Origin: Magnetococcales bacterium
GTDB lineage: Bacteria; Pseudomonadota; Magnetococcia; Magnetococcales; JADFWT01
DNA length: 63,636 bases
Assembly (NCBI GenBank): GCA_015233785.1
Contig: JADFWT010000003.1
Coordinates: forward strand, 1-63,636
Reading direction: 5' to 3'
The notes under the pieces are model-generated. The model had not been told where the DNA came from and made no database searches. It was given only the letters and a program-made list of their open reading frames with translations. Shown here one piece after another: positions 1 through 63,636 of the stretch (the stretch's first letter is position 1; each line of letters begins with the position of its first letter). A program made the translations under genes and the position numbers.

Positions 1-59
1 TGCTTCAGGAGTGGTGCATGAGCGATTGTTCAGGCCGGATAGGGCCGATATCGGGGGCG

Positions 60-683
60 ATGAACGGTTCTGGGCGTCGGTTGGTGGTGTGGATGCTGGG
101 GATGGTGATGCTGCTTCTGGCCGGATGTGCGGTGGCCCCGCCGCGCAATATTGAGAACGCCTGCTCGATCTTTGACGAGAAGAGCGACTGGTATAAGATT
201 ATGCAAGACAACCACAAGAAGTGGGGCGTACCGGTGCATGTCCAGTTGGCCATTATCCATCAGGAGTCCAAATTTACCCATGACGCCCGCCCGCCTCGAG
301 GCAAGCTGTTTTGGTTTATCCCCTGGTCGCGGGCCTCCAGTGCTTACGGTTATGCCCAGGTATTGGATGGCACCTGGAACTGGTACAAGAGCAAAACCGG
401 CAACTGGCGTGCTGACCGGGATAACTATAAAGATGCGGTGGATTTTATCGGCTGGTATGTGAATATCAGCCATCGAGTGCTGGGGATCTCCAAGTGGGAC
501 GCCGAGTCGCAGTATCTGGCGTATCACGAGGGGCATGGCGGTTATAAGCGCAAGAGTTACCGCAAGAAAAAGTGGTTGATGGAGGTGGCGCGCAAGGTGA
601 AGCGCCTCTCGGGGCGTTATCGTTCGCAGTTGGCCCACTGCAAGGATCGTCTGGAGCGGGGATCCGGAGGGTGGTTTTTCTAG
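60..683 (+). CDS. lipoprotein with lytic transglycosylase (SLT)-like domain
   Basis: ORF 18..683 trimmed to the in-frame ATG at 60, which gives a signal peptide with a lipobox (MLLLAGC). The body has the SLT-type motif IIHQESKF ... SSAYGYAQVLDGTW. The start choice is inference. Confidence 0.75.
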   Translation: MNGSGRRLVVWMLGMVMLLLAGCAVAPPRNIENACSIFDEKSDWYKIMQDNHKKWGVPVHVQLAIIHQESKFTHDARPPRGKLFWFIPWSRASSAYGYAQVLDGTWNWYKSKTGNWRADRDNYKDAVDFIGWYVNISHRVLGISKWDAESQYLAYHEGHGGYKRKSYRKKKWLMEVARKVKRLSGRYRSQLAHCKDRLERGSGGWFF

Positions 684-877
684 GCATGCACCGGGTTTTT
701 AGTTGCCGCCTTGCCGCAGATTCTGGTTAGATGGTCTCTTAAGAAGCTGTTTTATTGTGTTTCAGTGGGGGCGTGCCGAAGGTCGGCGCGGTTCTGATGG
801 CGATGCTATTTTTGCTGAGCCTTTGCTTATATTGAACAATGATTAAGTTGCGGATACCGTGAGGAGGGGACAGCGCA

Positions 878-2473
878 GTGCCCAAATCCAAGAAGAAAAA
901 AGCGCGCAAGAAGAATCGAAAACTCAAATCTCATCTAAAGGGTGGGGTGTCCCGCAAGAGTTCCGTGGGAAGTATCTCCACTGATTTGGAAGGTGAGTTG
1001 CGTGAGATTGATCTGAAGCGTGTGGCCAAAGGGGAGTTGGAGCTCCCCGTACCATCCGATTATCTGGACGCCCCGAAGAAGAAGAGTGGGGGCGATCGTG
1101 AAGCGTCTGAATCGAGCCAGGTTCTCAATTCGAAGAAAAAAAGGAACGGTCCAGTGTCAGAAGATGAGAAGAAGAAATCAGCAGACGACGCCGAGAAGGC
1201 AGAGAAGAAGATGAGCGCCAAGAAGCGCATTCATGTTCTGGAGAACCGAGTGGAGGAGGAGGCCGCAGAGGGGGATGCGCTCGTGGAGCGTATTCAGGTT
1301 TTGGAGGCGCGTCTCAAGATTCTTGAGAACATGGTGCCTGCGCAGATTCAGATTCTCTCCCAGCGGATGGCCGATCTCTCTCGTCAGCCCGGTCCCAAGG
1401 GCGAAGCTGGTCCCATGGGTCCGCAAGGTCCCAGTGGTCGAGATGGTGAGATTGGCATCACCGGCCCCATCGGCCCGGCTGGTCCTCCCGGTCCCATCGG
1501 TCCGGCGGGTCCAAAGGGCGATGACGGCGAGGTGGGCAGTATTGGTCCTCAAGGTGCCATTGGCCCCACTGGTCCCATCGGTTCCCAAGGTCCGGTAGGC
1601 CCGCAAGGTCCGCTTGGTCAACAGGGTCCCAAAGGGGATACCGGTTCCATCGGTCCTCAAGGAAAGATCGGTCCTCAAGGTCCCATCGGCCCTCAGGGCA
1701 TTCATGGTCCGGCAGGCCCGCTTGGTGCTGCGGGCCCAGTTGGTCCCAAGGGGGATGTCGGTCCTCAAGGTTCGCGGGGTGTTCAGGGCGTTCCTGGCCC
1801 GGTGGGCTCCCGAGGCCCAGTCGGCCCTCAAGGGGAGACCGGCCCGGTTGGCCCTCAGGGAGAGCGTGGTCCCGAAGGCCCCGTGGGTGGTGCCGGTCCT
1901 CAGGGCGAGGTGGGTATTCGTGGCCCCATGGGTCCAAAAGGTGCCATTGGTCCGGTTGGTCCCATGGGCGCGCGGGGTCCGGTTGGACCCAAGGTGATTG
2001 TGCCGGAGATGGAGGGGCCGCAAGGGCCTTCTGGTCCTCAAGGCTCTGTCGGACCTCCCGGCCCGCAGGGCGAGACCGGTCCTCAAGGTCCATCTGGTCC
2101 TATCGGCGCAACTGGTGGTGATGGCCCATCCGGCCCGATTGGTCCGGCAGGCCCTACGGGTCCAAAGGGAGATCTTGGTCCGGCAGGCCCGGTTGGTCCG
2201 GCAGGCCCGAATGGTCCTCCTGGCCCGAATGGTCCCAAGGGAGATCTTGGTCCGGCAGGCCCGGTTGGTCCGGCAGGTCCGATTGGTCCTCTTGGTCCAG
2301 AAGGTCCCAAGGGCGATCAGGGCGACAAGGGTCCGGTTGGTCCTCCTGGACCGCAGGGTCCGATGGGTCCGCAGGGTGCCCAAGGTGCTCCGGGTTCCAA
2401 GGGTCCGCAGGGTATTCAGGGTCCGCGTGGTCCCCAGGGTCCGGCGGGATTCCTGCCCAGAGATGAGTCGTAG
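878..2473 (+). CDS. collagen-like triple-helix repeat protein with polybasic N-terminus and coiled-coil segment
   Basis: GTG at 878 is preceded by GAGGAGGGG. The N-terminus is [17 protein letters not shown], followed by a Lys/Glu-rich linker and a heptad-like segment ([22 protein letters not shown]). Continuous Gly-X-Y triplets run from about aa 170 to the C-terminus with one break ([13 protein letters not shown]). Confidence 0.85.
2165..2277 (+). repeat. perfect 41-bp direct repeat (2165-2205 and 2237-2277, 72-bp period) inside the Gly-X-Y coding region
   Basis: aagggagatcttggtccggcaggcccggttggtccggcagg occurs twice. Both copies encode [15 protein letters not shown]. Confidence 0.9.
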
Positions 2474-2504
2474 CGCATCGGTGATTTAACCGATGGAGAA
2501 GCAT

Positions 2505-2533
2505 AAAAAAAGGCACCTTCGGGTGCCTTTTTT
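2505..2533. terminator. bidirectional rho-independent terminator between convergent genes
   Basis: AAAAAAA-GGCACC-TTCG-GGTGCC-TTTTTT. It is a perfect GC-rich stem flanked by an A-run and a T-run, and it lies between the stop at 2473 (+) and the stop at 2575 (-). Confidence 0.85.
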
Positions 2534-2574
2534 ATGGTCCGGATGCCTTTGACTGGGGGTGTGAGAGGTGACGA

Positions 2575-3513
2575 TCAGAGGGCGTTGGGGTTAAGTTTTC
2601 CACTGGCCTGCTGTTGCCAATAGTCGGCTTTTTCGGCATTGGCGGGGACGCCCCAGCCGTTGCGGTAGAGCTGGGAGAGGCTGAGCTGGGCCGGTTTGTA
2701 ACCCTGTTTGGCGGACATGAAGTACCACTGGGCGGCCTTGTGTAGATCCCGAGGCATGCCAAGGCCCTGCTTGTACATGGAGGCTAGATTGTTCTGCGCC
2801 ACCTTTTCCCCCTGGTCGGCGGCCTTTCGGTACCAATAGGCCGATTTGTGTAGATTTTTTTGGACACCCCACCCTTTACGATACATGTAGCCCAGGTAGC
2901 TTTGGGCGACCGCTTCCCCCTGGTCGGCGGATTTGATATACCACTTGGCGGCTTGCGCCATATCTTTCTTGACGCCCCGCCCGATGCGGTAGAAGAAGGC
3001 GAGATTATTCTGGGCGGCCCGGTCGGACTGCTTGGCCGCCTTGCGATACCAGTAGGCGGCTTTGGTGTAGTCGCGGCGCACGCCTCGCCCGGTTTCGTAC
3101 ATGGCCCCGAGATTATTTTGGGCCGCCACATTGCCGTTGCGGGCCGCTTTTTTCATCCATCGGAAGGCTTTTTTTGCATCGCGGCGGACGCCATGTTTCC
3201 CGTCTTTGTAGATGTTGGCCAGGTTGATCTGAGCCACCACCTCGCCCAGGTTGGCAGAGCGGGTGAAGTAGTTGATGGCTCGCCGCATATCCCGCCGCAC
3301 GCCCTCCGCGTTTTGGTGCATGAGCCCCATATAGTTGAGCGCCTTCTTGTTGTTGCTCAGGGCTTGAAATTTAGTCAGTGCGGTTTTGAAATCCCGTTTT
3401 TGGTAGGCCTCAAGTGCGGCGTCGTAGGTGGAGATGGCCTGGGCAGTGAGGGGCAGTGCCAGTAGCGCCAACAGCGTGAGCAGCAACGGCCATCCCATAG
3501 GCTGTGGTTTCAT
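2575..3513 (-). CDS. secreted Sel1-like repeat (SLR) protein
   Basis: ORF 2575..3585 trimmed to the ATG at 3513 (MKPQPMGWPLLLTLLALLALPLTAQA signal peptide, AAGGAG 9 nt upstream). It carries about seven tandem ~36-aa units of the form AQxNLGxMYxxGxGVxxDxxKAxxWYxKAA. Confidence 0.85.
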   Translation of the reverse strand: MKPQPMGWPLLLTLLALLALPLTAQAISTYDAALEAYQKRDFKTALTKFQALSNNKKALNYMGLMHQNAEGVRRDMRRAINYFTRSANLGEVVAQINLANIYKDGKHGVRRDAKKAFRWMKKAARNGNVAAQNNLGAMYETGRGVRRDYTKAAYWYRKAAKQSDRAAQNNLAFFYRIGRGVKKDMAQAAKWYIKSADQGEAVAQSYLGYMYRKGWGVQKNLHKSAYWYRKAADQGEKVAQNNLASMYKQGLGMPRDLHKAAQWYFMSAKQGYKPAQLSLSQLYRNGWGVPANAEKADYWQQQASGKLNPNAL

Positions 3514-3633
3514 CTGGAGCGGCTCCTTCGGGTGGTTCAGTAGTGGATGGTGAAGGTGTTCTGTCCTATGGCTTAGGGACGTCATTGGGGTGAAAAAGTT
3601 CCCTCATGGAGCGGTGTCCGGCGTTGGATGAAT

Positions 3634-4218
3634 TCAGGAAGAGGGTGGATCCGGGGTGGTGGCGGTGTTCTCCTCCTTGGCTGGATCCGGGAGCTCTTCT
3701 CCAAACCGGGCGATATAGAGCGCCTGGGCCATCACAAACATTATCGTCAGTCCCAGCAGCCCGAACATCTTGAAGTTGACCCAGGTATTCTCATCGTAGT
3801 GGGTGGCGACGAATAGATTGGCCCCACCGGAGAAGAGAAAGAAGAGCGTCCAGGCGATGTTGAGGGAGCGCCAACGTTTTTTTGGTAGATGGATGCGGGC
3901 GCGGAGCATGCGTTCGATGAGAGGCTCGCCGGTCACCAGCGGGCTCAGTGCGAATGCAGCGGCCAAAACCCATTGCAGAATGGTGGGTTTCCATTGAATG
4001 AATTGCGGATCCTGAAAGGTCAACGTGGCACCGCCAAAGATCAGCGCCAGCGCCAGCACCGCCCCCTGAAGCGGCTCCACCTTGCCGTAGCGCCAGCGAT
4101 GGTGGGCTACTTGAAGGGCCAGTGCCACCATGATGGTCAGCGTGGCGGAGTAGATGCCGTCCCATTTGTAGACCAGAAAAAACAGGACGACCGGAAGCAT
4201 CTCCAGAAGAAATTTCAT
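3634..4218 (-). CDS. yciB: intracellular septation protein A (YciB/IspZ family)
   Basis: The N-terminus MKFLLEMLPVVLFFLVYKWDGIYSAT and a five-TM small inner-membrane architecture are typical of YciB. Confidence 0.8.
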   Translation of the reverse strand: MKFLLEMLPVVLFFLVYKWDGIYSATLTIMVALALQVAHHRWRYGKVEPLQGAVLALALIFGGATLTFQDPQFIQWKPTILQWVLAAAFALSPLVTGEPLIERMLRARIHLPKKRWRSLNIAWTLFFLFSGGANLFVATHYDENTWVNFKMFGLLGLTIMFVMAQALYIARFGEELPDPAKEENTATTPDPPSS

Positions 4219-4254
4219 CGAGCAACCATGCGCCGGATGGTCGGGTCCGGCCCT

Positions 4255-5781
4255 CTATTTGGTGGGTTTGCGAATGGAGCTGTTTTTGATTCCTTTGCCA
4301 GTCAGAACCTTCTGCACCGCTTCGGCCTTGTTCAGGGTGGGGAATGGGCCGGCCCGCACACAGGTCATGGTGCCGCTTTTGATGCGCCGTCCGTAGGCGG
4401 GAATCTGCCAGCCTCGAATCTGCTGTTTCAGGCTTTCGGCATTGGGGTTGGAAGAGAAGCAGCCCAGTCGGATAAAGAAGCGCCCCGAGCCCCGAAGAGG
4501 TTTGGTGGCCGGTTGTTGCCTGTTGGCGGGTTGGATGGCCCTTGCTTTGGTGGCGGCTGCCTTGCGGGGGAGGGCGCGTTTTGCGGGACGCTTGCTCACC
4601 ACTTTATCAGCCGTTTTGGGGGCGGTTGTTATCACCGCCTTGGGGCGTTTTTTCGCCACTTTGGCGACCTTTTTTGGGGTCTTGGCAGATTTGCTTTTTT
4701 TACTCTGACCACGGGCCTGACGTAGCTTGTCTCGCACGGCGGCGGCGGTGGGGGTGTCAAAGCGTCCGCCATGCTTTTTCTTTAGAATATCCAGGGCGCG
4801 GTGCAGCAGGCTTTCGGCCTTTTCGTTGAAGTCGTTCTCCAGGAAGAGGCTGCCTAGTTCATGCAGCTTGTCGGCGAACGCTTCGGTATTGGAGCCCAGC
4901 ACCTTCTCGTGAATGGCCAGGGCGCGGTTGAAAAACGGCTCTGCTTCCTGGGTACGTTTCTGGTTCCAGTAGAAACGCCCGATGCTGTTGAGCACCAGGG
5001 CCATCTTCGGATGATTTTTGTTGAGCCCTTTTTTGGCGGTATTCATGGCCTGCCAGTAGAAAAACTCCGCCTGGGCCGAGTCCTTGGCCATAAAATTGAG
5101 CGCTGCCAGATTGAGCTGCGACTCCACCACCTGGGCGTGGGCTTCAATGAGGGCATCGTTTCGCAGCACAAAGGATTGTTCAAAGAGAGGCCGGGCTTTC
5201 TCGATCTTCTTTTGACGGGTGTAGAGAAAGCCGAGGTTGTCGAGAATGCCCGCGAGGCTTGGGTGTCGGTTTCCGAGGTTCTTTTTGCGGATATCCAGCG
5301 CCCGTTTCAGGAGTGTTTCCGCTTGGTCAAACTGTTTCAGGCTGATGCGCAGCTCCGCCAGCTCTTCGATGATGGTGCCGGTGCGGGGGTGGTTCTTACC
5401 GAACACCTGCTTGCGAATCTCCAGGGCTTGGGTCAAAAGCGGCTCATTTTTCTGGTCCCGCTGGAGTGATTTGTGCAGTCGGGCCAGCATCAGCAGCGCT
5501 TCCGCCACATGGTGATGCTTGGGGCCGCTATCGCGTCGGATGGCGATCAGCGCCTTGTTCAGCGCACCTTCCGCCTTATCGAAGGCGCCCTTTTGAAAGA
5601 GTCTCTCAATATTCAGTTTCTGCTGCTCCCAGGCCAGCTCTTTTGCCTGCAGAGGCGGAGCAATACCCACCAAAAGGGTGAGCATGATCAGAAGGTGGAA
5701 GAGGCGGTGTCCTGTGACGATAGCAGGCATGGTTCTGTTCCGTCTCATTTCTGCACGATGATGGTTGTTAAGTTGGTTCAC
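4255..5781 (-). CDS. TPR-repeat protein with Lys-rich linker and C-terminal SPOR (peptidoglycan-binding) domain
   Basis: It has a signal/anchor segment, then multiple TPR_12-like units (ALxIRKKxLGxxHP..). A KKSKSAKTPKKVAKVAKKRPK linker follows, and the terminal ~75 aa (FFIRLGCFSSNPNAESLKQQI...AGPFPTLNKAEAV) resembles a SPOR domain. The start is uncertain: GTG 5781, or ATG 5748 or 5730. Confidence 0.75.
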   Translation of the reverse strand: MNQLNNHHRAEMRRNRTMPAIVTGHRLFHLLIMLTLLVGIAPPLQAKELAWEQQKLNIERLFQKGAFDKAEGALNKALIAIRRDSGPKHHHVAEALLMLARLHKSLQRDQKNEPLLTQALEIRKQVFGKNHPRTGTIIEELAELRISLKQFDQAETLLKRALDIRKKNLGNRHPSLAGILDNLGFLYTRQKKIEKARPLFEQSFVLRNDALIEAHAQVVESQLNLAALNFMAKDSAQAEFFYWQAMNTAKKGLNKNHPKMALVLNSIGRFYWNQKRTQEAEPFFNRALAIHEKVLGSNTEAFADKLHELGSLFLENDFNEKAESLLHRALDILKKKHGGRFDTPTAAAVRDKLRQARGQSKKSKSAKTPKKVAKVAKKRPKAVITTAPKTADKVVSKRPAKRALPRKAAATKARAIQPANRQQPATKPLRGSGRFFIRLGCFSSNPNAESLKQQIRGWQIPAYGRRIKSGTMTCVRAGPFPTLNKAEAVQKVLTGKGIKNSSIRKPTK

Positions 5782-5793
5782 CGGATCAGCCCA

Positions 5794-6942
5794 TTAGGTG
5801 GTTTCCGCAGAGTCGGTATGCGTAGGGCCTGGGGTTATAAGGCTCCAGAGCACTAGTAACAATAACCATGCCAAACCCAAGAGTGCCAGCGGAATCCCCT
5901 GTGGATTTCCCATAGCCACCATCACCCCGGCACAGAAAAAAATCAAGGCGCGGAGACGCCCCGCCGTGGCCAGCCGCTTCAGGGCACGCTCTCGGGCCGG
6001 TGTGGATGGGCCGGGCCAGCGCCACATGGGCAGCAACCGTCCCAGAGCCCCGCTCACCAGTGGAAAGAGAAAGGCGCTGAAAAAGAGCGGCAGGGAGTCA
6101 TCGGCATTCACCAGCCCCAGTGGGATCATGGCGCTGGCCACCATCATGAGGATAAATCCGGCCAGCGCTCCGGAGAGAAGCGCGGTCTCCGAGGCCCAGA
6201 GGGCGGCTCCGCCTTGGCGCCAGAGCCCACGAACCATTCGTGTCAGGGGGATGGCCCAGAGGATCAATCCCAGTGCGGAGAGTGGTCGTAGCCACCCGGC
6301 GCTGATGGCGGAGATGATGCTTCCGGCCAGGGCGTATTTCCAGTCCAGGGCCAGACGTCTGTGGGCATCGGGGTCGGAGAAGCCGCCAGCGGTAGGAATC
6401 AATACCTGAAGGGTTCCGATGGCGGTCATGCCGACAAAGCCGAGCAGGTTGAGATGCAGATGGAAACTGCGTAGCGCTTGCCACTGCTCTGTCCAGACGG
6501 CAGCCATGGCCATGGAGAGCAGGGCTGCCAGCAGCATGCCCAGGGCCCATTGATACCAGCGCAGACCAGGATGGGGGGCACCGAGACATCTTTTGGCGCG
6601 TCGGCCCATCCAGAGAGCGGTGGCCAGTGCTGCCCCGATGCCCAGAGTGGCTGCGGGGTGGATCCATATCAGAGAGCCGTTGGCCGCCATCATGGCCATC
6701 CCACCGGCTGCCAGGGCCGCCAGGGGGGCCAGCAGTATGGATCGGGGCGGTGGGCCGCTTCGGGTCAGGGTGGGTGTAAAATAGATCATCGCCGCCAGGA
6801 TCAGCGGCAGCGCCCCGACGGCCAGCACGGCGTGAGAGATGGCGGCAGCGCTCAGATTGGGGAGGGGGTGGGCCAGGGAGAGAAAGGCTATCAGGGTGAT
6901 GCCGGCGAATAGAATCCAGGGCCAGGCGGGTCGGTTATCCAT
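5794..6942 (-). CDS. polytopic inner-membrane protein, function unknown
   Basis: 382 aa and almost entirely hydrophobic helices (about 10-12 TM). AAGGAG lies upstream of the ATG at 6942. A weak resemblance to NnrS-type proteins is not convincing. Confidence 0.6.
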   Translation of the reverse strand: MDNRPAWPWILFAGITLIAFLSLAHPLPNLSAAAISHAVLAVGALPLILAAMIYFTPTLTRSGPPPRSILLAPLAALAAGGMAMMAANGSLIWIHPAATLGIGAALATALWMGRRAKRCLGAPHPGLRWYQWALGMLLAALLSMAMAAVWTEQWQALRSFHLHLNLLGFVGMTAIGTLQVLIPTAGGFSDPDAHRRLALDWKYALAGSIISAISAGWLRPLSALGLILWAIPLTRMVRGLWRQGGAALWASETALLSGALAGFILMMVASAMIPLGLVNADDSLPLFFSAFLFPLVSGALGRLLPMWRWPGPSTPARERALKRLATAGRLRALIFFCAGVMVAMGNPQGIPLALLGLAWLLLLVLWSLITPGPTHTDSAETT

Positions 6943-7160
6943 GCAGGCGGGGCTCCTTGGGGCGTGTGTTGGGCTTTGGGTTATGATAGGCGAGATTCAT
7001 GTGTGGATATAGCCTCGATCTTTATGGGGGAGCTTGGGCTGCCGTATGAAGGAATTGTGTGTGTTATGACCCTGCTCTGCGTTATGCTGTGAGGCTGCAA
7101 GGGTTGGCGTTGGGGACGTGTGGCGCCGCGTAAGCCCTACTTACTGCGGAGCGTGCTGTT

Positions 7161-7988
7161 GTGGACTCTATGACTTCTCTGGCTGTTGTGGATCTGTTGA
7201 TTCCTCTGGCGATTATCATTCTGTCGGCGGCGTTGATCTATCTCACTCGGGTGCCCCTGGCATCCCGTACGGGTCAGGAGGGGGGGGTAGCCCCTCTGGA
7301 GGGGCGTACGACGCTGCTTAACCAGAGCGAGATGGCGCTGATGGCGCGTCTTGGCGAGCGCTTTTCGGGGCTTGTGTTTTTTCCCTGCGTCTCTGTGGAG
7401 TCACTATTTCATGTGGGTCAGCGGACCTCCGTGACCGATGGAACCTTGGATTTTCTGGTCTGCCGGCAGGAGAATCTTCAGCCTGTTTGCGCCCTGTTTC
7501 TGGCGCGCCCTCTGAGCGATACCGAGGAGCGGCGGCTCAGGGTGCTGCTTGAGATGGCCGCACTTCCTCTGCTGCGCATCTCTCCGGAGCCGCAACTGGC
7601 GCTTGGCGAGTTGACCGACCAAAGGCCCGACCTGTTTCCCGCCCAGGCCCCCTCTCTCCAGAGGTCTACGCCAAAGCCCGCGCCAAAGGAACAAGCCTCT
7701 GCGCCACCTTCGGCACAGGTTGCCAATCCACCCCGAACTTCGTCCCCACCCTCGGTAGCGGAGGCTGTTGTTACCGCTTCCCGGCCAGCGGTTCCATCTT
7801 CTCCAGCCGTAGAGTCCCCTCCTGTAGAGCAGCGCCATGCATCGGAAGAGGAGAGTCACACCTGTCCCACATGCGGCCAGCCCATGGCCCGCAAGCGGGT
7901 TCGCAAGGGTCGCCATGCCGGGCGGGTCTTCTGGACTTGTAGGGATTACCCGATCTGCAAGACATTGGTGGAAACAGATAAATTATAG
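7161..7988 (+). CDS. membrane-anchored DUF2726-like protein with C-terminal topoisomerase-type C4 zinc ribbon
   Basis: It has an N-terminal TM helix and a DUF2726-like core (LLNQSEMALMARL ... TLDFLVC). A Pro/Ser/Ala-rich linker leads to CPTCGQPM...FWTCRDYPICK. The start is GTG 7161 or ATG 7170. Confidence 0.65.
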   Translation: MDSMTSLAVVDLLIPLAIIILSAALIYLTRVPLASRTGQEGGVAPLEGRTTLLNQSEMALMARLGERFSGLVFFPCVSVESLFHVGQRTSVTDGTLDFLVCRQENLQPVCALFLARPLSDTEERRLRVLLEMAALPLLRISPEPQLALGELTDQRPDLFPAQAPSLQRSTPKPAPKEQASAPPSAQVANPPRTSSPPSVAEAVVTASRPAVPSSPAVESPPVEQRHASEEESHTCPTCGQPMARKRVRKGRHAGRVFWTCRDYPICKTLVETDKL

Positions 7989-8389
7989 CTATAAGGCATT
8001 TTCTTCTAATAGTGAGTAATAGTTAACGAACCGCTTGTATGGTTATGTACTGTTCGCTAATCTGTGCCAAGTAGTAATATTTTCTTATGTATTGGCATCC
8101 TTTCTTGCTTCATGATGTGCCCCCCTAAATATATACGTATAGGTATGTGGAGCGGCGGATGGGCACGCCTCTTATGAGTCGTCACTTCTGAAGGTGTATG
8201 GGATCTCCCCTCATCCTTATTCAGGCCTGCCCCACAATAGAAAATGTGATCCCGAGTAGACCCGGACGGTTGGCGTTTGCGTCATGGCCGGTTAGGCTCT
8301 GTGTGGATCATCGGCCTCGTTATCCGGGGGGTGCGGGGTCTGATGTTGGGTTGCGTGCATCTGTTAATCATTGATTGAGGATGGGATTG

Positions 8390-9415
8390 ATGAAGAAAAA
8401 AGTGATTTTTTTTGAGGCTGAGGGTGGTTCTGACAAAGGGCCGGACGGCTATCGTGCCGACACCATGCCGATGGTGGAGTCTCTGCGTAAGCGGGGTTGG
8501 GATGCGGAGGTGATTTTCTACGCCCCCCAGAATCGAGAGAAGATCTACAAGCATGTGGTGAAGAGTGCCGATGCTTATGTGCCTCGCGTCAATCCCGGCA
8601 ATCTGGAAGATGAAGGGGAGTTTTTCGACTTTCTGCGCCAGCTGACCCGCAACGGCGTACGTGGCCTGCCCGCCCCGGAGACCATGCAGGGTTATGGTGC
8701 CAAGGATGCCCTGGTGAAGCTGCGGGATACCGATCTGGTGCCGGACGATGTGTACGCCTATTACGAGATTGATAAATTCAAGAAGAACTTTCCCAAGCAG
8801 CTTCTGCGGGGCGAGCGGGTTCTAAAGCAGAATCGCGGCTCCACCGGCGAGGGAATCTGGCGGGTAGAGCTGCTCAATGGCGATGGTTCGGTGCCGAGGG
8901 GCAAGGCCATGCTCAAATGCACCGAGGCGGTGGATAACCATGTCGAAGAGCGCAGGCTTGATGAGTTCATGACCTTTTGCGAGCAGTACATTGTCGGCGA
9001 TAACGGCATGCTGATCGATATGCCGTTTCTGCCGCGCATCAAAGAGGGTGAAGTGCGGGTTTTTATGCTCTACGACAAGCCCTTCTCGGTGGTTCACAAG
9101 AAACCGGCGGAGGATGCCGACGCCTTTTCGGCCACGCTCTTCTCTGGGGCCAAATATCGCTACGATGCACCGGAAGATTGGCCCGATGTGGTGGAGCTGC
9201 TGGATGGCAGTATGAAGAAGATCGTCAAAAAGCTCGGCAAGCATCCGTTGCCGCTGATCTGGACGGCGGATTTTATTCTGGATACCGACAAGAAGGGCCG
9301 TGATATCTACGTATTGGGCGAGATGAACGCTTCATGCGTGGGTTTCACCTCCAACTTGGGGCTTAGTGAGGATGTGGCCGATGTGATCATCGGTCTGCTT
9401 ACCGGCAAGGAGTAG
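8390..9415 (+). CDS. Cj0069-family protein (ATP-grasp-like fold)
   Basis: ORF 8375..9415 trimmed to the ATG at 8390 (GAGG 8 nt upstream). The MKKKVIFFEAEGG...RVNPG...VLKQNRGSTGEGIW..GEMNASCVGF pattern matches my memory of the Cj0069 family. Confidence 0.6.
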   Translation: MKKKVIFFEAEGGSDKGPDGYRADTMPMVESLRKRGWDAEVIFYAPQNREKIYKHVVKSADAYVPRVNPGNLEDEGEFFDFLRQLTRNGVRGLPAPETMQGYGAKDALVKLRDTDLVPDDVYAYYEIDKFKKNFPKQLLRGERVLKQNRGSTGEGIWRVELLNGDGSVPRGKAMLKCTEAVDNHVEERRLDEFMTFCEQYIVGDNGMLIDMPFLPRIKEGEVRVFMLYDKPFSVVHKKPAEDADAFSATLFSGAKYRYDAPEDWPDVVELLDGSMKKIVKKLGKHPLPLIWTADFILDTDKKGRDIYVLGEMNASCVGFTSNLGLSEDVADVIIGLLTGKE

Positions 9416-9445
9416 GCGTATGGGCTGTCAGGAGGGGGTGCGGAC

Positions 9446-10000
9446 TCAGCCGCCGCCGCCCTCTTTGATGGCTGCTTTGGTGTTTTTGCGCCGCTCTTCA
9501 AGGGCTGCGCGCTTTTCTGGGTTGGGATAGGCGATGGCGATGCCGTCGTCCCAGAAGTCGTTCTTTGTGACGTTGCCTTCGCCGTCGTAGTAGGAGCCGC
9601 CGCCGTCTTCGCGGCCATCCACAAACTCTTGAACCCGCGCCTTGCGATCACCGGTATGAAACCAAGTGGTTGCACCGTTTAGTCGGCCCCCCAAATATTT
9701 ATCTTCGCGCTTTTCGCCGTTCCACTTGTAGGTGGTCCAGGTGCCCTCTTTGGTGCCGTTTATGTAGGTACCGGTTTTATAGATGCGCTGGGGCTCATCT
9801 TCCTCTTCGCCATCTTCGTTGCGAATCTTTTTGGTGGGGAAGTAGGCGACATAGGGGCCGGTATAGGGGGTGCGGCGGTCGCTCTTCAGGTAGACCTTTC
9901 CATCGCTGCGGGTCTCCATATCTTTGGCGGTGATCTCATTGCAGCCGCTTATCAGCAGCCCCAATATCAGCAGCAATGGAATTTTTTGGCGGATCTTCAC
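9446..10000 (-). CDS. lipoprotein with MORN-variant (YwqK-like) repeats
   Basis: Signal peptide plus lipobox (LLISGC), with repeated G-x-x-x-G-x-W/Y units (NGTKEGTWTTYKWNGEK, GRLNGATTWFHTGD). Confidence 0.65.
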   Translation of the reverse strand: MKIRQKIPLLLILGLLISGCNEITAKDMETRSDGKVYLKSDRRTPYTGPYVAYFPTKKIRNEDGEEEDEPQRIYKTGTYINGTKEGTWTTYKWNGEKREDKYLGGRLNGATTWFHTGDRKARVQEFVDGREDGGGSYYDGEGNVTKNDFWDDGIAIAYPNPEKRAALEERRKNTKAAIKEGGGG

Positions 10001-10167
10001 GGCGCTCTCCTCAGCGTGGCGTGACGCTCAGTCCGGTTGTCCCGGATCGACGAATCTTGAGAATGAAACGTCCCTCCATTAATAAAAATGGAATTTCCCC
10101 TCTATTTAAGCATGTTGTGTGCCATGGGGAAAACAGGAATCACGATCCGGAGGAGGAACAGGCCTGC

Positions 10168-11427
10168 CTAATCATACAGTTCCGGCTGGGGCATAAACCG
10201 TTTTGGATCCACACCCCAGCGGCGGGTGGACTCCTGCTGGATGATGACGTACCCCTCGGAGTTTTGTCGTTTGTCCATCAGGTTGACGGTGGTGGGGCGC
10301 AGCTTGCGGCGCTTGTTGGCGTCGATGATGATGCGCAGCACCGGGTGCAGCAGGCTCTCCCGGCTGGATTCCACCACCACGCCCAGCAGGCCGTTTTTCA
10401 GCCGCACCAAGGTACCGAGAGGGTAGATGCCGACGCATTTGACGAAGCTCTGGTAAAGCTCCACCTTGAAGTGGTGTTTGCTCCACTCCAGCATTTTTTG
10501 CAGGGCGACGTGGGGGATCATGCCTTTGTGGTAGCAGCGGTCGGAGGTGATGGCGTCGTAGACATCGACAATGGCGGACATCTGGCCGAACAGGTCGATA
10601 TCGTCTCCCTTGAGATTGTGGGGGTAGCCGGTGCCGTCAAAGCGTTCGTGGTGTTGAGAGGCCACCTGGATGGCCGCTTCGGAGATGCCTGGTGCCTCGG
10701 TGAGGATCTTGTTGCTGTAGACCACATGGTCACGCATGATCTGGAACTCTTCGTCGGTGAGGCGTCCCGGTTTGTTGAGCACTTCCGGCGGGGTGCGCAT
10801 CTTGCCGATATCGTGCAGCAGCGCGCCGACACCCACATCGATGATGGTCTGCTCATCCATCTCCATGGAGCGGCAGAAGGCCATCAGAAAGACGCCGACA
10901 TTCACCGAGTGCATGAAGGTGTATTCGTCTTTTTGTTTGATCTGGCTGAGGCTGAGCATGGCGTCTTCGTTGCGGAACATGGAGTCCACCATGCCCTCTA
11001 CCACGTCTTTTACCGGCCCCACCGGCACCTGTTTGCCCAGTCGGGCATCTTCCAGCACGTTGCCCACCAGTTGGCGAGCCTGTTTTTTCACCGACGATGC
11101 CTTGGCCAGCTCTTCCGACATGGGTGCTTTTTTGTCAGCAAAGCGAGCGGGGGCTGCCTGTTGCACCGCCTCCCCTTCGCCCAGCTCCATCATCTGCGCG
11201 GCCAGCTCGGCTTGCACCTCATCTTCGGTGGGTGCGTCGGCCGCGTCGCTGCCCTTCTGCGTATCGATATAAACTTCTTTGACGCCATGCTTGCGTATGG
11301 ACTGGACATCAAGTTCTTTGTTGATCATTCCACTTTGTGGAATCGGCAGGTCATCGTTCCAGGCGCTGTCGGCATTGTGAAGAAACATGCCCGGCTGGAG
11401 TTGATCAATAGTGATCTTCTTGATCAT
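10168..11427 (-). CDS. HD-GYP domain c-di-GMP phosphodiesterase (DUF3391 N-terminal domain)
   Basis: ORF 10168..11463 trimmed to the ATG at 11427 (MIKKITIDQLQPGMFLH, typical of DUF3391). It carries HSVNV..LLHDIGK..HHERFDGTGYP motifs. Confidence 0.9.
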   Translation of the reverse strand: MIKKITIDQLQPGMFLHNADSAWNDDLPIPQSGMINKELDVQSIRKHGVKEVYIDTQKGSDAADAPTEDEVQAELAAQMMELGEGEAVQQAAPARFADKKAPMSEELAKASSVKKQARQLVGNVLEDARLGKQVPVGPVKDVVEGMVDSMFRNEDAMLSLSQIKQKDEYTFMHSVNVGVFLMAFCRSMEMDEQTIIDVGVGALLHDIGKMRTPPEVLNKPGRLTDEEFQIMRDHVVYSNKILTEAPGISEAAIQVASQHHERFDGTGYPHNLKGDDIDLFGQMSAIVDVYDAITSDRCYHKGMIPHVALQKMLEWSKHHFKVELYQSFVKCVGIYPLGTLVRLKNGLLGVVVESSRESLLHPVLRIIIDANKRRKLRPTTVNLMDKRQNSEGYVIIQQESTRRWGVDPKRFMPQPELYD

Positions 11428-11624
11428 AAGGTGTTCCTGAACTCTTCTAGATGATACGCCCAAGAGCCAATCCCTCCGTAGGAATCATCCACGGAATTTT
11501 GAGAAAAAATGGATTAGGCTCCTTATAGATGTAAGCTACCTTCATTGATGTGATAGGATCAACCGGTTATTTGGAATTCGACCGTATTGTCCAGATGGTC
11601 GGGCCGGACAAAGGGAGGTTGATG

Positions 11625-12308
11625 ATGGCGGGACAGAACAGAGCCAATTTGCTGAAGCGGTTGACGCAGCCCAGAAAAAAGCGCGTTCAGCCCCATCAGG
11701 AGTTTCAGATTGAGACCCTGATTAATGCGGCGGGGCGTCTTGATTATGATGCGCTTTCGGCCGGGGCGCGGGCGTATGGTCAGGCGATGTTTGCCCAGGC
11801 CATCAGTCGGCCGGTACTGGCCGGATCGGCGTTTTACAGCGGCGGCCTGGAGACCCAACCTGGGGCCAAGATGACCAAGCTGTTTAAAATGCGTCGTTCC
11901 AGCGTGCGTGAGGATCTCACCTCCAGCAAAAATCTTGATCAGGCCATCTATCCGCTCATCAAGCGCAAGTATGCCAGCACGGCACCACGTCTATTTCGGG
12001 TGGGGCGCACTGGCGAGAACGACATGGTGATGCCGGATTACACCATTTCTCGGCACCATGCCGAGATTCAGATTGTTGATGATGGCTATGTTCTTCGGGA
12101 TTGCGGGGCCACCAATGGGGTGTTTCTCAACGGTGTACGGCTCAAGCCCAAAGAGGAGCACCACATCAAGGAGCGCGACGAGATCACCTTTGCCCGCTAC
12201 CAGTTTACCTTTGTCTTTCCGAACCTGCTCTTTGCCCGCCTGTTGGGGCTGGATGAAGAGGAGGGGGCGGACACCGTTAAAGCGCCCACGGCTGTGAAGG
12301 AGGGGTAA
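11625..12308 (+). CDS. FHA domain-containing protein
   Basis: The C-terminal FHA core is FRVGRTGENDMVMPDYTISRHHAEI...NGVFLNG. AAGGGAGG at 11611-11618 favours ATG 11622 or 11625 over the GTG at 11550 used by the ORF track. Confidence 0.8.
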   Translation: MAGQNRANLLKRLTQPRKKRVQPHQEFQIETLINAAGRLDYDALSAGARAYGQAMFAQAISRPVLAGSAFYSGGLETQPGAKMTKLFKMRRSSVREDLTSSKNLDQAIYPLIKRKYASTAPRLFRVGRTGENDMVMPDYTISRHHAEIQIVDDGYVLRDCGATNGVFLNGVRLKPKEEHHIKERDEITFARYQFTFVFPNLLFARLLGLDEEEGADTVKAPTAVKEG

Positions 12309-12322
12309 CCCCCCCCCTTTGA

Positions 12323-13411
12323 TCACCAGGGCGGCACTACGCCATCGTCGTCGTCGGAGAAGCCGGGCATCATGTCGCTCTGTTTCTCCTGCAGGCCGAT
12401 CTTGGTTTTGCCCAGATACTCCTGAATTTGATCCACCCGTCCTGAGACCTCCGCCAGGGCGAAGCAGATGAAGTGCAGGGAGAACCCGCGCCACAGGGAA
12501 TGATAGCGAGTGTTGCGATCCAGCAGGTGGTTTTTTCCCAGGGCGAAGGCTGATTTTCGGCGGCGCTCGATCTCTTCTTCCAGGGTGTTGATGGTCTCCA
12601 CATCCAGATAGGCGAGATTTTCGATGAGCTGATCGACGAAGGTTTCGTTGTAGATCACCTTGGCGTCGGCCACGTCGGCCAGTTTGGCGTCCATCTCATC
12701 GATAAACGCGTTGTCGCGGATCAGATCGGCCAGATTGATGGTATCGATGGAGCTGTCGGGTTTTTTCGGCTTCATATCCTCCTGAAGCGGCCGCACAAAC
12801 TGCTTGACCTCGCTGAACTCCTGATCCGCCAGCTCCAGCAGGCCCGCCACCCGTGAGATATTGCGCCGCCGCTCCCGAGGGAACCCCTCGCGGCTTTTGT
12901 AGCCCAGTTGGGTTTCGATTTCGGCCCAGGCGTGTTGCAGCAGTGAGCGTACCTGAATCTCCGCCTTGCACCCTTTAAAGCGCTTGTACTCAATCAGCTC
13001 CAGCCGGTTATCCAGCAGCGAGGCGATGTAGTGTCGGGAGGTGTAGCCAAAGCGATCCGGGTCCAGAGTCTCCCCTTTGTCGAGAATGTGGGACTCATTG
13101 ATTTTGAACTCGCGCCCGATGATTTCGGCGATCTGCTCCACCTCATCTTCAAAATAGGTGACGATACGGATACCGACGATATCGGTAATCTCTTCGAGCT
13201 TTTTGTAGGTTTTATCTGCCGTCAAGAGCTTGTTGCGCAGGCTTTCCCGCTCCTTGACCCGTCCGCTGATGCTAAAGACGTTGGGGCCGTTCTCCTTGAT
13301 GAACTCCTGGAGCAGTGTTACCTGGCGGTTCATGAAATCCTGATAGAGCTTCTGTCTTTCATCATATTTTTCAATAATATGATCGACAGGGATATCGTCA
13401 ACGGTGGTCAT
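12323..13411 (-). CDS. RelA/SpoT-domain protein: stand-alone (p)ppGpp-synthetase-like nucleotidyltransferase with ~170-aa C-terminal extension
   Basis: The synthetase core is DIVGIRIVTYF...DRFGYTSRHY...KAEIQVRSLLQHAWAEIE. No HD hydrolase, TGS or ACT regions are present. ATG 13411 has GGAG 5 nt upstream and is preferred to 13441. Confidence 0.85.
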   Translation of the reverse strand: MTTVDDIPVDHIIEKYDERQKLYQDFMNRQVTLLQEFIKENGPNVFSISGRVKERESLRNKLLTADKTYKKLEEITDIVGIRIVTYFEDEVEQIAEIIGREFKINESHILDKGETLDPDRFGYTSRHYIASLLDNRLELIEYKRFKGCKAEIQVRSLLQHAWAEIETQLGYKSREGFPRERRRNISRVAGLLELADQEFSEVKQFVRPLQEDMKPKKPDSSIDTINLADLIRDNAFIDEMDAKLADVADAKVIYNETFVDQLIENLAYLDVETINTLEEEIERRRKSAFALGKNHLLDRNTRYHSLWRGFSLHFICFALAEVSGRVDQIQEYLGKTKIGLQEKQSDMMPGFSDDDDGVVPPW

Positions 13412-13553
13412 GATCGCTCCAAATGCGTGGCGGTGTTGCAAGGCGGGCGTTACGGCCTAAGGCTTTGATCGGTTCATCATCCAAAAAAAGCAGCGGGATG
13501 GGAAGTGAAATTCCAGCATGAGTCCCTTGTGGTGTCAGGGAGGGCAGTAGGCC

Positions 13554-13579
13554 GGAGACGGCACCGTCTCCTGGTTTTC
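13554..13579 (+). terminator. terminator-like hairpin on the + strand in the leader region of the RelA/SpoT-type gene
   Basis: GGAGACG-GCAC-CGTCTCC followed by TGGTTTTCG. The orientation is opposite to all surrounding genes. Confidence 0.35.
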
Positions 13580-13683
13580 GATAGGCCATCGATCAGGATG
13601 TCTGGCGATTCGTCTGGTGAGGCCAGGCTTTGACGAACGCTTCGAAGGCATTTGGGGGGTAACGGGCGGCTGTAGTGAAGACT

Positions 13684-14034
13684 TCATTCTACGCAGTATA
13701 TGATATTTCGACCGATCCAGAAATCACAGGGGGATGGTGTTCGAGGGCGATTGCGCAGTATCAGGCGGATACCGATGTTATCAGGTTCACGCAAGAGATA
13801 GAAATAATACCCACCATCGTCACGCTGATGGACAGGGACAGACGGCTTGGGTGTTGTTGTTAAGGCGGTTCGCATATATGCCAGAGCTGTGGCTCGATCC
13901 GCTCTATTTATGTGGCGGCATTTTGCTTTCATAATAAGAGAAAACTGCTTTAAAAATGAGTGTGCTTTAAGTCCGCCTCTTGACTGAATGGACACTACTC
14001 CTTCAATGCAATTATTTGAATTTGGATTGGTCAT
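13684..14034 (-). CDS. hypothetical protein (116 aa), orphan
   Basis: ORF 13684..14115 trimmed to the ATG at 14034, which has AAGGGAG 9 nt upstream. The region is AT-richer than its flanks. I recognise no motif. Confidence 0.5.
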   Translation of the reverse strand: MTNPNSNNCIEGVVSIQSRGGLKAHSFLKQFSLIMKAKCRHINRADRATALAYMRTALTTTPKPSVPVHQRDDGGYYFYLLREPDNIGIRLILRNRPRTPSPCDFWIGRNIIYCVE

Positions 14035-14153
14035 TATGGTTATCTCCCTTGACACAACAAAACCTTGTATCAAGTTTTCGAATAGATGCCATGGCTGATT
14101 ACCAGGTGCAGCCATGGCACAGACAGTTCGTCATGTGATGATTGATTTTGGGG

Positions 14154-14942
14154 TTAAGACCCCAGGCCTGCCTCTTCCCAGCTTGAAAATCCGCTATGTT
14201 CAGGTCGGAGGTCTTTGTCCTCGACTTGTAGATAGGCTTCGCTAACGTCGTCAAAACACTTATTGACACTTTTGCAATAAACAGCGTCAAAAGCGCGCAG
14301 TGCATCATCAGTCGTTTCTTTGATTGTCTCTTGGGCTGTGGTGTCAGCTTTTTGGACAAGCCACTTGGTGGCCGAAATAAGGCTTTCACAGTCAGCGCGT
14401 TTTTCCCTGAGTTTAGCTTGTAGTTCCCCAAGCTTGGTGAGGGTCTCGCGCAACTCCTTGGGATCGCTTCTTTCCACAGCCAATGCAATTTCTGTCGCAA
14501 GGCCTCGTGCCATTTCGATGAATGAATTTTTTGTCAAACGGAAGATCACGTGATAAAGCTCTGCAATTTGGTGAGCTTCGTCATTATCAACCTGACATGC
14601 ATCAACCTCATCTACAGAATCCAATAAACGCAGATATTTGATGCGTTCCTGATCGGATAAATCCAATCTCTTGCTGACTTCTGGTAGCTTGCTGCGACGA
14701 ACCGAAACAATTTGACGAAAGGGAGAGAACACCACGTCCCAGTCTACGAGGCCGCTGTTCTCACGAGCCATGGCATCTTTCATCGCAGATGTGAAGCGGC
14801 TACTCAGCCCCATTACAACGCTCATCATGCCCACAGAGAGGTATTGCTGAGCTGCTGAGCTGAAGCGTGTGATCTGGTCATCCAGAACCGCTTGCAGAAC
14901 GAGCTGCTCCTCAATGTAGTGGGGGCTTGCAATAGTGTTCAT
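14154..14942 (-). CDS. hypothetical protein (262 aa), predicted all-helical, orphan
   Basis: Clean 262-aa ORF with GGAG upstream of the ATG at 14942. A very AT-rich promoter-like region lies at 14943-15370. I recognise no motif. Confidence 0.6.
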   Translation of the reverse strand: MNTIASPHYIEEQLVLQAVLDDQITRFSSAAQQYLSVGMMSVVMGLSSRFTSAMKDAMARENSGLVDWDVVFSPFRQIVSVRRSKLPEVSKRLDLSDQERIKYLRLLDSVDEVDACQVDNDEAHQIAELYHVIFRLTKNSFIEMARGLATEIALAVERSDPKELRETLTKLGELQAKLREKRADCESLISATKWLVQKADTTAQETIKETTDDALRAFDAVYCKSVNKCFDDVSEAYLQVEDKDLRPEHSGFSSWEEAGLGS

Positions 14943-15376
14943 TTCTTGATCATCTCCAAAAAGGATAAGCCTGATGATGAACCCGTCAGGACAGCTGCCT
15001 TGTCAACCGTTGCCCTGTACAGTTATTGACATTGGCTTGTCGAAAAATACTCACACGTATAAATAAAAACAAACATAAAGTAATTCACACGATGAATTGT
15101 GCGATTTCTGAAGGAAAACTATAACTAAAAAAAATCAAAAATCATTTTAATTTGGTAGAGATCAGACTAGCGAGATAACAACATCGTTCGGGGAGAGTAA
15201 CGACTCGTGAATAAAAAGAGCAATACAGGGAAAACCCTAGGTGCTGTTGGTGTTGGCTTGTTTCGGCCCCAAATCCACTCAATGTCAACACGCCCAGTGA
15301 CATCTGTTTTTACATGAATATCAACACATGTTCGGGTGAGGTATGCGATATTAAGTGGAGGGGCCGTTTTCTCTGA

Positions 15377-15964
15377 CTACTTCCGCTTGGTCCCGGTAAT
15401 CAGCACCGGCTCTACGGGGACATCCTGATGGAAGCCTTTGTTGCCGGTGGGGACGGCGGCGATTTTATCCACCACGTCCATCCCTTCCACCACCTTGCCG
15501 AACACCGCATAGCCGAAGTCGCGGTCGCCGTGGTTTAAGAAGCCGTTATCCTTGAGATTGATGAAGAACTGCGAGGTGGCGCTGTCCACCACCTGGGTGC
15601 GGGCCATGGCCAGGGTGCCGCGCTCGTTGGTGAGGCCGTTATCGGCTTCGTTTTTGATGGGGGCTTTGTTCTCTTTTTCGGACATGTCGGCGTTCATGCC
15701 GCCGCACTGCACCATAAAGCCGGGAATCACCCGGTGAAAGATGGTGTCGCCGTAGAAACCTTCATCAATGTAGTCGAGGAAGTTTTTAACGGTGATAGGG
15801 GCTTTGTCCTCATACAGCTCCACCGTGATGTCGCCAAGGGATGTGGAAATGACCACCATGGGGTTCTCTCCCGTTGTTGCGCGGCCTGCGTCGGCAGGGG
15901 CCGCAAAGAGCAGCAGAAGGGCCGGCAGGATCAGCGCTAAAGCGTGCAGTCGTAGAATCTTCAT
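15377..15964 (-). CDS. ppiA: periplasmic cyclophilin-type peptidyl-prolyl cis-trans isomerase
   Basis: ORF trimmed to the ATG at 15964 (AAGGAG upstream), which gives the signal peptide [26 protein letters not shown]. The cyclophilin core is [14 protein letters not shown]...[11 protein letters not shown]...SQFFINL. Confidence 0.9.
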
Positions 15965-16149
15965 AAGGCGGCGCTCCTTGTGGACCCGGTTGAGTGAGGG
16001 TGCTGGCACCCAAAATCGATTGAACTGAGCCGAGCAGCATACCCGAAAAACCAGCCCTGCTCCACCTGTGGCGGTTCGTGACCCCTTCCGGGTGGCTTGG
16101 GGGGGGTGTAGGATAGGAGGTTGAGTCAATATATTGGGGAATTTCCGTC

Positions 16150-17106
16150 ATGCAACTGGCCATGATCGCTTTGGGCGTCGTCTTTTCCATTCTCGCGCTC
16201 TGGTATTTAATTCAGATGATCGTGCAGCGCATCCGCCCGCCCGGTGAGCCGGATCCTGTGAAGATGGCCGGACATCGCCGTATTCATGCGGTTCCCGGCT
16301 CCTATGATGAGCGCTGCTTTATCGACCCGGAGAGCGGTGGTTTCCGTTTTCCACTCTATCCCGATGATGATCGTTATGCGGTACGTATCACCGATCACAC
16401 CAAGTACGAAGAGGAGTTGGATTGGATCTGTCTCACCCCTGAGGAGCAGTCTCGTTATTCGGTGATCGATTTTGAGCGTGGTTTGGTTTCGCCGGTGATG
16501 CGGGTGGAGGATATTTCCTACTCTTTTGATCGCATGCCGGGGGAGCGACTGGGAGATTTTCCCTTCATGAAGGGGCGTTGGGGGGATCTGGAGAAGTTGT
16601 TGTTTGATCTCTCCGAAGAGGGCGGGTCGGTGCGTCTGGATGGGGTGTTGGTGGAAGGGCTGCACGCGGCGGGACTATTGCAGGAGGTGGCCATTGGCGG
16701 CGATCAGGATCGTCAGACGTTTATCGCTGAGTCGTTGGAGCGTTTGCGGGTACCGGAGCTGAAGAAGTTTTGTGCTGAGGCGGATGTTCCGATTCGGGCC
16801 AAGGGGCGTGCCCTGCGCAAGTCGGAGCTGATTCAGGCGTTGATTGATGACGGCAAAATTTTCAACACCATCGCTCCGCCGGTCTATCTGGAGGCGGCCG
16901 AGGGTCTCAAGCCGTGGGTGGACAGTTGGTACGATGCCTATATTCAGGCGATTCATGAGAGTCTACATCGTTTTCATCCGCTCTATCATGCCTATGTATG
17001 GGAGGCGGCGCTGGAGGAGGTGGATGAAGATTTTCATCCGCGCCTGAAGCAGAAGCTTGAGAAGGTTATAGAGAACAGGCCATGGGAGGAGAAGTTGGAG
17101 TTCTGA
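16150..17106 (+). CDS. membrane-anchored hypothetical protein with SAP/HeH-like motif
   Basis: N-terminal TM helix (MIALGVVFSILALWYLIQMIV). An internal segment LRVPELKKFCAEADVPIRAKGRALRKSELIQALID resembles a SAP/Rho-N helix-extension-helix. Confidence 0.6.
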   Translation: MQLAMIALGVVFSILALWYLIQMIVQRIRPPGEPDPVKMAGHRRIHAVPGSYDERCFIDPESGGFRFPLYPDDDRYAVRITDHTKYEEELDWICLTPEEQSRYSVIDFERGLVSPVMRVEDISYSFDRMPGERLGDFPFMKGRWGDLEKLLFDLSEEGGSVRLDGVLVEGLHAAGLLQEVAIGGDQDRQTFIAESLERLRVPELKKFCAEADVPIRAKGRALRKSELIQALIDDGKIFNTIAPPVYLEAAEGLKPWVDSWYDAYIQAIHESLHRFHPLYHAYVWEAALEEVDEDFHPRLKQKLEKVIENRPWEEKLEF

Positions 17107-17145
17107 GCGGCGCACATGCGCATGGATAGAGTTGGGAGTATAAGT

Positions 17146-17646
17146 ATGTTCAAGTTGTTCTTTTCGCTTCGATATATCAGTCTGGTGGTGGTGGTGTTCT
17201 CCTTTGTCGGGGCGGTGGTGATGTCTCTGAGCGGCGTGATGGAGACGCTGGATGCGGTGAAGAGTATGGCCGGAATGGCCGAGCCGGATGCCGCATTTCC
17301 CGCCGGGATGAGTGGCGGCGAGGTGGCCATGATTCGGCTCATTGAGGCCACGGATCGCTTTCTGTTTGCGCTGGTGTTGATGATTTTTTCCTACGGCACG
17401 TATACGCTGTTTATCCGCCGGGGAGGGGGTCCGGAGGAGGACGAGGAGGTGCCCGGCTGGATGCGTTTCAAGAGTATCGGCGAACTGAAGGTGATCTTGG
17501 CCCAGGTGATCATCGTCATGCTGTATGTCCGCTTTCTGCACGAGATGATGCACGCAGCTGATCTGGATTGGAAGCAACTGGTGATTCCGGCGGCGGTGGT
17601 GATGCTTTCACTGGGGCTGAAGCTGATTCACAGCGACCATAAATAA
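17146..17646 (+). CDS. YqhA/UPF0114 family membrane protein
   Basis: The ATG at 17146 has GGGAG 7 nt upstream. The protein is ~166 aa with 3-4 TM helices, and its layout is similar to YqhA. Confidence 0.6.
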   Translation: MFKLFFSLRYISLVVVVFSFVGAVVMSLSGVMETLDAVKSMAGMAEPDAAFPAGMSGGEVAMIRLIEATDRFLFALVLMIFSYGTYTLFIRRGGGPEEDEEVPGWMRFKSIGELKVILAQVIIVMLYVRFLHEMMHAADLDWKQLVIPAAVVMLSLGLKLIHSDHK

Positions 17647-17673
17647 TCTTGCAATACGCCTGCATGTTCTTGC

Positions 17674-17690
17674 TGGCACGCCAACTGCAT
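17674..17690 (+). promoter_or_regulatory. sigma-54 (-24/-12)-like promoter element
   Basis: TGGCAC-GCCAA-CTGCAT has exact GG-N10-GC spacing. It is intergenic, about 195 nt upstream of the next + strand ORF (17886). Confidence 0.35.
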
Positions 17691-17885
17691 TAAGTATGTA
17701 GCCCTTGATCGTTTTTTAGCGGGAGGGGTTATATATGCTCTAATTTGGCCTGAAAGGGACCGGTAGGGTGCGATAGGGCGGCGTTTTTTGCCGGTTTTGC
17801 ACCGTTCAAGTTTTTCTCCTGTTGGCCGATATGTAGGGTAAGTTCGCAGTACAGAGTTGAACGCAGGGCGCTGGGAGCGGAGCGA

Positions 17886-18143
17886 ATGCAACTGGAAGAG
17901 CAGATTTTTATCGACGGCGGAGTCTGGTTCAAGTCGCAGATTGAGGAGCGGGTTGGCAAGTCGTTGGAGGAGATCCAACTGGACGATGTGGATGACTTTG
18001 GCGATGCGTTTGATGCCGATTTTCTCGATCAGGTCCGGGATCAGTTGATCCGGGTCGGGCGGGCTGCTGATGAGGTGGAGATGACCCGACGGTTGGGGTT
18101 GATGCTCTCTCTGGCGTTTTCCACATGGTTTACGGCGCAGTAG
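17886..18143 (+). CDS. small acidic hypothetical protein (85 aa) with hydrophobic C-terminus
   Basis: GGAG lies 5 nt upstream of the ATG. There is no recognisable family. Coding status is not certain. Confidence 0.35.
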   Translation: MQLEEQIFIDGGVWFKSQIEERVGKSLEEIQLDDVDDFGDAFDADFLDQVRDQLIRVGRAADEVEMTRRLGLMLSLAFSTWFTAQ

Positions 18144-18351
18144 CGGTCTGGGCTTAAGGCGGAGCGAATAGCTATCCCACCGAGAGTTGGTGTGGATGGG
18201 TGCTTCTTGTGATGTGCTGAATGGTGGGTATTGTAAAGGCTGACTTCCGGGTGGAGGTTGGTCTTTTTTTATGGTGGGGGGTGGTGACGTATCGCATCAG
18301 GCGCGGCCTGTGGTAGGTTCGAAAGGTCTACCAGTAATCAAGGAGCCGCGC

Positions 18352-19026
18352 ATGACCGATGAGACGACGCACAGGCCGGAAGTGGCGGTGTTTGACATCA
18401 ATGGTACGCTGATTGAGAAGAATGTAGGCGTCACCTTTGTCAAACATCTCTTTTTTCGGGGCCGTATGCGCTGGTTGACAGTGGTAAAGATTCTGCTGCT
18501 CTATCCGTGGGTCCGACTGGGTTTGCTCGATTTTCGTTACGCCATTTTGATGGGAGGGTGGGCGCTGGACGGCTTGACGCCGGAGCAGGCGCGGCAGGAG
18601 GCGGATCTCTGCTTTGAAGAGACCATGCGCCATCGGCTCTACAAGAAGGGACTGGAGGAGATTGCCGCCTGTCGGGCGTGTGGCATGCGTATTGTGCTGG
18701 CCACTGGCGGCGTGGCCTCGATTGCCAGACCGTTTGGTCGTCTGGTTCAGGCGGATGACGTGATTGCCGCAGAGAGTGAACAGCATCACGGACGGCTTGG
18801 ACCAAAGTTGCAGCAGCCGATTCCCTACCAGGAGGGCAAGCGGGATCAGGTGCTGGCCCATATTAAAGAGGCGGTGGGCGACTCGGCCCGGATCACCTTC
18901 TATACCGACAAAGCCAAGGATCTGCCGTTGTTGGAGGCGGTGGATGTTCCGGTGGCGGTGAACGCCGATGATGCGTTGGTGCGCTATGTAAAAGGGCGTG
19001 GTGGGCGGGTGGTGTTTTTTGTCTGA
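18352..19026 (+). CDS. HAD-IB family hydrolase (phosphoserine-phosphatase-like)
   Basis: Trimmed to the ATG at 18352 (AAGGAG upstream). It has DxNGT motif I (AVFDINGTLI), a cap insert with hydrophobic helices, and GG.. / D motifs (VLATGG..., YTDKAKDLPLL). Confidence 0.75.
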   Translation: MTDETTHRPEVAVFDINGTLIEKNVGVTFVKHLFFRGRMRWLTVVKILLLYPWVRLGLLDFRYAILMGGWALDGLTPEQARQEADLCFEETMRHRLYKKGLEEIAACRACGMRIVLATGGVASIARPFGRLVQADDVIAAESEQHHGRLGPKLQQPIPYQEGKRDQVLAHIKEAVGDSARITFYTDKAKDLPLLEAVDVPVAVNADDALVRYVKGRGGRVVFFV

Positions 19027-19216
19027 ATGCTGCAGTGAAATTAAGCCTGTTTTGTGATTGGGAAAGTGGCAGAGAGCTGATAGAGTAGTTTTACTGGATC
19101 GTGGTGTGCTGAAAAAACCAGCATTTAATGCACCAATGCTCGGGATTGTGATTTGATTAGGGGGTTCGTTCCAATAGGCTGGAATTACCTTTTGATATCT
19201 GTGAAGTGGGGTCGTA

Positions 19217-21271
19217 ATGAAAGAACAAAAAATTTCTACTCTTATTGGGTTTGGGTTTGGTATTGCCATTCTCCTTTTATTGATTGTTGCCGGGGTCGCC
19301 TATAATGGCCTCAACAGTGCGGCCGATGGTTTTAGTCATTATCGGGGATTGGCGCGGGATACCAATCTGGCCGGGCGACTTCAAGCCAACATGCTAATGG
19401 TGCGGATGAATGTAAAAGATTTCAACATCACCGGCAGCCAGACGGATATTGACCAGTACCAGGGCTATCTGGAGAAGATGGAGAGGTTTCTGGAAGAGGC
19501 CAAGGTGGAGATTCAGAAGCCGGAGCGTGCTGAGAAGATTCGCTTTGTCACCACGTCAGTGAGTGAGTACAAGCAGGCCTTTCAGAAGGTGATTCAGTTT
19601 CGGAAAGATCGTAACGATCTGGTTTACAAGCGGTTGGATCCCAACGGATTGAAGATGCGTCAGAGTCTGACGGCCATCATGAAGTCGGCCTATGAGGACA
19701 AAGATCCTGATGGGGCCTATTACGCGGGCCGTGCCCAGGAGCATGTGCTGCTGGGACGTCTTTTTGCCGCCAAGTTTCTCGATACCAACGATCCCAAGGC
19801 TGTGGCGCGTGTGAATAAAGAGCTTCAGGCGGAGATGAACCATCTTATCGCCACGCTGGACAAGGAGCTTCAAAATTCTGAGCGTCGTCGTCTGTTGAAG
19901 GTGTTTGTCGGCGCACGCGATGCCTACCATTTGGCGTTTAAAGATCTGGCCCAATTGATTGCAGCGCGCAACGATATAATCAAGAACACCCTGGATCGAA
20001 TTGGTCCCCAGATCGCCAAGGCGGTGGAAGATGCCAAGCTGTCGGTGAAAAAGGACCAGGATGCGTTGGGGCCTGAGGTGCAGGCGCATAATGAGGAGAC
20101 CATCAATATGGTGTTGGTGGTGTCGATACTCAGCCTGTTTGCGGCCATATTCCTGGCCTGGTGGATCACCCGCAAGGTGATCAAGCCTTTGGGTGGTGAG
20201 CCGTTTGAGATGGTCTGTCTGGCCAACAAGCTGGCCAATGGCGATATGGCGGGCAGTGCGGAGTGTTCCACCGTGACCACCACGCGCTCTGGTGCTTACG
20301 GCGCATTGTTGGACATGGTGGATAATCTTTCCAATGTGGTTCGTGATATTCGTCGTTCAGCGGATCAGTTGGCAGGGGATAGTCGTCAGGTTCAGGACTC
20401 TTCCCAAGGGCTCTCACAAGGTGCTACGGAGCAGGCGGCTTCGGTAGAGGAGACCTCTGCGGCCATGGAGCAGATGACCGCCAACATTCAGCAGAATACC
20501 GAGAATGCCCAGCAGACCGAGAGTATCGCCCAGAAAGCCGCCAAGAATGCGGCAGAAGGCGGTGAGGCGGTGAAGAAGGCGGTGGATGCCATGAGGCAGA
20601 TCGCCGAGAAGATCAACATCATTGAGGAGATTTCCCGCCAGACCAATCTGTTGGCCCTGAATGCCGCCATTGAGGCTGCCCGTGCCGGTGAGCATGGTAA
20701 GGGGTTTGCCGTGGTGGCTTCCGAGGTGCGCAAGCTGGCCGAGCGTTCCCAGACGGCGGCCGGTGAGATCAGCAGCCTTTCGGCTTCCAGCGTTGAGGTG
20801 GCCGAGCAGGCGGGTGGTGTGATTAATCAGGTGGTGCCGGATATTCAAAAGACGGCGGAGTTGATTCAGGAGATTGCAGCGGCCAGCGCCGAGCAGAACC
20901 AGGGCGCTTCTCAGATCAACAGTGCCATTCAGCAGTTGGATCAGGTGATTCAGCAGAATGCCGGGGCGGCTGAAGAGATGTCTGCCACAGCCGATGAACT
21001 ATCCAGTGAGGCTCAGCAGTTGGATCAGGCGATTGGTTTCTTCAAGATTGCCAAAGGGGGCGGTGGAAAGCCGTCGGACCCCAAGTCCACTCCGGCCCCA
21101 AGGCGTTCAGCAGCACCGGCACCCCAGGTGAAGGCAAGGCCAACGGCCACGGCGCGTCCTGTCTCCAGGCCGAAGCCTCCGGCGCTTCCAGCTCCAGCCA
21201 AAGCATCGTCGGGTGGCGCTGTGATCGATATGGGTATGGATCAGGGCGACGACGATTTCGAGAAGTTTTAA
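19217..21271 (+). CDS. methyl-accepting chemotaxis protein
   Basis: Two TM segments flank a ~270-aa periplasmic helical sensor, followed by a HAMP domain. The highly conserved signalling hairpin is [42 protein letters not shown]. Confidence 0.95.
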
Positions 21272-21346
21272 CTGTAGCTGTCATCCGCCGCTCCACCTTT
21301 TGGGTAGGGTGGCGGATGCATCCATCCTGATGGTGATGGGGTGGTC

Positions 21347-22558
21347 TTACCGGGCGATCTTTTCGGAGAGCTCTTCAAATTTTTTCCGCACCTGAATATT
21401 TTCAAACGGCACCAGCTCCGGGATTTGCAGATTCATCAGCGCGCTGAAGGCGTTACGGCTGGTTTTCAGCACGTCCAGCAGTTGGGCGCTGACCATGACG
21501 GTCTGTAGGGTGTTTTTCGCCACCTGTAGATCTTTTCTCACCGTACGCCGGGTTTTATCGACGCGGGTCGCCTGTCCTTTGAGCTGCTTCTTGTAGAGCC
21601 GCGCCGCTTCGATGGTGAGTCGGTTGGCCTTGATGTTGGATTGGTAGATGGCACGATTACGGCGGTTGTTCTCCTGACGTATGGCCGATTGGGCATCGCT
21701 GATGGTGCCGCGGGCCTCACCGACCAATGTCTCAAGGCCGGGTAGATAGCGCTGGTTGACGTGGTCGATATATTTGCTCTGCATATGGACCATCAGCTCC
21801 AGCAGCACCACATGCATACCGTAGTAGCGTTTGGCGAAGGCCAGATCGTCATCCGAGCCGCCGGTGAGCTCCATCAGCTTGATGGTGATGGCCTTTACGC
21901 TGTCGTAGACCACGGTCATGCGTACGATGTCGTCGGCGTCCACGCGGGTCAGCAGCACATCGGTCTGTTCCGGGCTGAGACCGATGCCGTAGGCCCGAAG
22001 TTGGGCTGCAAAGCCCTTTTTGACCGACTCAATCTCCCCTTTGAGCTGCTCGATATTGCGTTCTGCGGCGGCGATTTTCTGTTCGTATCCTTTGCGGGTG
22101 GTTTTCAGCATGTGTTCCGTGGGGGCACCGGCTCGCAGCTCTCGAAATCGGGAGATATCCTTTCGTCTTTGGCGGATGGTCCCTTTGAGGGTGGCGATTT
22201 GATCCTGAAACAGGCTGAGCCGCTGACCGGAGAGTACCACTGTCAGTTGGTCGAGAATCTTATTGAAGTCCCGTTTAAGAGATCGCTTGGTATCGGCGAA
22301 CGGCGAGAAGGAGAATTTGGGGGCATCTTTGCGCTTGCTCTGGATTTCGATGGCTTTTTCCAATTTGGGGAGGGCATCGTTCCAGATTTTACGGAAGGTG
22401 GGATCGTCCCGTTCCAGTACGCTGCGGCCATCGTTGACTGGGGCGCTGTCGGCGGCGGGCATTGGGGCGCTTGAGCCATCCAGCGCGGAGGTTTGGCATC
22501 CGGCCAGCAGCAGAGCCAGGATGGGGATGATGAAAAGGCGGGTCATGGGGGTGGTCAT
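21347..22558 (-). CDS. coiled-coil lipoprotein, function unknown
   Basis: Signal peptide plus lipobox (LALLLAGC). Long heptad-rich helical segments and no catalytic motif. Confidence 0.6.
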   Translation of the reverse strand: MTTPMTRLFIIPILALLLAGCQTSALDGSSAPMPAADSAPVNDGRSVLERDDPTFRKIWNDALPKLEKAIEIQSKRKDAPKFSFSPFADTKRSLKRDFNKILDQLTVVLSGQRLSLFQDQIATLKGTIRQRRKDISRFRELRAGAPTEHMLKTTRKGYEQKIAAAERNIEQLKGEIESVKKGFAAQLRAYGIGLSPEQTDVLLTRVDADDIVRMTVVYDSVKAITIKLMELTGGSDDDLAFAKRYYGMHVVLLELMVHMQSKYIDHVNQRYLPGLETLVGEARGTISDAQSAIRQENNRRNRAIYQSNIKANRLTIEAARLYKKQLKGQATRVDKTRRTVRKDLQVAKNTLQTVMVSAQLLDVLKTSRNAFSALMNLQIPELVPFENIQVRKKFEELSEKIAR

Positions 22559-22636
22559 ATCGGTTCCGTGCTAAGGTGTTTGCGGATTGTATCTATGGAT
22601 CCATTTCACCATAACGGCGGAGGGAGGGAAAGGCGT

Positions 22637-23485
22637 ATGGGCGAATCGGGCAAGGGAGCGGGCCGGGCCGTTCTAATCACCGGCTGTTCTACCGGCATAG
22701 GCCGAACGGTGGCCCAGGGTCTGCGTGATCGGGGTTATCGGGTGCTGGCCACCGCCCGCAAGCGGTCAGATGTGGCGTCTTTGATTGGTGAGGGGTTTGA
22801 AGCGGCTCGCCTGGATCTCAGCGATGAGGCCTCCATTCAAGAGGGGGTGGCCTGGGCTTTGGAGGCGTGTGATGGGGCGCTGTATGGGTTGTTTAACAAC
22901 GGGGCCTATGGCCAGCCCGGCGCGTTGGAGGATCTGCCGGTGGCGGCGCTTCGGGCACAGTTCGAGAGCAATGTGTTCGGCACCTACGAGGTGACCCGCC
23001 TGGTACTTCCGGCCATGCGGGAGCGAGGCGCGGGTCGGATCATTCAGAACAGTTCGGTTTTGGGATTTATTGCCATGAAGTATCGTGGGGCCTATGTGGC
23101 TTCCAAGTATGCCTTGGAGGGCCTCTCCGATGCGTTGCGCCTGGAGTTGGATGGCAGTGGTATCCAAGTGGTGTTGATTGAGCCGGGGCCGATTCGCTCC
23201 ATGTTTCGTAAGAATGCCCTGGCAGCATTTCAGCGCCATGTGGATGCCGAGTCGAGCCGATATCACAAGGAGGGGTATGCCAAGCAGTTGGCTCGTCGAA
23301 TGGAAGAGGGGCAGGAGACGGCCTTTACATTGCCGCCTGAAGCGGTGCTCAAGCGGGTGATTTGGGGGTTGGAAAAACGGCGGCCCAAGGTGCGTTACCC
23401 GGTCTGTGCGCCGACCTATGTTTTTGCTTGGTTTAAGCGGGTGTTGCCCCAGCGGTGGTTGGATTTTATGTTGAAGCGGTTTTAA
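22637..23485 (+). CDS. short-chain dehydrogenase/reductase (SDR)
   Basis: Trimmed to the ATG at 22637 (GGAGGGAGGGAAAGG upstream). It has the TGCSTGIG Rossmann motif, NNG, and the YxxxK catalytic motif (YVASKYAL). Confidence 0.9.
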   Translation: MGESGKGAGRAVLITGCSTGIGRTVAQGLRDRGYRVLATARKRSDVASLIGEGFEAARLDLSDEASIQEGVAWALEACDGALYGLFNNGAYGQPGALEDLPVAALRAQFESNVFGTYEVTRLVLPAMRERGAGRIIQNSSVLGFIAMKYRGAYVASKYALEGLSDALRLELDGSGIQVVLIEPGPIRSMFRKNALAAFQRHVDAESSRYHKEGYAKQLARRMEEGQETAFTLPPEAVLKRVIWGLEKRRPKVRYPVCAPTYVFAWFKRVLPQRWLDFMLKRF

Positions 23486-23509
23486 AAAAGGGGAGCCCAA
23501 AGGCCCCCC
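23484..23509 (-). terminator. rho-independent terminator of tkt
   Basis: The minus strand reads GGGGGGCC-TTTG-GGCTCCCC-TTTTTT, about 30 nt after the tkt stop. The U-tract overlaps the stop codon of the convergent SDR gene. Confidence 0.75.
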
Positions 23510-23538
23510 AATCCATCGTCTATCCAACCATCAATGGA

Positions 23539-25635
23539 TTACTTCTTCTTCTTTTTCTTCCCCCTCTTCTTGCCTTTTTTCCGCTTAGGTTGCAGGCGTT
23601 TCGGCAGGGGTGGCGTAGAAACTTGGGATGTCGCGTCGGCGGTCTCGCTCTCCCGTTGCGGCATCAGTTCACCCAGCAGATCACGGGCGATGCGTACCAC
23701 ATTGGCGGTGGAGAAACCGTAGGCTTCCATCATGTGGCCGCCGGGGGCTGAAGCGCCGAACTGGTCGACGCTGATGATGCGTCCCATCTCGCCCACCCAG
23801 CGCCGCCATCCCAGGGAGGATCCGGCCTCCATGGAGATTCTGGCCCGGCAATCTGGGGGCAGTACCGCATCCTGATAGGTGGCGGGTTGGGTTTCAAACA
23901 GCTCCCAGGAGGGCATGGAGACCACACGGGTTTTGACGCCGCTTCTCTCCAGCTCATCACGGGCCGAGAGGGCCAGATGTACTTCACTGCCGCTACCGAT
24001 AAGGATCAGATCCGGATGGGCATGCTCGCCTCCGGCCAGAATGTAAGCGCCTCTGGAGAGCTGCGATGCGGCGGCGGCGTCCAGGGTCGGCAGTTTCTGA
24101 CGGGAGAGTATCAGTGCGGTGGGCTTTTTGCTCTTCAGGGCCAGACGCCAAGCGGCGGCGGTTTCCCAGCCGTCGGCGGGGCGAATTACCTGTAGATCGG
24201 GGATGGCTCGCAGACTCACCACATGTTCGATGGGTTGGTGGGTGGGGCCATCTTCGCCCACGGCGATGCTGTCGTGGGTGAGGACGTAGGTGACCGGCAG
24301 CCCCATCAAGGCAGAAAGCCGGATGGCACCGCGCATGTAGTCGGAGAAGACCAGGAAGGTGCCGCAGTAGGGAACCACTCCGCCGTGCAGCGCCATACCG
24401 TTGATCATGGCACCCATGGCGTGTTCCCGTACGCCGAAGTGAATATTTCGGTCGGGAAATGCTTTGAGGGTGGTGTTGTTGGAGGGGCCGAGATCCGCCG
24501 AGCCGCCGATGAGGGAGGGCAGATCCGGGGCCAGGGCGTTGAGGGCCATGCCGGAGGCAGAACGGGTGGCCACCGGTGCGTCGCCGTAGTTGAGGGCATC
24601 CAGGCCGGTACTCCACCCTTTGGGCAGTTCCCCTTGAATCTGGGCCAGGAACTTTTCGGCCTCGTCGGGAAAGCGGCTGCGGAAGGCTTCCAGGCGAGCG
24701 GTCCACTCCCCTTCGGCCTCATCGCCCTTTTGCGGCAGGGCGCGCATATGTTCACGCACGGCATCCGGTACATGGAAGCGCTCTTCGGGCCACTCAAAGA
24801 AGCGGCGCGTGGAGGACATATTCTCTTCGTTGAGCGGAGTGCCGTGGATTCCGGGGGTGTCCACTACCGGCGTTCCGTAGCCGATGTGGGTGCTGACGAT
24901 GATGAGAGAGGGGCGCTCTTCGTCGGCCTGGGCCTGAAGGATCGCCTGCTCAATGGCGTCGAGATCCTCGCCGTCGGAGACCCGCAAAACCTGCCACTCA
25001 TAGGCTTCGAAGCGTTGGGCGACATTCTCGCTGAAGGTGATGTCGGTGCTGCCTTCGATGGAGATGCGGTTGTCGTCGTAGAGGTAGATCAGCTTGCCCA
25101 GGCAGAGATGTCCGGCCAGGGAAGCGGCCTCGGCGGAGATGCCCTCCATCAAGTCGCCGTCGGAGACGATGGCGTAGGTGAAATGATTCACCAGGGAGAG
25201 AAAATCGGGGTGGTTGAAGGTTTCGGCCAGACGTCGTTCGGCCAGCGCCATGCCGACACCCATACCAAATCCTTGTCCCAGCGGGCCGGTGGTGGCCTCA
25301 ACGCCGGGGGTGTGTCCATATTCGGGATGGCCGGGGGTCTGGCTCTCCCACTGCCGGAAGGCGCGCAGATCGTCCAGCGACATGTCGTAGCCGGAGAGGT
25401 GCAGCAGTCCGTAAAGCAGCGCCGAACCATGACCGGCAGAGAGAATAAAGCGGTCGCGGTTAAACCACTCGGCGTTGCGCGGATTGTGGCGCATGACGCG
25501 CTTCCAGAGGGCATATGCCATGGGCGCGGCCCCAAGGGGCATGCCGGGGTGGCCGGATTTGGCCTGGTCGATGGCGTCCACAGCCAGCATACGCAGGGCG
25601 GTGACACAGAGTTGGTCCAGATTGTCTTGGGTCAT
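23539..25635 (-). CDS. tkt: transketolase with ~43-aa C-terminal polybasic extension
   Basis: [20 protein letters not shown] and [12 protein letters not shown] motifs are present. The sequence after the usual C-terminal ...RIARDLLG continues into ...[21 protein letters not shown]. Confidence 0.95.
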
Positions 25636-25850
25636 GGTCTCGTAGGCGCTCGGCAGGTTGGGCGATAGGGGAGCGGGTTCAACCGGGGGGCTGAATCAGG
25701 CTCCACGGATCAACAGTTACGAAGAATGGGCCTCTTCTACCATAAAATGGTGCCAGATGAAATGACCGCTCTTGCTCTATTCAAAGAATTTTTACAAGAG
25801 CGTCATCGAATGATGCGTGATTTTTATCGTATCATTCCCCAAAGATACGA

Positions 25851-27137
25851 TCACACCTTATTAAGGTAGTAATCCTTGGTGCCCCGCGCATCCATGGCTT
25901 CACTGATGCGGCCCAGGGCGTGGATGTAGGCGGCGGTACGCATGGAGCACCCTTTCTCCTTCGTGATGGACCAGACATTTTCGGTTTCCCGCACCATGCG
26001 CTCTTCCAGTCGCTGGTTTACCTCATCCAGCGTCCAGTAGTAGCCGCTGCGGTTCTGCACCCACTCGAAGTAGCTGACGGTGACGCCGCCGGCGTTGGTG
26101 AGGATATCCGGCACCACCAGAATGCCGTTATTCACCATGATCTCTTCGCCGTCGTAGGAGGTGGGTCCGTTGGCCACTTCGAACACCGCCTTGGCTTTGA
26201 TGTTGGCGGCGTTGTCGGCGGTGAGTTGGTTCTCCAGGGCGGCGGGGATCAGTACATCCACATCCAGTTCCAGCAGGTCGTGGTTGCTGATGCGGTCGGA
26301 TGGGTAGAGGGTGCAGACGTCATCCTTACAATAGACGCTCTCCAGGGTTCTGGAGGTCTCCTTGTGGTCGCGGACGGCGGGGATGTCCAGACCGTCGGCA
26401 TTATGGATTCCGCCTTTGGAGTCGCTGACTGCCACCACTTTATATCCGGCCTTGTGGAGCAGCCCGGCCAGGATGGCCCCGGCGTTGCCGAAGCCCTGAA
26501 TGGCAAAGGTGGTCTCGGGGCTGTCGAGGTTGATTTTGGGCAGGATGGCCTGGATGGTGTGGAAGGCCCCGGTGGCGGTGGCATCTTCCCGTCCGACGCT
26601 ACCGCCCATGGCCAGGGGTTTGCCGGTGATGACGGCGGGGGCTATACGGCGATGGATGGTGTTGTACTGATCCATCATCCAGCCCATGATCATGGCGTTG
26701 GTATAGACATCCGGTGCCGGAATATCAATATCCGGTCCGATAAAGTCTCCCAGCGCATTGATATAGGCTCGCGAAAGCCGCTCCAGTTCAAATCGGGAGA
26801 GTTTTTTGGGATCCACGGTGATGCCGCCCTTACCGCCGCCGTAGGGGAGGTCCAACACGGCGCACTTGAAGGTCATCCAGTAGGCCAGGGAGGCCACTTC
26901 ATCCTGGGAGACGTTGGGATGGAAGCGGATCCCGCCTTTGGTGGGGCCTCGGGTATCGTCGAAGCGCACCCGGTAGCCTTCGAAAAATTTCAGGTCGCCG
27001 TTATCCATACGTACCGGCACGCGCACTTTAATGCTGGCTTTGGGGTATTTAAGCCGTTCGATGGTGTCTGGGGAGACTTCGATATGTTCGAAGGCTTTTT
27101 GCAGGTGGCGTTCGGCGTCGGAAAAGAGGGTGCCCAT
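25851..27137 (-). CDS. gdhA: glutamate dehydrogenase (Glu/Leu/Phe/Val dehydrogenase family)
   Basis: Trimmed to the ATG at 27137 (GGAG upstream). It has GPTKGGIRFHP and the catalytic Lys region LPYGGGKGGI, plus the Rossmann motif GFGNAG. The longer ORF start at 27329 would overlap the upstream gene and read through a repeat element. Confidence 0.9.
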   Translation of the reverse strand: MGTLFSDAERHLQKAFEHIEVSPDTIERLKYPKASIKVRVPVRMDNGDLKFFEGYRVRFDDTRGPTKGGIRFHPNVSQDEVASLAYWMTFKCAVLDLPYGGGKGGITVDPKKLSRFELERLSRAYINALGDFIGPDIDIPAPDVYTNAMIMGWMMDQYNTIHRRIAPAVITGKPLAMGGSVGREDATATGAFHTIQAILPKINLDSPETTFAIQGFGNAGAILAGLLHKAGYKVVAVSDSKGGIHNADGLDIPAVRDHKETSRTLESVYCKDDVCTLYPSDRISNHDLLELDVDVLIPAALENQLTADNAANIKAKAVFEVANGPTSYDGEEIMVNNGILVVPDILTNAGGVTVSYFEWVQNRSGYYWTLDEVNQRLEERMVRETENVWSITKEKGCSMRTAAYIHALGRISEAMDARGTKDYYLNKV

Positions 27138-27187
27138 AACAAATCTCCAAAAAAATGCCAAAGGCAGAAGTGCCGCAGGCAAGATTG

Positions 27188-27265
27188 CGGGTCCAGGGGG
27201 ATCATCCTCCTGGTGGGATCCAAGGGCAAGGCCCTTGGCAGGGTTTGGGGCAGCGCCCCAAAAGG
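27188..27265 (+). repeat. multi-hairpin intergenic repeat, copy D (divergent)
   Basis: GGGTCCAGGGGGATCATCCTCCTGGTGGG + CCAAGGGC-AAG-GCCCTTGG + TTTGGGGC-AGC-GCCCCAAA. It has the same three-hairpin layout and the same 5' TCCAGrGGG...CTGGyGGG core as copies A-C. Confidence 0.6.
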
Positions 27266-27289
27266 CGAGCGCAAAGCGCAAGCAAACAA

Positions 27290-29428
27290 TCACCCCCCAA
27301 GCCGCCAAGCATGAAATCGCCGCACCCACTGCAAAAGTTTCTCAGGCGTATGGGCTTTTTTCCAGTTGCCGGCAGCATATTTATTGGCTTCGGCCAGGGT
27401 GGGATAGATATGAATGGTACCAAGAATTTTATTTAAGCCAATCCCATAGCGCATGGCCAGCACAAATTCAGCGATCAGATCCCCGGCGTGAGGCCCGGCG
27501 ATGGTCACCCCCAGAATCCGATCTTTCCCCGGAACGGTTAATATTTTCACCACCCCATGGGCATCTTCATCGGCGATGGCTCGATCCAGATCATCGATGC
27601 CGTAGGTGGTGACCTCATAGTCGATATCCTGCTCTCCGGCCTCCAGCTCGTTGAGCCCGACTCGCGCCACTTCGGGGTCGGTAAAGGTACACCAGGGGAT
27701 CACCGAGTAATCCACTCGAAAACGCTTAAAGGGGCCGAACAGGGCATTCACCGAAGCATACCACGCCTGATGGGCGGCGGTGTGGGTGAACTGGAACGGT
27801 CCGGTGACGTCGCCACAGACCATGATGGTGGGGATGTTGGTGCGCATAAAGGGGTCGGCTGCCACGGTGCCGTTGGGTCGTAGTTCTACGCCCAGCTTCT
27901 CCAGCCCGAAGCCGGTAACGTTGGCGGTGCGTCCGGTAGCTACCAGCACCTGATCAAAGGCAATCCGCACCTCTTCCCCCTCCTGATCGCAGAGCAGAAT
28001 TTTCTCATCGCCCTCTTTGAAGAACCGCTTTGGGGTGTGGTCGGTGAGCACCTCAATCCCTTCGCGGCGGAACTTCTCCATGACCATTTTGGAGATTTCC
28101 ACATCCTCGCGCTTCATAAGTAGCGGCCCGCGCTGCACTTGGAAGACCTTACATCCCAGCCGGGAGAAGGCTTGGGCCAGCTCACTGCCGATGGGTCCGC
28201 CACCCAGCACCAAGAGCCGCTCTGGTTTCTCACGAATATCCCAGATGGTATCGGAGGTGAGATAATCCATTTCGTCCAGGCCGGGAATGGGCGGCACGGC
28301 GGGTCGTGCTCCGGTGGCGATGACGAGATTGCGGGCGGTGAGGGTCTGGCCGTTCACCTCCACAGCCCATGGCGAGATGATCTTTGCTGTCCCCTGAAGG
28401 CATTCGACGCCCAGTTGGGTATAGCGCGCTACCGAGTCGTGGGGCTCCACGGTCTGCACCACTCTCTGGACCCGCTCCATCACCTGGGCGAAATCCACCT
28501 CAGCGGTGGCACGCTTGATGCCCAGCTCCGAGGCGCGCCCGATTTGGGAGAGCAGCTTGGCGGAGCGGATCAGTGCCTTGGAGGGGACGCAGCCGGTGTT
28601 GAGGCAGTCGCCGCCCATGCGGTGCTTCTCGATGAGAGTCACCTTGGCCTTCACGGCTGCGGCAATGTAGGAGGTGACCAGTCCGGCGGAACCGGCTCCG
28701 ATGACGATGAGGTTGCGGTCAAAGTGTGCAGGCTTCTGGTAGTTGGCCAGGGCGTTGTTGGTCTGAATTGATTCCAGGACCTTTTTGGCCAGCAGCGGAA
28801 AGATGCCCAGCAGCGCGAACGATCCCAGCATGGCCGGGGAGAGGATGCCGCTGAGAGATTCCAACTGGCCGAGCTGCGTACCGGCATTGACGTAGACCAG
28901 GGTGCCGGGAAGCATGCCGATCTGGCTGATGACATAAAATGCCCCGACGCCGATGGGGGTAAGCCCCATGGCCAGATTGATGACGAAGAAGGGGAAGATG
29001 GGCACCAGCCGCAGTGTGAAGAGGTAGAAGCCTCCCTCCTTGCGAATGCCGTTGTTAAAGGCGCTGAGTTTGGTGCCGAAGCGGTTCTGCACGGCGTCGC
29101 GGAACAGATAGCGAGAGGCGAGAAAGGCCAGCGTCGCGCCGATGGTGGAGGCGAAAGAGATGAGAATAAAGCCCCAGAACAGCCCGAAAATGGCGGCTCC
29201 AAGGAGGGTCATAAGGGTAGCGCCCGGCAGCGACAGGGCGGTCACGGTCACATAGGTACCAAAGAAGATGGCGGCCATCTGTATGGGGTTGGTTGCCCGG
29301 TAGGCCTCCAGGCTGGTCTGTTGGGATTTTAGATAGGCCAGATCAAAAAAGCGTTCCAGCTCCAGCATAAAGAAGGCCGCCACCAGGACCATGATCAGCA
29401 GCAGCAGAGAGAGTTTGCTTTTGTTCAT
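27290..29428 (-). CDS. fusion protein: TVP38/TMEM64 (DedA-like) membrane domain + FAD-dependent pyridine nucleotide-disulfide oxidoreductase
   Basis: The N-terminal ~230 aa is a polytopic membrane domain. It is followed by the GAGSAG FAD motif, the redox-active CxxxxC (GGDCLNTGCVPSK), the NAD motif GGGPIGSE and a C-terminal dimerisation domain. Confidence 0.9.
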   Translation of the reverse strand: MNKSKLSLLLLIMVLVAAFFMLELERFFDLAYLKSQQTSLEAYRATNPIQMAAIFFGTYVTVTALSLPGATLMTLLGAAIFGLFWGFILISFASTIGATLAFLASRYLFRDAVQNRFGTKLSAFNNGIRKEGGFYLFTLRLVPIFPFFVINLAMGLTPIGVGAFYVISQIGMLPGTLVYVNAGTQLGQLESLSGILSPAMLGSFALLGIFPLLAKKVLESIQTNNALANYQKPAHFDRNLIVIGAGSAGLVTSYIAAAVKAKVTLIEKHRMGGDCLNTGCVPSKALIRSAKLLSQIGRASELGIKRATAEVDFAQVMERVQRVVQTVEPHDSVARYTQLGVECLQGTAKIISPWAVEVNGQTLTARNLVIATGARPAVPPIPGLDEMDYLTSDTIWDIREKPERLLVLGGGPIGSELAQAFSRLGCKVFQVQRGPLLMKREDVEISKMVMEKFRREGIEVLTDHTPKRFFKEGDEKILLCDQEGEEVRIAFDQVLVATGRTANVTGFGLEKLGVELRPNGTVAADPFMRTNIPTIMVCGDVTGPFQFTHTAAHQAWYASVNALFGPFKRFRVDYSVIPWCTFTDPEVARVGLNELEAGEQDIDYEVTTYGIDDLDRAIADEDAHGVVKILTVPGKDRILGVTIAGPHAGDLIAEFVLAMRYGIGLNKILGTIHIYPTLAEANKYAAGNWKKAHTPEKLLQWVRRFHAWRLGG

Positions 29429-29450
29429 GGTGCGGAAGCTCCAGTGGTGG

Positions 29451-30224
29451 CTATTTGGCGGGGCCGTTCAGCGCCCAATGGTAGGGCAGATGCCCCCGAA
29501 TGCGGAACCCTTGAGGAAGGTCGGGTCGGTAGTGTCTGAGAAAGGCGTTCAGGTTTCCAAAGTCTTTCTCAAACCAGTCGAATATCTTTGAGAGGCGAAC
29601 CTGTTGGCCTTTGAGGCGCAGCCCTTTGCTTCGGTTATGCAGAAAGTGCCGGGTTTGATCTTCCAGTTGCTGTTCCAGTTTGGCGGCGGAGTAGGGTTCT
29701 GAGCGCAGATCGGGACAGCTCAGGGAAGCGCAGACGATGGCCATATGGATTCTTGGTTCGCCCATGGGGCGCAGAATCTCATGTTCGACTTCATGCAGGG
29801 TGACGATTTTGCCGGAGAGTCGCCCGACCCTTTTTTTCCACACCGGGGTGAAGAGCCCGCCGACCTTTTTGATGCTCTTGGTGGGCCAGTGATCCAGAAC
29901 CATCTTGATGGCCAAAACATTGTAGGCGTTGATGTGGAAAGCCAGTTTCTCTTTGTGCCCCTTGAGCTTGGCAGCGGGGAAATCGGCCATCATGTTGACC
30001 ACGCGTGGAAAATCCCGATCCATGTTGAGGGCCGGATAGTTGAGCCAGCTCAGTTGGATGCCTTGGTGGGTAGTGTGGGTCAGGTGGCGCTTTAGTAGTC
30101 CGGCGTAAAGGTTCCAGTTGGGTTCTTGGGTGGGGGCGGGGGTGGGGAGGAGTAGTGATAACAGAAGAGCTGTCAGGAGAAGGATGAGGTGTGGTCGAGG
30201 CCGTAGGAAATGGTTGAGACGCAT
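29451..30224 (-). CDS. DUF547 domain-containing protein (secreted)
   Basis: Trimmed to the ATG at 30224 (signal-like MRLNHFLRPRPHLILLLTALLLSLLL). The DUF547 core is AFHINAYNVLAI...TLHEVEHEILR...PRIHMAIVCASLSCPDL. The ATG overlaps the upstream TGA (TGATG). Confidence 0.8.
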   Translation of the reverse strand: MRLNHFLRPRPHLILLLTALLLSLLLPTPAPTQEPNWNLYAGLLKRHLTHTTHQGIQLSWLNYPALNMDRDFPRVVNMMADFPAAKLKGHKEKLAFHINAYNVLAIKMVLDHWPTKSIKKVGGLFTPVWKKRVGRLSGKIVTLHEVEHEILRPMGEPRIHMAIVCASLSCPDLRSEPYSAAKLEQQLEDQTRHFLHNRSKGLRLKGQQVRLSKIFDWFEKDFGNLNAFLRHYRPDLPQGFRIRGHLPYHWALNGPAK

Positions 30225-30814
30225 CAAATTAGTTGCAGAATATTGGTGAGTTGTTTGAAGTCTGGGCTTCGCCATTGAAGCATATAGAGCAGATCGTTGA
30301 TTTCGGGACGCTCTGCAAGCTGCTCCAGAGGGACACCTGTAAGTTGTTTCATCTCCCATGTAACGGAGAGTCCTACGTGAAGTGCCAGCAATGGGTTGAT
30401 GAAGGTAACCCAACTATCATTAATGTTACGACACACCTGTACAGGTCGAATGCGGTTTAGCCAGCACATGATCACCGCTCCTTGTCGTGCTGCAGAGGGA
30501 CCACTTTTTGATTGGTCATGAAATTCATTGGGATAGTGCAGATCAAGCCATGCCACATCAATGGCGGTTTGCAGTAGGTGAATGTTGAAAAAAAACCGGA
30601 TATCGGATGAGAGACCGGAACAGTTCTCAAGAGGTTTCTCTTGGGAGCCGTTCAGAGTACCGAGTTCAGGGTGGCGTTTCGTGAGGTCTTCGATGGCGAG
30701 GCGAATATATTCGTAGATGATGCGTGAATATTGACGTGCTTCATCGCTTTGGAGTTTTTGCTTCAGTGAGCTGTTGAATCGCAGTTTATAGGCATCGAAA
30801 CTCATGATAACCAC
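30224..30814 (-). CDS. hypothetical protein (196 aa), orphan, translationally coupled to the DUF547 gene
   Basis: Clean ORF in an AT-richer stretch. The start is GTG 30814 or ATG 30805, downstream of AGGAG. I recognise no motif. Confidence 0.55.
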   Translation of the reverse strand: MVIMSFDAYKLRFNSSLKQKLQSDEARQYSRIIYEYIRLAIEDLTKRHPELGTLNGSQEKPLENCSGLSSDIRFFFNIHLLQTAIDVAWLDLHYPNEFHDQSKSGPSAARQGAVIMCWLNRIRPVQVCRNINDSWVTFINPLLALHVGLSVTWEMKQLTGVPLEQLAERPEINDLLYMLQWRSPDFKQLTNILQLI

Positions 30815-30906
30815 GTCACTCCTGGAAGCTGCTGAATGCTAGTCAGCACAACCTTATACTCGGGTTATGGGTGGTCTGTAAATGTCTTATGGTCTTATGA
30901 GGCCAT

Positions 30907-30939
30907 GAAAAACGCACCGGATTTGCAAAACCCGATGCG
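30907..30939 (-). terminator. rho-independent terminator after the 74-aa ORF
   Basis: The minus strand reads GCATCGG-GTTTTGCAAAT-CCGGTGC-GTTTTTC, about 20 nt after the stop at 30961. Confidence 0.7.
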
Positions 30940-30960
30940 TTCAGGCGTTCGGATATGAAT

Positions 30961-31185
30961 TTATTGGGCGGTGTCGGTACCGTAAATCAGATCTCCCACT
31001 TTGGAGACGATTTTGCGACTGGGCATCGGGGGGAGTCGTCGACCATCGTTTTCGGTTGAGTGTGTCGCATCCAAGGAGCCATTGGCAGCGTTTGTATTTA
31101 CCTCTTCCTTATATGCGTCAGGCCAGTGACGTCCAAAGTCGTTTGCAGCCCTGCTCTCAATCGTCTTACCTTCCTCGACCTTCAT
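30961..31185 (-). CDS. small hydrophilic hypothetical protein (74 aa)
   Basis: The internal ATG at 31185 of ORF 30961..31389 has GGAGGAG 7 nt upstream. The gene has its own terminator downstream. The predicted protein is hydrophilic and probably disordered. Confidence 0.5.
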   Translation of the reverse strand: MKVEEGKTIESRAANDFGRHWPDAYKEEVNTNAANGSLDATHSTENDGRRLPPMPSRKIVSKVGDLIYGTDTAQ

Positions 31186-31310
31186 GGTTGCTCTCCTCCA
31201 AATTGCTTTGGCAAAAAATGATCTAAAACGCCTCATGCAGGGAAAACATTCTACGCGCACATGAGAATTTTTTATATGAATATAATTTTTCCGTTGTCTG
31301 AATTTCAGAT

Positions 31311-31326
31311 GGTTCCCTAGGGAACC
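31311..31326. promoter_or_regulatory. perfect 16-bp palindrome, candidate operator upstream of the 74-aa ORF
   Basis: GGTTCCCTAGGGAACC lies about 125 nt upstream of the ATG at 31185, in an AT-rich region that also holds TTATATGAATATAA. Confidence 0.3.
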
Positions 31327-31524
31327 GAATACCACCCTTTTGTCTATTCCGGAAGGAAGAAACTGCCTTTCCGCCGATATTTTTGTCAATGTCGGCCAGG
31401 GCTGTCAATTCTGGTTATGATTTTATCAAACAAATGAAAATTTTAAAGAAATTTCATGTTTGTCTGCGCATTTCATCGTGGTTGGTCTTGGCAGGAAACG
31501 GTGTTCAGTTTTATTACGCACAAT

Positions 31525-32619
31525 CTATGCCGCCAGCGCACCCCCACACGAAGAGCCCTGCCCTGCGGTGCAGCCGAAGCAGTGGTTGCCGGTGAGGATG
31601 GTTCGGTGGGCCAGTTTCTCCAGGTCGATCTCCTGAATTCTGACAGGTGTTGGGCCACCGATGGGCATCTCCAGTGCCAGATTGAAGTCGCAGTCGTAGA
31701 GCAGGCCGTCCCAGCCGATGCTGAGCTGGTTGCGGCACATCACCTCATCCAGTGTGGTCGGGTTGAAGGCCTCCTCAAGCAGCGTCTGGTACTGGTGGGC
31801 TTGTCCCTCCCGGCGCAGATCGGCGAGAAAGCGCCCGATGGGCATGTTGGCGATGGTGAGCAGGCTGGTAAATCGCAGCCCGAAGCGCTGTTCCAGCGCC
31901 CGACGGTAATCGCTCTCCAGCAAGCGCTGGTTGGGGGGCAAGGAGGGGCCGCCGGGGTTGTAGACTAGATTGAGTGCCAACGCCGGGCTGGTGCCGTAGC
32001 CCAGGTTGTTGAGCAGTTTCATGGCCATCACGGCCTGATCGTAGCTGCCGTCGCCCCGCTGCCGATCTACGTTTTCTTTGAGATAGCAGGGTAGGGAGGC
32101 CACCAACTGCACGGCATGATCCCGCAGAAATTCTGCCAGTCCGGCGCACTCCGGTTCCAGCAGCGCCGAGAGATTGGTGCGGAGTTGTACAGCCATATCC
32201 CGCCCGCGCAGTTCGGAGATGAAGCGCCTGATGTGGGGATGCAGTTCCGGGGCACCGCCGGTAAGATCCACCTGGCGGGTCTTGGCGGTGTTGGCCAGAT
32301 CAAGGATGGCGGCCATGGTGTCCCACGCCATGCGCTCCTTGCGTTGTGGCGATGCGGCCACGTGGCAGTGTTGGCACTGGAGATTGCAGCGTAGCCCGAT
32401 GTTGGCCTGGATGGTCTCCAAGCTGCGGCTCTGGAGTAGGCCGCTGTTGGTGTGGGGCTGAATGGCGGTTTGAAAACGGTTCACGTTATATCGGCTCTCT
32501 TGGAAAAGTCGTATTGGCGGATACGGATGAGGGCGGTCCAGCCTGATTTGGTAAGACGCTTTCCTAAGAGTTGTAACAAGATCGGGGAATGATCGTCTAC
32601 CAATAGGTGGTGTGGACAT
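31525..32619 (-). CDS. radical SAM/Cys-rich-domain protein of the ArsS (TIGR04167-like) family
   Basis: Trimmed to the ATG at 32619. It has the CNLQCQHC radical SAM motif and a C-terminal signature (MCRNQLSIGWDGLLYDCDFN ... HCFGCTAGQGSSCGGA) characteristic of the ArsS/DUF3641 family. Confidence 0.8.
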   Translation of the reverse strand: MSTPPIGRRSFPDLVTTLRKASYQIRLDRPHPYPPIRLFQESRYNVNRFQTAIQPHTNSGLLQSRSLETIQANIGLRCNLQCQHCHVAASPQRKERMAWDTMAAILDLANTAKTRQVDLTGGAPELHPHIRRFISELRGRDMAVQLRTNLSALLEPECAGLAEFLRDHAVQLVASLPCYLKENVDRQRGDGSYDQAVMAMKLLNNLGYGTSPALALNLVYNPGGPSLPPNQRLLESDYRRALEQRFGLRFTSLLTIANMPIGRFLADLRREGQAHQYQTLLEEAFNPTTLDEVMCRNQLSIGWDGLLYDCDFNLALEMPIGGPTPVRIQEIDLEKLAHRTILTGNHCFGCTAGQGSSCGGALAA

Positions 32620-32844
32620 GGCGATAGAGGCGGGAGAGGGTGATATGGATTGCCATCCCCAGGCCGTTATTTTATGGAGCACACGGACCTGAAGGAAAAA
32701 AAACGTGCTGGAATGGTCGTCATTTGCCATACTTCCCTGGAAAAATGAAGGTCGTTCATTATCAAGTCGGGCCATGCTTTGCTGGATCCGGTGTCGTGGT
32801 GATGAACTGTGATCCGGCTTTGCTGTTGGGGAGAGCTTTGCTGA

Positions 32845-33891
32845 ATGCGACCGAGGAGCCTAAAAAACATCGCGCTTAACCTGCTGCTGATGCTGGTTGC
32901 GGTGGTGATCTGTCTGTTGCTCGGGGAGATTGCAGCGCGGATGTCCGATTACTACCCACGGGTGCGGACCCCTCCCTATCTGTTTGCCAACCACTCAAAG
33001 ACCGGTTGGGTATTGAACCCTGGAGGTGTGTTTCGGCTGCGAACCCTGGATGGTCCCGTGGTGTATCGCATCAATGACCGGGGAAATCGTGGGCCGCGTG
33101 TGCCACAGAAGGGGCGTTACCGCATTGATGTGGTGGGAGACTCCACCACCTTCGGTTGGGGGGTTAATGACGACGACACCTTTGTGCGCATTGTGGAGAA
33201 AAGGCTTCAGGCATCGGGTCGGGGGCTGGATGTGGTGAATCTCGGGATTCCTGGCTTCGGGACCTGGCAGGGGTTTGAGCGGCTGCGGGAGTATGCCAGG
33301 CGTTGGGGGGATCCCAACTTGGTGATCTACGCCTTTAGCACCAACGATCCGGTGGATAATATTGCCGGGCGTAAAGTGGTGGTGAACGGTATTCGTATGG
33401 GGGCGCATTACCGCTTTAAGCCGCTGCTCTCCCTGGTGGGGCATCTCTATCAGCGCTCGACGCTGGTGGCCATGGCCGCGGATGTTTGGGAGAAAAACTC
33501 CGGCAACGCCAGACAGAAGGCCGCCAAAAAAGTGCAGCTGGCCGGGGTGTCGGATGTGCGGGATCGCAAGGATTTTATCTCCACGCGGCGTCACGTGAAA
33601 CGTATGATTCATTGGACCAAGCAGCGTGGGATACCCATGTTGGTGGTGATCATATCGGGCCGGGTTTACAACGCACCGCTCAAAGAGGTGTTGGCCCAGG
33701 AGAAGGTGGGGGTGTTTGAGTTTGGGGCGCTGTTTGATGCCCGGGGCGGTATGGATCGGTTTGTGCTCAAATCGGATAGCCACTGGGCGCCCAGCGGGCA
33801 TCGGTTGGCGGCGGACGCCTTGAGTGATCTGTTGGAAAAGAGCGGCTGGCTTCCCGAGGCGGGATCCAGTAACGCTGGTGGGGAGAAGTAG
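32845..33891 (+). CDS. SGNH/GDSL-type hydrolase, membrane-anchored
   Basis: N-terminal TM helix, GDS block (IDVVGDSTTFGWG), and a C-terminal DSHW block (LKSDSHWAPSGH). Confidence 0.8.
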   Translation: MRPRSLKNIALNLLLMLVAVVICLLLGEIAARMSDYYPRVRTPPYLFANHSKTGWVLNPGGVFRLRTLDGPVVYRINDRGNRGPRVPQKGRYRIDVVGDSTTFGWGVNDDDTFVRIVEKRLQASGRGLDVVNLGIPGFGTWQGFERLREYARRWGDPNLVIYAFSTNDPVDNIAGRKVVVNGIRMGAHYRFKPLLSLVGHLYQRSTLVAMAADVWEKNSGNARQKAAKKVQLAGVSDVRDRKDFISTRRHVKRMIHWTKQRGIPMLVVIISGRVYNAPLKEVLAQEKVGVFEFGALFDARGGMDRFVLKSDSHWAPSGHRLAADALSDLLEKSGWLPEAGSSNAGGEK

Positions 33892-33893
33892 AG

Positions 33894-34292
33894 ATGTCCA
33901 GTGGTGTGCAGTTACCGTCGGAGCGTTCGTTCGGCGTGGTGTTTACGATATTTTTTGCCATTGTTGGGCTCTGGCCTCTGCTGGTTGGGGGCACGGTGCG
34001 TCTTTGGGGATTGGTGTTGGCGGGGATTTTTCTGCTGCTGGCTCTGGTGAAACCGGAGGTGTTGCGGCCTCTGAATCGGCTCTGGGCCAAGTTTGGTCTG
34101 CTGCTGCATACGGTGATGAGCCCGATTCTGCTGGGGATTCTGTTTTTCGGCCTCTTTACCCCCATGGGGGTGGTGCGGCGGCTGATGGGTAAGGATGGTC
34201 TGCGGCTGCGCTTTGATGAGAAGGCCGACAGCTACTGGCAGAAGCGAGAGGATCCCGGTCCACCGCCGGAGTCCATGAAGCAGCAGTTTTAG
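33894..34292 (+). CDS. SxtJ-like small membrane protein
   Basis: 132 aa with three TM helices. It starts 2 nt after the SGNH stop. Its family and its position next to a carbamoyltransferase match the SxtJ arrangement as I recall it. Confidence 0.6.
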   Translation: MSSGVQLPSERSFGVVFTIFFAIVGLWPLLVGGTVRLWGLVLAGIFLLLALVKPEVLRPLNRLWAKFGLLLHTVMSPILLGILFFGLFTPMGVVRRLMGKDGLRLRFDEKADSYWQKREDPGPPPESMKQQF

Positions 34293-34361
34293 TGCCGGGT
34301 GCCATCCACTTTGCGGCGGTGGAAGATGGGTGGTTGCTTAAGATGAGATGGGAGGGTTGAG

Positions 34362-34511
34362 ATGTCTTTTTTTGCAGAGCTTTGGGCCTTTATGCGTCAT
34401 CGCAAGAAGTTTTGGCTGCTGCCGATTTTAATCATGATGGTGCTGTTGGGCGGGTTGATTGTCTTCTCCCAAGGTTCGGCGGTGGCACCGTTTATCTACA
34501 CGCTGTTTTAG
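34362..34511 (+). CDS. DUF5989-like 49-aa membrane peptide (not in the supplied ORF track)
   Basis: My own translation is MSFFAELWAFMRHRKKFWLLPILIMMVLLGGLIVFSQGSAVAPFIYTLF*. GGAGGG lies 5 nt upstream of the ATG, and the stop is 12 nt before the carbamoyltransferase ATG. Confidence 0.7.
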   Translation: MSFFAELWAFMRHRKKFWLLPILIMMVLLGGLIVFSQGSAVAPFIYTLF

Positions 34512-34523
34512 GGCTGGCTGGGT

Positions 34524-36362
34524 ATGCGTATTCTCGGCATTTCGGCTTTTTATCACGACAGCGCTGCCGCTCTGGTGCGCGATGGTCAGGTGATTGCGGC
34601 AGCCCAGGAGGAGCGTTTTACCCGCAAAAAACACGATCCCGCCTTTCCGGCTCGGGCCATTGTCTCCTGCCTTGAGCAGGACGGCGTGCGGCTGAGCGAG
34701 CTGGATCATGTGGTGTTTTACGACAAGCCGTTTCTCAAATTTGAGCGGCTGATGGAGACCTATCTGGCCTTTGCGCCGCGGGGCTTCAAGTCGTTCCGCA
34801 TGGCCATGCTGGTCTGGATCAAGGAGAAGCTGTTTCAAAAAAAGCTGTTGGTGGATGAGCTTACAAAGATTGATGCCGGGTTTGATGCCCAGCGGCAACT
34901 GCTCTTTACCGAACACCACCAGAGCCACGCCGCCAGCGCCTTCTATCCATCGCCCTTTGAAGAGGCGGTGGCGTTGACCATGGATGGTGTCGGTGAGTGG
35001 GCCACCACCTCGGTGGGCATCGGGCAGGGCAACCGGCTGGAGCTTACCCGAGAGATTCACTTTCCCCACTCGTTGGGGCTGCTCTATTCGGCGTTTACCT
35101 ATTATACCGGTTTTCGGGTCAACTCCGGCGAGTACAAAATTATGGGTCTGGCTCCCTACGGCGAGCCCAAGTATGTGCAGAAGATCTATGATCATCTCAT
35201 CGATCTAAAGCCGGATGGCTCCTACCGGTTGGATCTCTCCTATTTTGACTACTGTACCGGTCTGACCATGACCAACGCCAAGTTTGCCAAGCTGTTCGGC
35301 GGCCCGGCTCGGGAGATGGGGGCCGAGGTGACCCAGCGGGAGATGGATCTGGCAGCGTCGATTCAGGTGGTGATCGAAGAGGCGGTGCTGCGCATCACAC
35401 GCTCTCTGGCCAAGGAGACCGGCATTCGTAATCTCTGTCTGGCCGGCGGCGTGGCGCTCAACTGCGTGGCCAACGGTAAAATTCTGCGGGATGGTCATTA
35501 CGATAATGTATGGGTTCAGCCCGCCTCTGGGGATGCTGGTGGGGCGTTGGGGGCGGCTCTGGCGGCCTATTATTGGCACAAGGATCAGCCCAGGGAAGCG
35601 GACAATGTGCATGACCACATGCAGGGCTCCTATCTGGGGCCGGCGTTCGCCCAGCCGGAGATTGAACGCCGTCTCCGGGCCGAAGGGGCCAAGTTCGAAG
35701 TGTTGGAGGATGATGCCCTGTATGACGCCTGTGCCGAGGCGCTCACCAATGACAAGGCGGTAGGTTGGTTTCAGGGCCGTATGGAGTTTGGTCCCAGAGC
35801 GTTGGGTGGTCGCTCCATTATGGGGGATGCCCGTTCGCCCACCATGCAGTCTGTGTTGAATCTAAAGGTGAAGTATCGGGAGTCGTTCCGTCCCTTTGCG
35901 CCGTCGGCGTTGGCCGAGGAGGCGTCGGAGTGGTTTGACTTGAGAGGTGTGGACAGTCCTTACATGTTGATGGTGGCAGATGTTCTGGAGGAGAAGCGGC
36001 GCACCATGACCGAAGAGGAGCAGGCGCTGTTCGGCATTGCCAAGCTCAACGTGCCCCGTTCGCAGATTCCGGCAGTGACCCATGTGGACTATTCGGCGCG
36101 CATTCAGACGGTCCACAAGGAGACCAACCCCCGGTATCATGCGGTAATCTCCCGCTTTCGGGATCGCACCGGGTGTCCGGTGATCGTCAACACCAGCTTC
36201 AACGTGCGTGGTGAACCGATTGTCGGCTCGCCGGAGGATGCTTTTCACTGCTTCATGGGCACCGAGATGGAGGTGTTGGCGGTGGGCAACTGTCTACTGA
36301 GAAAAGAGCATCAGGACGCCAAGCTGGCTCGGGACTACAAGAACGAATTTGAACTGGATTAA
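34524..36362 (+). CDS. carbamoyltransferase (NodU/CmcH family)
   Basis: MRILGISAFYHDSAAALV..., EERFTRKKHD and GGVALNC motifs, with a C-terminal YrdC-like carbamoyl-AMP domain. The length (612 aa) is typical of the family. Confidence 0.9.
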   Translation: MRILGISAFYHDSAAALVRDGQVIAAAQEERFTRKKHDPAFPARAIVSCLEQDGVRLSELDHVVFYDKPFLKFERLMETYLAFAPRGFKSFRMAMLVWIKEKLFQKKLLVDELTKIDAGFDAQRQLLFTEHHQSHAASAFYPSPFEEAVALTMDGVGEWATTSVGIGQGNRLELTREIHFPHSLGLLYSAFTYYTGFRVNSGEYKIMGLAPYGEPKYVQKIYDHLIDLKPDGSYRLDLSYFDYCTGLTMTNAKFAKLFGGPAREMGAEVTQREMDLAASIQVVIEEAVLRITRSLAKETGIRNLCLAGGVALNCVANGKILRDGHYDNVWVQPASGDAGGALGAALAAYYWHKDQPREADNVHDHMQGSYLGPAFAQPEIERRLRAEGAKFEVLEDDALYDACAEALTNDKAVGWFQGRMEFGPRALGGRSIMGDARSPTMQSVLNLKVKYRESFRPFAPSALAEEASEWFDLRGVDSPYMLMVADVLEEKRRTMTEEEQALFGIAKLNVPRSQIPAVTHVDYSARIQTVHKETNPRYHAVISRFRDRTGCPVIVNTSFNVRGEPIVGSPEDAFHCFMGTEMEVLAVGNCLLRKEHQDAKLARDYKNEFELD

Positions 36363-36391
36363 AAAAAGGCCGAGGGGAAAAAGGTAAGAAG

Positions 36392-37387
36392 ATGGAAAAT
36401 GCAGCACAAAGACGCATATTAATCACCACCGTCCCCTTCGGCGAAGTGGATCGCACGCCCCTGGAGTTGCTGGAAGCGGCAGGCATCGAATACCTGATCA
36501 ACCCCCTCAATCGCAAGCTTCGGGAGGAGGAGTTGGCGGAGATGGCGGGCGCGTTCGGCGTTTTGATTGCCGGCACCGAGCCCATCACCGACCGGGTCAT
36601 GGAGAACGCCCCCCATCTACAATTGATTTCCCGAGTGGGGATTGGTCTGGACAGCGTGGATCTGCTGGCGGCCAAGCGCCGGGAGATTGCCGTCTCCTAC
36701 ACCCCTGATGCCCCAGCTCCGGCCGTGGCCGAGTTGACCATCGGCCTGATGGTGTCGCTTCTGCGTCACTTCTCGCTCTCCGACCGCCGTCTCAGAGAGG
36801 GCCATTGGCACCGCTTTATGGGTCGCAGGCTCAACAAGATCACCGTGGGCGTCATCGGCGTTGGGCGCATCGGGCGTAAGGTGATTCGCCTTTTGAAACC
36901 TTTCGGTGCCAAGGTGCTGGCCAACGACCTGGCGCCCAATGAAGCGTTTCGGGACGAATATGGCTTCGAGTGGGCCGAGAAGGAACGTATCTATCGGGAG
37001 GCCGATCTGATCACCTTCCATCTGCCGCTGACCAAGGTGACCAAGCATCTGGTGCGCACGGAGCAGATGATGTTGATGAAGCCGGACGCCATTTTGATCA
37101 ACACGGCGCGGGGCGGCATTATCCATGAGCTGGATCTGGCCAAGGCGCTGGAGGAGAAGCGCATCGGCGGCGGGGCCATCGACGCCTTTGAGGAGGAGCC
37201 CTACAACGGGCCGCTCTCCGGGTTTGAGAATGCGCTGCTTACCTCCCACATGGGCTCCATGAGTGAGGATTGTCGGGCGCGTATGGAGCTGGAGGCGACC
37301 CAGGAGGCGATTCGCTTTTTGAAAGGTGAGACGTGTATTGGGACGGTGCCTCAGACTGAATACGACGTTCAGAGTCAGGGGTTGTAG
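36392..37387 (+). CDS. D-isomer-specific 2-hydroxyacid dehydrogenase (phosphoglycerate-dehydrogenase-like)
   Basis: GVIGVGRIGRKV NAD motif, with the catalytic R/E/H pattern (NTARGG...D..E...SHMG). Confidence 0.85.
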   Translation: MENAAQRRILITTVPFGEVDRTPLELLEAAGIEYLINPLNRKLREEELAEMAGAFGVLIAGTEPITDRVMENAPHLQLISRVGIGLDSVDLLAAKRREIAVSYTPDAPAPAVAELTIGLMVSLLRHFSLSDRRLREGHWHRFMGRRLNKITVGVIGVGRIGRKVIRLLKPFGAKVLANDLAPNEAFRDEYGFEWAEKERIYREADLITFHLPLTKVTKHLVRTEQMMLMKPDAILINTARGGIIHELDLAKALEEKRIGGGAIDAFEEEPYNGPLSGFENALLTSHMGSMSEDCRARMELEATQEAIRFLKGETCIGTVPQTEYDVQSQGL

Positions 37388-37397
37388 AAGGTAAGTC

Positions 37398-37478
37398 TTG
37401 GGGCGTCCAGAGGGCCTCAGCTCTTCTGGCGGGAGCAGGGCAGTGTTCCTGCCAGGGGTATGGGGACAGAGTCTCCAA
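37398..37478 (+). repeat. multi-hairpin intergenic repeat, copy A
   Basis: TTGGGGCGTCCAGAGGGCCTCAGCTCTTCTGGCGGGAGCAGGGCAG...GGGGACAGAGTCTCCAA. The first ~45 nt are nearly identical to copy B. It ends 24 nt before the ATG at 37503. Confidence 0.85.
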
Positions 37479-37502
37479 TTAAAGAGAGAGAAGGCAAACA
37501 TC

Positions 37503-38258
37503 ATGATCGTAGCTTTGATGCTGGGACGCGAAGGAAGCACCGGCTTCCCAGGAAAAAACCTGATGAAGGTGCGCGGCAGGCGCCTGATGGAGTATCCGCT
37601 ACTGGCGGCCAAAGCCTCGAAACATATCGATGCTTTCTACATCTCCACCGACTCGCCGGGCATCAAGAAGGTCGGGCGCAAGCATGGCGTTCAGATCATC
37701 GACCGCCCGGACTACCTCTGCACCAAAGAGGCGCTGGGAGATGATGCCTATGTGCATGGCTACGAGCTGATTAAAAAAGAGAATCTGGAGGAGATTGAGC
37801 TGGTGGTGCTGCTGTTTTGCAACGCCATCACCATCACCACCGAAGCCATTGATGAGGGAATTGCCGCTCTCAGAGCCGATCCAAGTCTCGATTCGGCGGT
37901 GACCGTCTCGCGCTACAATATGTGGAGTCCGCTCAGGGCGCGGAAGCTGGATGATGAAGGTCTGCTTCAGCCGTTCGTCCCCTTTGAGACCTTTGGCGAT
38001 CCCAAGACGCTCAACTGCGACCGGGACTCCCAGGGGGATGTCTTTTTTGCCGACATGGGGGTCTCCATTGTGCGGCCCCGTTGCCTGGAGGCGCTCTCCG
38101 AGGGGATGTTGCCGCAGAAGTGGATGGGGCAGCGTATCCACCCCATTCGCCAGGAGGGGGGGTTCGACATCGATTATGCTTGGCAACTGCCCGGTATTGA
38201 GTGGTGGATCGATACCCACTTCAAGAAGAATAAGAAATCCAAAAAGAAGAGATCGTAG
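37503..38258 (+). CDS. NeuA/CTP_transf_3-type cytidylyltransferase with Lys-rich C-terminal tail
   Basis: Trimmed to the ATG at 37503. It has the N-terminal nucleotide-binding motif LGREGSTGFPGKNL and ends in HFKKNKKSKKKRS. Confidence 0.8.
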   Translation: MIVALMLGREGSTGFPGKNLMKVRGRRLMEYPLLAAKASKHIDAFYISTDSPGIKKVGRKHGVQIIDRPDYLCTKEALGDDAYVHGYELIKKENLEEIELVVLLFCNAITITTEAIDEGIAALRADPSLDSAVTVSRYNMWSPLRARKLDDEGLLQPFVPFETFGDPKTLNCDRDSQGDVFFADMGVSIVRPRCLEALSEGMLPQKWMGQRIHPIRQEGGFDIDYAWQLPGIEWWIDTHFKKNKKSKKKRS

Positions 38259-38264
38259 AAGACC

Positions 38265-39440
38265 GTGGAAGAGGCCAAACAACGCTATCGAAAAGGGTTC
38301 AGCTTCGCCAACTTCTGGTCTCGGGCCCATGAAGATGTGGTGGAGGTGCAGAGCGGGCGGGCTGTGGCACTGCTTCAGGCGCAGTTGGCCACGGGCGCTG
38401 GGGATGATGCCCATCGCACCGTGTGGCAACGGGCGCTGGAGGATCTGACGCGCCCCCTGGAGGCCCCGCCTGCCGACAGGCCGAAGATTTTTGAGATCAA
38501 CCGTCTTTCGGCGGAGGAGATGACCCGGCTGGAAGATGGCCAGGTGACCCGTTATCTCTATCACCGTTTTCGCTACGATATTTTTCCCGGCGAGCGGCGA
38601 TTGGACGATGCCCCGACCTGTGTGCAGGTGGAGCCCACCTCCATCTGTAATTTTCGCTGCACTTTCTGCTATCAGGCCGACCGGAGCTTCAGTGACAAGC
38701 GTCAGGGCCACATGGGCTCCATGACGCTGGATCTTTACAAGCGGCTGGTGGATCAACTGGCTGGACGGGTGGAGTTCATCTCTCTGGCCTCTCGGGGGGA
38801 GCCGATGATTTGCAAGGCGTTTCCGGAGATGCTTGAATACAGCGCCTCAAAATTCATCGGCCTGAAGGTGAACACCAACGCCTCGCTGATGACGGAACGC
38901 ATCGCCCACGCGCTATTGTCGGGGGGGGTGAACTGGCTGGTTTTTTCGGTGGATGCGGCGGATGCTGAAACCTTCGCCCGGCTGCGGGTGAATGGCGATC
39001 TGGATGATGTGCGGCGCAAGATGGCTCTGTTTCGAGAGATTCAGGCCAAGCACTACCCTGACGTTCCCATCATCACCCGTGCTTCCGGCGTGCTGGTGGA
39101 GCAGGAGGGCCAGAAGATCGACGACATGCAGAGTGTTTGGGGGGAGCTGGTGGATCAGGTGACCTTTGTTAAATATAACCCATGGGAGAACACCTACGAA
39201 AACAGTCCCACCGAGGTAACCAGCCCCTGTTCCGACCTGTGGCGGCGCACCTTTGTCTGGCATGACGGCGTGGTCAATCCATGTGATTGTGACTATAAAT
39301 CAAACCTGAAGGTGGGCAGTGCGGCCAGGGATGATCTGCTCTCCATCTGGCGGGGGGCGGCCTATGATCGTCTTCGTGCGCAGCATCTTATGGACCAGCG
39401 ACAGGCCATGGAGCCGTGTCGTCGCTGCTATTTTTTGTAG
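38265..39440 (+). CDS. radical SAM enzyme with C-terminal SPASM/twitch-like Cys cluster
   Basis: CNFRCTFC (CxxxCxxC), with C-terminal Cys pattern SPCSDLW...NPCDCDY...EPCRRCYF. The GTG start lies 7 nt after the upstream stop. Confidence 0.85.
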   Translation: MEEAKQRYRKGFSFANFWSRAHEDVVEVQSGRAVALLQAQLATGAGDDAHRTVWQRALEDLTRPLEAPPADRPKIFEINRLSAEEMTRLEDGQVTRYLYHRFRYDIFPGERRLDDAPTCVQVEPTSICNFRCTFCYQADRSFSDKRQGHMGSMTLDLYKRLVDQLAGRVEFISLASRGEPMICKAFPEMLEYSASKFIGLKVNTNASLMTERIAHALLSGGVNWLVFSVDAADAETFARLRVNGDLDDVRRKMALFREIQAKHYPDVPIITRASGVLVEQEGQKIDDMQSVWGELVDQVTFVKYNPWENTYENSPTEVTSPCSDLWRRTFVWHDGVVNPCDCDYKSNLKVGSAARDDLLSIWRGAAYDRLRAQHLMDQRQAMEPCRRCYFL

Positions 39441-39452
39441 TGGGGGGCGGGT

Positions 39453-40196
39453 GTGAAGAGGGCGCTGTTTTTTGATTGCGATGGGGTGTTGGTGGAGTCG
39501 GGGGAGATTAAAACCCGCGCCTTTGCGCGTCTGTTTGATGCATGGCCGGATAAACGCGACGAGATTGTGGCTTATCATCTTTCTCAGGCGGGGATTTCAC
39601 GTTTTGTCAAATTTCGCCATATTCATGCCCATATTTTGGGGCTTCCGCTTTCGGATGAGGAGACGGTGCAGTTGGGTAAGGCGTTCTCCAGGTTGGTGAT
39701 GGAGGAGGTGCTGAAGGCTCCTCTGGTAGATGGGGTGGTGACGTTTCTTGAGGGCTGCCCTTCTGATGTGCGCTGTTACGTGATCTCCGGCACGCCTCAG
39801 GATGAGCTGGATGAGCTGTTGGAGAAGCGGGATCTGGCCAGATTTTTTGTGGATATCATCGGCTCGCCCACCCAGAAACCGGATGCCATACGGGCTTGGA
39901 TGGTGCGGGATGGGATCGCCGTAGATGAGGCGGTGATGATTGGCGATGGGGAGAGTGATTGGCGGGCGGCTCAGGAGACCGGCATTGACTTTGTGGCGCG
40001 GGTGACGGATGAGAATCGGGCGGTGCTAGGGGGGTGTACCTGGGCATTGCCGGATTTGAGTGGGTTGGAAGATATGCTGAACAGCATGAACCAGGGGGCA
40101 AAGCGAAGCGAGCCGGAACACAAAGGGGCAAAGCGAAGCGAGCCGGAAAAAAATAGTACAGCGAAGAAGAGACGAACAGAGGAGCAACCAGTTTGA
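39453..40196 (+). CDS. HAD-superfamily hydrolase (phosphatase) with repeat-containing charged tail
   Basis: Motif I FFDCDGVLVES and motif IV GDGESD. The C-terminal tail is GAKRSEPEHKGAKRSEPEKNSTAKKRRTEEQPV. Confidence 0.85.
   Translation: MKRALFFDCDGVLVESGEIKTRAFARLFDAWPDKRDEIVAYHLSQAGISRFVKFRHIHAHILGLPLSDEETVQLGKAFSRLVMEEVLKAPLVDGVVTFLEGCPSDVRCYVISGTPQDELDELLEKRDLARFFVDIIGSPTQKPDAIRAWMVRDGIAVDEAVMIGDGESDWRAAQETGIDFVARVTDENRAVLGGCTWALPDLSGLEDMLNSMNQGAKRSEPEHKGAKRSEPEKNSTAKKRRTEEQPV
40095..40148 (+). repeat. tandem duplication: 24-bp unit repeated with a 30-bp period at the 3' end of the HAD gene
   Basis: ggggcaaagcgaagcgagccggaa occurs at 40095-40118 and again at 40125-40148. Both copies encode GAKRSEPE. 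Confidence 0.9.
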
Positions 40197-41056
40197 AAGC
40201 CATCGTCATAGGCGGATCAGGATTCCTAGGCAGCCATGTCGCCGATGCATTGAGCGAGCGGGGTCATCAGGTCACGGTATTCGACAAGGTAGAGTCTCCC
40301 TATCTGAGAGCGGATCAGACCATGCGGCTGGGCGATCTGCTGGATGCGGTGGATGTCAACGACGCCGTACTGGGCATGGATGTGGTCTACAACTTTGCCG
40401 GTATTGCCGATCTGGACGACGCCAGCACCAAACCACTGACTACGGTCAACCTCAACATCATCGGGGCCATCAACGTCATGGAGGCGGCGGTGCAGGCGCG
40501 GGCCAAGCGGATGATCTACGCCAGCTCCATCTACGTCTACAGCCAGAAAGGTGGTTTCTACCGTTGCAGCAAGCAGGCGGCCGAGCTGTATGTGGAGGAG
40601 TATCGCCGCCGGTTTGGTCTGGATTTCACCATTTTGCGTTTCGGCACCCTCTACGGTCCCAGGGCCGACGCCCGCAACAGCATCTATCGCCTTCTTAAAC
40701 AGGCCCTGGAAGAGGGGGTGATCCGCTGTGCCGGGACTGGCGAGGAGCTGCGGGAGTATATCTTTGTTCGGGATGCGGCGGGGCTTAGCGTGGATGTTCT
40801 GGATGAAACATATGCCAATCGCCATGTGATATTAACTGGACAGAACGCCCTTCGTTATCGGGATATGGCCGCCACCATTCGGGAGATTCTCGGCGACCGG
40901 CCTGAGATCTCTTTCAGCGGCGAGCAGAGTGGCGATCACTACTCCTACACACCCTATTCGTTCATTCCCAATATTGGCAACAAGCTGGTGAGCAACGACT
41001 ACATCGACATCGGCCAGGGCCTGCTGGAGTGCCTTAAGGAGATGCATGGTGGTTGA
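40193..41056 (+). CDS. NAD-dependent epimerase/dehydratase (extended SDR)
   Basis: The TTG start overlaps the upstream TGA (TTGA), with GGAG 8 nt upstream. It has the GGSGFLGSH Rossmann motif and YxxxK (YRCSKQAAE). Confidence 0.85.
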   Translation: MKAIVIGGSGFLGSHVADALSERGHQVTVFDKVESPYLRADQTMRLGDLLDAVDVNDAVLGMDVVYNFAGIADLDDASTKPLTTVNLNIIGAINVMEAAVQARAKRMIYASSIYVYSQKGGFYRCSKQAAELYVEEYRRRFGLDFTILRFGTLYGPRADARNSIYRLLKQALEEGVIRCAGTGEELREYIFVRDAAGLSVDVLDETYANRHVILTGQNALRYRDMAATIREILGDRPEISFSGEQSGDHYSYTPYSFIPNIGNKLVSNDYIDIGQGLLECLKEMHGG

Positions 41057-41973
41057 TGGAGGTGCAGATGACGTCGCTCTATGAGGCGTTTGGCGTCGGG
41101 GTGGATCCTGGTCGCGTTGCGCCGGGTGTGGATGGGGCGGAGGATGGACCGCTGGTTTCGGTGATCATGCCGATGTTCAACGCCGCCACCTTTGTGGAGG
41201 CGTCGATTCGTTCGATTCAGGCCCAGGGGTATCGTCACTGGGAGCTTCTGGTGGTGGACAACGCCTCTACGGATGAGAGTCCGGCACGGGTGGTGCAGAT
41301 GGCCGAAGCGGATGGCCGTATCCAGCTGATTCGGCGCCAGGTGAACTCCGGCGGTCCGGCGGCTCCGCGCAACGATGGCATTCGGGGGGCCCGGGGGCGT
41401 TATATCACCTTTCTGGATGCCGACGACCTTTGGCATCCCGACAAATTGCAGAAGCAGGTCGCCCATATGGAGCTGCACTCGGCGACCTTCATGTGTTTCG
41501 GCAAGATGGTGGTGGATAGTGAGGGGGTTCTCTACGCGCACGGCCGTCAGTCGGAGCTGGGAGAGCTGGTGACGGAAGGTGCGGATCTGTTTGATAATCT
41601 TCTGCGCTACAACAATTTTATCCCGCTGCATACGGTGATGCTGCGTCGTGGCGAGTCGGTGGAAGGGCTGCTGTTTGATGAAGATCCGCGCCTGAACGCC
41701 GTAGAGGATTTTGATTTGTGGTTGCAAATCGCCAAGCGGGGAGAGAAAATTGACTTTTTGAACGAATTTTTCTCCATCTACCGGCTGCACGCGGGCAATC
41801 TATCCCACGGCATGCTAAAGGGGGTGCGGATCCAGCTTCGGCTGGCGCACAAGTGGCGGTCGGAATTGACCGCTGGGTCCAGGCTTCGATTGATGCGTGC
41901 AACCATCGCCAGACGTATAATATTGCCGCTGCTTAGGCGGCTGTTTTCGCGTTTTTTGCTGGTAGTTCGGTAA
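41056..41973 (+). CDS. family 2 glycosyltransferase
   Basis: The ATG overlaps the upstream TGA (TGATG). It has VSVIMPMFNAATFVEASIRS...VVDNASTDES...FLDADD (DxD). Confidence 0.85.
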   Translation: MEVQMTSLYEAFGVGVDPGRVAPGVDGAEDGPLVSVIMPMFNAATFVEASIRSIQAQGYRHWELLVVDNASTDESPARVVQMAEADGRIQLIRRQVNSGGPAAPRNDGIRGARGRYITFLDADDLWHPDKLQKQVAHMELHSATFMCFGKMVVDSEGVLYAHGRQSELGELVTEGADLFDNLLRYNNFIPLHTVMLRRGESVEGLLFDEDPRLNAVEDFDLWLQIAKRGEKIDFLNEFFSIYRLHAGNLSHGMLKGVRIQLRLAHKWRSELTAGSRLRLMRATIARRIILPLLRRLFSRFLLVVR

Positions 41974-42039
41974 GGCGCGGATCGCTCTACAACAGGAACA
42001 GACCGCGTCGCATAGACCGGTCGCCCACTTCGGAAATCC

Positions 42040-43011
42040 ATGACGCAACCGATGCAATCACTGCCCGAAATGTACCATACCATGCTGCGTATTCGCCGTG
42101 TGGAGGAGGCTCTTGCCGAGCGCTATCCCGATCAGGAGATGCGTTGTCCCATGCATCTTTGTACCGGCCAGGAGGCTGTGGCGGCAGGGGTGAGCATCCA
42201 CCTGCGGCAAGAGGATGTGGTGTTCAGCAACCATCGTGCCCATGGTCACTATCTGGCCAAAGGGGGTAGCCTGGATGCCATGGTAGCGGAGATCTACGGT
42301 AAGTCGGGCGGCTGTTGCGGAGGCCGTGGCGGCTCCATGCATCTGGTGGATCTGGAGGCCGGATTTCTCGGTTCGGCGCCCATTGTGGCCGGAACCGTAC
42401 CGCTGGCCGTTGGTGCGGCTTGGGCCTCCAAACTGCACGACCGGGATCAGGTTGCGGTGGTCTACTTTGGTGATGGCTGCTTTGAGGAGGGCGTGCTGCA
42501 CGAGACCATGAACTTCGCCTCCTTGAAACAACTTCCGGTGGTGTTTGTCTGCGAAAACAATGGCTATTCAGTCTATACACCGCTGGCCGAGCGGCAGCCG
42601 GATCGTCCCATTCTGGAGATCGCTCGTGCCCACAAGCTCTCTGTGGATGAGGGGGACGGCAACGATGTCCAGGATGTGGCCATACGGGCTGGAAAGGCTA
42701 TTCAGGCAGCTCGGGAGCAGTTTAAGCCGCAATTTCTAGAGCTGCACACCTACCGCTGGTTGGAGCATGTGGGGCCGTATGAGGATGACCACCTGGGGTA
42801 TCGACCCGCGGGGGAGTTGAAAAAGTGGCGCAAACGCTGCCCCATTCAGAGAACCGCCCAGGTGCTTACCGAAGAGTACGGCTGGAGTCAGGCCGACTTC
42901 GATAAGCGCGAGAAGTGGGTCGCCAAGGAGATTGAGGCAGCGTTTCAGTTCTCCAAGGAGAGCCCGCCGCCGGATAGCATCACCGCTTCTCAGTTTGTCT
43001 ACGCCGAGTAG
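42040..43011 (+). CDS. thiamine-diphosphate-dependent dehydrogenase E1 component, alpha subunit-like
   Basis: The TPP-binding region is GDGCFEEGVLHETMNFASLKQLPVVFVCENNGYS. The overall layout is that of 2-oxoacid/acetoin dehydrogenase E1-alpha. Confidence 0.85.
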   Translation: MTQPMQSLPEMYHTMLRIRRVEEALAERYPDQEMRCPMHLCTGQEAVAAGVSIHLRQEDVVFSNHRAHGHYLAKGGSLDAMVAEIYGKSGGCCGGRGGSMHLVDLEAGFLGSAPIVAGTVPLAVGAAWASKLHDRDQVAVVYFGDGCFEEGVLHETMNFASLKQLPVVFVCENNGYSVYTPLAERQPDRPILEIARAHKLSVDEGDGNDVQDVAIRAGKAIQAAREQFKPQFLELHTYRWLEHVGPYEDDHLGYRPAGELKKWRKRCPIQRTAQVLTEEYGWSQADFDKREKWVAKEIEAAFQFSKESPPPDSITASQFVYAE

Positions 43012-43064
43012 TAGGCGTGCCGACCATCTGTTCACGCATCGTTGCCGAGTAAGAAACGCAGACC

Positions 43065-44201
43065 ATGGATAGAAGAGCATCTTCAGCCGCGCCCAAGAGC
43101 GCCAACACCGCCAAGAAAAACAGGGGCGTGAAACGTCAGTTGACCTATGGCGAGGCGATTCGTGAAGGGCTCTACCAAGCCATGGAGACCGATCCCGGCG
43201 TGGTGGTGATCGGCGAAGGGGTGCCGGATCCTAAGGCGATCTTTGAGACCACCCGAGGCCTGCGGGAGAAGTTTGGCGCCGACCGGGTGTTGGATATGCC
43301 GTTGGCTGAGAACGGCATGACCGGCGTCTGCATCGGTGCGGCCATGTGCGGGGTGCGTCCGGTGATGGTGCATCAGCGCATTGACTTCGCCCTGTTGGCC
43401 ATGGACCAACTGATCAACAACGCCGCCAAGTGGCACTACCTGTTCAACGGCCAGGGGCGAGTGCCTCTGGTGGTGCGGGTGTTGGTGGGGCGCGGTTGGG
43501 GTCAGGGACCGCAACACGCCCAGAGTCTCCAGGCGCTGTTTGCCCACATTCCCGGCATCAAGGTGGTGCTTCCAACCATGGCTGGGGATGCCAAAGGGAT
43601 GCTGCTGGAGGCCATCCAGGACGACAACCCGGTGGTGATTGTCGAACATCGCTGGCTCTACAATATTCGCGGCCTGGTGCCCCAGAAGCCGAAGCGGGAG
43701 CGGCTGGATCGAGCCCGTCTGATTCAACCGGGCAAGCATGTCACCGTGGCGGCCTTCTCCTATATGGTGGTGGAGGCGCTAGCCGCCGCCAAGGTGCTGG
43801 CTGAGTATGGTGTTGAGCTGGAAGTGATCGATATGCGTTCGGCGAGGCCGCTGGATATGGAGCCGGTGCTGGATTCTCTGGTGAAAACCGGTCTGTTGAT
43901 GGTGCTGGATATTGGTTGGGCCACCTGCGGTGTTAGTGCCGAGGTCTCTACCCGGGCGGTGGAAGAGGGGTTTGAGCATCTGCGTAAGCCACCCAAGCGG
44001 GTGACACTGCCGGATCATCCGGTGCCCACCTCTCACCATCTGTCGGTGGACTACTATCCCGACGCCGAAACCATCGCGCGTGAGGCGCTGGTGTTGCTGG
44101 ATAAGCCGCTACCGGATGATGAGTCCGAGGAGGTGTTTCTGCGTCTGCATCGTGCCTTGCCCAGGGATGTGCCCAACCCCGATTTTACCGGCCCCTTTTA
44201 A
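43065..44201 (+). CDS. E1 component beta subunit-like (transketolase pyrimidine-binding and C-terminal domains)
   Basis: LTYGEAIREGLYQAMETDPGVVVIGEGV...DMPLAENGMTG. It has a basic ~24-aa N-terminal extension if ATG 43065 is used. Confidence 0.85.
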   Translation: MDRRASSAAPKSANTAKKNRGVKRQLTYGEAIREGLYQAMETDPGVVVIGEGVPDPKAIFETTRGLREKFGADRVLDMPLAENGMTGVCIGAAMCGVRPVMVHQRIDFALLAMDQLINNAAKWHYLFNGQGRVPLVVRVLVGRGWGQGPQHAQSLQALFAHIPGIKVVLPTMAGDAKGMLLEAIQDDNPVVIVEHRWLYNIRGLVPQKPKRERLDRARLIQPGKHVTVAAFSYMVVEALAAAKVLAEYGVELEVIDMRSARPLDMEPVLDSLVKTGLLMVLDIGWATCGVSAEVSTRAVEEGFEHLRKPPKRVTLPDHPVPTSHHLSVDYYPDAETIAREALVLLDKPLPDDESEEVFLRLHRALPRDVPNPDFTGPF

Positions 44202-44273
44202 ATCCCATTCGAGTCTATCGAGCGGCCAACTGCCGTCGCGCCTCAATGCAGGGGTGCCCCAACGAGGATCTTC

Positions 44274-45638
44274 ATGTCCGATAAAAAATCCACCAATCGT
44301 TTTGGCGAAAGCGCCGTCACAGCTATTCCCAAGAATGCACCGTTGGCGGATCGTCCCGGTCATAAGCTGCGCAGCTCCAGCGTCATTGTGGATCGAAAGG
44401 AGCTGGCAGCGGCGGAAGCGGCCCTGGTCGGACAGCAGGTGGAGGCGGTGAAGTTTGATGACCAGAAGGGCATCATCCGCTTTCAGGATGGCGAGGATCC
44501 CACCGAATTGGTCGCCAACCGCTTTACCGGCCCCAGCTTTCGCAATCGCAGCGAGCGGTTTCGCTTCGATGGCCACAAAATGATGCACCACCTGGATCGC
44601 ATTCGGGATTGGCAGGAGGGCACACGCTTTGCGCCGATCCATATCGACATGGGTCTCACCAAGTTTTGCAACACCGCCTGCATATACTGCTATGCGGTGA
44701 TCCAGAACATGACCAAGGGGGTGATGATTCAGCGGGAGCCGCTGCTCAATTTTATTGAGGATTGCGGGCGTCTGGGCGTGCGCTCCATCGGCTTTATCGG
44801 CGATGGTGAGCCCACGCTTAATCCGGCCATGTATGATGCCGCTGTGCTGGCCAAAAAACGTGGGGTGGATACCTCCATGGCCACCAACGGCCTGTTGATG
44901 GATATGGACCGTGCCCACGATATGCTACGGGATATGACCTTCATCCGTTTTAATTTATCGGCAGGGACGCCGGAAGGGTTCCAGCGGGTTCACCAGTCGC
45001 CGGGGCGCAATTTTGAGCTGCTGGTGGAGAAGATCCGCGAGCTGGTACGTATCAAAAAAGAGAACAACTACCCCTGCACCCTGGGGTTGCAGATGGTGCT
45101 GATCCCCGAATGCTTCGATCAGGTGATTGACGAGGCGCGTTTGGGGGCCGAACTGGGGGTGGATTACTTTGTGGTCAAGCAGTGTGCCGACTCCGAGTAC
45201 AAAGAGCTGGGCGTGGACTACAGCGACTACCACAAGATGGAGAAGGTGTTGCACGAGGCGGAGAAGTACGCCACCAAGGATTATGTGGTGCAGATTAAGT
45301 GGAACAAGATCAATGCCGCTGCCGAAACCAACCTCTACAAGCAGGGCATTCGCAAGTATGACATCTGCTACGGCACGCCGTTTCTGGCGCAGATTTCAGG
45401 CAACGGTAAGGTCTATCCCTGCGGCCCATTTTTCAATAAAGAGCGCTTCTATATTGGCGACCTGCACAGCGAGTCGTTTCACGACATGGTGATGGGGGAT
45501 CGTTACTGGGCGGTGCATGAGGATGTGGCTAAATCGGTGGATGTCCACAAGGACTGCGCCATCGGTTGCCGTCAGGACTACATCAACAAGTTTCTCTGGG
45601 ATCTGAAGAACCCGCCGGATCACATCAACTTTATTTAA
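44274..45638 (+). CDS. radical SAM enzyme with ~120-aa N-terminal extension
   Basis: CNTACIYC (CxxxCxxC) with a GDGEPTLNP SAM-binding motif. The C-terminal Cys residues (YPCGPFF...DCAIGC) suggest a possible auxiliary cluster. Confidence 0.85.
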   Translation: MSDKKSTNRFGESAVTAIPKNAPLADRPGHKLRSSSVIVDRKELAAAEAALVGQQVEAVKFDDQKGIIRFQDGEDPTELVANRFTGPSFRNRSERFRFDGHKMMHHLDRIRDWQEGTRFAPIHIDMGLTKFCNTACIYCYAVIQNMTKGVMIQREPLLNFIEDCGRLGVRSIGFIGDGEPTLNPAMYDAAVLAKKRGVDTSMATNGLLMDMDRAHDMLRDMTFIRFNLSAGTPEGFQRVHQSPGRNFELLVEKIRELVRIKKENNYPCTLGLQMVLIPECFDQVIDEARLGAELGVDYFVVKQCADSEYKELGVDYSDYHKMEKVLHEAEKYATKDYVVQIKWNKINAAAETNLYKQGIRKYDICYGTPFLAQISGNGKVYPCGPFFNKERFYIGDLHSESFHDMVMGDRYWAVHEDVAKSVDVHKDCAIGCRQDYINKFLWDLKNPPDHINFI

Positions 45639-47669
45639 TTATCCGCAGACCGATATGGTCTCTCCCTCGGCCAGTTCGCCACGTTCCAGTCGCTGGTGGA
45701 ACTGCTTGAAGGGATTGAAGTAGAGGGTGGCCAGATCTCTGTCAGCGCCCTGCGCCTTCACGGCCTGCTCAAGTTCCCGGCAGCGGTTAGGCCACGATTG
45801 CGGCGGGTCATCGCTGAGCTGAACAGCCTTTTTGAAGTAGAGCAGCGCCGCCCCCAGACTTCCTTCCATCTCCAGTGCTTTGGCAAATTCGGCGTGGCAG
45901 TGGGGGTTCCATATGTTGGTTCTCAGGGCGTGCATCAAAAAGAACATCGCGTTGCTGCGCTCTCCCACCTGAAGCTCCAGAGCCCCAAAACGATGAAAAG
46001 CCCGTATACAGGCCCAGCTCTCCATGGCTGGTCCGCAGTGTTGCTCAATGAGCTGAGAATAGTGCTGGCGAGCCGCTTCCCGGGCTTGGGGGTTTTTGGT
46101 CAGTGAGAATAGCTCGTCCAGGCGTTCGGCAGCGGCCAGTTGCAGATCGGCCTGGGGATGGGGGTTCATGGGGGGGTGCCACATGGGTACGTCGGACCGG
46201 GCGCGGCAATGGCGACATGTGAGTCGGATGCTCCAGACACTGTTGTAAAGATTCTTGTAGAGATTGCCGCCCTGACATTTGGGGCAGCGCCACTGATAGG
46301 TTAAACCCTGACCCAGAATGGGGTGGGGCACTTCGTCCATCATGAACCCCTCCACCGTGGCCGGATAGGGAAGCGTCTGACTGTAGAAGAGGATCCGTTC
46401 CCGCAGAGGGTAGAACAGCGCATCGTCCAGAGTGGACAGGTTGATGGGAATGGTGGGGTCGGCATAGGCGGCGGCAGGGTCGGTGATGCGGCCATTCTGT
46501 ACGCCAAGTTGAAACAGCTCGCTGCCTGGTAGAATATCCAATGCACTGAAATTGATGCAGTACTCCGGGTGATGCGCCCAAAAATCGAAGGTTTCAGCCA
46601 GGGTATCGAGGTTCTCCGCCGGATCGCCAATGAGAAAATTACCTTGGATGCCGATGCCCGCCTCATAGATCAACGCCAAGGCCCGCTGGAGCTGTTCCGG
46701 GGTAATTTTTTTCTTCATGCTGGCCAGAACCGGCGCGCTCATGTGCTCGATTCCAAGGCTGATGTAGACGCAGCCCGCCTCTTTGAGCACCTGCAAGGTG
46801 GTCTTATCCACCACCTTGACGTGGAGTTGGCAGAGCCAGGGCAGGCCGTAGGCTTTCATGCGCTGGCAGAATTCAATAAGGCGGCTCTTTTTAAAGGCCA
46901 AAAGCTCATCGAGCACCATGATGATATTGATTTTGTAGGTCTCGATGAGGTGGTCCAGCTCCTGAAAAAAATCATCCAGATCCCGTTCCCGATACACCTT
47001 ACCGTTGGGGTGGTAGCAGAAGGTGCAGGAGAGGGGGCAGGAGCGGCTGGCAATGATGGGTATGGCGCGGGGATCGTCTTCGGCAAAGTGAATGTAGTTG
47101 CTCTGGGGAATTTGCCGTTCCAGCAGGCGCGCCATCTGGAAGCCGTCAAAGTCTGGCCAGGGCAGGGTACTGATCTCTCGGTTGATGGGTCGTTCCGGGG
47201 TGCGCATGGGGGGGGCATCGGTGGGTTTCAGCACCAGCCCGGTGACCGCTTGTAGAGGGGTGCCGTCTTCCAGCGCCTGAACGATCTCCACGATAGCTTG
47301 CTCTCCCTCGCCGATAACACCGATATCCAGCGTCATCAGAGAGGCGGCCGTCAGCGGATCGGCACTCACAACGCCGCCGCCCACTATATTAATGATATTT
47401 GGCTTGCTCTGCTTGGCTGCTTGCAGAATCGTCTGAATGGTCTTGGCGTGGGCAGAGATGCCGCCGGTGGCGCAGATGTCCACATCCAGTGCATCGATAT
47501 GGTGGGCTATCACCTGCTCTATTGGGCCCTCTTCATGGTTGAGATTGAGGCAGTGGACTTGCTTGCCCGCCTGTTTAAGCGCTGCCGAGATGTAGAGGAT
47601 GCCGACGGCCATGTCGTAGCTGTTGTGGTTATCTTCGACAAAGCGGGGCATGACCAGAAGCGTCTTCAT
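45639..47669 (-). CDS. B12-binding-domain radical SAM enzyme fused to a CxxC...CxxC zinc ribbon and TPR-like C-terminal region
   Basis: The N-terminal cobalamin-binding-like Rossmann segment is MKTLLVMPRF...VGGGVVS. It has CPLSCTFC, then WRCPKCQG...CRHCRARS, then helical repeats (AKALEMEGSLGAALLYFKKAVQL). Confidence 0.85.
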   Translation of the reverse strand: MKTLLVMPRFVEDNHNSYDMAVGILYISAALKQAGKQVHCLNLNHEEGPIEQVIAHHIDALDVDICATGGISAHAKTIQTILQAAKQSKPNIINIVGGGVVSADPLTAASLMTLDIGVIGEGEQAIVEIVQALEDGTPLQAVTGLVLKPTDAPPMRTPERPINREISTLPWPDFDGFQMARLLERQIPQSNYIHFAEDDPRAIPIIASRSCPLSCTFCYHPNGKVYRERDLDDFFQELDHLIETYKINIIMVLDELLAFKKSRLIEFCQRMKAYGLPWLCQLHVKVVDKTTLQVLKEAGCVYISLGIEHMSAPVLASMKKKITPEQLQRALALIYEAGIGIQGNFLIGDPAENLDTLAETFDFWAHHPEYCINFSALDILPGSELFQLGVQNGRITDPAAAYADPTIPINLSTLDDALFYPLRERILFYSQTLPYPATVEGFMMDEVPHPILGQGLTYQWRCPKCQGGNLYKNLYNSVWSIRLTCRHCRARSDVPMWHPPMNPHPQADLQLAAAERLDELFSLTKNPQAREAARQHYSQLIEQHCGPAMESWACIRAFHRFGALELQVGERSNAMFFLMHALRTNIWNPHCHAEFAKALEMEGSLGAALLYFKKAVQLSDDPPQSWPNRCRELEQAVKAQGADRDLATLYFNPFKQFHQRLERGELAEGETISVCG

Positions 47670-47741
47670 GATGGGGGCGTCCTGAGTAAAGGCTTACAAT
47701 TCTGGGTGATTGGGCCGAGCGTGTACATGGTATGGGAAGCA

Positions 47742-49733
47742 TCAGCTTCGGCGGTTTCTACACCAGCGCTGCCACATATCACGATACCCGTTCTCCACTG
47801 CACGCGCATAGCCCAGATGATCTCCCAGTGGCGAGGCATCAAACCGCGCTCTAAGAGAGGCGCGCAGGGCTGCCAGTGCCGGAAGATCCGCAGCCTGTTT
47901 TACGGCAATTTGGAGATACTCCTTCTCGCTTTCGGCCACCCAGCCGTGAATGCCAAGATTATGCATGAAAGAGGCAGTGTAGCGGCTGGCATGATTGTCA
48001 GAATAGAGCGAGACCAGTGGTAGCCCCATGCGCAGCGACTCCAGCCCGGTGACGGCGGCCCCTGCGGGGTAGGTATCCAACTGAAAATCGATTTCGCTCA
48101 TGAGCTTAAAATGCTCTTTTTGCTCGGTCCAGCCCGCCACGCGAATCCGTTCGGTATCGACGCCTTCTCTCTCAAACAACCCCAGAACCAAGGGGCGGTA
48201 ATGCTCCATATTGCGCCGGGAGAGTTTCAGAATCAGATGGCTATGGGGAATCTCTTTCAGCACCTGAGACCAGAGCGGAATCATCGGTTGGGAAATTTTA
48301 TCAAATCGAGCCAGAACGCCCAGCGTAAGATAGCCGTTTTTCAGTGCCGGCAGCGGACCCACCTCCGGCATGGGCTGAAACGACATCAGATGGATGCCGC
48401 AGGGCAGATCATAGATGGTCTCGGCAAAGTGTCGTCGCTGTTTTTGGGGCATGACGATGGAATCGGCAAAGAGATAATCCATGGCCTCAAGGCCGGTGCC
48501 GTGATCATAGCCCCAGGCGGTGACGTTGATAGGGGCCGGACGGCGACTGAAGAGAGTGAGTCGGTTATGGCCGGCATGGCCTACCAGATCTACCAGGATA
48601 TCAATGCGGTCCTGACGGATAAGCGTCTCCAGTTCATCTTCCGACAGATCCTCAACCTCTCGCCACTGGTGGGCGCAGGATTGAAAGCGCTCGGTAACGA
48701 AATCGCTGTTGTCGGGTGTGTTGGTGCGGTAGATGGTGATCTCAAAATGGTCGCTGTTGTGGTGGAGAATGGGTGCAGCAAAGGCGTTGGCCGCCGAATG
48801 GTTGATGAAGTAACACGACAGATAGCCGATGCGTAGTTTGCGCTCCGGGTCGGGATCATTGGCGTGGGGTGGGGTGGGGACGGGTGGGCAAAAATGTTGG
48901 GCCCAGCGTCGCCGCTCCGCCTGAATTTCGGCATCGCCGATAAACGGCGTGTGGTCCAGGGTGACAATCAAGTTGGAATGGACGCTCTGTTCGTCCGGGC
49001 AGCGGGCTAAAAATGCCCGGAAGGTGGTAATGGCCTCATCAAAGCGGCTTAGCGCATGGTAGGCTGCGGTCAACCCCAGGCAGGCGTTGGTGGAATCAGG
49101 TTGTAATTGCAGGCAGCGCCGGAAGTGGTTGATGGCCGTGACCGGATCATCGCTCTGATCATAAAGTATGCCGAGGTTGAGCAATATTTCGTAGTTATCC
49201 GGCAGCAGAGCCAGGGCGCGCTCATAATAGGATTTGGCCTTGTCGAAGCGTTTCTTGACCCGAAAAATATTGCCAAAATTATTGAGTATGGCTGCTTCAT
49301 CACCGGGGTGCCGGACGAGAAAGCGCGCCAAGAGCAGTTCGGCTTGTTCGTCAGCCTCAAAGTGCAGCAGCAGATCGATGAGGCTGCCCAGGACGTTGGC
49401 GTCATCGGGGGCCCGTTCATGGGCGCGTTCAAGGCTCTCTTTGGCCTCATGAAGGCGCTTCATGTCTCGTTGAATAAAACCGAGATCAGCTAGGGCCTGA
49501 GGCATCTGGGGATCCAGTGCCAGCACTTGTTGCATCATGCTTTCGGCCTGTTCAAGCTGGCCCGCCTCATAGGTGAGGATGCCCAGCAGACGCAGGCTGT
49601 CGATCTGGTTTGGATCCAGCGCCAGAATCTGTCGATAGATCGTCTCGGCCTGCTGCCGCTCACCCGCTTGATGGTGCTCGATGGCGATCTGCAACGCTTG
49701 GTCCAGCGTCACTGTGGTCTGGTCATTATGCAC
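47742..49733 (-). CDS. TPR-repeat protein with C-terminal GT41 (O-GlcNAc-transferase/SPINDLY-like) glycosyltransferase domain
   Basis: About seven N-terminal TPRs, followed by RIGYLSCYFINHSAANAF...HFEITIYR...NVTAWGYDHGTGLEAMDYLFADSIVMP, which is typical of COG3914/Glyco_transf_41. Confidence 0.85.
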   Translation of the reverse strand: MHNDQTTVTLDQALQIAIEHHQAGERQQAETIYRQILALDPNQIDSLRLLGILTYEAGQLEQAESMMQQVLALDPQMPQALADLGFIQRDMKRLHEAKESLERAHERAPDDANVLGSLIDLLLHFEADEQAELLLARFLVRHPGDEAAILNNFGNIFRVKKRFDKAKSYYERALALLPDNYEILLNLGILYDQSDDPVTAINHFRRCLQLQPDSTNACLGLTAAYHALSRFDEAITTFRAFLARCPDEQSVHSNLIVTLDHTPFIGDAEIQAERRRWAQHFCPPVPTPPHANDPDPERKLRIGYLSCYFINHSAANAFAAPILHHNSDHFEITIYRTNTPDNSDFVTERFQSCAHQWREVEDLSEDELETLIRQDRIDILVDLVGHAGHNRLTLFSRRPAPINVTAWGYDHGTGLEAMDYLFADSIVMPQKQRRHFAETIYDLPCGIHLMSFQPMPEVGPLPALKNGYLTLGVLARFDKISQPMIPLWSQVLKEIPHSHLILKLSRRNMEHYRPLVLGLFEREGVDTERIRVAGWTEQKEHFKLMSEIDFQLDTYPAGAAVTGLESLRMGLPLVSLYSDNHASRYTASFMHNLGIHGWVAESEKEYLQIAVKQAADLPALAALRASLRARFDASPLGDHLGYARAVENGYRDMWQRWCRNRRS

Positions 49734-49754
49734 GTGTGAGTCCCTGTAGCCGGA

Positions 49755-51575
49755 TCACTCCACCGTGACGCTTTTGGCGAGATTGCGCGGTTGATCCACA
49801 TCGGTTCCCTTAAGTACTGCAATGTGATAGGCCAGTAGCTGGAGAGGCACCACATAGAGAATCGGAGCCACAAAGTCGCCGCAATCCGGCGCATGGATGC
49901 AGAAGTCCGCCTTGCCTTGGGACTCTCCAGCGGTGGTGATCACCAGAATGCGACCGCCACGGGCACTCACCTCTTCGACGTTGCTCATCAGCTTGGCCAT
50001 CAGCTCATCCCGAGGGGCTACCACCACCACCGGCAGATCATCATCAATGAGGGCGATGGGGCCATGTTTCATCTCCCCGGCGGCATAGCCTTCGGCATGG
50101 ATGTAGGAGATCTCCTTGAGCTTCAGAGCCCCTTCGAGTGCGATGGGGAAGCAAGGACCGCGTCCTAGAAACAGAAAACCCCCGGCGTGCATCAATTCTC
50201 GGGCAATTTTTAACAGCGCCTCATCGTGGGTTAATACCTGCTCTATCAGGGCAGGCAGTCGCACCATCTGCTGTACCATCTCCTTTTCGATGGCCGGATC
50301 CAGCGTTTTATGGGCCTTGCCCAGTTCCAGCGCCAGGCAGGCCAGCACAATCAACTGGGTGGTAAACGCCTTGGTGGAGGCGACGCCGATCTCTGGCCCA
50401 GCCTGGGTGTAGAGCACTGCATCGGAAGCTCTGGCAATGGAGGATTCCGGTACATTGACGATAGCCAGAATCTTCTGGCCGCTCTCTTTGGCGTAGTGCA
50501 GCGCTGCCAGGGTATCGGCCGTCTCACCGCTTTGGGAGATCACCACCGTCATGCAGTCGGGAAGGGCGGGAGGGTGGCGATAGCGGTACTCCGAAGCCAC
50601 ATCCACTGAAACCGGAATTCGGGCCAGTCGTTCAATCCAATATTTGGACACCAGCCCGGCATGCCATGAGGTGCCGCAGGCAATGATGTTTACCGCCTTG
50701 ACCTGGTTGAGTTGAATCTTGGGCAGCAGCCCGGCCAAGGCGCTGGTGAGATTTACCGGGTCGATAAGATCCTTCAACGTCTCACCGATTACTGACGGCT
50801 GCTCGTAAATCTCCTTCTGCATGTAGTGGCGGTGGGGCCACTTATCGGTGAGGGCCGCGCTCACCTGGGTCTGTTTGACAGGGCGCTCTACAGGATTACC
50901 TTGAATATCGGTGACGCTGACCGAATCACGGCGCAACACCACCATGTCATCATCGTGCAGATAGATCATGTTGCGCGTGTAGGGGGCCAGGGGAGTGGCG
51001 TCGGAGCCGATGAAGTTCTCCCCCTCACCGATCCCGACAATCAGCGGACTGCCCCGCCGAACCGCAATGAGTAAATCTTCGCGTCCATGAAACATGATCC
51101 CCAAGGCAAAGCTACCCTCCAACCGGGCCACTGCGTGTCGCACAGCGTCGATGGGATCGGTGTGCTCTTTCCAGGCCAGGTCGATGAGGTGGGGAATCAG
51201 TTCGGTATCGGTCTCGGAGCGCAGCTTGACGCCCTGCTTAAGCAGTTCATCGCGCAGTTCTACGTGATTTTCGATAATGCCGTTGTGAACTACCACCACC
51301 CGTTTGGAGCGATGGGGATGGGCGTTGTCTTCGGTGGGCGCACCGTGCGTGGCCCAGCGGGTATGGCCAATGCCTGTGTAGCCCGTTACAGGTTGCTTGG
51401 CTAAACGTTCGGAGAGATTAACCAGCTTTCCGGTAGCCCGGACGATATGGAAATCCTCTGGGGCCGCCACAGCGATGCCTGCCGAGTCGTAACCGCGATA
51501 CTCAAGCCTTTTTAGTCCTTCAATAAGGACTGGGGTAGCGTTGCGCTCACCAATAACACCGACGATTCCACACAT
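49755..51575 (-). CDS. glmS: glutamine--fructose-6-phosphate aminotransferase
   Basis: MCGIVGVIG N-terminal nucleophile, two SIS domains, C-terminal ...LAKSVTVE. Confidence 0.97.
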   Translation of the reverse strand: MCGIVGVIGERNATPVLIEGLKRLEYRGYDSAGIAVAAPEDFHIVRATGKLVNLSERLAKQPVTGYTGIGHTRWATHGAPTEDNAHPHRSKRVVVVHNGIIENHVELRDELLKQGVKLRSETDTELIPHLIDLAWKEHTDPIDAVRHAVARLEGSFALGIMFHGREDLLIAVRRGSPLIVGIGEGENFIGSDATPLAPYTRNMIYLHDDDMVVLRRDSVSVTDIQGNPVERPVKQTQVSAALTDKWPHRHYMQKEIYEQPSVIGETLKDLIDPVNLTSALAGLLPKIQLNQVKAVNIIACGTSWHAGLVSKYWIERLARIPVSVDVASEYRYRHPPALPDCMTVVISQSGETADTLAALHYAKESGQKILAIVNVPESSIARASDAVLYTQAGPEIGVASTKAFTTQLIVLACLALELGKAHKTLDPAIEKEMVQQMVRLPALIEQVLTHDEALLKIARELMHAGGFLFLGRGPCFPIALEGALKLKEISYIHAEGYAAGEMKHGPIALIDDDLPVVVVAPRDELMAKLMSNVEEVSARGGRILVITTAGESQGKADFCIHAPDCGDFVAPILYVVPLQLLAYHIAVLKGTDVDQPRNLAKSVTVE

Positions 51576-51608
51576 AACAGGGCATCAACCTCCGACCGAA
51601 AAAAACTT

Positions 51609-51690
51609 TTGGGGAGTCCAGAGGGCCTCAGGCCTTCTGGCGGGTGCAGGGCAGAGCCCTGCGTAGGGGGCAAGGGGACGAAGTCCCCAA
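51609..51690 (+). repeat. multi-hairpin intergenic repeat, copy B (best-formed)
   Basis: TTGGGGAGTCCAGAGGGCCTCAGGCCTTCTGGCGGGTGCAGGGCAGAGCCCTGCGTAGGGGGCAAGGGGACGAAGTCCCCAA. It contains hairpins CCAGAGGGCC/GGCCTTCTGG, GCAGGGC/GCCCTGC and GGGGAC/GTCCCC, and the termini TTGGGGA/TCCCCAA are inverted. Confidence 0.85.
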
Positions 51691-51836
51691 CAAAAAAAGA
51701 GCAACAAAGCAAAACACCCCACAAACTATCATGTCCGCAAGATAAGCATTCTGCAAGCAAGGTTGAGTTGATTAATGGCGGAACAGGGAAATAAATAGAG
51801 AGAGGTGCCAATAAAACGTGCAGAGAGGAGGCAAGG

Positions 51837-53219
51837 CTATTTGGTAGAGCGCTTACGCCAATTAGGGATATGCACTTGCTTGGGCCGGGAGAGGGCTAGG
51901 GCATCATCCGGGACATTTTTGGTGACCGTTGTTCCAGCGCCAATGACGGCACCGGCTCCAACATTAACAGGGGCTACCATCTGCACATCGGAGCCGATAA
52001 AAGCGCCATCGCCAATGATAGTCTGGTGCTTGTTGGCCCCATCGTAATTGCAGGTAATGGTTCCAGCCCCAACGTTGACACCACGACCGATGGTGGCATC
52101 GCCAATATAGGTTAGGTGGTTGACTTTGGAGCCGTGGCCGATGCGGGCTTTTTTGACCTCGCAAAAGTTGCCCACCTTGGCATTGGGGGCCAGCTCGGCC
52201 AGAGGGCGAAGACGGGCATATGGTCCTACCGGATTGCCACCTTCAAGCGTGGCCCCGTCAAGGTGGCAGAAGGGCAGAATCTCACATTCATCGCCAATGC
52301 GTGATCGGCTGATGTGACAGAATGCGCCAACAGTGCAATTGGCACCGATAGTGACCTCAGGGCCCAGAATGACGTTAGGGTGAATCACCGTGTCGGGGCC
52401 GATATTGACGTCCGCATCGAGCCAGCACGACTCAGGATCAATGAAGGTAACCCCTTCATCCATGAGTCGCTCAACCAATCGGTCTCTAAAAGCACGTTCA
52501 AGTGCTGCCAAATGGCGACGGTTGTTGACGCCGGATAGAGAGAAGAAGTCGGGATGAAGATAGCAGCCGGTTGGGTGGGGTGAGGGGTGTTGATTCAGCG
52601 CTGAGCTGATGATATCGGTGAGATAGTACTCGCCTTGGGCGTTGTTGTTGGAGAGCGTGGAGAGCGCGTGACGCAGAAAGTTAAGTTGCACGGCGTAGGT
52701 GCCGGAGTTGATCTCCGTAAGAACTCGGGTGGAGTTGTCGGCGTCTTTTTCTTCAACAATGCGCAGAAACTCACCGGCTTCATTACGGACAATACGCCCA
52801 TATCCTGTAGGCGGATCAATGGTAGTGCTCAGCACTGAGACCAGACGTCTGTCGGTGCGGTGGGCGTCCAGGAAGGTTTGCAGGGCACTGGATTGAATAA
52901 GCGGCACATCGCCATTCAAAATCAGCACATCGCCATCCACACCTTCCAGCGCGGGCAAGGCACACTGCACGGCATGGCCTGTGCCGAGCTGGCGATCTTG
53001 AATCGCCCACTCAATTTGCGGCTGCCCAGCAAATGTAGACTGAACTTGATCAGCCCCATGCCCAACCACCACAACCATGCGTTGCGGGTCAAGTGCACGC
53101 GCTGCTTGAATTACATGATAAAGTAGAGGTTGGCCCGCCAGATGGTGAAGAACCTTGGGCCGTTTGGAGCGCATCCTGGTTCCCTGCCCGGCAGCAAGTA
53201 TGATGACCGCATCAATCAT
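51837..53219 (-). CDS. glmU: bifunctional UDP-N-acetylglucosamine pyrophosphorylase / glucosamine-1-phosphate N-acetyltransferase
   Basis: LAAGQGTRMRS nucleotide-binding motif, with C-terminal hexapeptide (left-handed beta-helix) repeats. Confidence 0.97.
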   Translation of the reverse strand: MIDAVIILAAGQGTRMRSKRPKVLHHLAGQPLLYHVIQAARALDPQRMVVVVGHGADQVQSTFAGQPQIEWAIQDRQLGTGHAVQCALPALEGVDGDVLILNGDVPLIQSSALQTFLDAHRTDRRLVSVLSTTIDPPTGYGRIVRNEAGEFLRIVEEKDADNSTRVLTEINSGTYAVQLNFLRHALSTLSNNNAQGEYYLTDIISSALNQHPSPHPTGCYLHPDFFSLSGVNNRRHLAALERAFRDRLVERLMDEGVTFIDPESCWLDADVNIGPDTVIHPNVILGPEVTIGANCTVGAFCHISRSRIGDECEILPFCHLDGATLEGGNPVGPYARLRPLAELAPNAKVGNFCEVKKARIGHGSKVNHLTYIGDATIGRGVNVGAGTITCNYDGANKHQTIIGDGAFIGSDVQMVAPVNVGAGAVIGAGTTVTKNVPDDALALSRPKQVHIPNWRKRSTK

Positions 53220-53270
53220 TGGGCACCAGCGCTACTCGGGACAGGGAAGGATGTCATAATACTGATCGGA

Positions 53271-53705
53271 TTAGCGGCGCCCGCCATGAACCTGAATACA
53301 GGCTTCAGCGAAGTCACGATTCCGTTTTTGCAGAATGATCTCAGGATCAATCTTTTTACTCTTAGCGGCTGTTGGAGCGGCCGATTCCAGTGCCTTGAGG
53401 GCTGTCGCCAGCTCTTCTTTGGCGTCATTGAGATTAATAGACTCTTTTGAGATGGCACGATCTACCAGTACCGTCACCGATTCTCCAGAGACTTCACAAT
53501 ATCCATTGGAGATGACATACCGTTCACCGGCCTGTTCGCCATCATCAATGATCAGCTCACCAGCGGCCAGGGCAGACATTAACGGTGTATGGTCAGCCAG
53601 CACACCAAACTCGCCTTCTTGCCCAGGCACAGTGACGCTCATCACTTCCTTGGAGACGAGCAGTCGATCGGGCGTGACCAAATCGAGTTGCAGGGTAATT
53701 GCCAT
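53271..53705 (-). CDS. atpC: F0F1 ATP synthase subunit epsilon
   Basis: Its position after atpD, and an N-terminal beta-sandwich sequence LQLDLVTPDRLL...VTVPGQEGEFGVL. Confidence 0.92.
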   Translation of the reverse strand: MAITLQLDLVTPDRLLVSKEVMSVTVPGQEGEFGVLADHTPLMSALAAGELIIDDGEQAGERYVISNGYCEVSGESVTVLVDRAISKESINLNDAKEELATALKALESAAPTAAKSKKIDPEIILQKRNRDFAEACIQVHGGRR

Positions 53706-53728
53706 GGAACTCCTCGTTCGCCGTTGGA

Positions 53729-55177
<1,449 letters not shown>

Positions 55178-55185
55178 TTACTAAA

Positions 55186-56073
55186 TTAACCCTTCAGGGA
55201 CTCGGCCCCACCGATGATCTCCATCAATTCGGTAGTAATGACGGCCTGTCGTGTCCTGTTGTAGGTAATGGTCAGCTTTTGGATCATGTCGGCTGCGTTT
55301 CTAACCGCGTTGTCCATAGCAGTCATGCGCGAACCGTGCTCCGAGGCATCGGACTCTACCAGAGCCTGATAGAGTTGAACCGCTACGCTCTTAGGCAGCA
55401 GGTCTGCCAGCAGTTCATCTTCCTCAGGTTCGAAGAGATGACTGGCACCGCCACCCACCTCTTCCTGCTCTTCGCCCACTTCCACCGGCATCAATCTGCG
55501 CCAAGTTAAAATCTGCGTCATAGCGGATTTAAACTTGTTGTAGACGATATAGCACTCGTCAAACACACCTTCGTCGTAGTCATGAACCAGCTGAAGAGCG
55601 AGCTCTTTTTCTACATTTTCGAAGGATAGTTCTCTGGTCATTCCGGCTAGTCGATTGCGAATCAATGGCTCAAACTGGCGCCTAAGCACCTCGTCGCCTT
55701 TGGTTCCAACACAGGTAAGAGAGACCTTTTTGCCATTCGCCTGGAGCGCCTCGATTTTAGCGCGAACAGCTCGAATCACGCCGCTGTTGAAACTGCCGCA
55801 AAGACCGCGATCGGCGGTAAAGAGAACAATTTCAATCTTTTTGGGATTTTCGGTATGACCCGAAATCAGCGGATGTCCCCCCTCGGCGTCTGACATACCG
55901 CGCGCCAGGGAGGCCGACATCTCAGTCATCTTTTCACTGTACGGACGTGCCGTTTCGGCTCGCTCCTGAGAACGACGCAGCTTGGCCGCCGCAACCATTT
56001 TCATGGCTTTGGTGATCTGTTGCGTGTTCTCAACGGAACGAATCCGATTTTTCAGATCTTTCAGGTTAGGCAT
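55186..56073 (-). CDS. atpG: F0F1 ATP synthase subunit gamma
   Basis: MPNLKDLKNRIRSVENTQQITKAMKMVAAAKLRR N-terminus and C-terminal ...ITTELMEIIGGAE. Confidence 0.97.
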   Translation of the reverse strand: MPNLKDLKNRIRSVENTQQITKAMKMVAAAKLRRSQERAETARPYSEKMTEMSASLARGMSDAEGGHPLISGHTENPKKIEIVLFTADRGLCGSFNSGVIRAVRAKIEALQANGKKVSLTCVGTKGDEVLRRQFEPLIRNRLAGMTRELSFENVEKELALQLVHDYDEGVFDECYIVYNKFKSAMTQILTWRRLMPVEVGEEQEEVGGGASHLFEPEEDELLADLLPKSVAVQLYQALVESDASEHGSRMTAMDNAVRNAADMIQKLTITYNRTRQAVITTELMEIIGGAESLKG

Positions 56074-56091
56074 GTCTCAATAACCTCGTGA

Positions 56092-58237
<2,146 letters not shown>

Positions 58238-58527
58238 GGCGCGTCTATCCTAAAGCGGTGTTAAATAGGACCATCGTGATTGGACAAAAGAATGAGTACC
58301 ACAGATCCGACTCCGTATTCAACGCCCCATGATGTGATTTAGACGTTTTTGGACTGTTTTTTGACTCCCTCGCACCTTTCCCGACCTAAACAAAGGCCCC
58401 ACATCAACTTGACATAGATGCGCCATCGCCCGTAAGGATAGAGACTTTTTAACGGAAAGGAACATGATGCTTTTGTGGTAAATGCCGTGAAAAGGTCTAA
58501 AAAAAAATGTAGGAAAGGATTCACCAC

Positions 58528-59127
58528 ATGCTGAAATTGTTCATGTTGGGCATTCTGGCCGCTATGGCTGTGGAACTGTATTTACTCATTCAGGTTGGTG
58601 ATGTGATCGGCGCTCTGCCGACGCTCCTCGTAATCATCGGTACGGCCATGATGGGGCTCTCGCTTGCACGCCGTGAAGGGGTCCGAACCTTGAGCCGTGC
58701 CCAGGCTCGTTTAGCGCGTGGAGAGATTCCTGGCGGTGAGTTGGCTGATGGCGTTTTGGTGCTGGTAGCAGCGGTGCTGTTGGTCATTCCGGGGTTTATT
58801 TCCGATGTGATTGGTTTTTTGCTTATCTTTCCAGTCAGTCGCTATCTGATCAAAGCGGTTTTGCGCCAGTTTATCGGACAGGGATCGTTACTTTCAGCGG
58901 CGTTGTTTGCCGGCAGCGGGGCAGCGTCAGGGACTACAGGAGCCGGATCCGGAGCGGATCAACCTTTTCCCTGGCCCGATCAACCCAAGTGGAACGATCA
59001 GGGGGGGCCTGTCCAGCCACGGGGCTCTTCGACCATCGAAGGGGAGTTTCAGCGAGAGTCGGAGGTGCCGCCTAATCCAGAGCGGCCTGAAGATCACGAT
59101 GGCCCAGGGCGCCTTCCCGGAGCATAA
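58528..59127 (+). CDS. fxsA: FxsA family membrane protein
   Basis: LLIQVGDVIGALPTLLVIIGTAMMGLSLARREG...VLLVIPGFISDVIGFLLIFP is typical of FxsA/UPF0716. The C-terminal tail is Gly/Pro-rich. Confidence 0.85.
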   Translation: MLKLFMLGILAAMAVELYLLIQVGDVIGALPTLLVIIGTAMMGLSLARREGVRTLSRAQARLARGEIPGGELADGVLVLVAAVLLVIPGFISDVIGFLLIFPVSRYLIKAVLRQFIGQGSLLSAALFAGSGAASGTTGAGSGADQPFPWPDQPKWNDQGGPVQPRGSSTIEGEFQRESEVPPNPERPEDHDGPGRLPGA

Positions 59128-59761
59128 TCAACGCATGGTCCGCTACACGCACCACGGTGGAAGGCTGGGATTGGTCCTGCCAGGTAATATCTTGTGTTTT
59201 CTCTTCAATAATCACAGATAGCTCATGGCTCCAAGCCTGGGCGATAGCGGCTGCATTGGCGTAGACCGGCGCACCGCTGGGGTTGGCGCTGGTGGAGACC
59301 AGTGGCTTGCCCCACCCCTTTAGCAGCGCCGAAATGGTTGGAGAAGGGGAGTGGCGCACCGCCACATGGCTGATGCCATGATGGGGCGGCCCCGTCACCT
59401 GAAGGGGCAGCTCGGGTCTGGCCGGAAGCACCAACGTCAGAGGGCCCGGCCAGAAACGATCTATCAACCGCTGGGCCAACGGCGACCACGGCTTGGCCAG
59501 ATGGGCCAGTTGGTCGGTACCGTCAATGAGCAGAATCAACCCTTTATCCGGCGCACGCCCTTTGAGTTGAAAAAGACGCGCCAACGCCTCCGGGTTCCAC
59601 GGGTCCACCCCCAGACCATAAACGGTCTCGGTGGGGTAGGCGATCACCTCTCCCCGGCGTAGCGCCTGGAGAGCCGCCTGTAGATCGTCGGTCACCACGA
59701 GAGAGCAGCCATGCCCCTTGTTAGGCTCACAGCTCGGCAACCCGCTCCTGAAGGGCGGCAT
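59072..59761 (-). CDS. tsaC: L-threonylcarbamoyladenylate synthase (YrdC/TsaC type)
   Basis: GEVIAYPTETVYGLGVD...LKGRAPDKGLILLI...ST SANPSG motifs. The start is uncertain: ATG 59761 overlaps the purE 3' end, and GTG at 59698 or 59695 are alternatives. Confidence 0.8.
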   Translation of the reverse strand: MPPFRSGLPSCEPNKGHGCSLVVTDDLQAALQALRRGEVIAYPTETVYGLGVDPWNPEALARLFQLKGRAPDKGLILLIDGTDQLAHLAKPWSPLAQRLIDRFWPGPLTLVLPARPELPLQVTGPPHHGISHVAVRHSPSPTISALLKGWGKPLVSTSANPSGAPVYANAAAIAQAWSHELSVIIEEKTQDITWQDQSQPSTVVRVADHALIMLREGALGHRDLQAALD

Positions 59762-60239
59762 CCTTCTTCATGACGGCGGCTACCATATCCTTGCGATATT
59801 GAGCCAGCCTGGCGGCCAGTTCTTTGTCGCTCAGAGCGATGATCTGTGCAGCAAAGAGACCGGCATTTTTGGCGCCTGCCTTGCCGATGGCCATGGTGGC
59901 CACAGGAATGCCGCCAGGCATCTGTACAGTGGCCAACAGGGCATCCATGCCGTTGACGGCAGTGGCGTTCAGCGGCACGCCGATCACCGGCAGATTGGTC
60001 TGAGAAGCCACCACACCGGCCAGATGGGCAGCGGCTCCGGCCCCGATGATCATCGCCTGGATTCCGCGCTCGGCGGCGCTGGCGGCATATTCGTGGGTTC
60101 GTTCCGGGGTGCGGTGGGCCGAGCTGACCGACATCTCAAAAGGGATATCGAATGATTTCAGTACGCTTCCCGCCTCTTTCATCACATCCCAGTCCGAATC
60201 GGAGCCCATCAGGATGCCTACTTTGGCTGCTTTGCTCAT
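59727..60239 (-). CDS. purE: 5-(carboxyamino)imidazole ribonucleotide mutase
   Basis: Trimmed to the ATG at 60239 (GAGGAA upstream). Motifs are [17 protein letters not shown] and [10 protein letters not shown]. Confidence 0.95.
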
Positions 60240-60270
60240 GGTGTTCCTCGTTTTGTTTAATGTATTCAGA

Positions 60271-61551
60271 TTAAGACTCTTCTCGCTTGACCGCCCGATA
60301 GCCAATATCCCGGCGACAATAGAGATCCTTCCACTCAATGGCGTCTACGGCCTGATAGGCCCTCTGTTGGGCCTCCTTGGCGCTTTTCCCCAGGGCGGTG
60401 ACACCCAGCACCCGACCACCCGAAGTGACCGTCTGTGGGCCATCCAGCTTGGTTCCGGCGTGGAATACAAAGGCATCTTCCACCTGGGCCGCCCGATCCA
60501 GCCCGGAGATGGCCGCGCCCTTGACGTAGGAGCCGGGATAGCCCCCCGCTGCCAGCACCACACACAGAGAGGTGCGAGGATCCCATGTCACCGTTGCACC
60601 TTCTAAAGATCCATTGGCCGAGGCCATCAACAGCGGTACGATGTCTGACTTCATGCGGTAGAGAATCGGCTGGGTCTCCGGGTCGCCGAAGCGGGCGTTG
60701 AACTCCAGTGTCTTGATGCGTCCGTGGTCGATCATCAATCCGGCGTACAGCACCCCCCGATAGGGACGCCCTTCGGCTGCCATGGCTCGAACGGTGGGTT
60801 TCATCACCATCTCCATGGCTTTGGCCGACAGCTCTTCGGTGAGTACCGGTGCGGGAGAGTAAGCCCCCATACCGCCGGTATTGAGCCCGGTATCCCCTTC
60901 ACCCACGGCTTTGTGATCCTGGGATCCGGCCAGGGGCAGAATGTTTTCACCATCCACCAGGGCGATAAACGACGCCTCTTCGCCGGTGAGAAACTCTTCC
61001 ACAATGACGGTATCACCGGCCTCGCCAAAGGCCCGCTCCACCATCACCTGATCGATGGCGGCATTGGCCTCCTCAATGGATTGGCAGACGATGGCCCCTT
61101 TGCCCGCTGCCAGACCTGAGGTCTTTACCACGATGGGTGCGCCTTTTTCCTGCACATAGGCTTTGGCCTCATCGGGGTTGGTGAAGGGTTTGAACTCGGC
61201 GGTGGGGATGTTGTATTTGGCGAACAGTCCTTTCATGAACGCCTTGGAGCCTTCGATTTCGGCGGCGGCCTTGGAGGGGCCGAACACCTGAAGCCCGGAG
61301 GCTTGAAACAGATCGGTGATGCCCAGGGTGAGGGGCACTTCCGGTCCCACCACGGTAAGGTCGATCTGATGCTCAACGGCAAAATCACGCAAAGCCGGGA
61401 GATCTTCCGCACCCATAGCAACGCACTCGGCCAGATCGGCGATACCGGCGTTGCCGGGGGCACAGTAAAGCTTCTCAACCAAGGGAGATTGGGCAATTTT
61501 CCAGGCCAGGGCGTGTTCCCGACCACCACCGCCCACGATCAAAACCTTCAT
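60271..61551 (-). CDS. purD: phosphoribosylamine--glycine ligase
   Basis: Trimmed to MKVLIVGGGGREHALAWK (ATG 61551, alternatively 61557). It has an ATP-grasp core. The longer ORF start at 61644 reads through repeat copy C. Confidence 0.95.
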   Translation of the reverse strand: MKVLIVGGGGREHALAWKIAQSPLVEKLYCAPGNAGIADLAECVAMGAEDLPALRDFAVEHQIDLTVVGPEVPLTLGITDLFQASGLQVFGPSKAAAEIEGSKAFMKGLFAKYNIPTAEFKPFTNPDEAKAYVQEKGAPIVVKTSGLAAGKGAIVCQSIEEANAAIDQVMVERAFGEAGDTVIVEEFLTGEEASFIALVDGENILPLAGSQDHKAVGEGDTGLNTGGMGAYSPAPVLTEELSAKAMEMVMKPTVRAMAAEGRPYRGVLYAGLMIDHGRIKTLEFNARFGDPETQPILYRMKSDIVPLLMASANGSLEGATVTWDPRTSLCVVLAAGGYPGSYVKGAAISGLDRAAQVEDAFVFHAGTKLDGPQTVTSGGRVLGVTALGKSAKEAQQRAYQAVDAIEWKDLYCRRDIGYRAVKREES

Positions 61552-61581
61552 GCCCATAGCGCACTCCTCAACAGAAAAATT

Positions 61582-61642
61582 TTGGGGGATCCAGAGGGCC
61601 AGATGTCTCTTCTGGCGGTTGGAGGGTTGAGCCCTCCTCAAC
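61582..61642 (+). repeat. multi-hairpin intergenic repeat, copy C (shorter)
   Basis: TTGGGGGATCCAGAGGGCCAGATGTCTCTTCTGGCGGTTGGAGGGTTGAGCCCTCCTCAACA. It shares the 5' core with A and B and has the perfect hairpin GGAGGG-TTGAG-CCCTCC. Confidence 0.75.
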
Positions 61643-61788
61643 ACATAAACAATACCGATGCAAAAACGCTATAACCTACAACAGATCCCACCGCTTGACA
61701 AACCATGACAAGGCGTGCGGTTGGAGAAAGCCTAAAGTCTGGGTTAGCATGGGGAGAGATCATCCAAGCGCGCTAACAGGGAGTTTCC

Positions 61789-62436
61789 ATGACGGTAAAG
61801 CAGGTTCTATTCGATTTTGACGGGGTTCTGGCCGATACCAATGAAATTCGCAACGACGGTTTCATGGAGCTGCTAAAGGGGTATCCGTCGGAGCTGCTGG
61901 AGAAGATGGCCGATTATGTGCGTGCCAATCCCGGCTTATCGCGTTATCGCAAGTTGGACCACTTCCATGGGGAGTTGCTGGGCCGCCCCATCACCGAGGA
62001 GGTGCGTACCAAAATGGCGGGGCAATATTCGGCCATCGTCAAGCAGCGCGTCATTGAAGCAGCCCCGATTTCCGGATCCTTGGCGTTTATGCAGGCGTAT
62101 CTGGGGGTGCTGACCATGGCGCTGATCTCCGGCTCCGACCAGACGGAGTTGCGTGCGGTCTGTGCGGCGCGGGGGATCCGCCATTACTTCAGCGATATTC
62201 TCGGCTCACCGGTGGATAAAGAAGATAATCTGGCAGAGCTGTTGGGCCGGCGCGGTTGGCGCGAGGCAGAGTGCGTCTATGTGGGAGACGGCATCAACGA
62301 TCTGGAGGCGTGCCGTAAGGTGGGCATTCCGTTTATTGGGCGGCAGTCGGGAATGATCGATTGGCGTACGCTGGAACCCAACGTGGCGGTGATTGAAGAT
62401 ATCGGTGGGTTAAAACAGGCGCTGACGCAGTTCTGA
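61789..62436 (+). CDS. HAD-superfamily hydrolase (phosphoglycolate-phosphatase-like)
   Basis: Motif I LFDFDGVLADT, with S/T motif ISGS and motif IV VGDGINDLE. Confidence 0.85.
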   Translation: MTVKQVLFDFDGVLADTNEIRNDGFMELLKGYPSELLEKMADYVRANPGLSRYRKLDHFHGELLGRPITEEVRTKMAGQYSAIVKQRVIEAAPISGSLAFMQAYLGVLTMALISGSDQTELRAVCAARGIRHYFSDILGSPVDKEDNLAELLGRRGWREAECVYVGDGINDLEACRKVGIPFIGRQSGMIDWRTLEPNVAVIEDIGGLKQALTQF

Positions 62437-62489
62437 CAGGGCGTCACGGTGCCGGGGGAGATGCCGCTCCCCCCCGGCCATGGGTGCAG

Positions 62490-62828
62490 TCAACGGGGGG
62501 TTGGTCCGGTTCCGGTGTTGTAGGAGGATTTGTTCAACAGGACCCCCTCCTGATCGAACGAAAAGCTGGTCTGGATCATTCTCATCTCTGCGCCGCCTCT
62601 GAAAGGGACCATGCTATGGCTGGAGAATGCGTAGACAATGGTGCGGGTGCCGTTGGTGTAGAGAATATTGGTGGTGGGGGCTCCAAACGCTTTGACAATC
62701 TGGCTGTAGGTGGCTTTGCCTTCCTTGTACGGCGTGGCCTGACTCTCTGTGACCGGGATGCCCCTCATGGAGGTACAGGCGGAGAGTAGAAACAGCATCA
62801 CCACAAAAACGGATATTTTATGCATCAT
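62490..62828 (-). CDS. small lipoprotein, function unknown
   Basis: Trimmed to ATG 62828 or 62825 (AGGGGA upstream). It has a signal peptide plus lipobox (FLLSAC). Confidence 0.6.
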   Translation of the reverse strand: MMHKISVFVVMLFLLSACTSMRGIPVTESQATPYKEGKATYSQIVKAFGAPTTNILYTNGTRTIVYAFSSHSMVPFRGGAEMRMIQTSFSFDQEGVLLNKSSYNTGTGPTPR

Positions 62829-63144
62829 GGAGTATCCCCTGAATGATGTATGAAGGTGCGGGCCGTTATAGGGTCGCAAAAGTATATTTATCATATTAAA
62901 TTACAACGATTCATCCTAGCACCATTTAGAAATTTTATTCAATAAAAAATAAACTGATCTATTCGTAAGGGTTGATGGCCGTCCTACGCAATATCTAGCC
63001 CTGGAGAGAGGGTTTCGGTATGCTTTGAGGGTATCTGATTATATCTGGTTAACCTGTTGGTTGGGCTGAAATTTCTGGGGTACCACTCTGGATTCGCCTG
63101 TGATGTGCAGGTTTTAAATAGTTGTTATTTTTAGGAGTCTCCTG

Positions 63145-63636
63145 ATGAAGCGCGTTGCCATCATTGTTGCACAAAATTTTCAGGATGAAGAGTTCGTCTA
63201 CCCCTACTATCGCTGTTTGGAGGAGGGTTACAAGACCGAAGTCGCCACCCCGACCGGTGAGATGCTGGTGGGTAAATACGGCGTTCCGGCCCGGGCCACC
63301 ATGGCCACCAAGGATCTGGACGCCAAAGATTTTGACGCGGTGATTCTACCCGGCGGTTTTGAATCCCCCGACCGGCTGCGGCTGCGCAAAGAGGTGTTGA
63401 AGTTTGTCCGCGAGATGGACGAACAGGGCAAGCTGGTGGCGGCCATCTGTCACGGGCCGTGGGTGGTGATCTCGGCGGGCACCATCAAAGGGCGCAAGGC
63501 CACGGCCTATATGTCTATCGCTGACGATATGAAGAACGCCGGAGCTGACTACAAAGAGGAGAATCTGGTTATTGACGGCAATCTGATCACAGCGCCCCAC
63601 TATAATGATAATGGACCGTTTATGCGGGCGGTGGTG
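63145..63636 (+). CDS. DJ-1/PfpI family protein (3' end outside window)
   Basis: My own translation from the ATG at 63145 (AGGAG 8 nt upstream) is MKRVAIIVAQNFQDEEF...ILPGGF...AAICHGPWVV (nucleophile elbow). The frame stays open to the end of the window, which is why it is absent from the ORF track. Confidence 0.85.
   Translation, partial: MKRVAIIVAQNFQDEEFVYPYYRCLEEGYKTEVATPTGEMLVGKYGVPARATMATKDLDAKDFDAVILPGGFESPDRLRLRKEVLKFVREMDEQGKLVAAICHGPWVVISAGTIKGRKATAYMSIADDMKNAGADYKEENLVIDGNLITAPHYNDNGPFMRAVV

What the first reader, a model, noticed from the sequence alone, without database searches (positions are those of the whole stretch)
36392..45638. Tightly packed operon that looks like a pathway for an unrecognised CMP-activated, possibly branched-chain sugar
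Nine + strand genes are packed with 4-nt or 1-nt overlaps or gaps under 120 nt. In order they are a 2-hydroxyacid dehydrogenase, a NeuA-type cytidylyltransferase, a radical SAM/SPASM enzyme, a HAD phosphatase, an SDR epimerase/dehydratase, a GT2 transferase, an E1-alpha/E1-beta TPP pair and a second radical SAM enzyme.

Three things make it unusual:
- A CMP-transferase is present, but no NeuB/KdsA-type condensing synthase or aminotransferase is seen anywhere in the window, so this is not a canonical sialic, pseudaminic, legionaminic acid or Kdo route.
- The E1 alpha/beta pair has no E2 or E3 partner nearby. E1-like pairs embedded in sugar clusters (AviB1/AviB2 of avilamycin biosynthesis) are proposed to graft a two-carbon unit from pyruvate onto a keto-sugar.
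- Two different radical SAM enzymes are embedded. One is SPASM-type, and there is no adjacent small ORF that could be a peptide substrate.

Together this suggests a heavily tailored glycan building block with no described pathway that I can match.
Basis: partly seen in the sequence, partly recalled or inferred. Interest (0 to 1): 0.75.

Follow-up and report, generated by a model that had tools for sequence, protein, structure and literature searches.

The report
Uncharacterised CMP-sugar tailoring gene island
This is a real surface-sugar gene cluster of about 17 kb that joins two widespread but unstudied enzyme sets, and it probably builds an unusual CMP-activated, carbon-extended or branched acidic sugar whose chemistry nobody has yet worked out.

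Summary
**Observation.** It is confirmed. All nine + strand genes exist, are tightly packed and carry the predicted domains.

- Both radical SAM enzymes hit SPASM. Each has only four conserved C-terminal cysteines, which I read as a twitch-like single auxiliary cluster of the BtrN type.
- The cytidylyltransferase starts at 37503.
- The cluster runs from about 32845 to 49733. Upstream lie GDSL, SxtJ, DUF5989 and carbamoyltransferase genes. Downstream, on the opposite strand, lie a B12-radical SAM gene and a TPR-GT41 gene.

**Two modules.** The block fuses two modules that occur separately elsewhere.
- **Module 1** is 2-hydroxyacid dehydrogenase, CMP-transferase, rSAM1, HAD and SDR. It recurs across many phyla, including SAR11, Prochlorococcus and Leptospira, almost always without NeuB. 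Elsewhere rSAM1 is followed by either a reductase or a HisC-like aminotransferase, which suggests it makes a ketone.
- **Module 2** is E1α, E1β and rSAM2 (about 70% identical across Proteobacteria). It never has E2 or E3 nearby and usually sits with heptose-nucleotide genes and large glycosyltransferases.

**Inference.** The window lacks the reductase and the aminotransferase and has module 2 instead. The E1 pair therefore probably adds a two-carbon unit to the rSAM1-made keto sugar.

**Status.** No paper, NCBIfam model or annotated locus I could search describes either module. The product chemistry is inferred, not shown.

The parts
32845..33891 (+). GDSL/SGNH hydrolase-type protein (possible O-acyl tailoring). 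It is probably the first gene of the + operon.
   Evidence: Pfam Lipase_GDSL_2, with a weak AlgX SGNH hit. It is divergent from the ArsS gene, 70 nt away.
33894..34292 (+). SxtJ-like small membrane protein, a likely carbamoyltransferase accessory.
   Evidence: Pfam SxtJ, 36.1 bits against a cut-off of 24.4.
34362..34511 (+). DUF5989 protein of 49 aa (SxtK-like), a likely carbamoyltransferase accessory.
   Evidence: Pfam DUF5989, 94.8 bits.
34524..36362 (+). NodU/CmcH-type O-carbamoyltransferase.
   Evidence: Carbam_trans_N and Carbam_trans_C. It ends 29 nt before gene 1. Its counterpart in the collinear L115 is 89% identical.
36392..37387 (+). D-2-hydroxyacid dehydrogenase, phosphoglycerate-dehydrogenase-like (module 1).
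   Evidence: Pfam. The best NCBIfam hit is PGDH, 214 bits, below the 454 cut-off. The best PDB hit is 1wwk PGDH. It is present in 19 of 40 well-flanked rSAM1 loci.
37503..38258 (+). CTP_transf_3 cytidylyltransferase, NeuA/KdsB/PseF superfamily (module 1 core).
   Evidence: Pfam 42.1 bits against a cut-off of 22.6. PseF scores only 54.5 against 205.7. The P-loop and STD/RP motifs align to CMP-Neu5Ac synthetases. It lies next to rSAM1 in 76 of 85 loci at 48-69% identity (one weak 29% match aside).
38265..39440 (+). rSAM1, a radical SAM enzyme with a twitch-like single auxiliary cluster (module 1 core).
   Evidence: Radical_SAM and SPASM. Across 72 sequences only C128/132/135 and C322/340/385/388 are invariant. 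BtrN is the only PDB sequence hit. Foldseek returns SuiB, DesII and BtrN.
39453..40196 (+). HAD-IA phosphatase with an intact DxDG motif (module 1).
   Evidence: Pfam HAD_2. The sequence reads FFDCDGV...GDGESD. It is present in 16 of 40 well-flanked loci.
40193..41056 (+). Extended SDR, GalE-like epimerase/reductase (module 1).
   Evidence: Pfam Epimerase. The best PDB hits are sugar-nucleotide 4-epimerase-type proteins. It is present in 35 of 40 well-flanked loci.
41053..41973 (+). GT2 glycosyltransferase, TuaG-like.
   Evidence: Pfam Glycos_transf_2. NCBIfam TuaG scores 145 bits, below its cut-off. It is conserved in L115 at 64% identity.
42040..43011 (+). E1 alpha-like ThDP enzyme subunit (module 2).
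   Evidence: E1_dh, 207 bits. The GDG...NN ThDP motif is intact. It scores 284.7, below the PDH E1 alpha cut-off of 393.85. It lies next to rSAM2 in 20 of 27 loci.
43065..44201 (+). E1 beta-like subunit (module 2).
   Evidence: Transket_pyr and Transketolase_C. It scores 291.8, below the cut-off of 321. It is present in 22 of 27 rSAM2 loci. In L113/L114 it is fused to E1 alpha.
44274..45638 (+). rSAM2, a highly conserved radical SAM enzyme (module 2).
   Evidence: About 70% identity across more than 100 listed homologues. It shares the 3+4 invariant cysteine pattern with a 366-aa paralogue. The Foldseek top hit is the TDP-sugar enzyme DesII.
45639..47669 (-). B12-binding radical SAM enzyme, a likely C-methyltransferase or HpnJ/AprD4-like enzyme, convergent on the operon.
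   Evidence: B12-binding and Radical_SAM. All NCBIfam hits are far below their cut-offs. Homologues at 30-38% identity sit in five module-2 loci.
47742..49733 (-). TPR plus GT41-like (GT-B) glycosyltransferase, a candidate protein glycosyltransferase.
   Evidence: TPR repeats and Glyco_transf_41. A homologue is present in the Sulfurimicrobium module-2 locus. It has the same architecture as FlmG (PMC7591256). Homology to FlmG was not tested.

Best explanation
The region is the core of a surface-glycan (probably protein or LPS glycan) precursor island of about 17 kb. It is made of two mobile modules.

**Module 1 (36392-41056)** makes a CMP-activated acidic keto-sugar without a NeuB/KdsA condensing synthase. 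The route below is inferred.
1. The PGDH-like 2-hydroxyacid dehydrogenase oxidises the 2-OH of a phosphorylated sugar acid to a 2-keto acid. 6-Phosphogluconate is the favoured substrate; a 3-phosphoglycerate-derived unit is the alternative.
2. The HAD phosphatase removes the terminal phosphate. This parallels KdsC in the Kdo route and the equivalent phosphatase in the sialic acid route (established pathway knowledge).
3. The CTP_transf_3 enzyme attaches CMP.
4. rSAM1, a twitch-type enzyme like BtrN, oxidises a ring or side-chain alcohol to a ketone. The GalE-like SDR epimerises or reduces.

In nearly all other genomes that ketone is then reduced (adh_short) or transaminated (HisC-like).

**Module 2** takes that place in the window. 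The E1 alpha/beta ThDP enzyme decarboxylates pyruvate and adds the two-carbon unit to the keto sugar, following AviB1/AviB2 logic. rSAM2 (DesII-like) and the B12-radical SAM enzyme then carry out further radical tailoring, such as deoxygenation, rearrangement, ring closure or C-methylation.

**Finishing steps.** The carbamoyltransferase trio and the GDSL protein add O-substituents. GT2 and/or the TPR-GT41 protein transfer sugars to the acceptor.

**Shown:** the gene content, the modular conservation, the reductase-or-aminotransferase alternation, and the absence of NeuB, E2 and E3.

**Inferred:** every substrate and product.
For: - **Domains.** All predicted domains are confirmed.
- **Core pair.** The rSAM1 and cytidylyltransferase genes are adjacent in 76 of 85 loci from many phyla.
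- **Well-flanked loci (40).** SDR is in 35, adh_short in 24, HisC-like aminotransferase in 15, both in 2, neither in 3, and NeuB in only 4. The reductase or aminotransferase usually lies right beside rSAM1.
- **BtrN link.** BtrN is the only PDB sequence hit of rSAM1. Its four-cysteine pattern is invariant.
- **Precursor clue.** A true 6-phosphogluconolactonase paralogue (143.5 bits against a cut-off of 124.45) lies in 14 of 85 loci, usually close to the dehydrogenase, SDR or HAD genes.
- **Window gap.** The window has no adh_short, HisC, DegT or NeuB homologue in the cluster.
- **E1-rSAM2 triad.** E1a-E1b-rSAM2 is conserved in 20-22 of 27 loci. It always sits among sugar-nucleotide and glycosyltransferase genes and once beside flagellin. 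None of the loci with annotated genes has E2 or E3. In L113/L114 the E1 subunits are fused.
- **E1 state.** The E1 ThDP motif is intact, but the scores are below the PDH cut-offs.
- **rSAM2 fold.** The closest fold is the TDP-sugar enzyme DesII.
- **Composite order.** It is conserved in L115 at 64-90% identity.
- **Precedent.** E1-like pairs are proposed to install C-acetyl branches from pyruvate (PMC4753412).
- **Orphan sugars.** Unassigned CMP-linked alpha-keto acids with extended carbon backbones exist in Magnetospirillum gryphiswaldense (bioRxiv 10.64898/2026.04.20.719630).
Against: - No substrate or product is known for any enzyme of either module.
- The 2-hydroxyacid dehydrogenase and HAD genes are each absent from about half of the rSAM1 loci, so they may supply a side group rather than the backbone.
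- The dehydrogenase resembles phosphoglycerate dehydrogenase (206 bits) more than 2-ketogluconate reductase (128 bits).
- Module 2 is normally attached to heptose-nucleotide genes, never to module 1, in the 27 loci sampled. It might therefore act on a different sugar here.
- As far as I know, GT2 enzymes are not known to use CMP-sugars (general knowledge, not tested here).
- Relatedness of the E1 pair to AviB1/AviB2 was not tested.
- The structure searches give only generic radical SAM matches (TM about 0.45-0.55).
Confidence: 0.5

Rival explanations
1. There are two separate pathways lying side by side. Module 1 makes one CMP-sugar. The E1 alpha/beta, rSAM2 and B12-radical SAM enzymes tailor a different nucleotide sugar, for example ADP- or GDP-heptose supplied by housekeeping LPS genes. 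Both sugars end up in the same glycan.
For: - In 16-18 of the 27 rSAM2 loci, the E1/rSAM2 triad sits with its own GmhA-like, HldE-like and GalE-like genes and a 366-aa rSAM paralogue.
- None of those loci has module 1.
- The GT2 gene lies between the two modules.
Against: - The window lacks all four dedicated heptose-side genes, including the 366-aa paralogue.
- It also lacks the reductase or aminotransferase that follows rSAM1 in 37 of 40 loci.
- The fusion order is kept in L115.
- Some triad loci (L086, L113/L114) also lack heptose genes.
Confidence: 0.27
2. The E1 pair supplies an acyl or ketol donor rather than a C-branch. Acting like PDH, acetoin dehydrogenase or QncN, it would generate acetyl, glycolyl or a similar two-carbon acyl group that is then placed on a sugar hydroxyl or amine.
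For: - In L034 a fused E1ab lies next to an E2-like protein with lipoyl and 2-oxoacid_dh domains.
- In L039 a fused E1ab follows a 95-aa ACP-like protein, near a module 1 cassette.
- E1/E2/ACP systems that deliver two-carbon units to natural products are known (my own recollection of the quinocarcin QncN/L/M work, not checked here).
Against: - No E2, lipoyl or ACP gene is in the window or in L086-L088, L113/L114 or L116.
- The gaps around the E1 genes (53-72 nt) leave no room for a carrier gene.
- The fused E1ab proteins of L034 and L039 are only 28-36% identical to the window pair.
Confidence: 0.1
3. The E1 pair is an ordinary pyruvate, acetoin or branched-chain 2-oxoacid dehydrogenase E1 that merely happens to lie here, with its E2 and E3 encoded elsewhere.
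For: - The best family and structure hits are PDH E1 alpha/beta.
- An E3-like FAD disulfide oxidoreductase lies 13 kb upstream, at 27290-29428.
Against: - Both subunits score below NCBI's PDH cut-offs (284.7 against 393.85; 291.8 against 321).
- The pair is syntenic with rSAM2 and sugar genes in 20-22 loci, and none of the loci with annotated genes carries E2.
- The upstream oxidoreductase is fused to a VTT membrane domain. It fits the PRK06370 subfamily better than lipoamide dehydrogenase (383 bits, below the 408.8 cut-off).
Confidence: 0.03
4. The radical SAM/SPASM enzymes mature a peptide or a cofactor, or the cluster makes a CMP-linked phosphonate or similar small molecule in a fosfomycin-like way.
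For: - There are generic SPASM hits to RiPP maturases.
- The B12-radical SAM enzyme has its best, weak hit to PhpK-type P-methyltransferases.
- Fosfomycin biosynthesis uses CMP activation together with a B12-radical SAM enzyme (PMC9088020).
Against: - No precursor-like small ORF recurs among the gene families shared by the related loci, and no RRE/PqqD domain was reported for either radical SAM protein or among the annotated neighbours of the rSAM1/rSAM2 loci.
- Both rSAM families have four, not seven, conserved auxiliary cysteines.
- No PEP mutase was found in the Pfam scans of the window.
- All neighbours are sugar genes.
Confidence: 0.03

Closest known systems
CMP-Kdo, CMP-sialic, CMP-pseudaminic and CMP-legionaminic acid pathways (KdsA/NeuB synthase, HAD phosphatase, CTP_transf_3 synthetase)
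   Same: - It has a CTP_transf_3 cytidylyltransferase with a NeuA-like CTP-binding N-terminus.
- It has a HAD phosphatase.
- It sits in glycan islands, sometimes next to true NeuB/Leg/Pse genes.
   Different: - There is no PEP-condensing synthase in the window or in 36 of 40 related loci.
- The cytidylyltransferase is far below the PseF and KdsB cut-offs, and its sugar-binding half does not align.
- The phosphatase is HAD-IA, not, as I recall, the KdsC-type HAD-IIIA.
- A radical SAM enzyme is the obligate partner of the cytidylyltransferase.
BtrN with BtrS of butirosin/2-deoxystreptamine biosynthesis (radical SAM alcohol dehydrogenase followed by an aminotransferase)
   Same: - rSAM1 has the radical SAM motif plus one four-cysteine auxiliary cluster.
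- BtrN is its only PDB sequence hit.
- In 15 of 40 well-flanked loci a PLP aminotransferase lies within 7 kb, in many of them directly beside rSAM1.
   Different: - Identity to BtrN is low and covers only the radical SAM core.
- rSAM1 has a conserved N-terminal domain of about 110 aa that BtrN lacks.
- The partner is HisC-like, not DegT-like.
- The substrate is presumably a sugar acid or a CMP-sugar, not an aminocyclitol.
AviB1/AviB2 (avilamycin) and Pau11/Pau12 (paulomycin): E1 alpha/beta-like pairs proposed to attach a C-4 acetyl branch from pyruvate to a keto sugar
   Same: - It is a split E1 alpha/beta with an intact ThDP motif.
- It has no E2 or E3 partner.
- It is embedded among sugar-tailoring genes.
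   Different: - It comes from Gram-negative glycan islands, not actinomycete antibiotic clusters.
- It is always coupled to a highly conserved radical SAM enzyme (rSAM2).
- The keto sugar would come from a radical SAM enzyme rather than a 4,6-dehydratase.
- The sequence relationship to AviB1/AviB2 is untested.
DesII (TDP-4-amino-4,6-dideoxyglucose deaminase/dehydrogenase)
   Same: It is the top structural match of rSAM2 and a match of rSAM1. It is a radical SAM enzyme that acts on a nucleotide sugar.
   Different: - Identity is about 14-16% and TM is about 0.5.
- rSAM2 has four conserved C-terminal cysteines that could hold an auxiliary cluster.
- rSAM2 has a conserved N-terminal extension of about 100 aa.
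FlmG-type flagellin glycosyltransferases (TPR domain plus GT-B domain, CMP-pseudaminic acid donor)
   Same: The 663-aa protein at 47742-49733 has N-terminal TPR repeats and a C-terminal GT-B (GT41-like) domain, and it lies next to a CMP-sugar cassette.
   Different: - Homology to FlmG was not tested.
- There is no flagellin gene in the window.

Membership tests
Canonical CMP-ulosonic acid (Kdo/NulO) pathway | A PEP-condensing synthase (NeuB or KdsA family). | tested here: not met
   There is no NeuB homologue in the window by tblastn. No NeuB or DAHP_synth_1 Pfam hit appears on any scanned ORF. NeuB is present in only 4 of 40 well-flanked related loci.
Canonical CMP-ulosonic acid (Kdo/NulO) pathway | A CTP_transf_3 cytidylyltransferase. 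| tested here: met
   PF02348 scores 42.1 bits against a cut-off of 22.6. The GRxGSxGxPGKN, STD and RP motifs align with CMP-Neu5Ac synthetases. It is nevertheless below the PseF (54.5 against 205.7) and KdsB equivalog cut-offs.
Canonical CMP-ulosonic acid (Kdo/NulO) pathway | A dedicated sugar-acid phosphate phosphatase of the HAD superfamily. | tested here: inconclusive
   A HAD gene with an intact DxD motif is present. It is of the IA type (phosphoglycolate-phosphatase-like). It is found in only 16 of 40 related loci.
AviB1/AviB2-type sugar C-branching E1 pairs | E1 alpha and E1 beta with an intact ThDP-binding motif. | tested here: met
   The E1_dh, Transket_pyr and Transketolase_C domains are present. 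The GDG...NN motif is kept.
AviB1/AviB2-type sugar C-branching E1 pairs | No cognate E2 or E3, and a location among sugar-nucleotide tailoring genes. | tested here: met
   The window scans show no E2 or lipoyl domain. The upstream FAD oxidoreductase is not a bona fide E3. The same holds in L086-L088, L113/L114 and L116.
AviB1/AviB2-type sugar C-branching E1 pairs | Phylogenetic grouping with AviB1/AviB2 or Pau11/Pau12. | not testable with these tools
Only the precedent was read (PMC4753412).
2-Oxoacid dehydrogenase complex E1 (PDH, BCKDH, acetoin dehydrogenase) | Scores above the curated equivalog thresholds, and adjacent E2 and E3 genes. | tested here: not met
   E1 alpha scores 284.7 against 393.85. 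E1 beta scores 291.8 against 321. There is no E2 or E3 in the cluster.
SPASM peptide maturases (RiPP radical SAM enzymes) | A seven-cysteine SPASM motif holding two auxiliary clusters, and a co-encoded precursor peptide or RRE. | tested here: not met
   Only four C-terminal cysteines are invariant in rSAM1 (72 sequences). Only four are shared by rSAM2 and its paralogue. No conserved small ORF appears among the recurrent neighbour families.
BtrN-like twitch radical SAM dehydrogenases | A CX3CX2C motif plus one auxiliary [4Fe-4S] cluster on four cysteines. | tested here: met
   C128/132/135 and C322-x17-C340-x44-C385-x2-C388 are invariant. The match of this spacing to BtrN is from memory, not checked.
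BtrN-like twitch radical SAM dehydrogenases | Two-electron oxidation of a secondary alcohol to a ketone. | not testable with these tools
   Support is indirect only. A reductase or an aminotransferase accompanies rSAM1 in 37 of 40 loci.

The most novel reading that the evidence does not exclude
Module 1 is a NeuB/KdsA-independent route to CMP-activated ulosonic acids. In this route a 2-hydroxyacid dehydrogenase creates the alpha-keto acid by oxidising an aldonate phosphate, and a twitch radical SAM enzyme installs a second carbonyl. In this window the E1 alpha/beta-rSAM2 module then extends or branches the carbon skeleton. The product would be a higher-carbon or C-branched CMP-keto-acid sugar. 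That is the kind of unassigned CMP-linked alpha-keto acid with an extended backbone just reported in Magnetospirillum. It may be common on SAR11 and Prochlorococcus surfaces.
Probability: 0.2. Interest if true: 0.85.

Novelty: new variant of a known kind. Interest (0 to 1): 0.62.

Why it matters
**New enzymology.** If the reading is right, the cluster encodes new sugar chemistry of three kinds.
- A way to make and CMP-activate an acidic keto-sugar without the universal PEP-condensing synthases.
- A radical SAM/cytidylyltransferase pair that is conserved across many phyla, including the most abundant marine bacteria (SAR11 and Prochlorococcus). Cell-surface glycans in those bacteria plausibly affect phage and grazer recognition.
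- A ThDP E1 pair locked to a radical SAM enzyme that is about 70% identical across proteobacterial classes, which implies a demanding and so far unknown reaction.

**Orphan sugars.** The cluster offers candidate genes for sugars that have no assigned pathway.
- The extended-backbone CMP-keto acids seen by mass spectrometry in Magnetospirillum.
- Possibly higher-carbon LPS sugars such as caryose, whose origin is unknown (PMC9092360).

**Testability.** Cultured carriers exist for both modules, so the question can be tested directly.

Tried and rejected
- **Literature.** Nine full-text searches combined radical SAM, cytidylyltransferase, 2-hydroxyacid or phosphoglycerate dehydrogenase, ulosonic or nonulosonic acid, heptose, E1 and flagellin glycosylation. 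None found a description of either module. The hits gave only precedents (AviB/Pau) and context (SugarBase preprint).
- **NCBIfam.** No family reaches its cut-off for any of the nine proteins.
- **E. coli genomes.** There is no DNA match for the cytidylyltransferase-rSAM1 pair, so no characterised E. coli O-antigen carries it.
- **Plasmid collection.**
  - rSAM1 gave only distant hits (at most 26% identity).
  - rSAM2-type hits led to the Azospirillum oryzae and Solidesulfovibrio plasmid loci. These are useful as cultured carriers but have no known chemistry.
- **Structure.** AlphaFold plus Foldseek for both radical SAM proteins gave generic SPASM/twitch matches (TM about 0.45-0.55). Sugar- and nucleotide-acting enzymes are prominent among them, but the result is not decisive.
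- **Promoter and terminator scan.** Counts were close to those of shuffled sequence (promoters 9 vs 7.9; terminators 22 vs 15.6 ± 4.4) and gave no clear operon boundary.
- **Serine-pathway reading** (PGDH plus HisC-like aminotransferase plus HAD acting as SerA/C/B). I consider it less likely. The dehydrogenase and HAD genes occur equally in reductase-type loci, and the aminotransferase usually lies next to or near rSAM1.
- **Phosphonate reading.** Rejected, because there is no PEP mutase.
- **Upstream FAD oxidoreductase as E3.** Rejected.
- **Taxonomy.** The organism was not determined. The best cluster-protein hits are Magnetococcales MAGs at 56-75% identity, which is not reliable for mobile genes.

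Full report
**1. The observation**

Each carries the predicted Pfam domain above the gathering threshold. In order they are:
- 2-Hacid_dh
- CTP_transf_3
- Radical_SAM + SPASM
- HAD
- Epimerase (SDR)
- GT2
- E1_dh
- Transket_pyr + Transketolase_C
- Radical_SAM + SPASM

The spacing is tight. There are 4-nt or 1-nt overlaps at the HAD/SDR and SDR/GT2 junctions. The other gaps are 6-72 nt, plus about 115 nt before the cytidylyltransferase.

Three corrections are needed.
- Both radical SAM proteins hit SPASM.
- The cytidylyltransferase most likely begins at ATG 37503, behind a strong ribosome-binding site. Homologues are about 247 aa and alignments start there.
- The unit is larger than nine genes.
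  - Upstream on the same strand lie a GDSL/SGNH protein, an SxtJ-like protein, a 49-aa DUF5989 protein and a NodU/CmcH-type carbamoyltransferase. The last ends 29 nt before gene 1.
  - Downstream, a B12-binding radical SAM gene and a TPR-GT41 glycosyltransferase gene converge on the operon. The stop codons of rSAM2 and the B12 enzyme abut at 45638/45639.

No NCBIfam model reaches its cut-off for any of the nine proteins.

**2. The window lacks the expected partners**

- tblastn with representatives of NeuB, DegT, HisC-like aminotransferase, adh_short, 6-phosphogluconolactonase and others finds nothing in the cluster.
- Pfam scans of the large ORFs of the window show no KdsA/NeuB, no lipoyl or 2-oxoacid_dh (E2) domain and no PEP mutase.
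- An E3-like protein lies at 27290-29428. It is fused to a VTT membrane domain. It fits a generic FAD-oxidoreductase subfamily better than lipoamide dehydrogenase, for which it scores below the cut-off.

**3. Module 1**

*Family size and spread.* rSAM1 belongs to a compact family.
- More than 1,400 proteins match in the 90% database. All of the top 120 are about 46-56% identical, apart from the query itself and one 76% relative, and none carries a functional name.
- There are 93 representative clusters at E ≤ 1e-30 in the 50% library.
- A scan of species genomes returned 80 loci from many phyla. They include Pelagibacteraceae, Prochlorococcus, saprophytic Leptospira, Omnitrophota, Nitrospinota, Magnetovibrio, Chlorobium, Pararhodospirillum, Gallionella, Acidobacteria and Actinobacteria.

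*Neighbours in all 85 loci.* The CTP_transf_3 gene accompanies rSAM1 in 76 loci, at 48-69% identity apart from one weak 29% match. The SDR is in 59, the 2-hydroxyacid dehydrogenase in 41 and the HAD in 35. An E1 pair appears in only 2, and rSAM2 in none.

*Neighbours in the 40 loci with at least 7 kb on both sides.*

| Gene | Loci |
|---|---|
| Cytidylyltransferase | 35 |
| SDR | 35 |
| adh_short reductase | 24 |
| HisC-like aminotransferase | 15 |
| Both reductase and aminotransferase | 2 |
| Neither | 3 |
| NeuB | 4 |

The reductase or the aminotransferase usually lies directly beside rSAM1.

*Interpretation.* This alternation is the strongest functional clue. It is what one expects if rSAM1 makes a ketone that is then either reduced or transaminated. 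BtrN, followed by an aminotransferase, does this in 2-deoxystreptamine biosynthesis (established knowledge).
- BtrN is the only PDB sequence hit of rSAM1.
- Across 72 family members only seven cysteines are invariant. Three form the radical SAM motif and four are C-terminal (C322, C340, C385, C388).
- The protein therefore looks like a twitch-type enzyme with one auxiliary cluster, not a seven-cysteine peptide maturase.
- The AlphaFold model (pLDDT 79) matches SuiB, DesII, BtrN, anSME, BlsE and viperin at TM about 0.45. That is consistent with the reading but not decisive.

**4. Where the sugar comes from (inferred)**

- The cytidylyltransferase keeps the CTP-binding motifs of CMP-Neu5Ac synthetases. 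Its C-terminal, sugar-binding half does not align with them.
- Members of this family that I know of activate 2-ulosonic acids.
- A PGDH-like 2-hydroxyacid dehydrogenase and a HAD phosphatase are frequent in the cassette.
- A true 6-phosphogluconolactonase paralogue, above its NCBIfam cut-off, lies in 14 of 85 loci, usually close to the dehydrogenase, SDR or HAD genes.

I therefore favour a route that runs from 6-phosphogluconate (or another aldonate phosphate) by oxidation at C-2 to a 2-keto acid, then dephosphorylation, then CMP activation. It parallels the Kdo-8-P → Kdo → CMP-Kdo sequence, with a dehydrogenase in place of the condensing synthase.

This is weakly supported. The dehydrogenase resembles phosphoglycerate dehydrogenase more than 2-ketogluconate reductase. 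The dehydrogenase and the HAD are each absent from about half of the loci.

**5. Module 2**

- rSAM2 is about 70% identical across more than 100 listed homologues. These come from Gamma- and Betaproteobacteria, Magnetococcales and Nitrospinota.
- In 27 loci, E1 alpha occurs in 20 and E1 beta in 22, in most of them in the order E1a-E1b-rSAM2; loci lacking them are mostly short contigs or contigs that end beside rSAM2.
- The usual arrangement is: 366-aa rSAM, GalE-like SDR, GmhA-like isomerase, HldE-like kinase/nucleotidyltransferase, E1a, E1b, rSAM2, then a very large glycosyltransferase.
- The 366-aa rSAM is a paralogue of rSAM2 (28% identity over its full length) and is not related to rSAM1 beyond the core.
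- Other variants exist.
  - In Sulfurimicrobium lacus the module lies a few genes from a flagellin gene.
  - In L113/L114 the E1 subunits are fused into one 689-aa protein that is 53-57% identical to the window pair.
  - An Azospirillum oryzae plasmid carries a variant with two DegT aminotransferases and a nearby carbamoyltransferase.
- None of the loci whose genes were annotated has E2 or E3.
- The window's E1 alpha keeps the ThDP motif. Both subunits score below NCBI's PDH thresholds.
- The top structural match of rSAM2 is the TDP-sugar enzyme DesII (model pLDDT 66).
- The B12-radical SAM and TPR-GT41 genes of the window have counterparts in some module-2 loci.

**6. The fusion**

None of the 27 module-2 loci has module 1. 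Only the window and its relative L115 join module 1 to the split E1 pair. L115 is collinear over its whole 7.3 kb at 64-90% identity.

The window lacks the heptose genes and the 366-aa rSAM of module 2. It also lacks the reductase or aminotransferase of module 1. The simplest reading is that the modules complement each other: rSAM1 supplies the keto sugar, and E1 alpha/beta adds a pyruvate-derived two-carbon unit to it. This is the role proposed for AviB1/AviB2 and Pau11/Pau12 (PMC4753412). rSAM2 and the B12 enzyme would then tailor the product further.

Two other rSAM1 loci carry distantly related fused E1ab genes. One lies next to an E2-like protein and the other next to an ACP-like protein. 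This keeps an acyl-donor role alive as a rival.

**7. Rivals**

- The main rival (about 0.27) is that the two modules act on different sugars of one glycan, with module 2 using heptose nucleotides from housekeeping genes.
- An acyl-donor role for E1 is rated about 0.1.
- A bona fide PDH/acetoin E1 is unlikely (about 0.03).
- A RiPP or phosphonate reading is unlikely (about 0.03).

**8. Comparison with known systems, and novelty**

The locus works like a nucleotide-sugar tailoring pathway.
- It fails the defining test of the Kdo/NulO routes, because it has no condensing synthase.
- It fails the tests for 2-oxoacid dehydrogenase complexes and for SPASM peptide maturases.
- It meets the architectural tests for BtrN-like twitch enzymes and for AviB-type E1 pairs. 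Activity and phylogeny remain untested.

I found no description of either module in nine literature searches, in NCBIfam, in E. coli genomes or in annotated plasmids.

Two papers give context.
- A 2026 preprint reports unassigned CMP-linked alpha-keto acids with an extended carbon backbone in Magnetospirillum gryphiswaldense, with no genes proposed.
- A 2022 review states that the origin of the carbocyclic nonose caryose is unknown.

These are leads, not evidence.

I rate the finding a new variant of a known kind, a glycan-precursor pathway. Both conserved enzyme pairs deserve biochemical study.

Noticed in passing
window 31525-32775 (-), with 29451-30413 (-) and 27290-29428 (-): - The gene at 31525-32775 is an ArsS-type arsenosugar radical SAM gene, above its NCBIfam cut-off (407.7 against 300), with a 113-aa N-terminal extension. 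It is divergent from the glycan operon.
- On the same strand lie a DUF547 protein and a VTT/DedA-fused FAD disulfide oxidoreductase.
- These may form a separate conserved unit.
   Followed up: partly
window 33894-36362 (+): An SxtJ-like protein, a 49-aa DUF5989 protein and a NodU/CmcH-type carbamoyltransferase form a trio. As I recall, this resembles the SxtI/J/K carbamoylation set of saxitoxin clusters. Here it sits at the head of a glycan operon.
   Followed up: partly
window 45638/45639: The stop codons of rSAM2 (+) and the B12-radical SAM gene (-) are directly adjacent. There is no spacer and no terminator between them.
   Followed up: no
window 47742-53219 (-): The TPR-GT41 gene begins 21 nt after glmS, which follows glmU and the atp operon. 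The glycosyltransferase and the B12-radical SAM gene may be read through from housekeeping genes.
   Followed up: no
L087 6434-7954; also L088 and L116: The HldE-like protein of module 2 has its nucleotidyltransferase domain at the N-terminus and its kinase domain at the C-terminus. As I recall, E. coli HldE has the opposite order. Both this protein and the GmhA-like protein score below their equivalog cut-offs.
   Followed up: partly
L034 327-3388; L039 18364-20627; L113 5821-7890: Fused E1 alpha-beta proteins of 645-689 aa occur in glycan islands. One is followed by an E2-like lipoyl/acyltransferase protein. One is preceded by a 95-aa ACP-like protein. One lies beside rSAM2.
   Followed up: partly
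rSAM1 loci L003-L085: Several gene families recur beside the CMP cassette.
- Three families of about 600 aa have no Pfam domain. Two of them match NCBIfam models named after Leptospira LIC loci (TIGR04331 'LIC12162 family transferase', above its cut-off, and TIGR04326 'surface carbohydrate biosynthesis protein', a weak hit far below it). They may be the transferases for the CMP-sugar.
- FkbM methyltransferases occur in 27 loci.
- B12-radical SAM genes occur in 26 loci.
- AP_endonuc_2 TIM-barrel proteins occur in 14 loci.
   Followed up: partly
window 878-2473 (+), 2575-3585 (-), 12323-13441 (-): Three other genes stand out: a bacterial collagen-triple-helix repeat protein, a Sel1-repeat protein and a small RelA_SpoT-domain protein.
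   Followed up: no
L116 (Azospirillum oryzae plasmid NZ_CP054615.1) 19533-24600: Lasso-peptide-type genes lie just beyond the glycan genes on the plasmid. They comprise a PqqD-family protein, a B2 protein and an asparagine synthetase-like protein.
   Followed up: no
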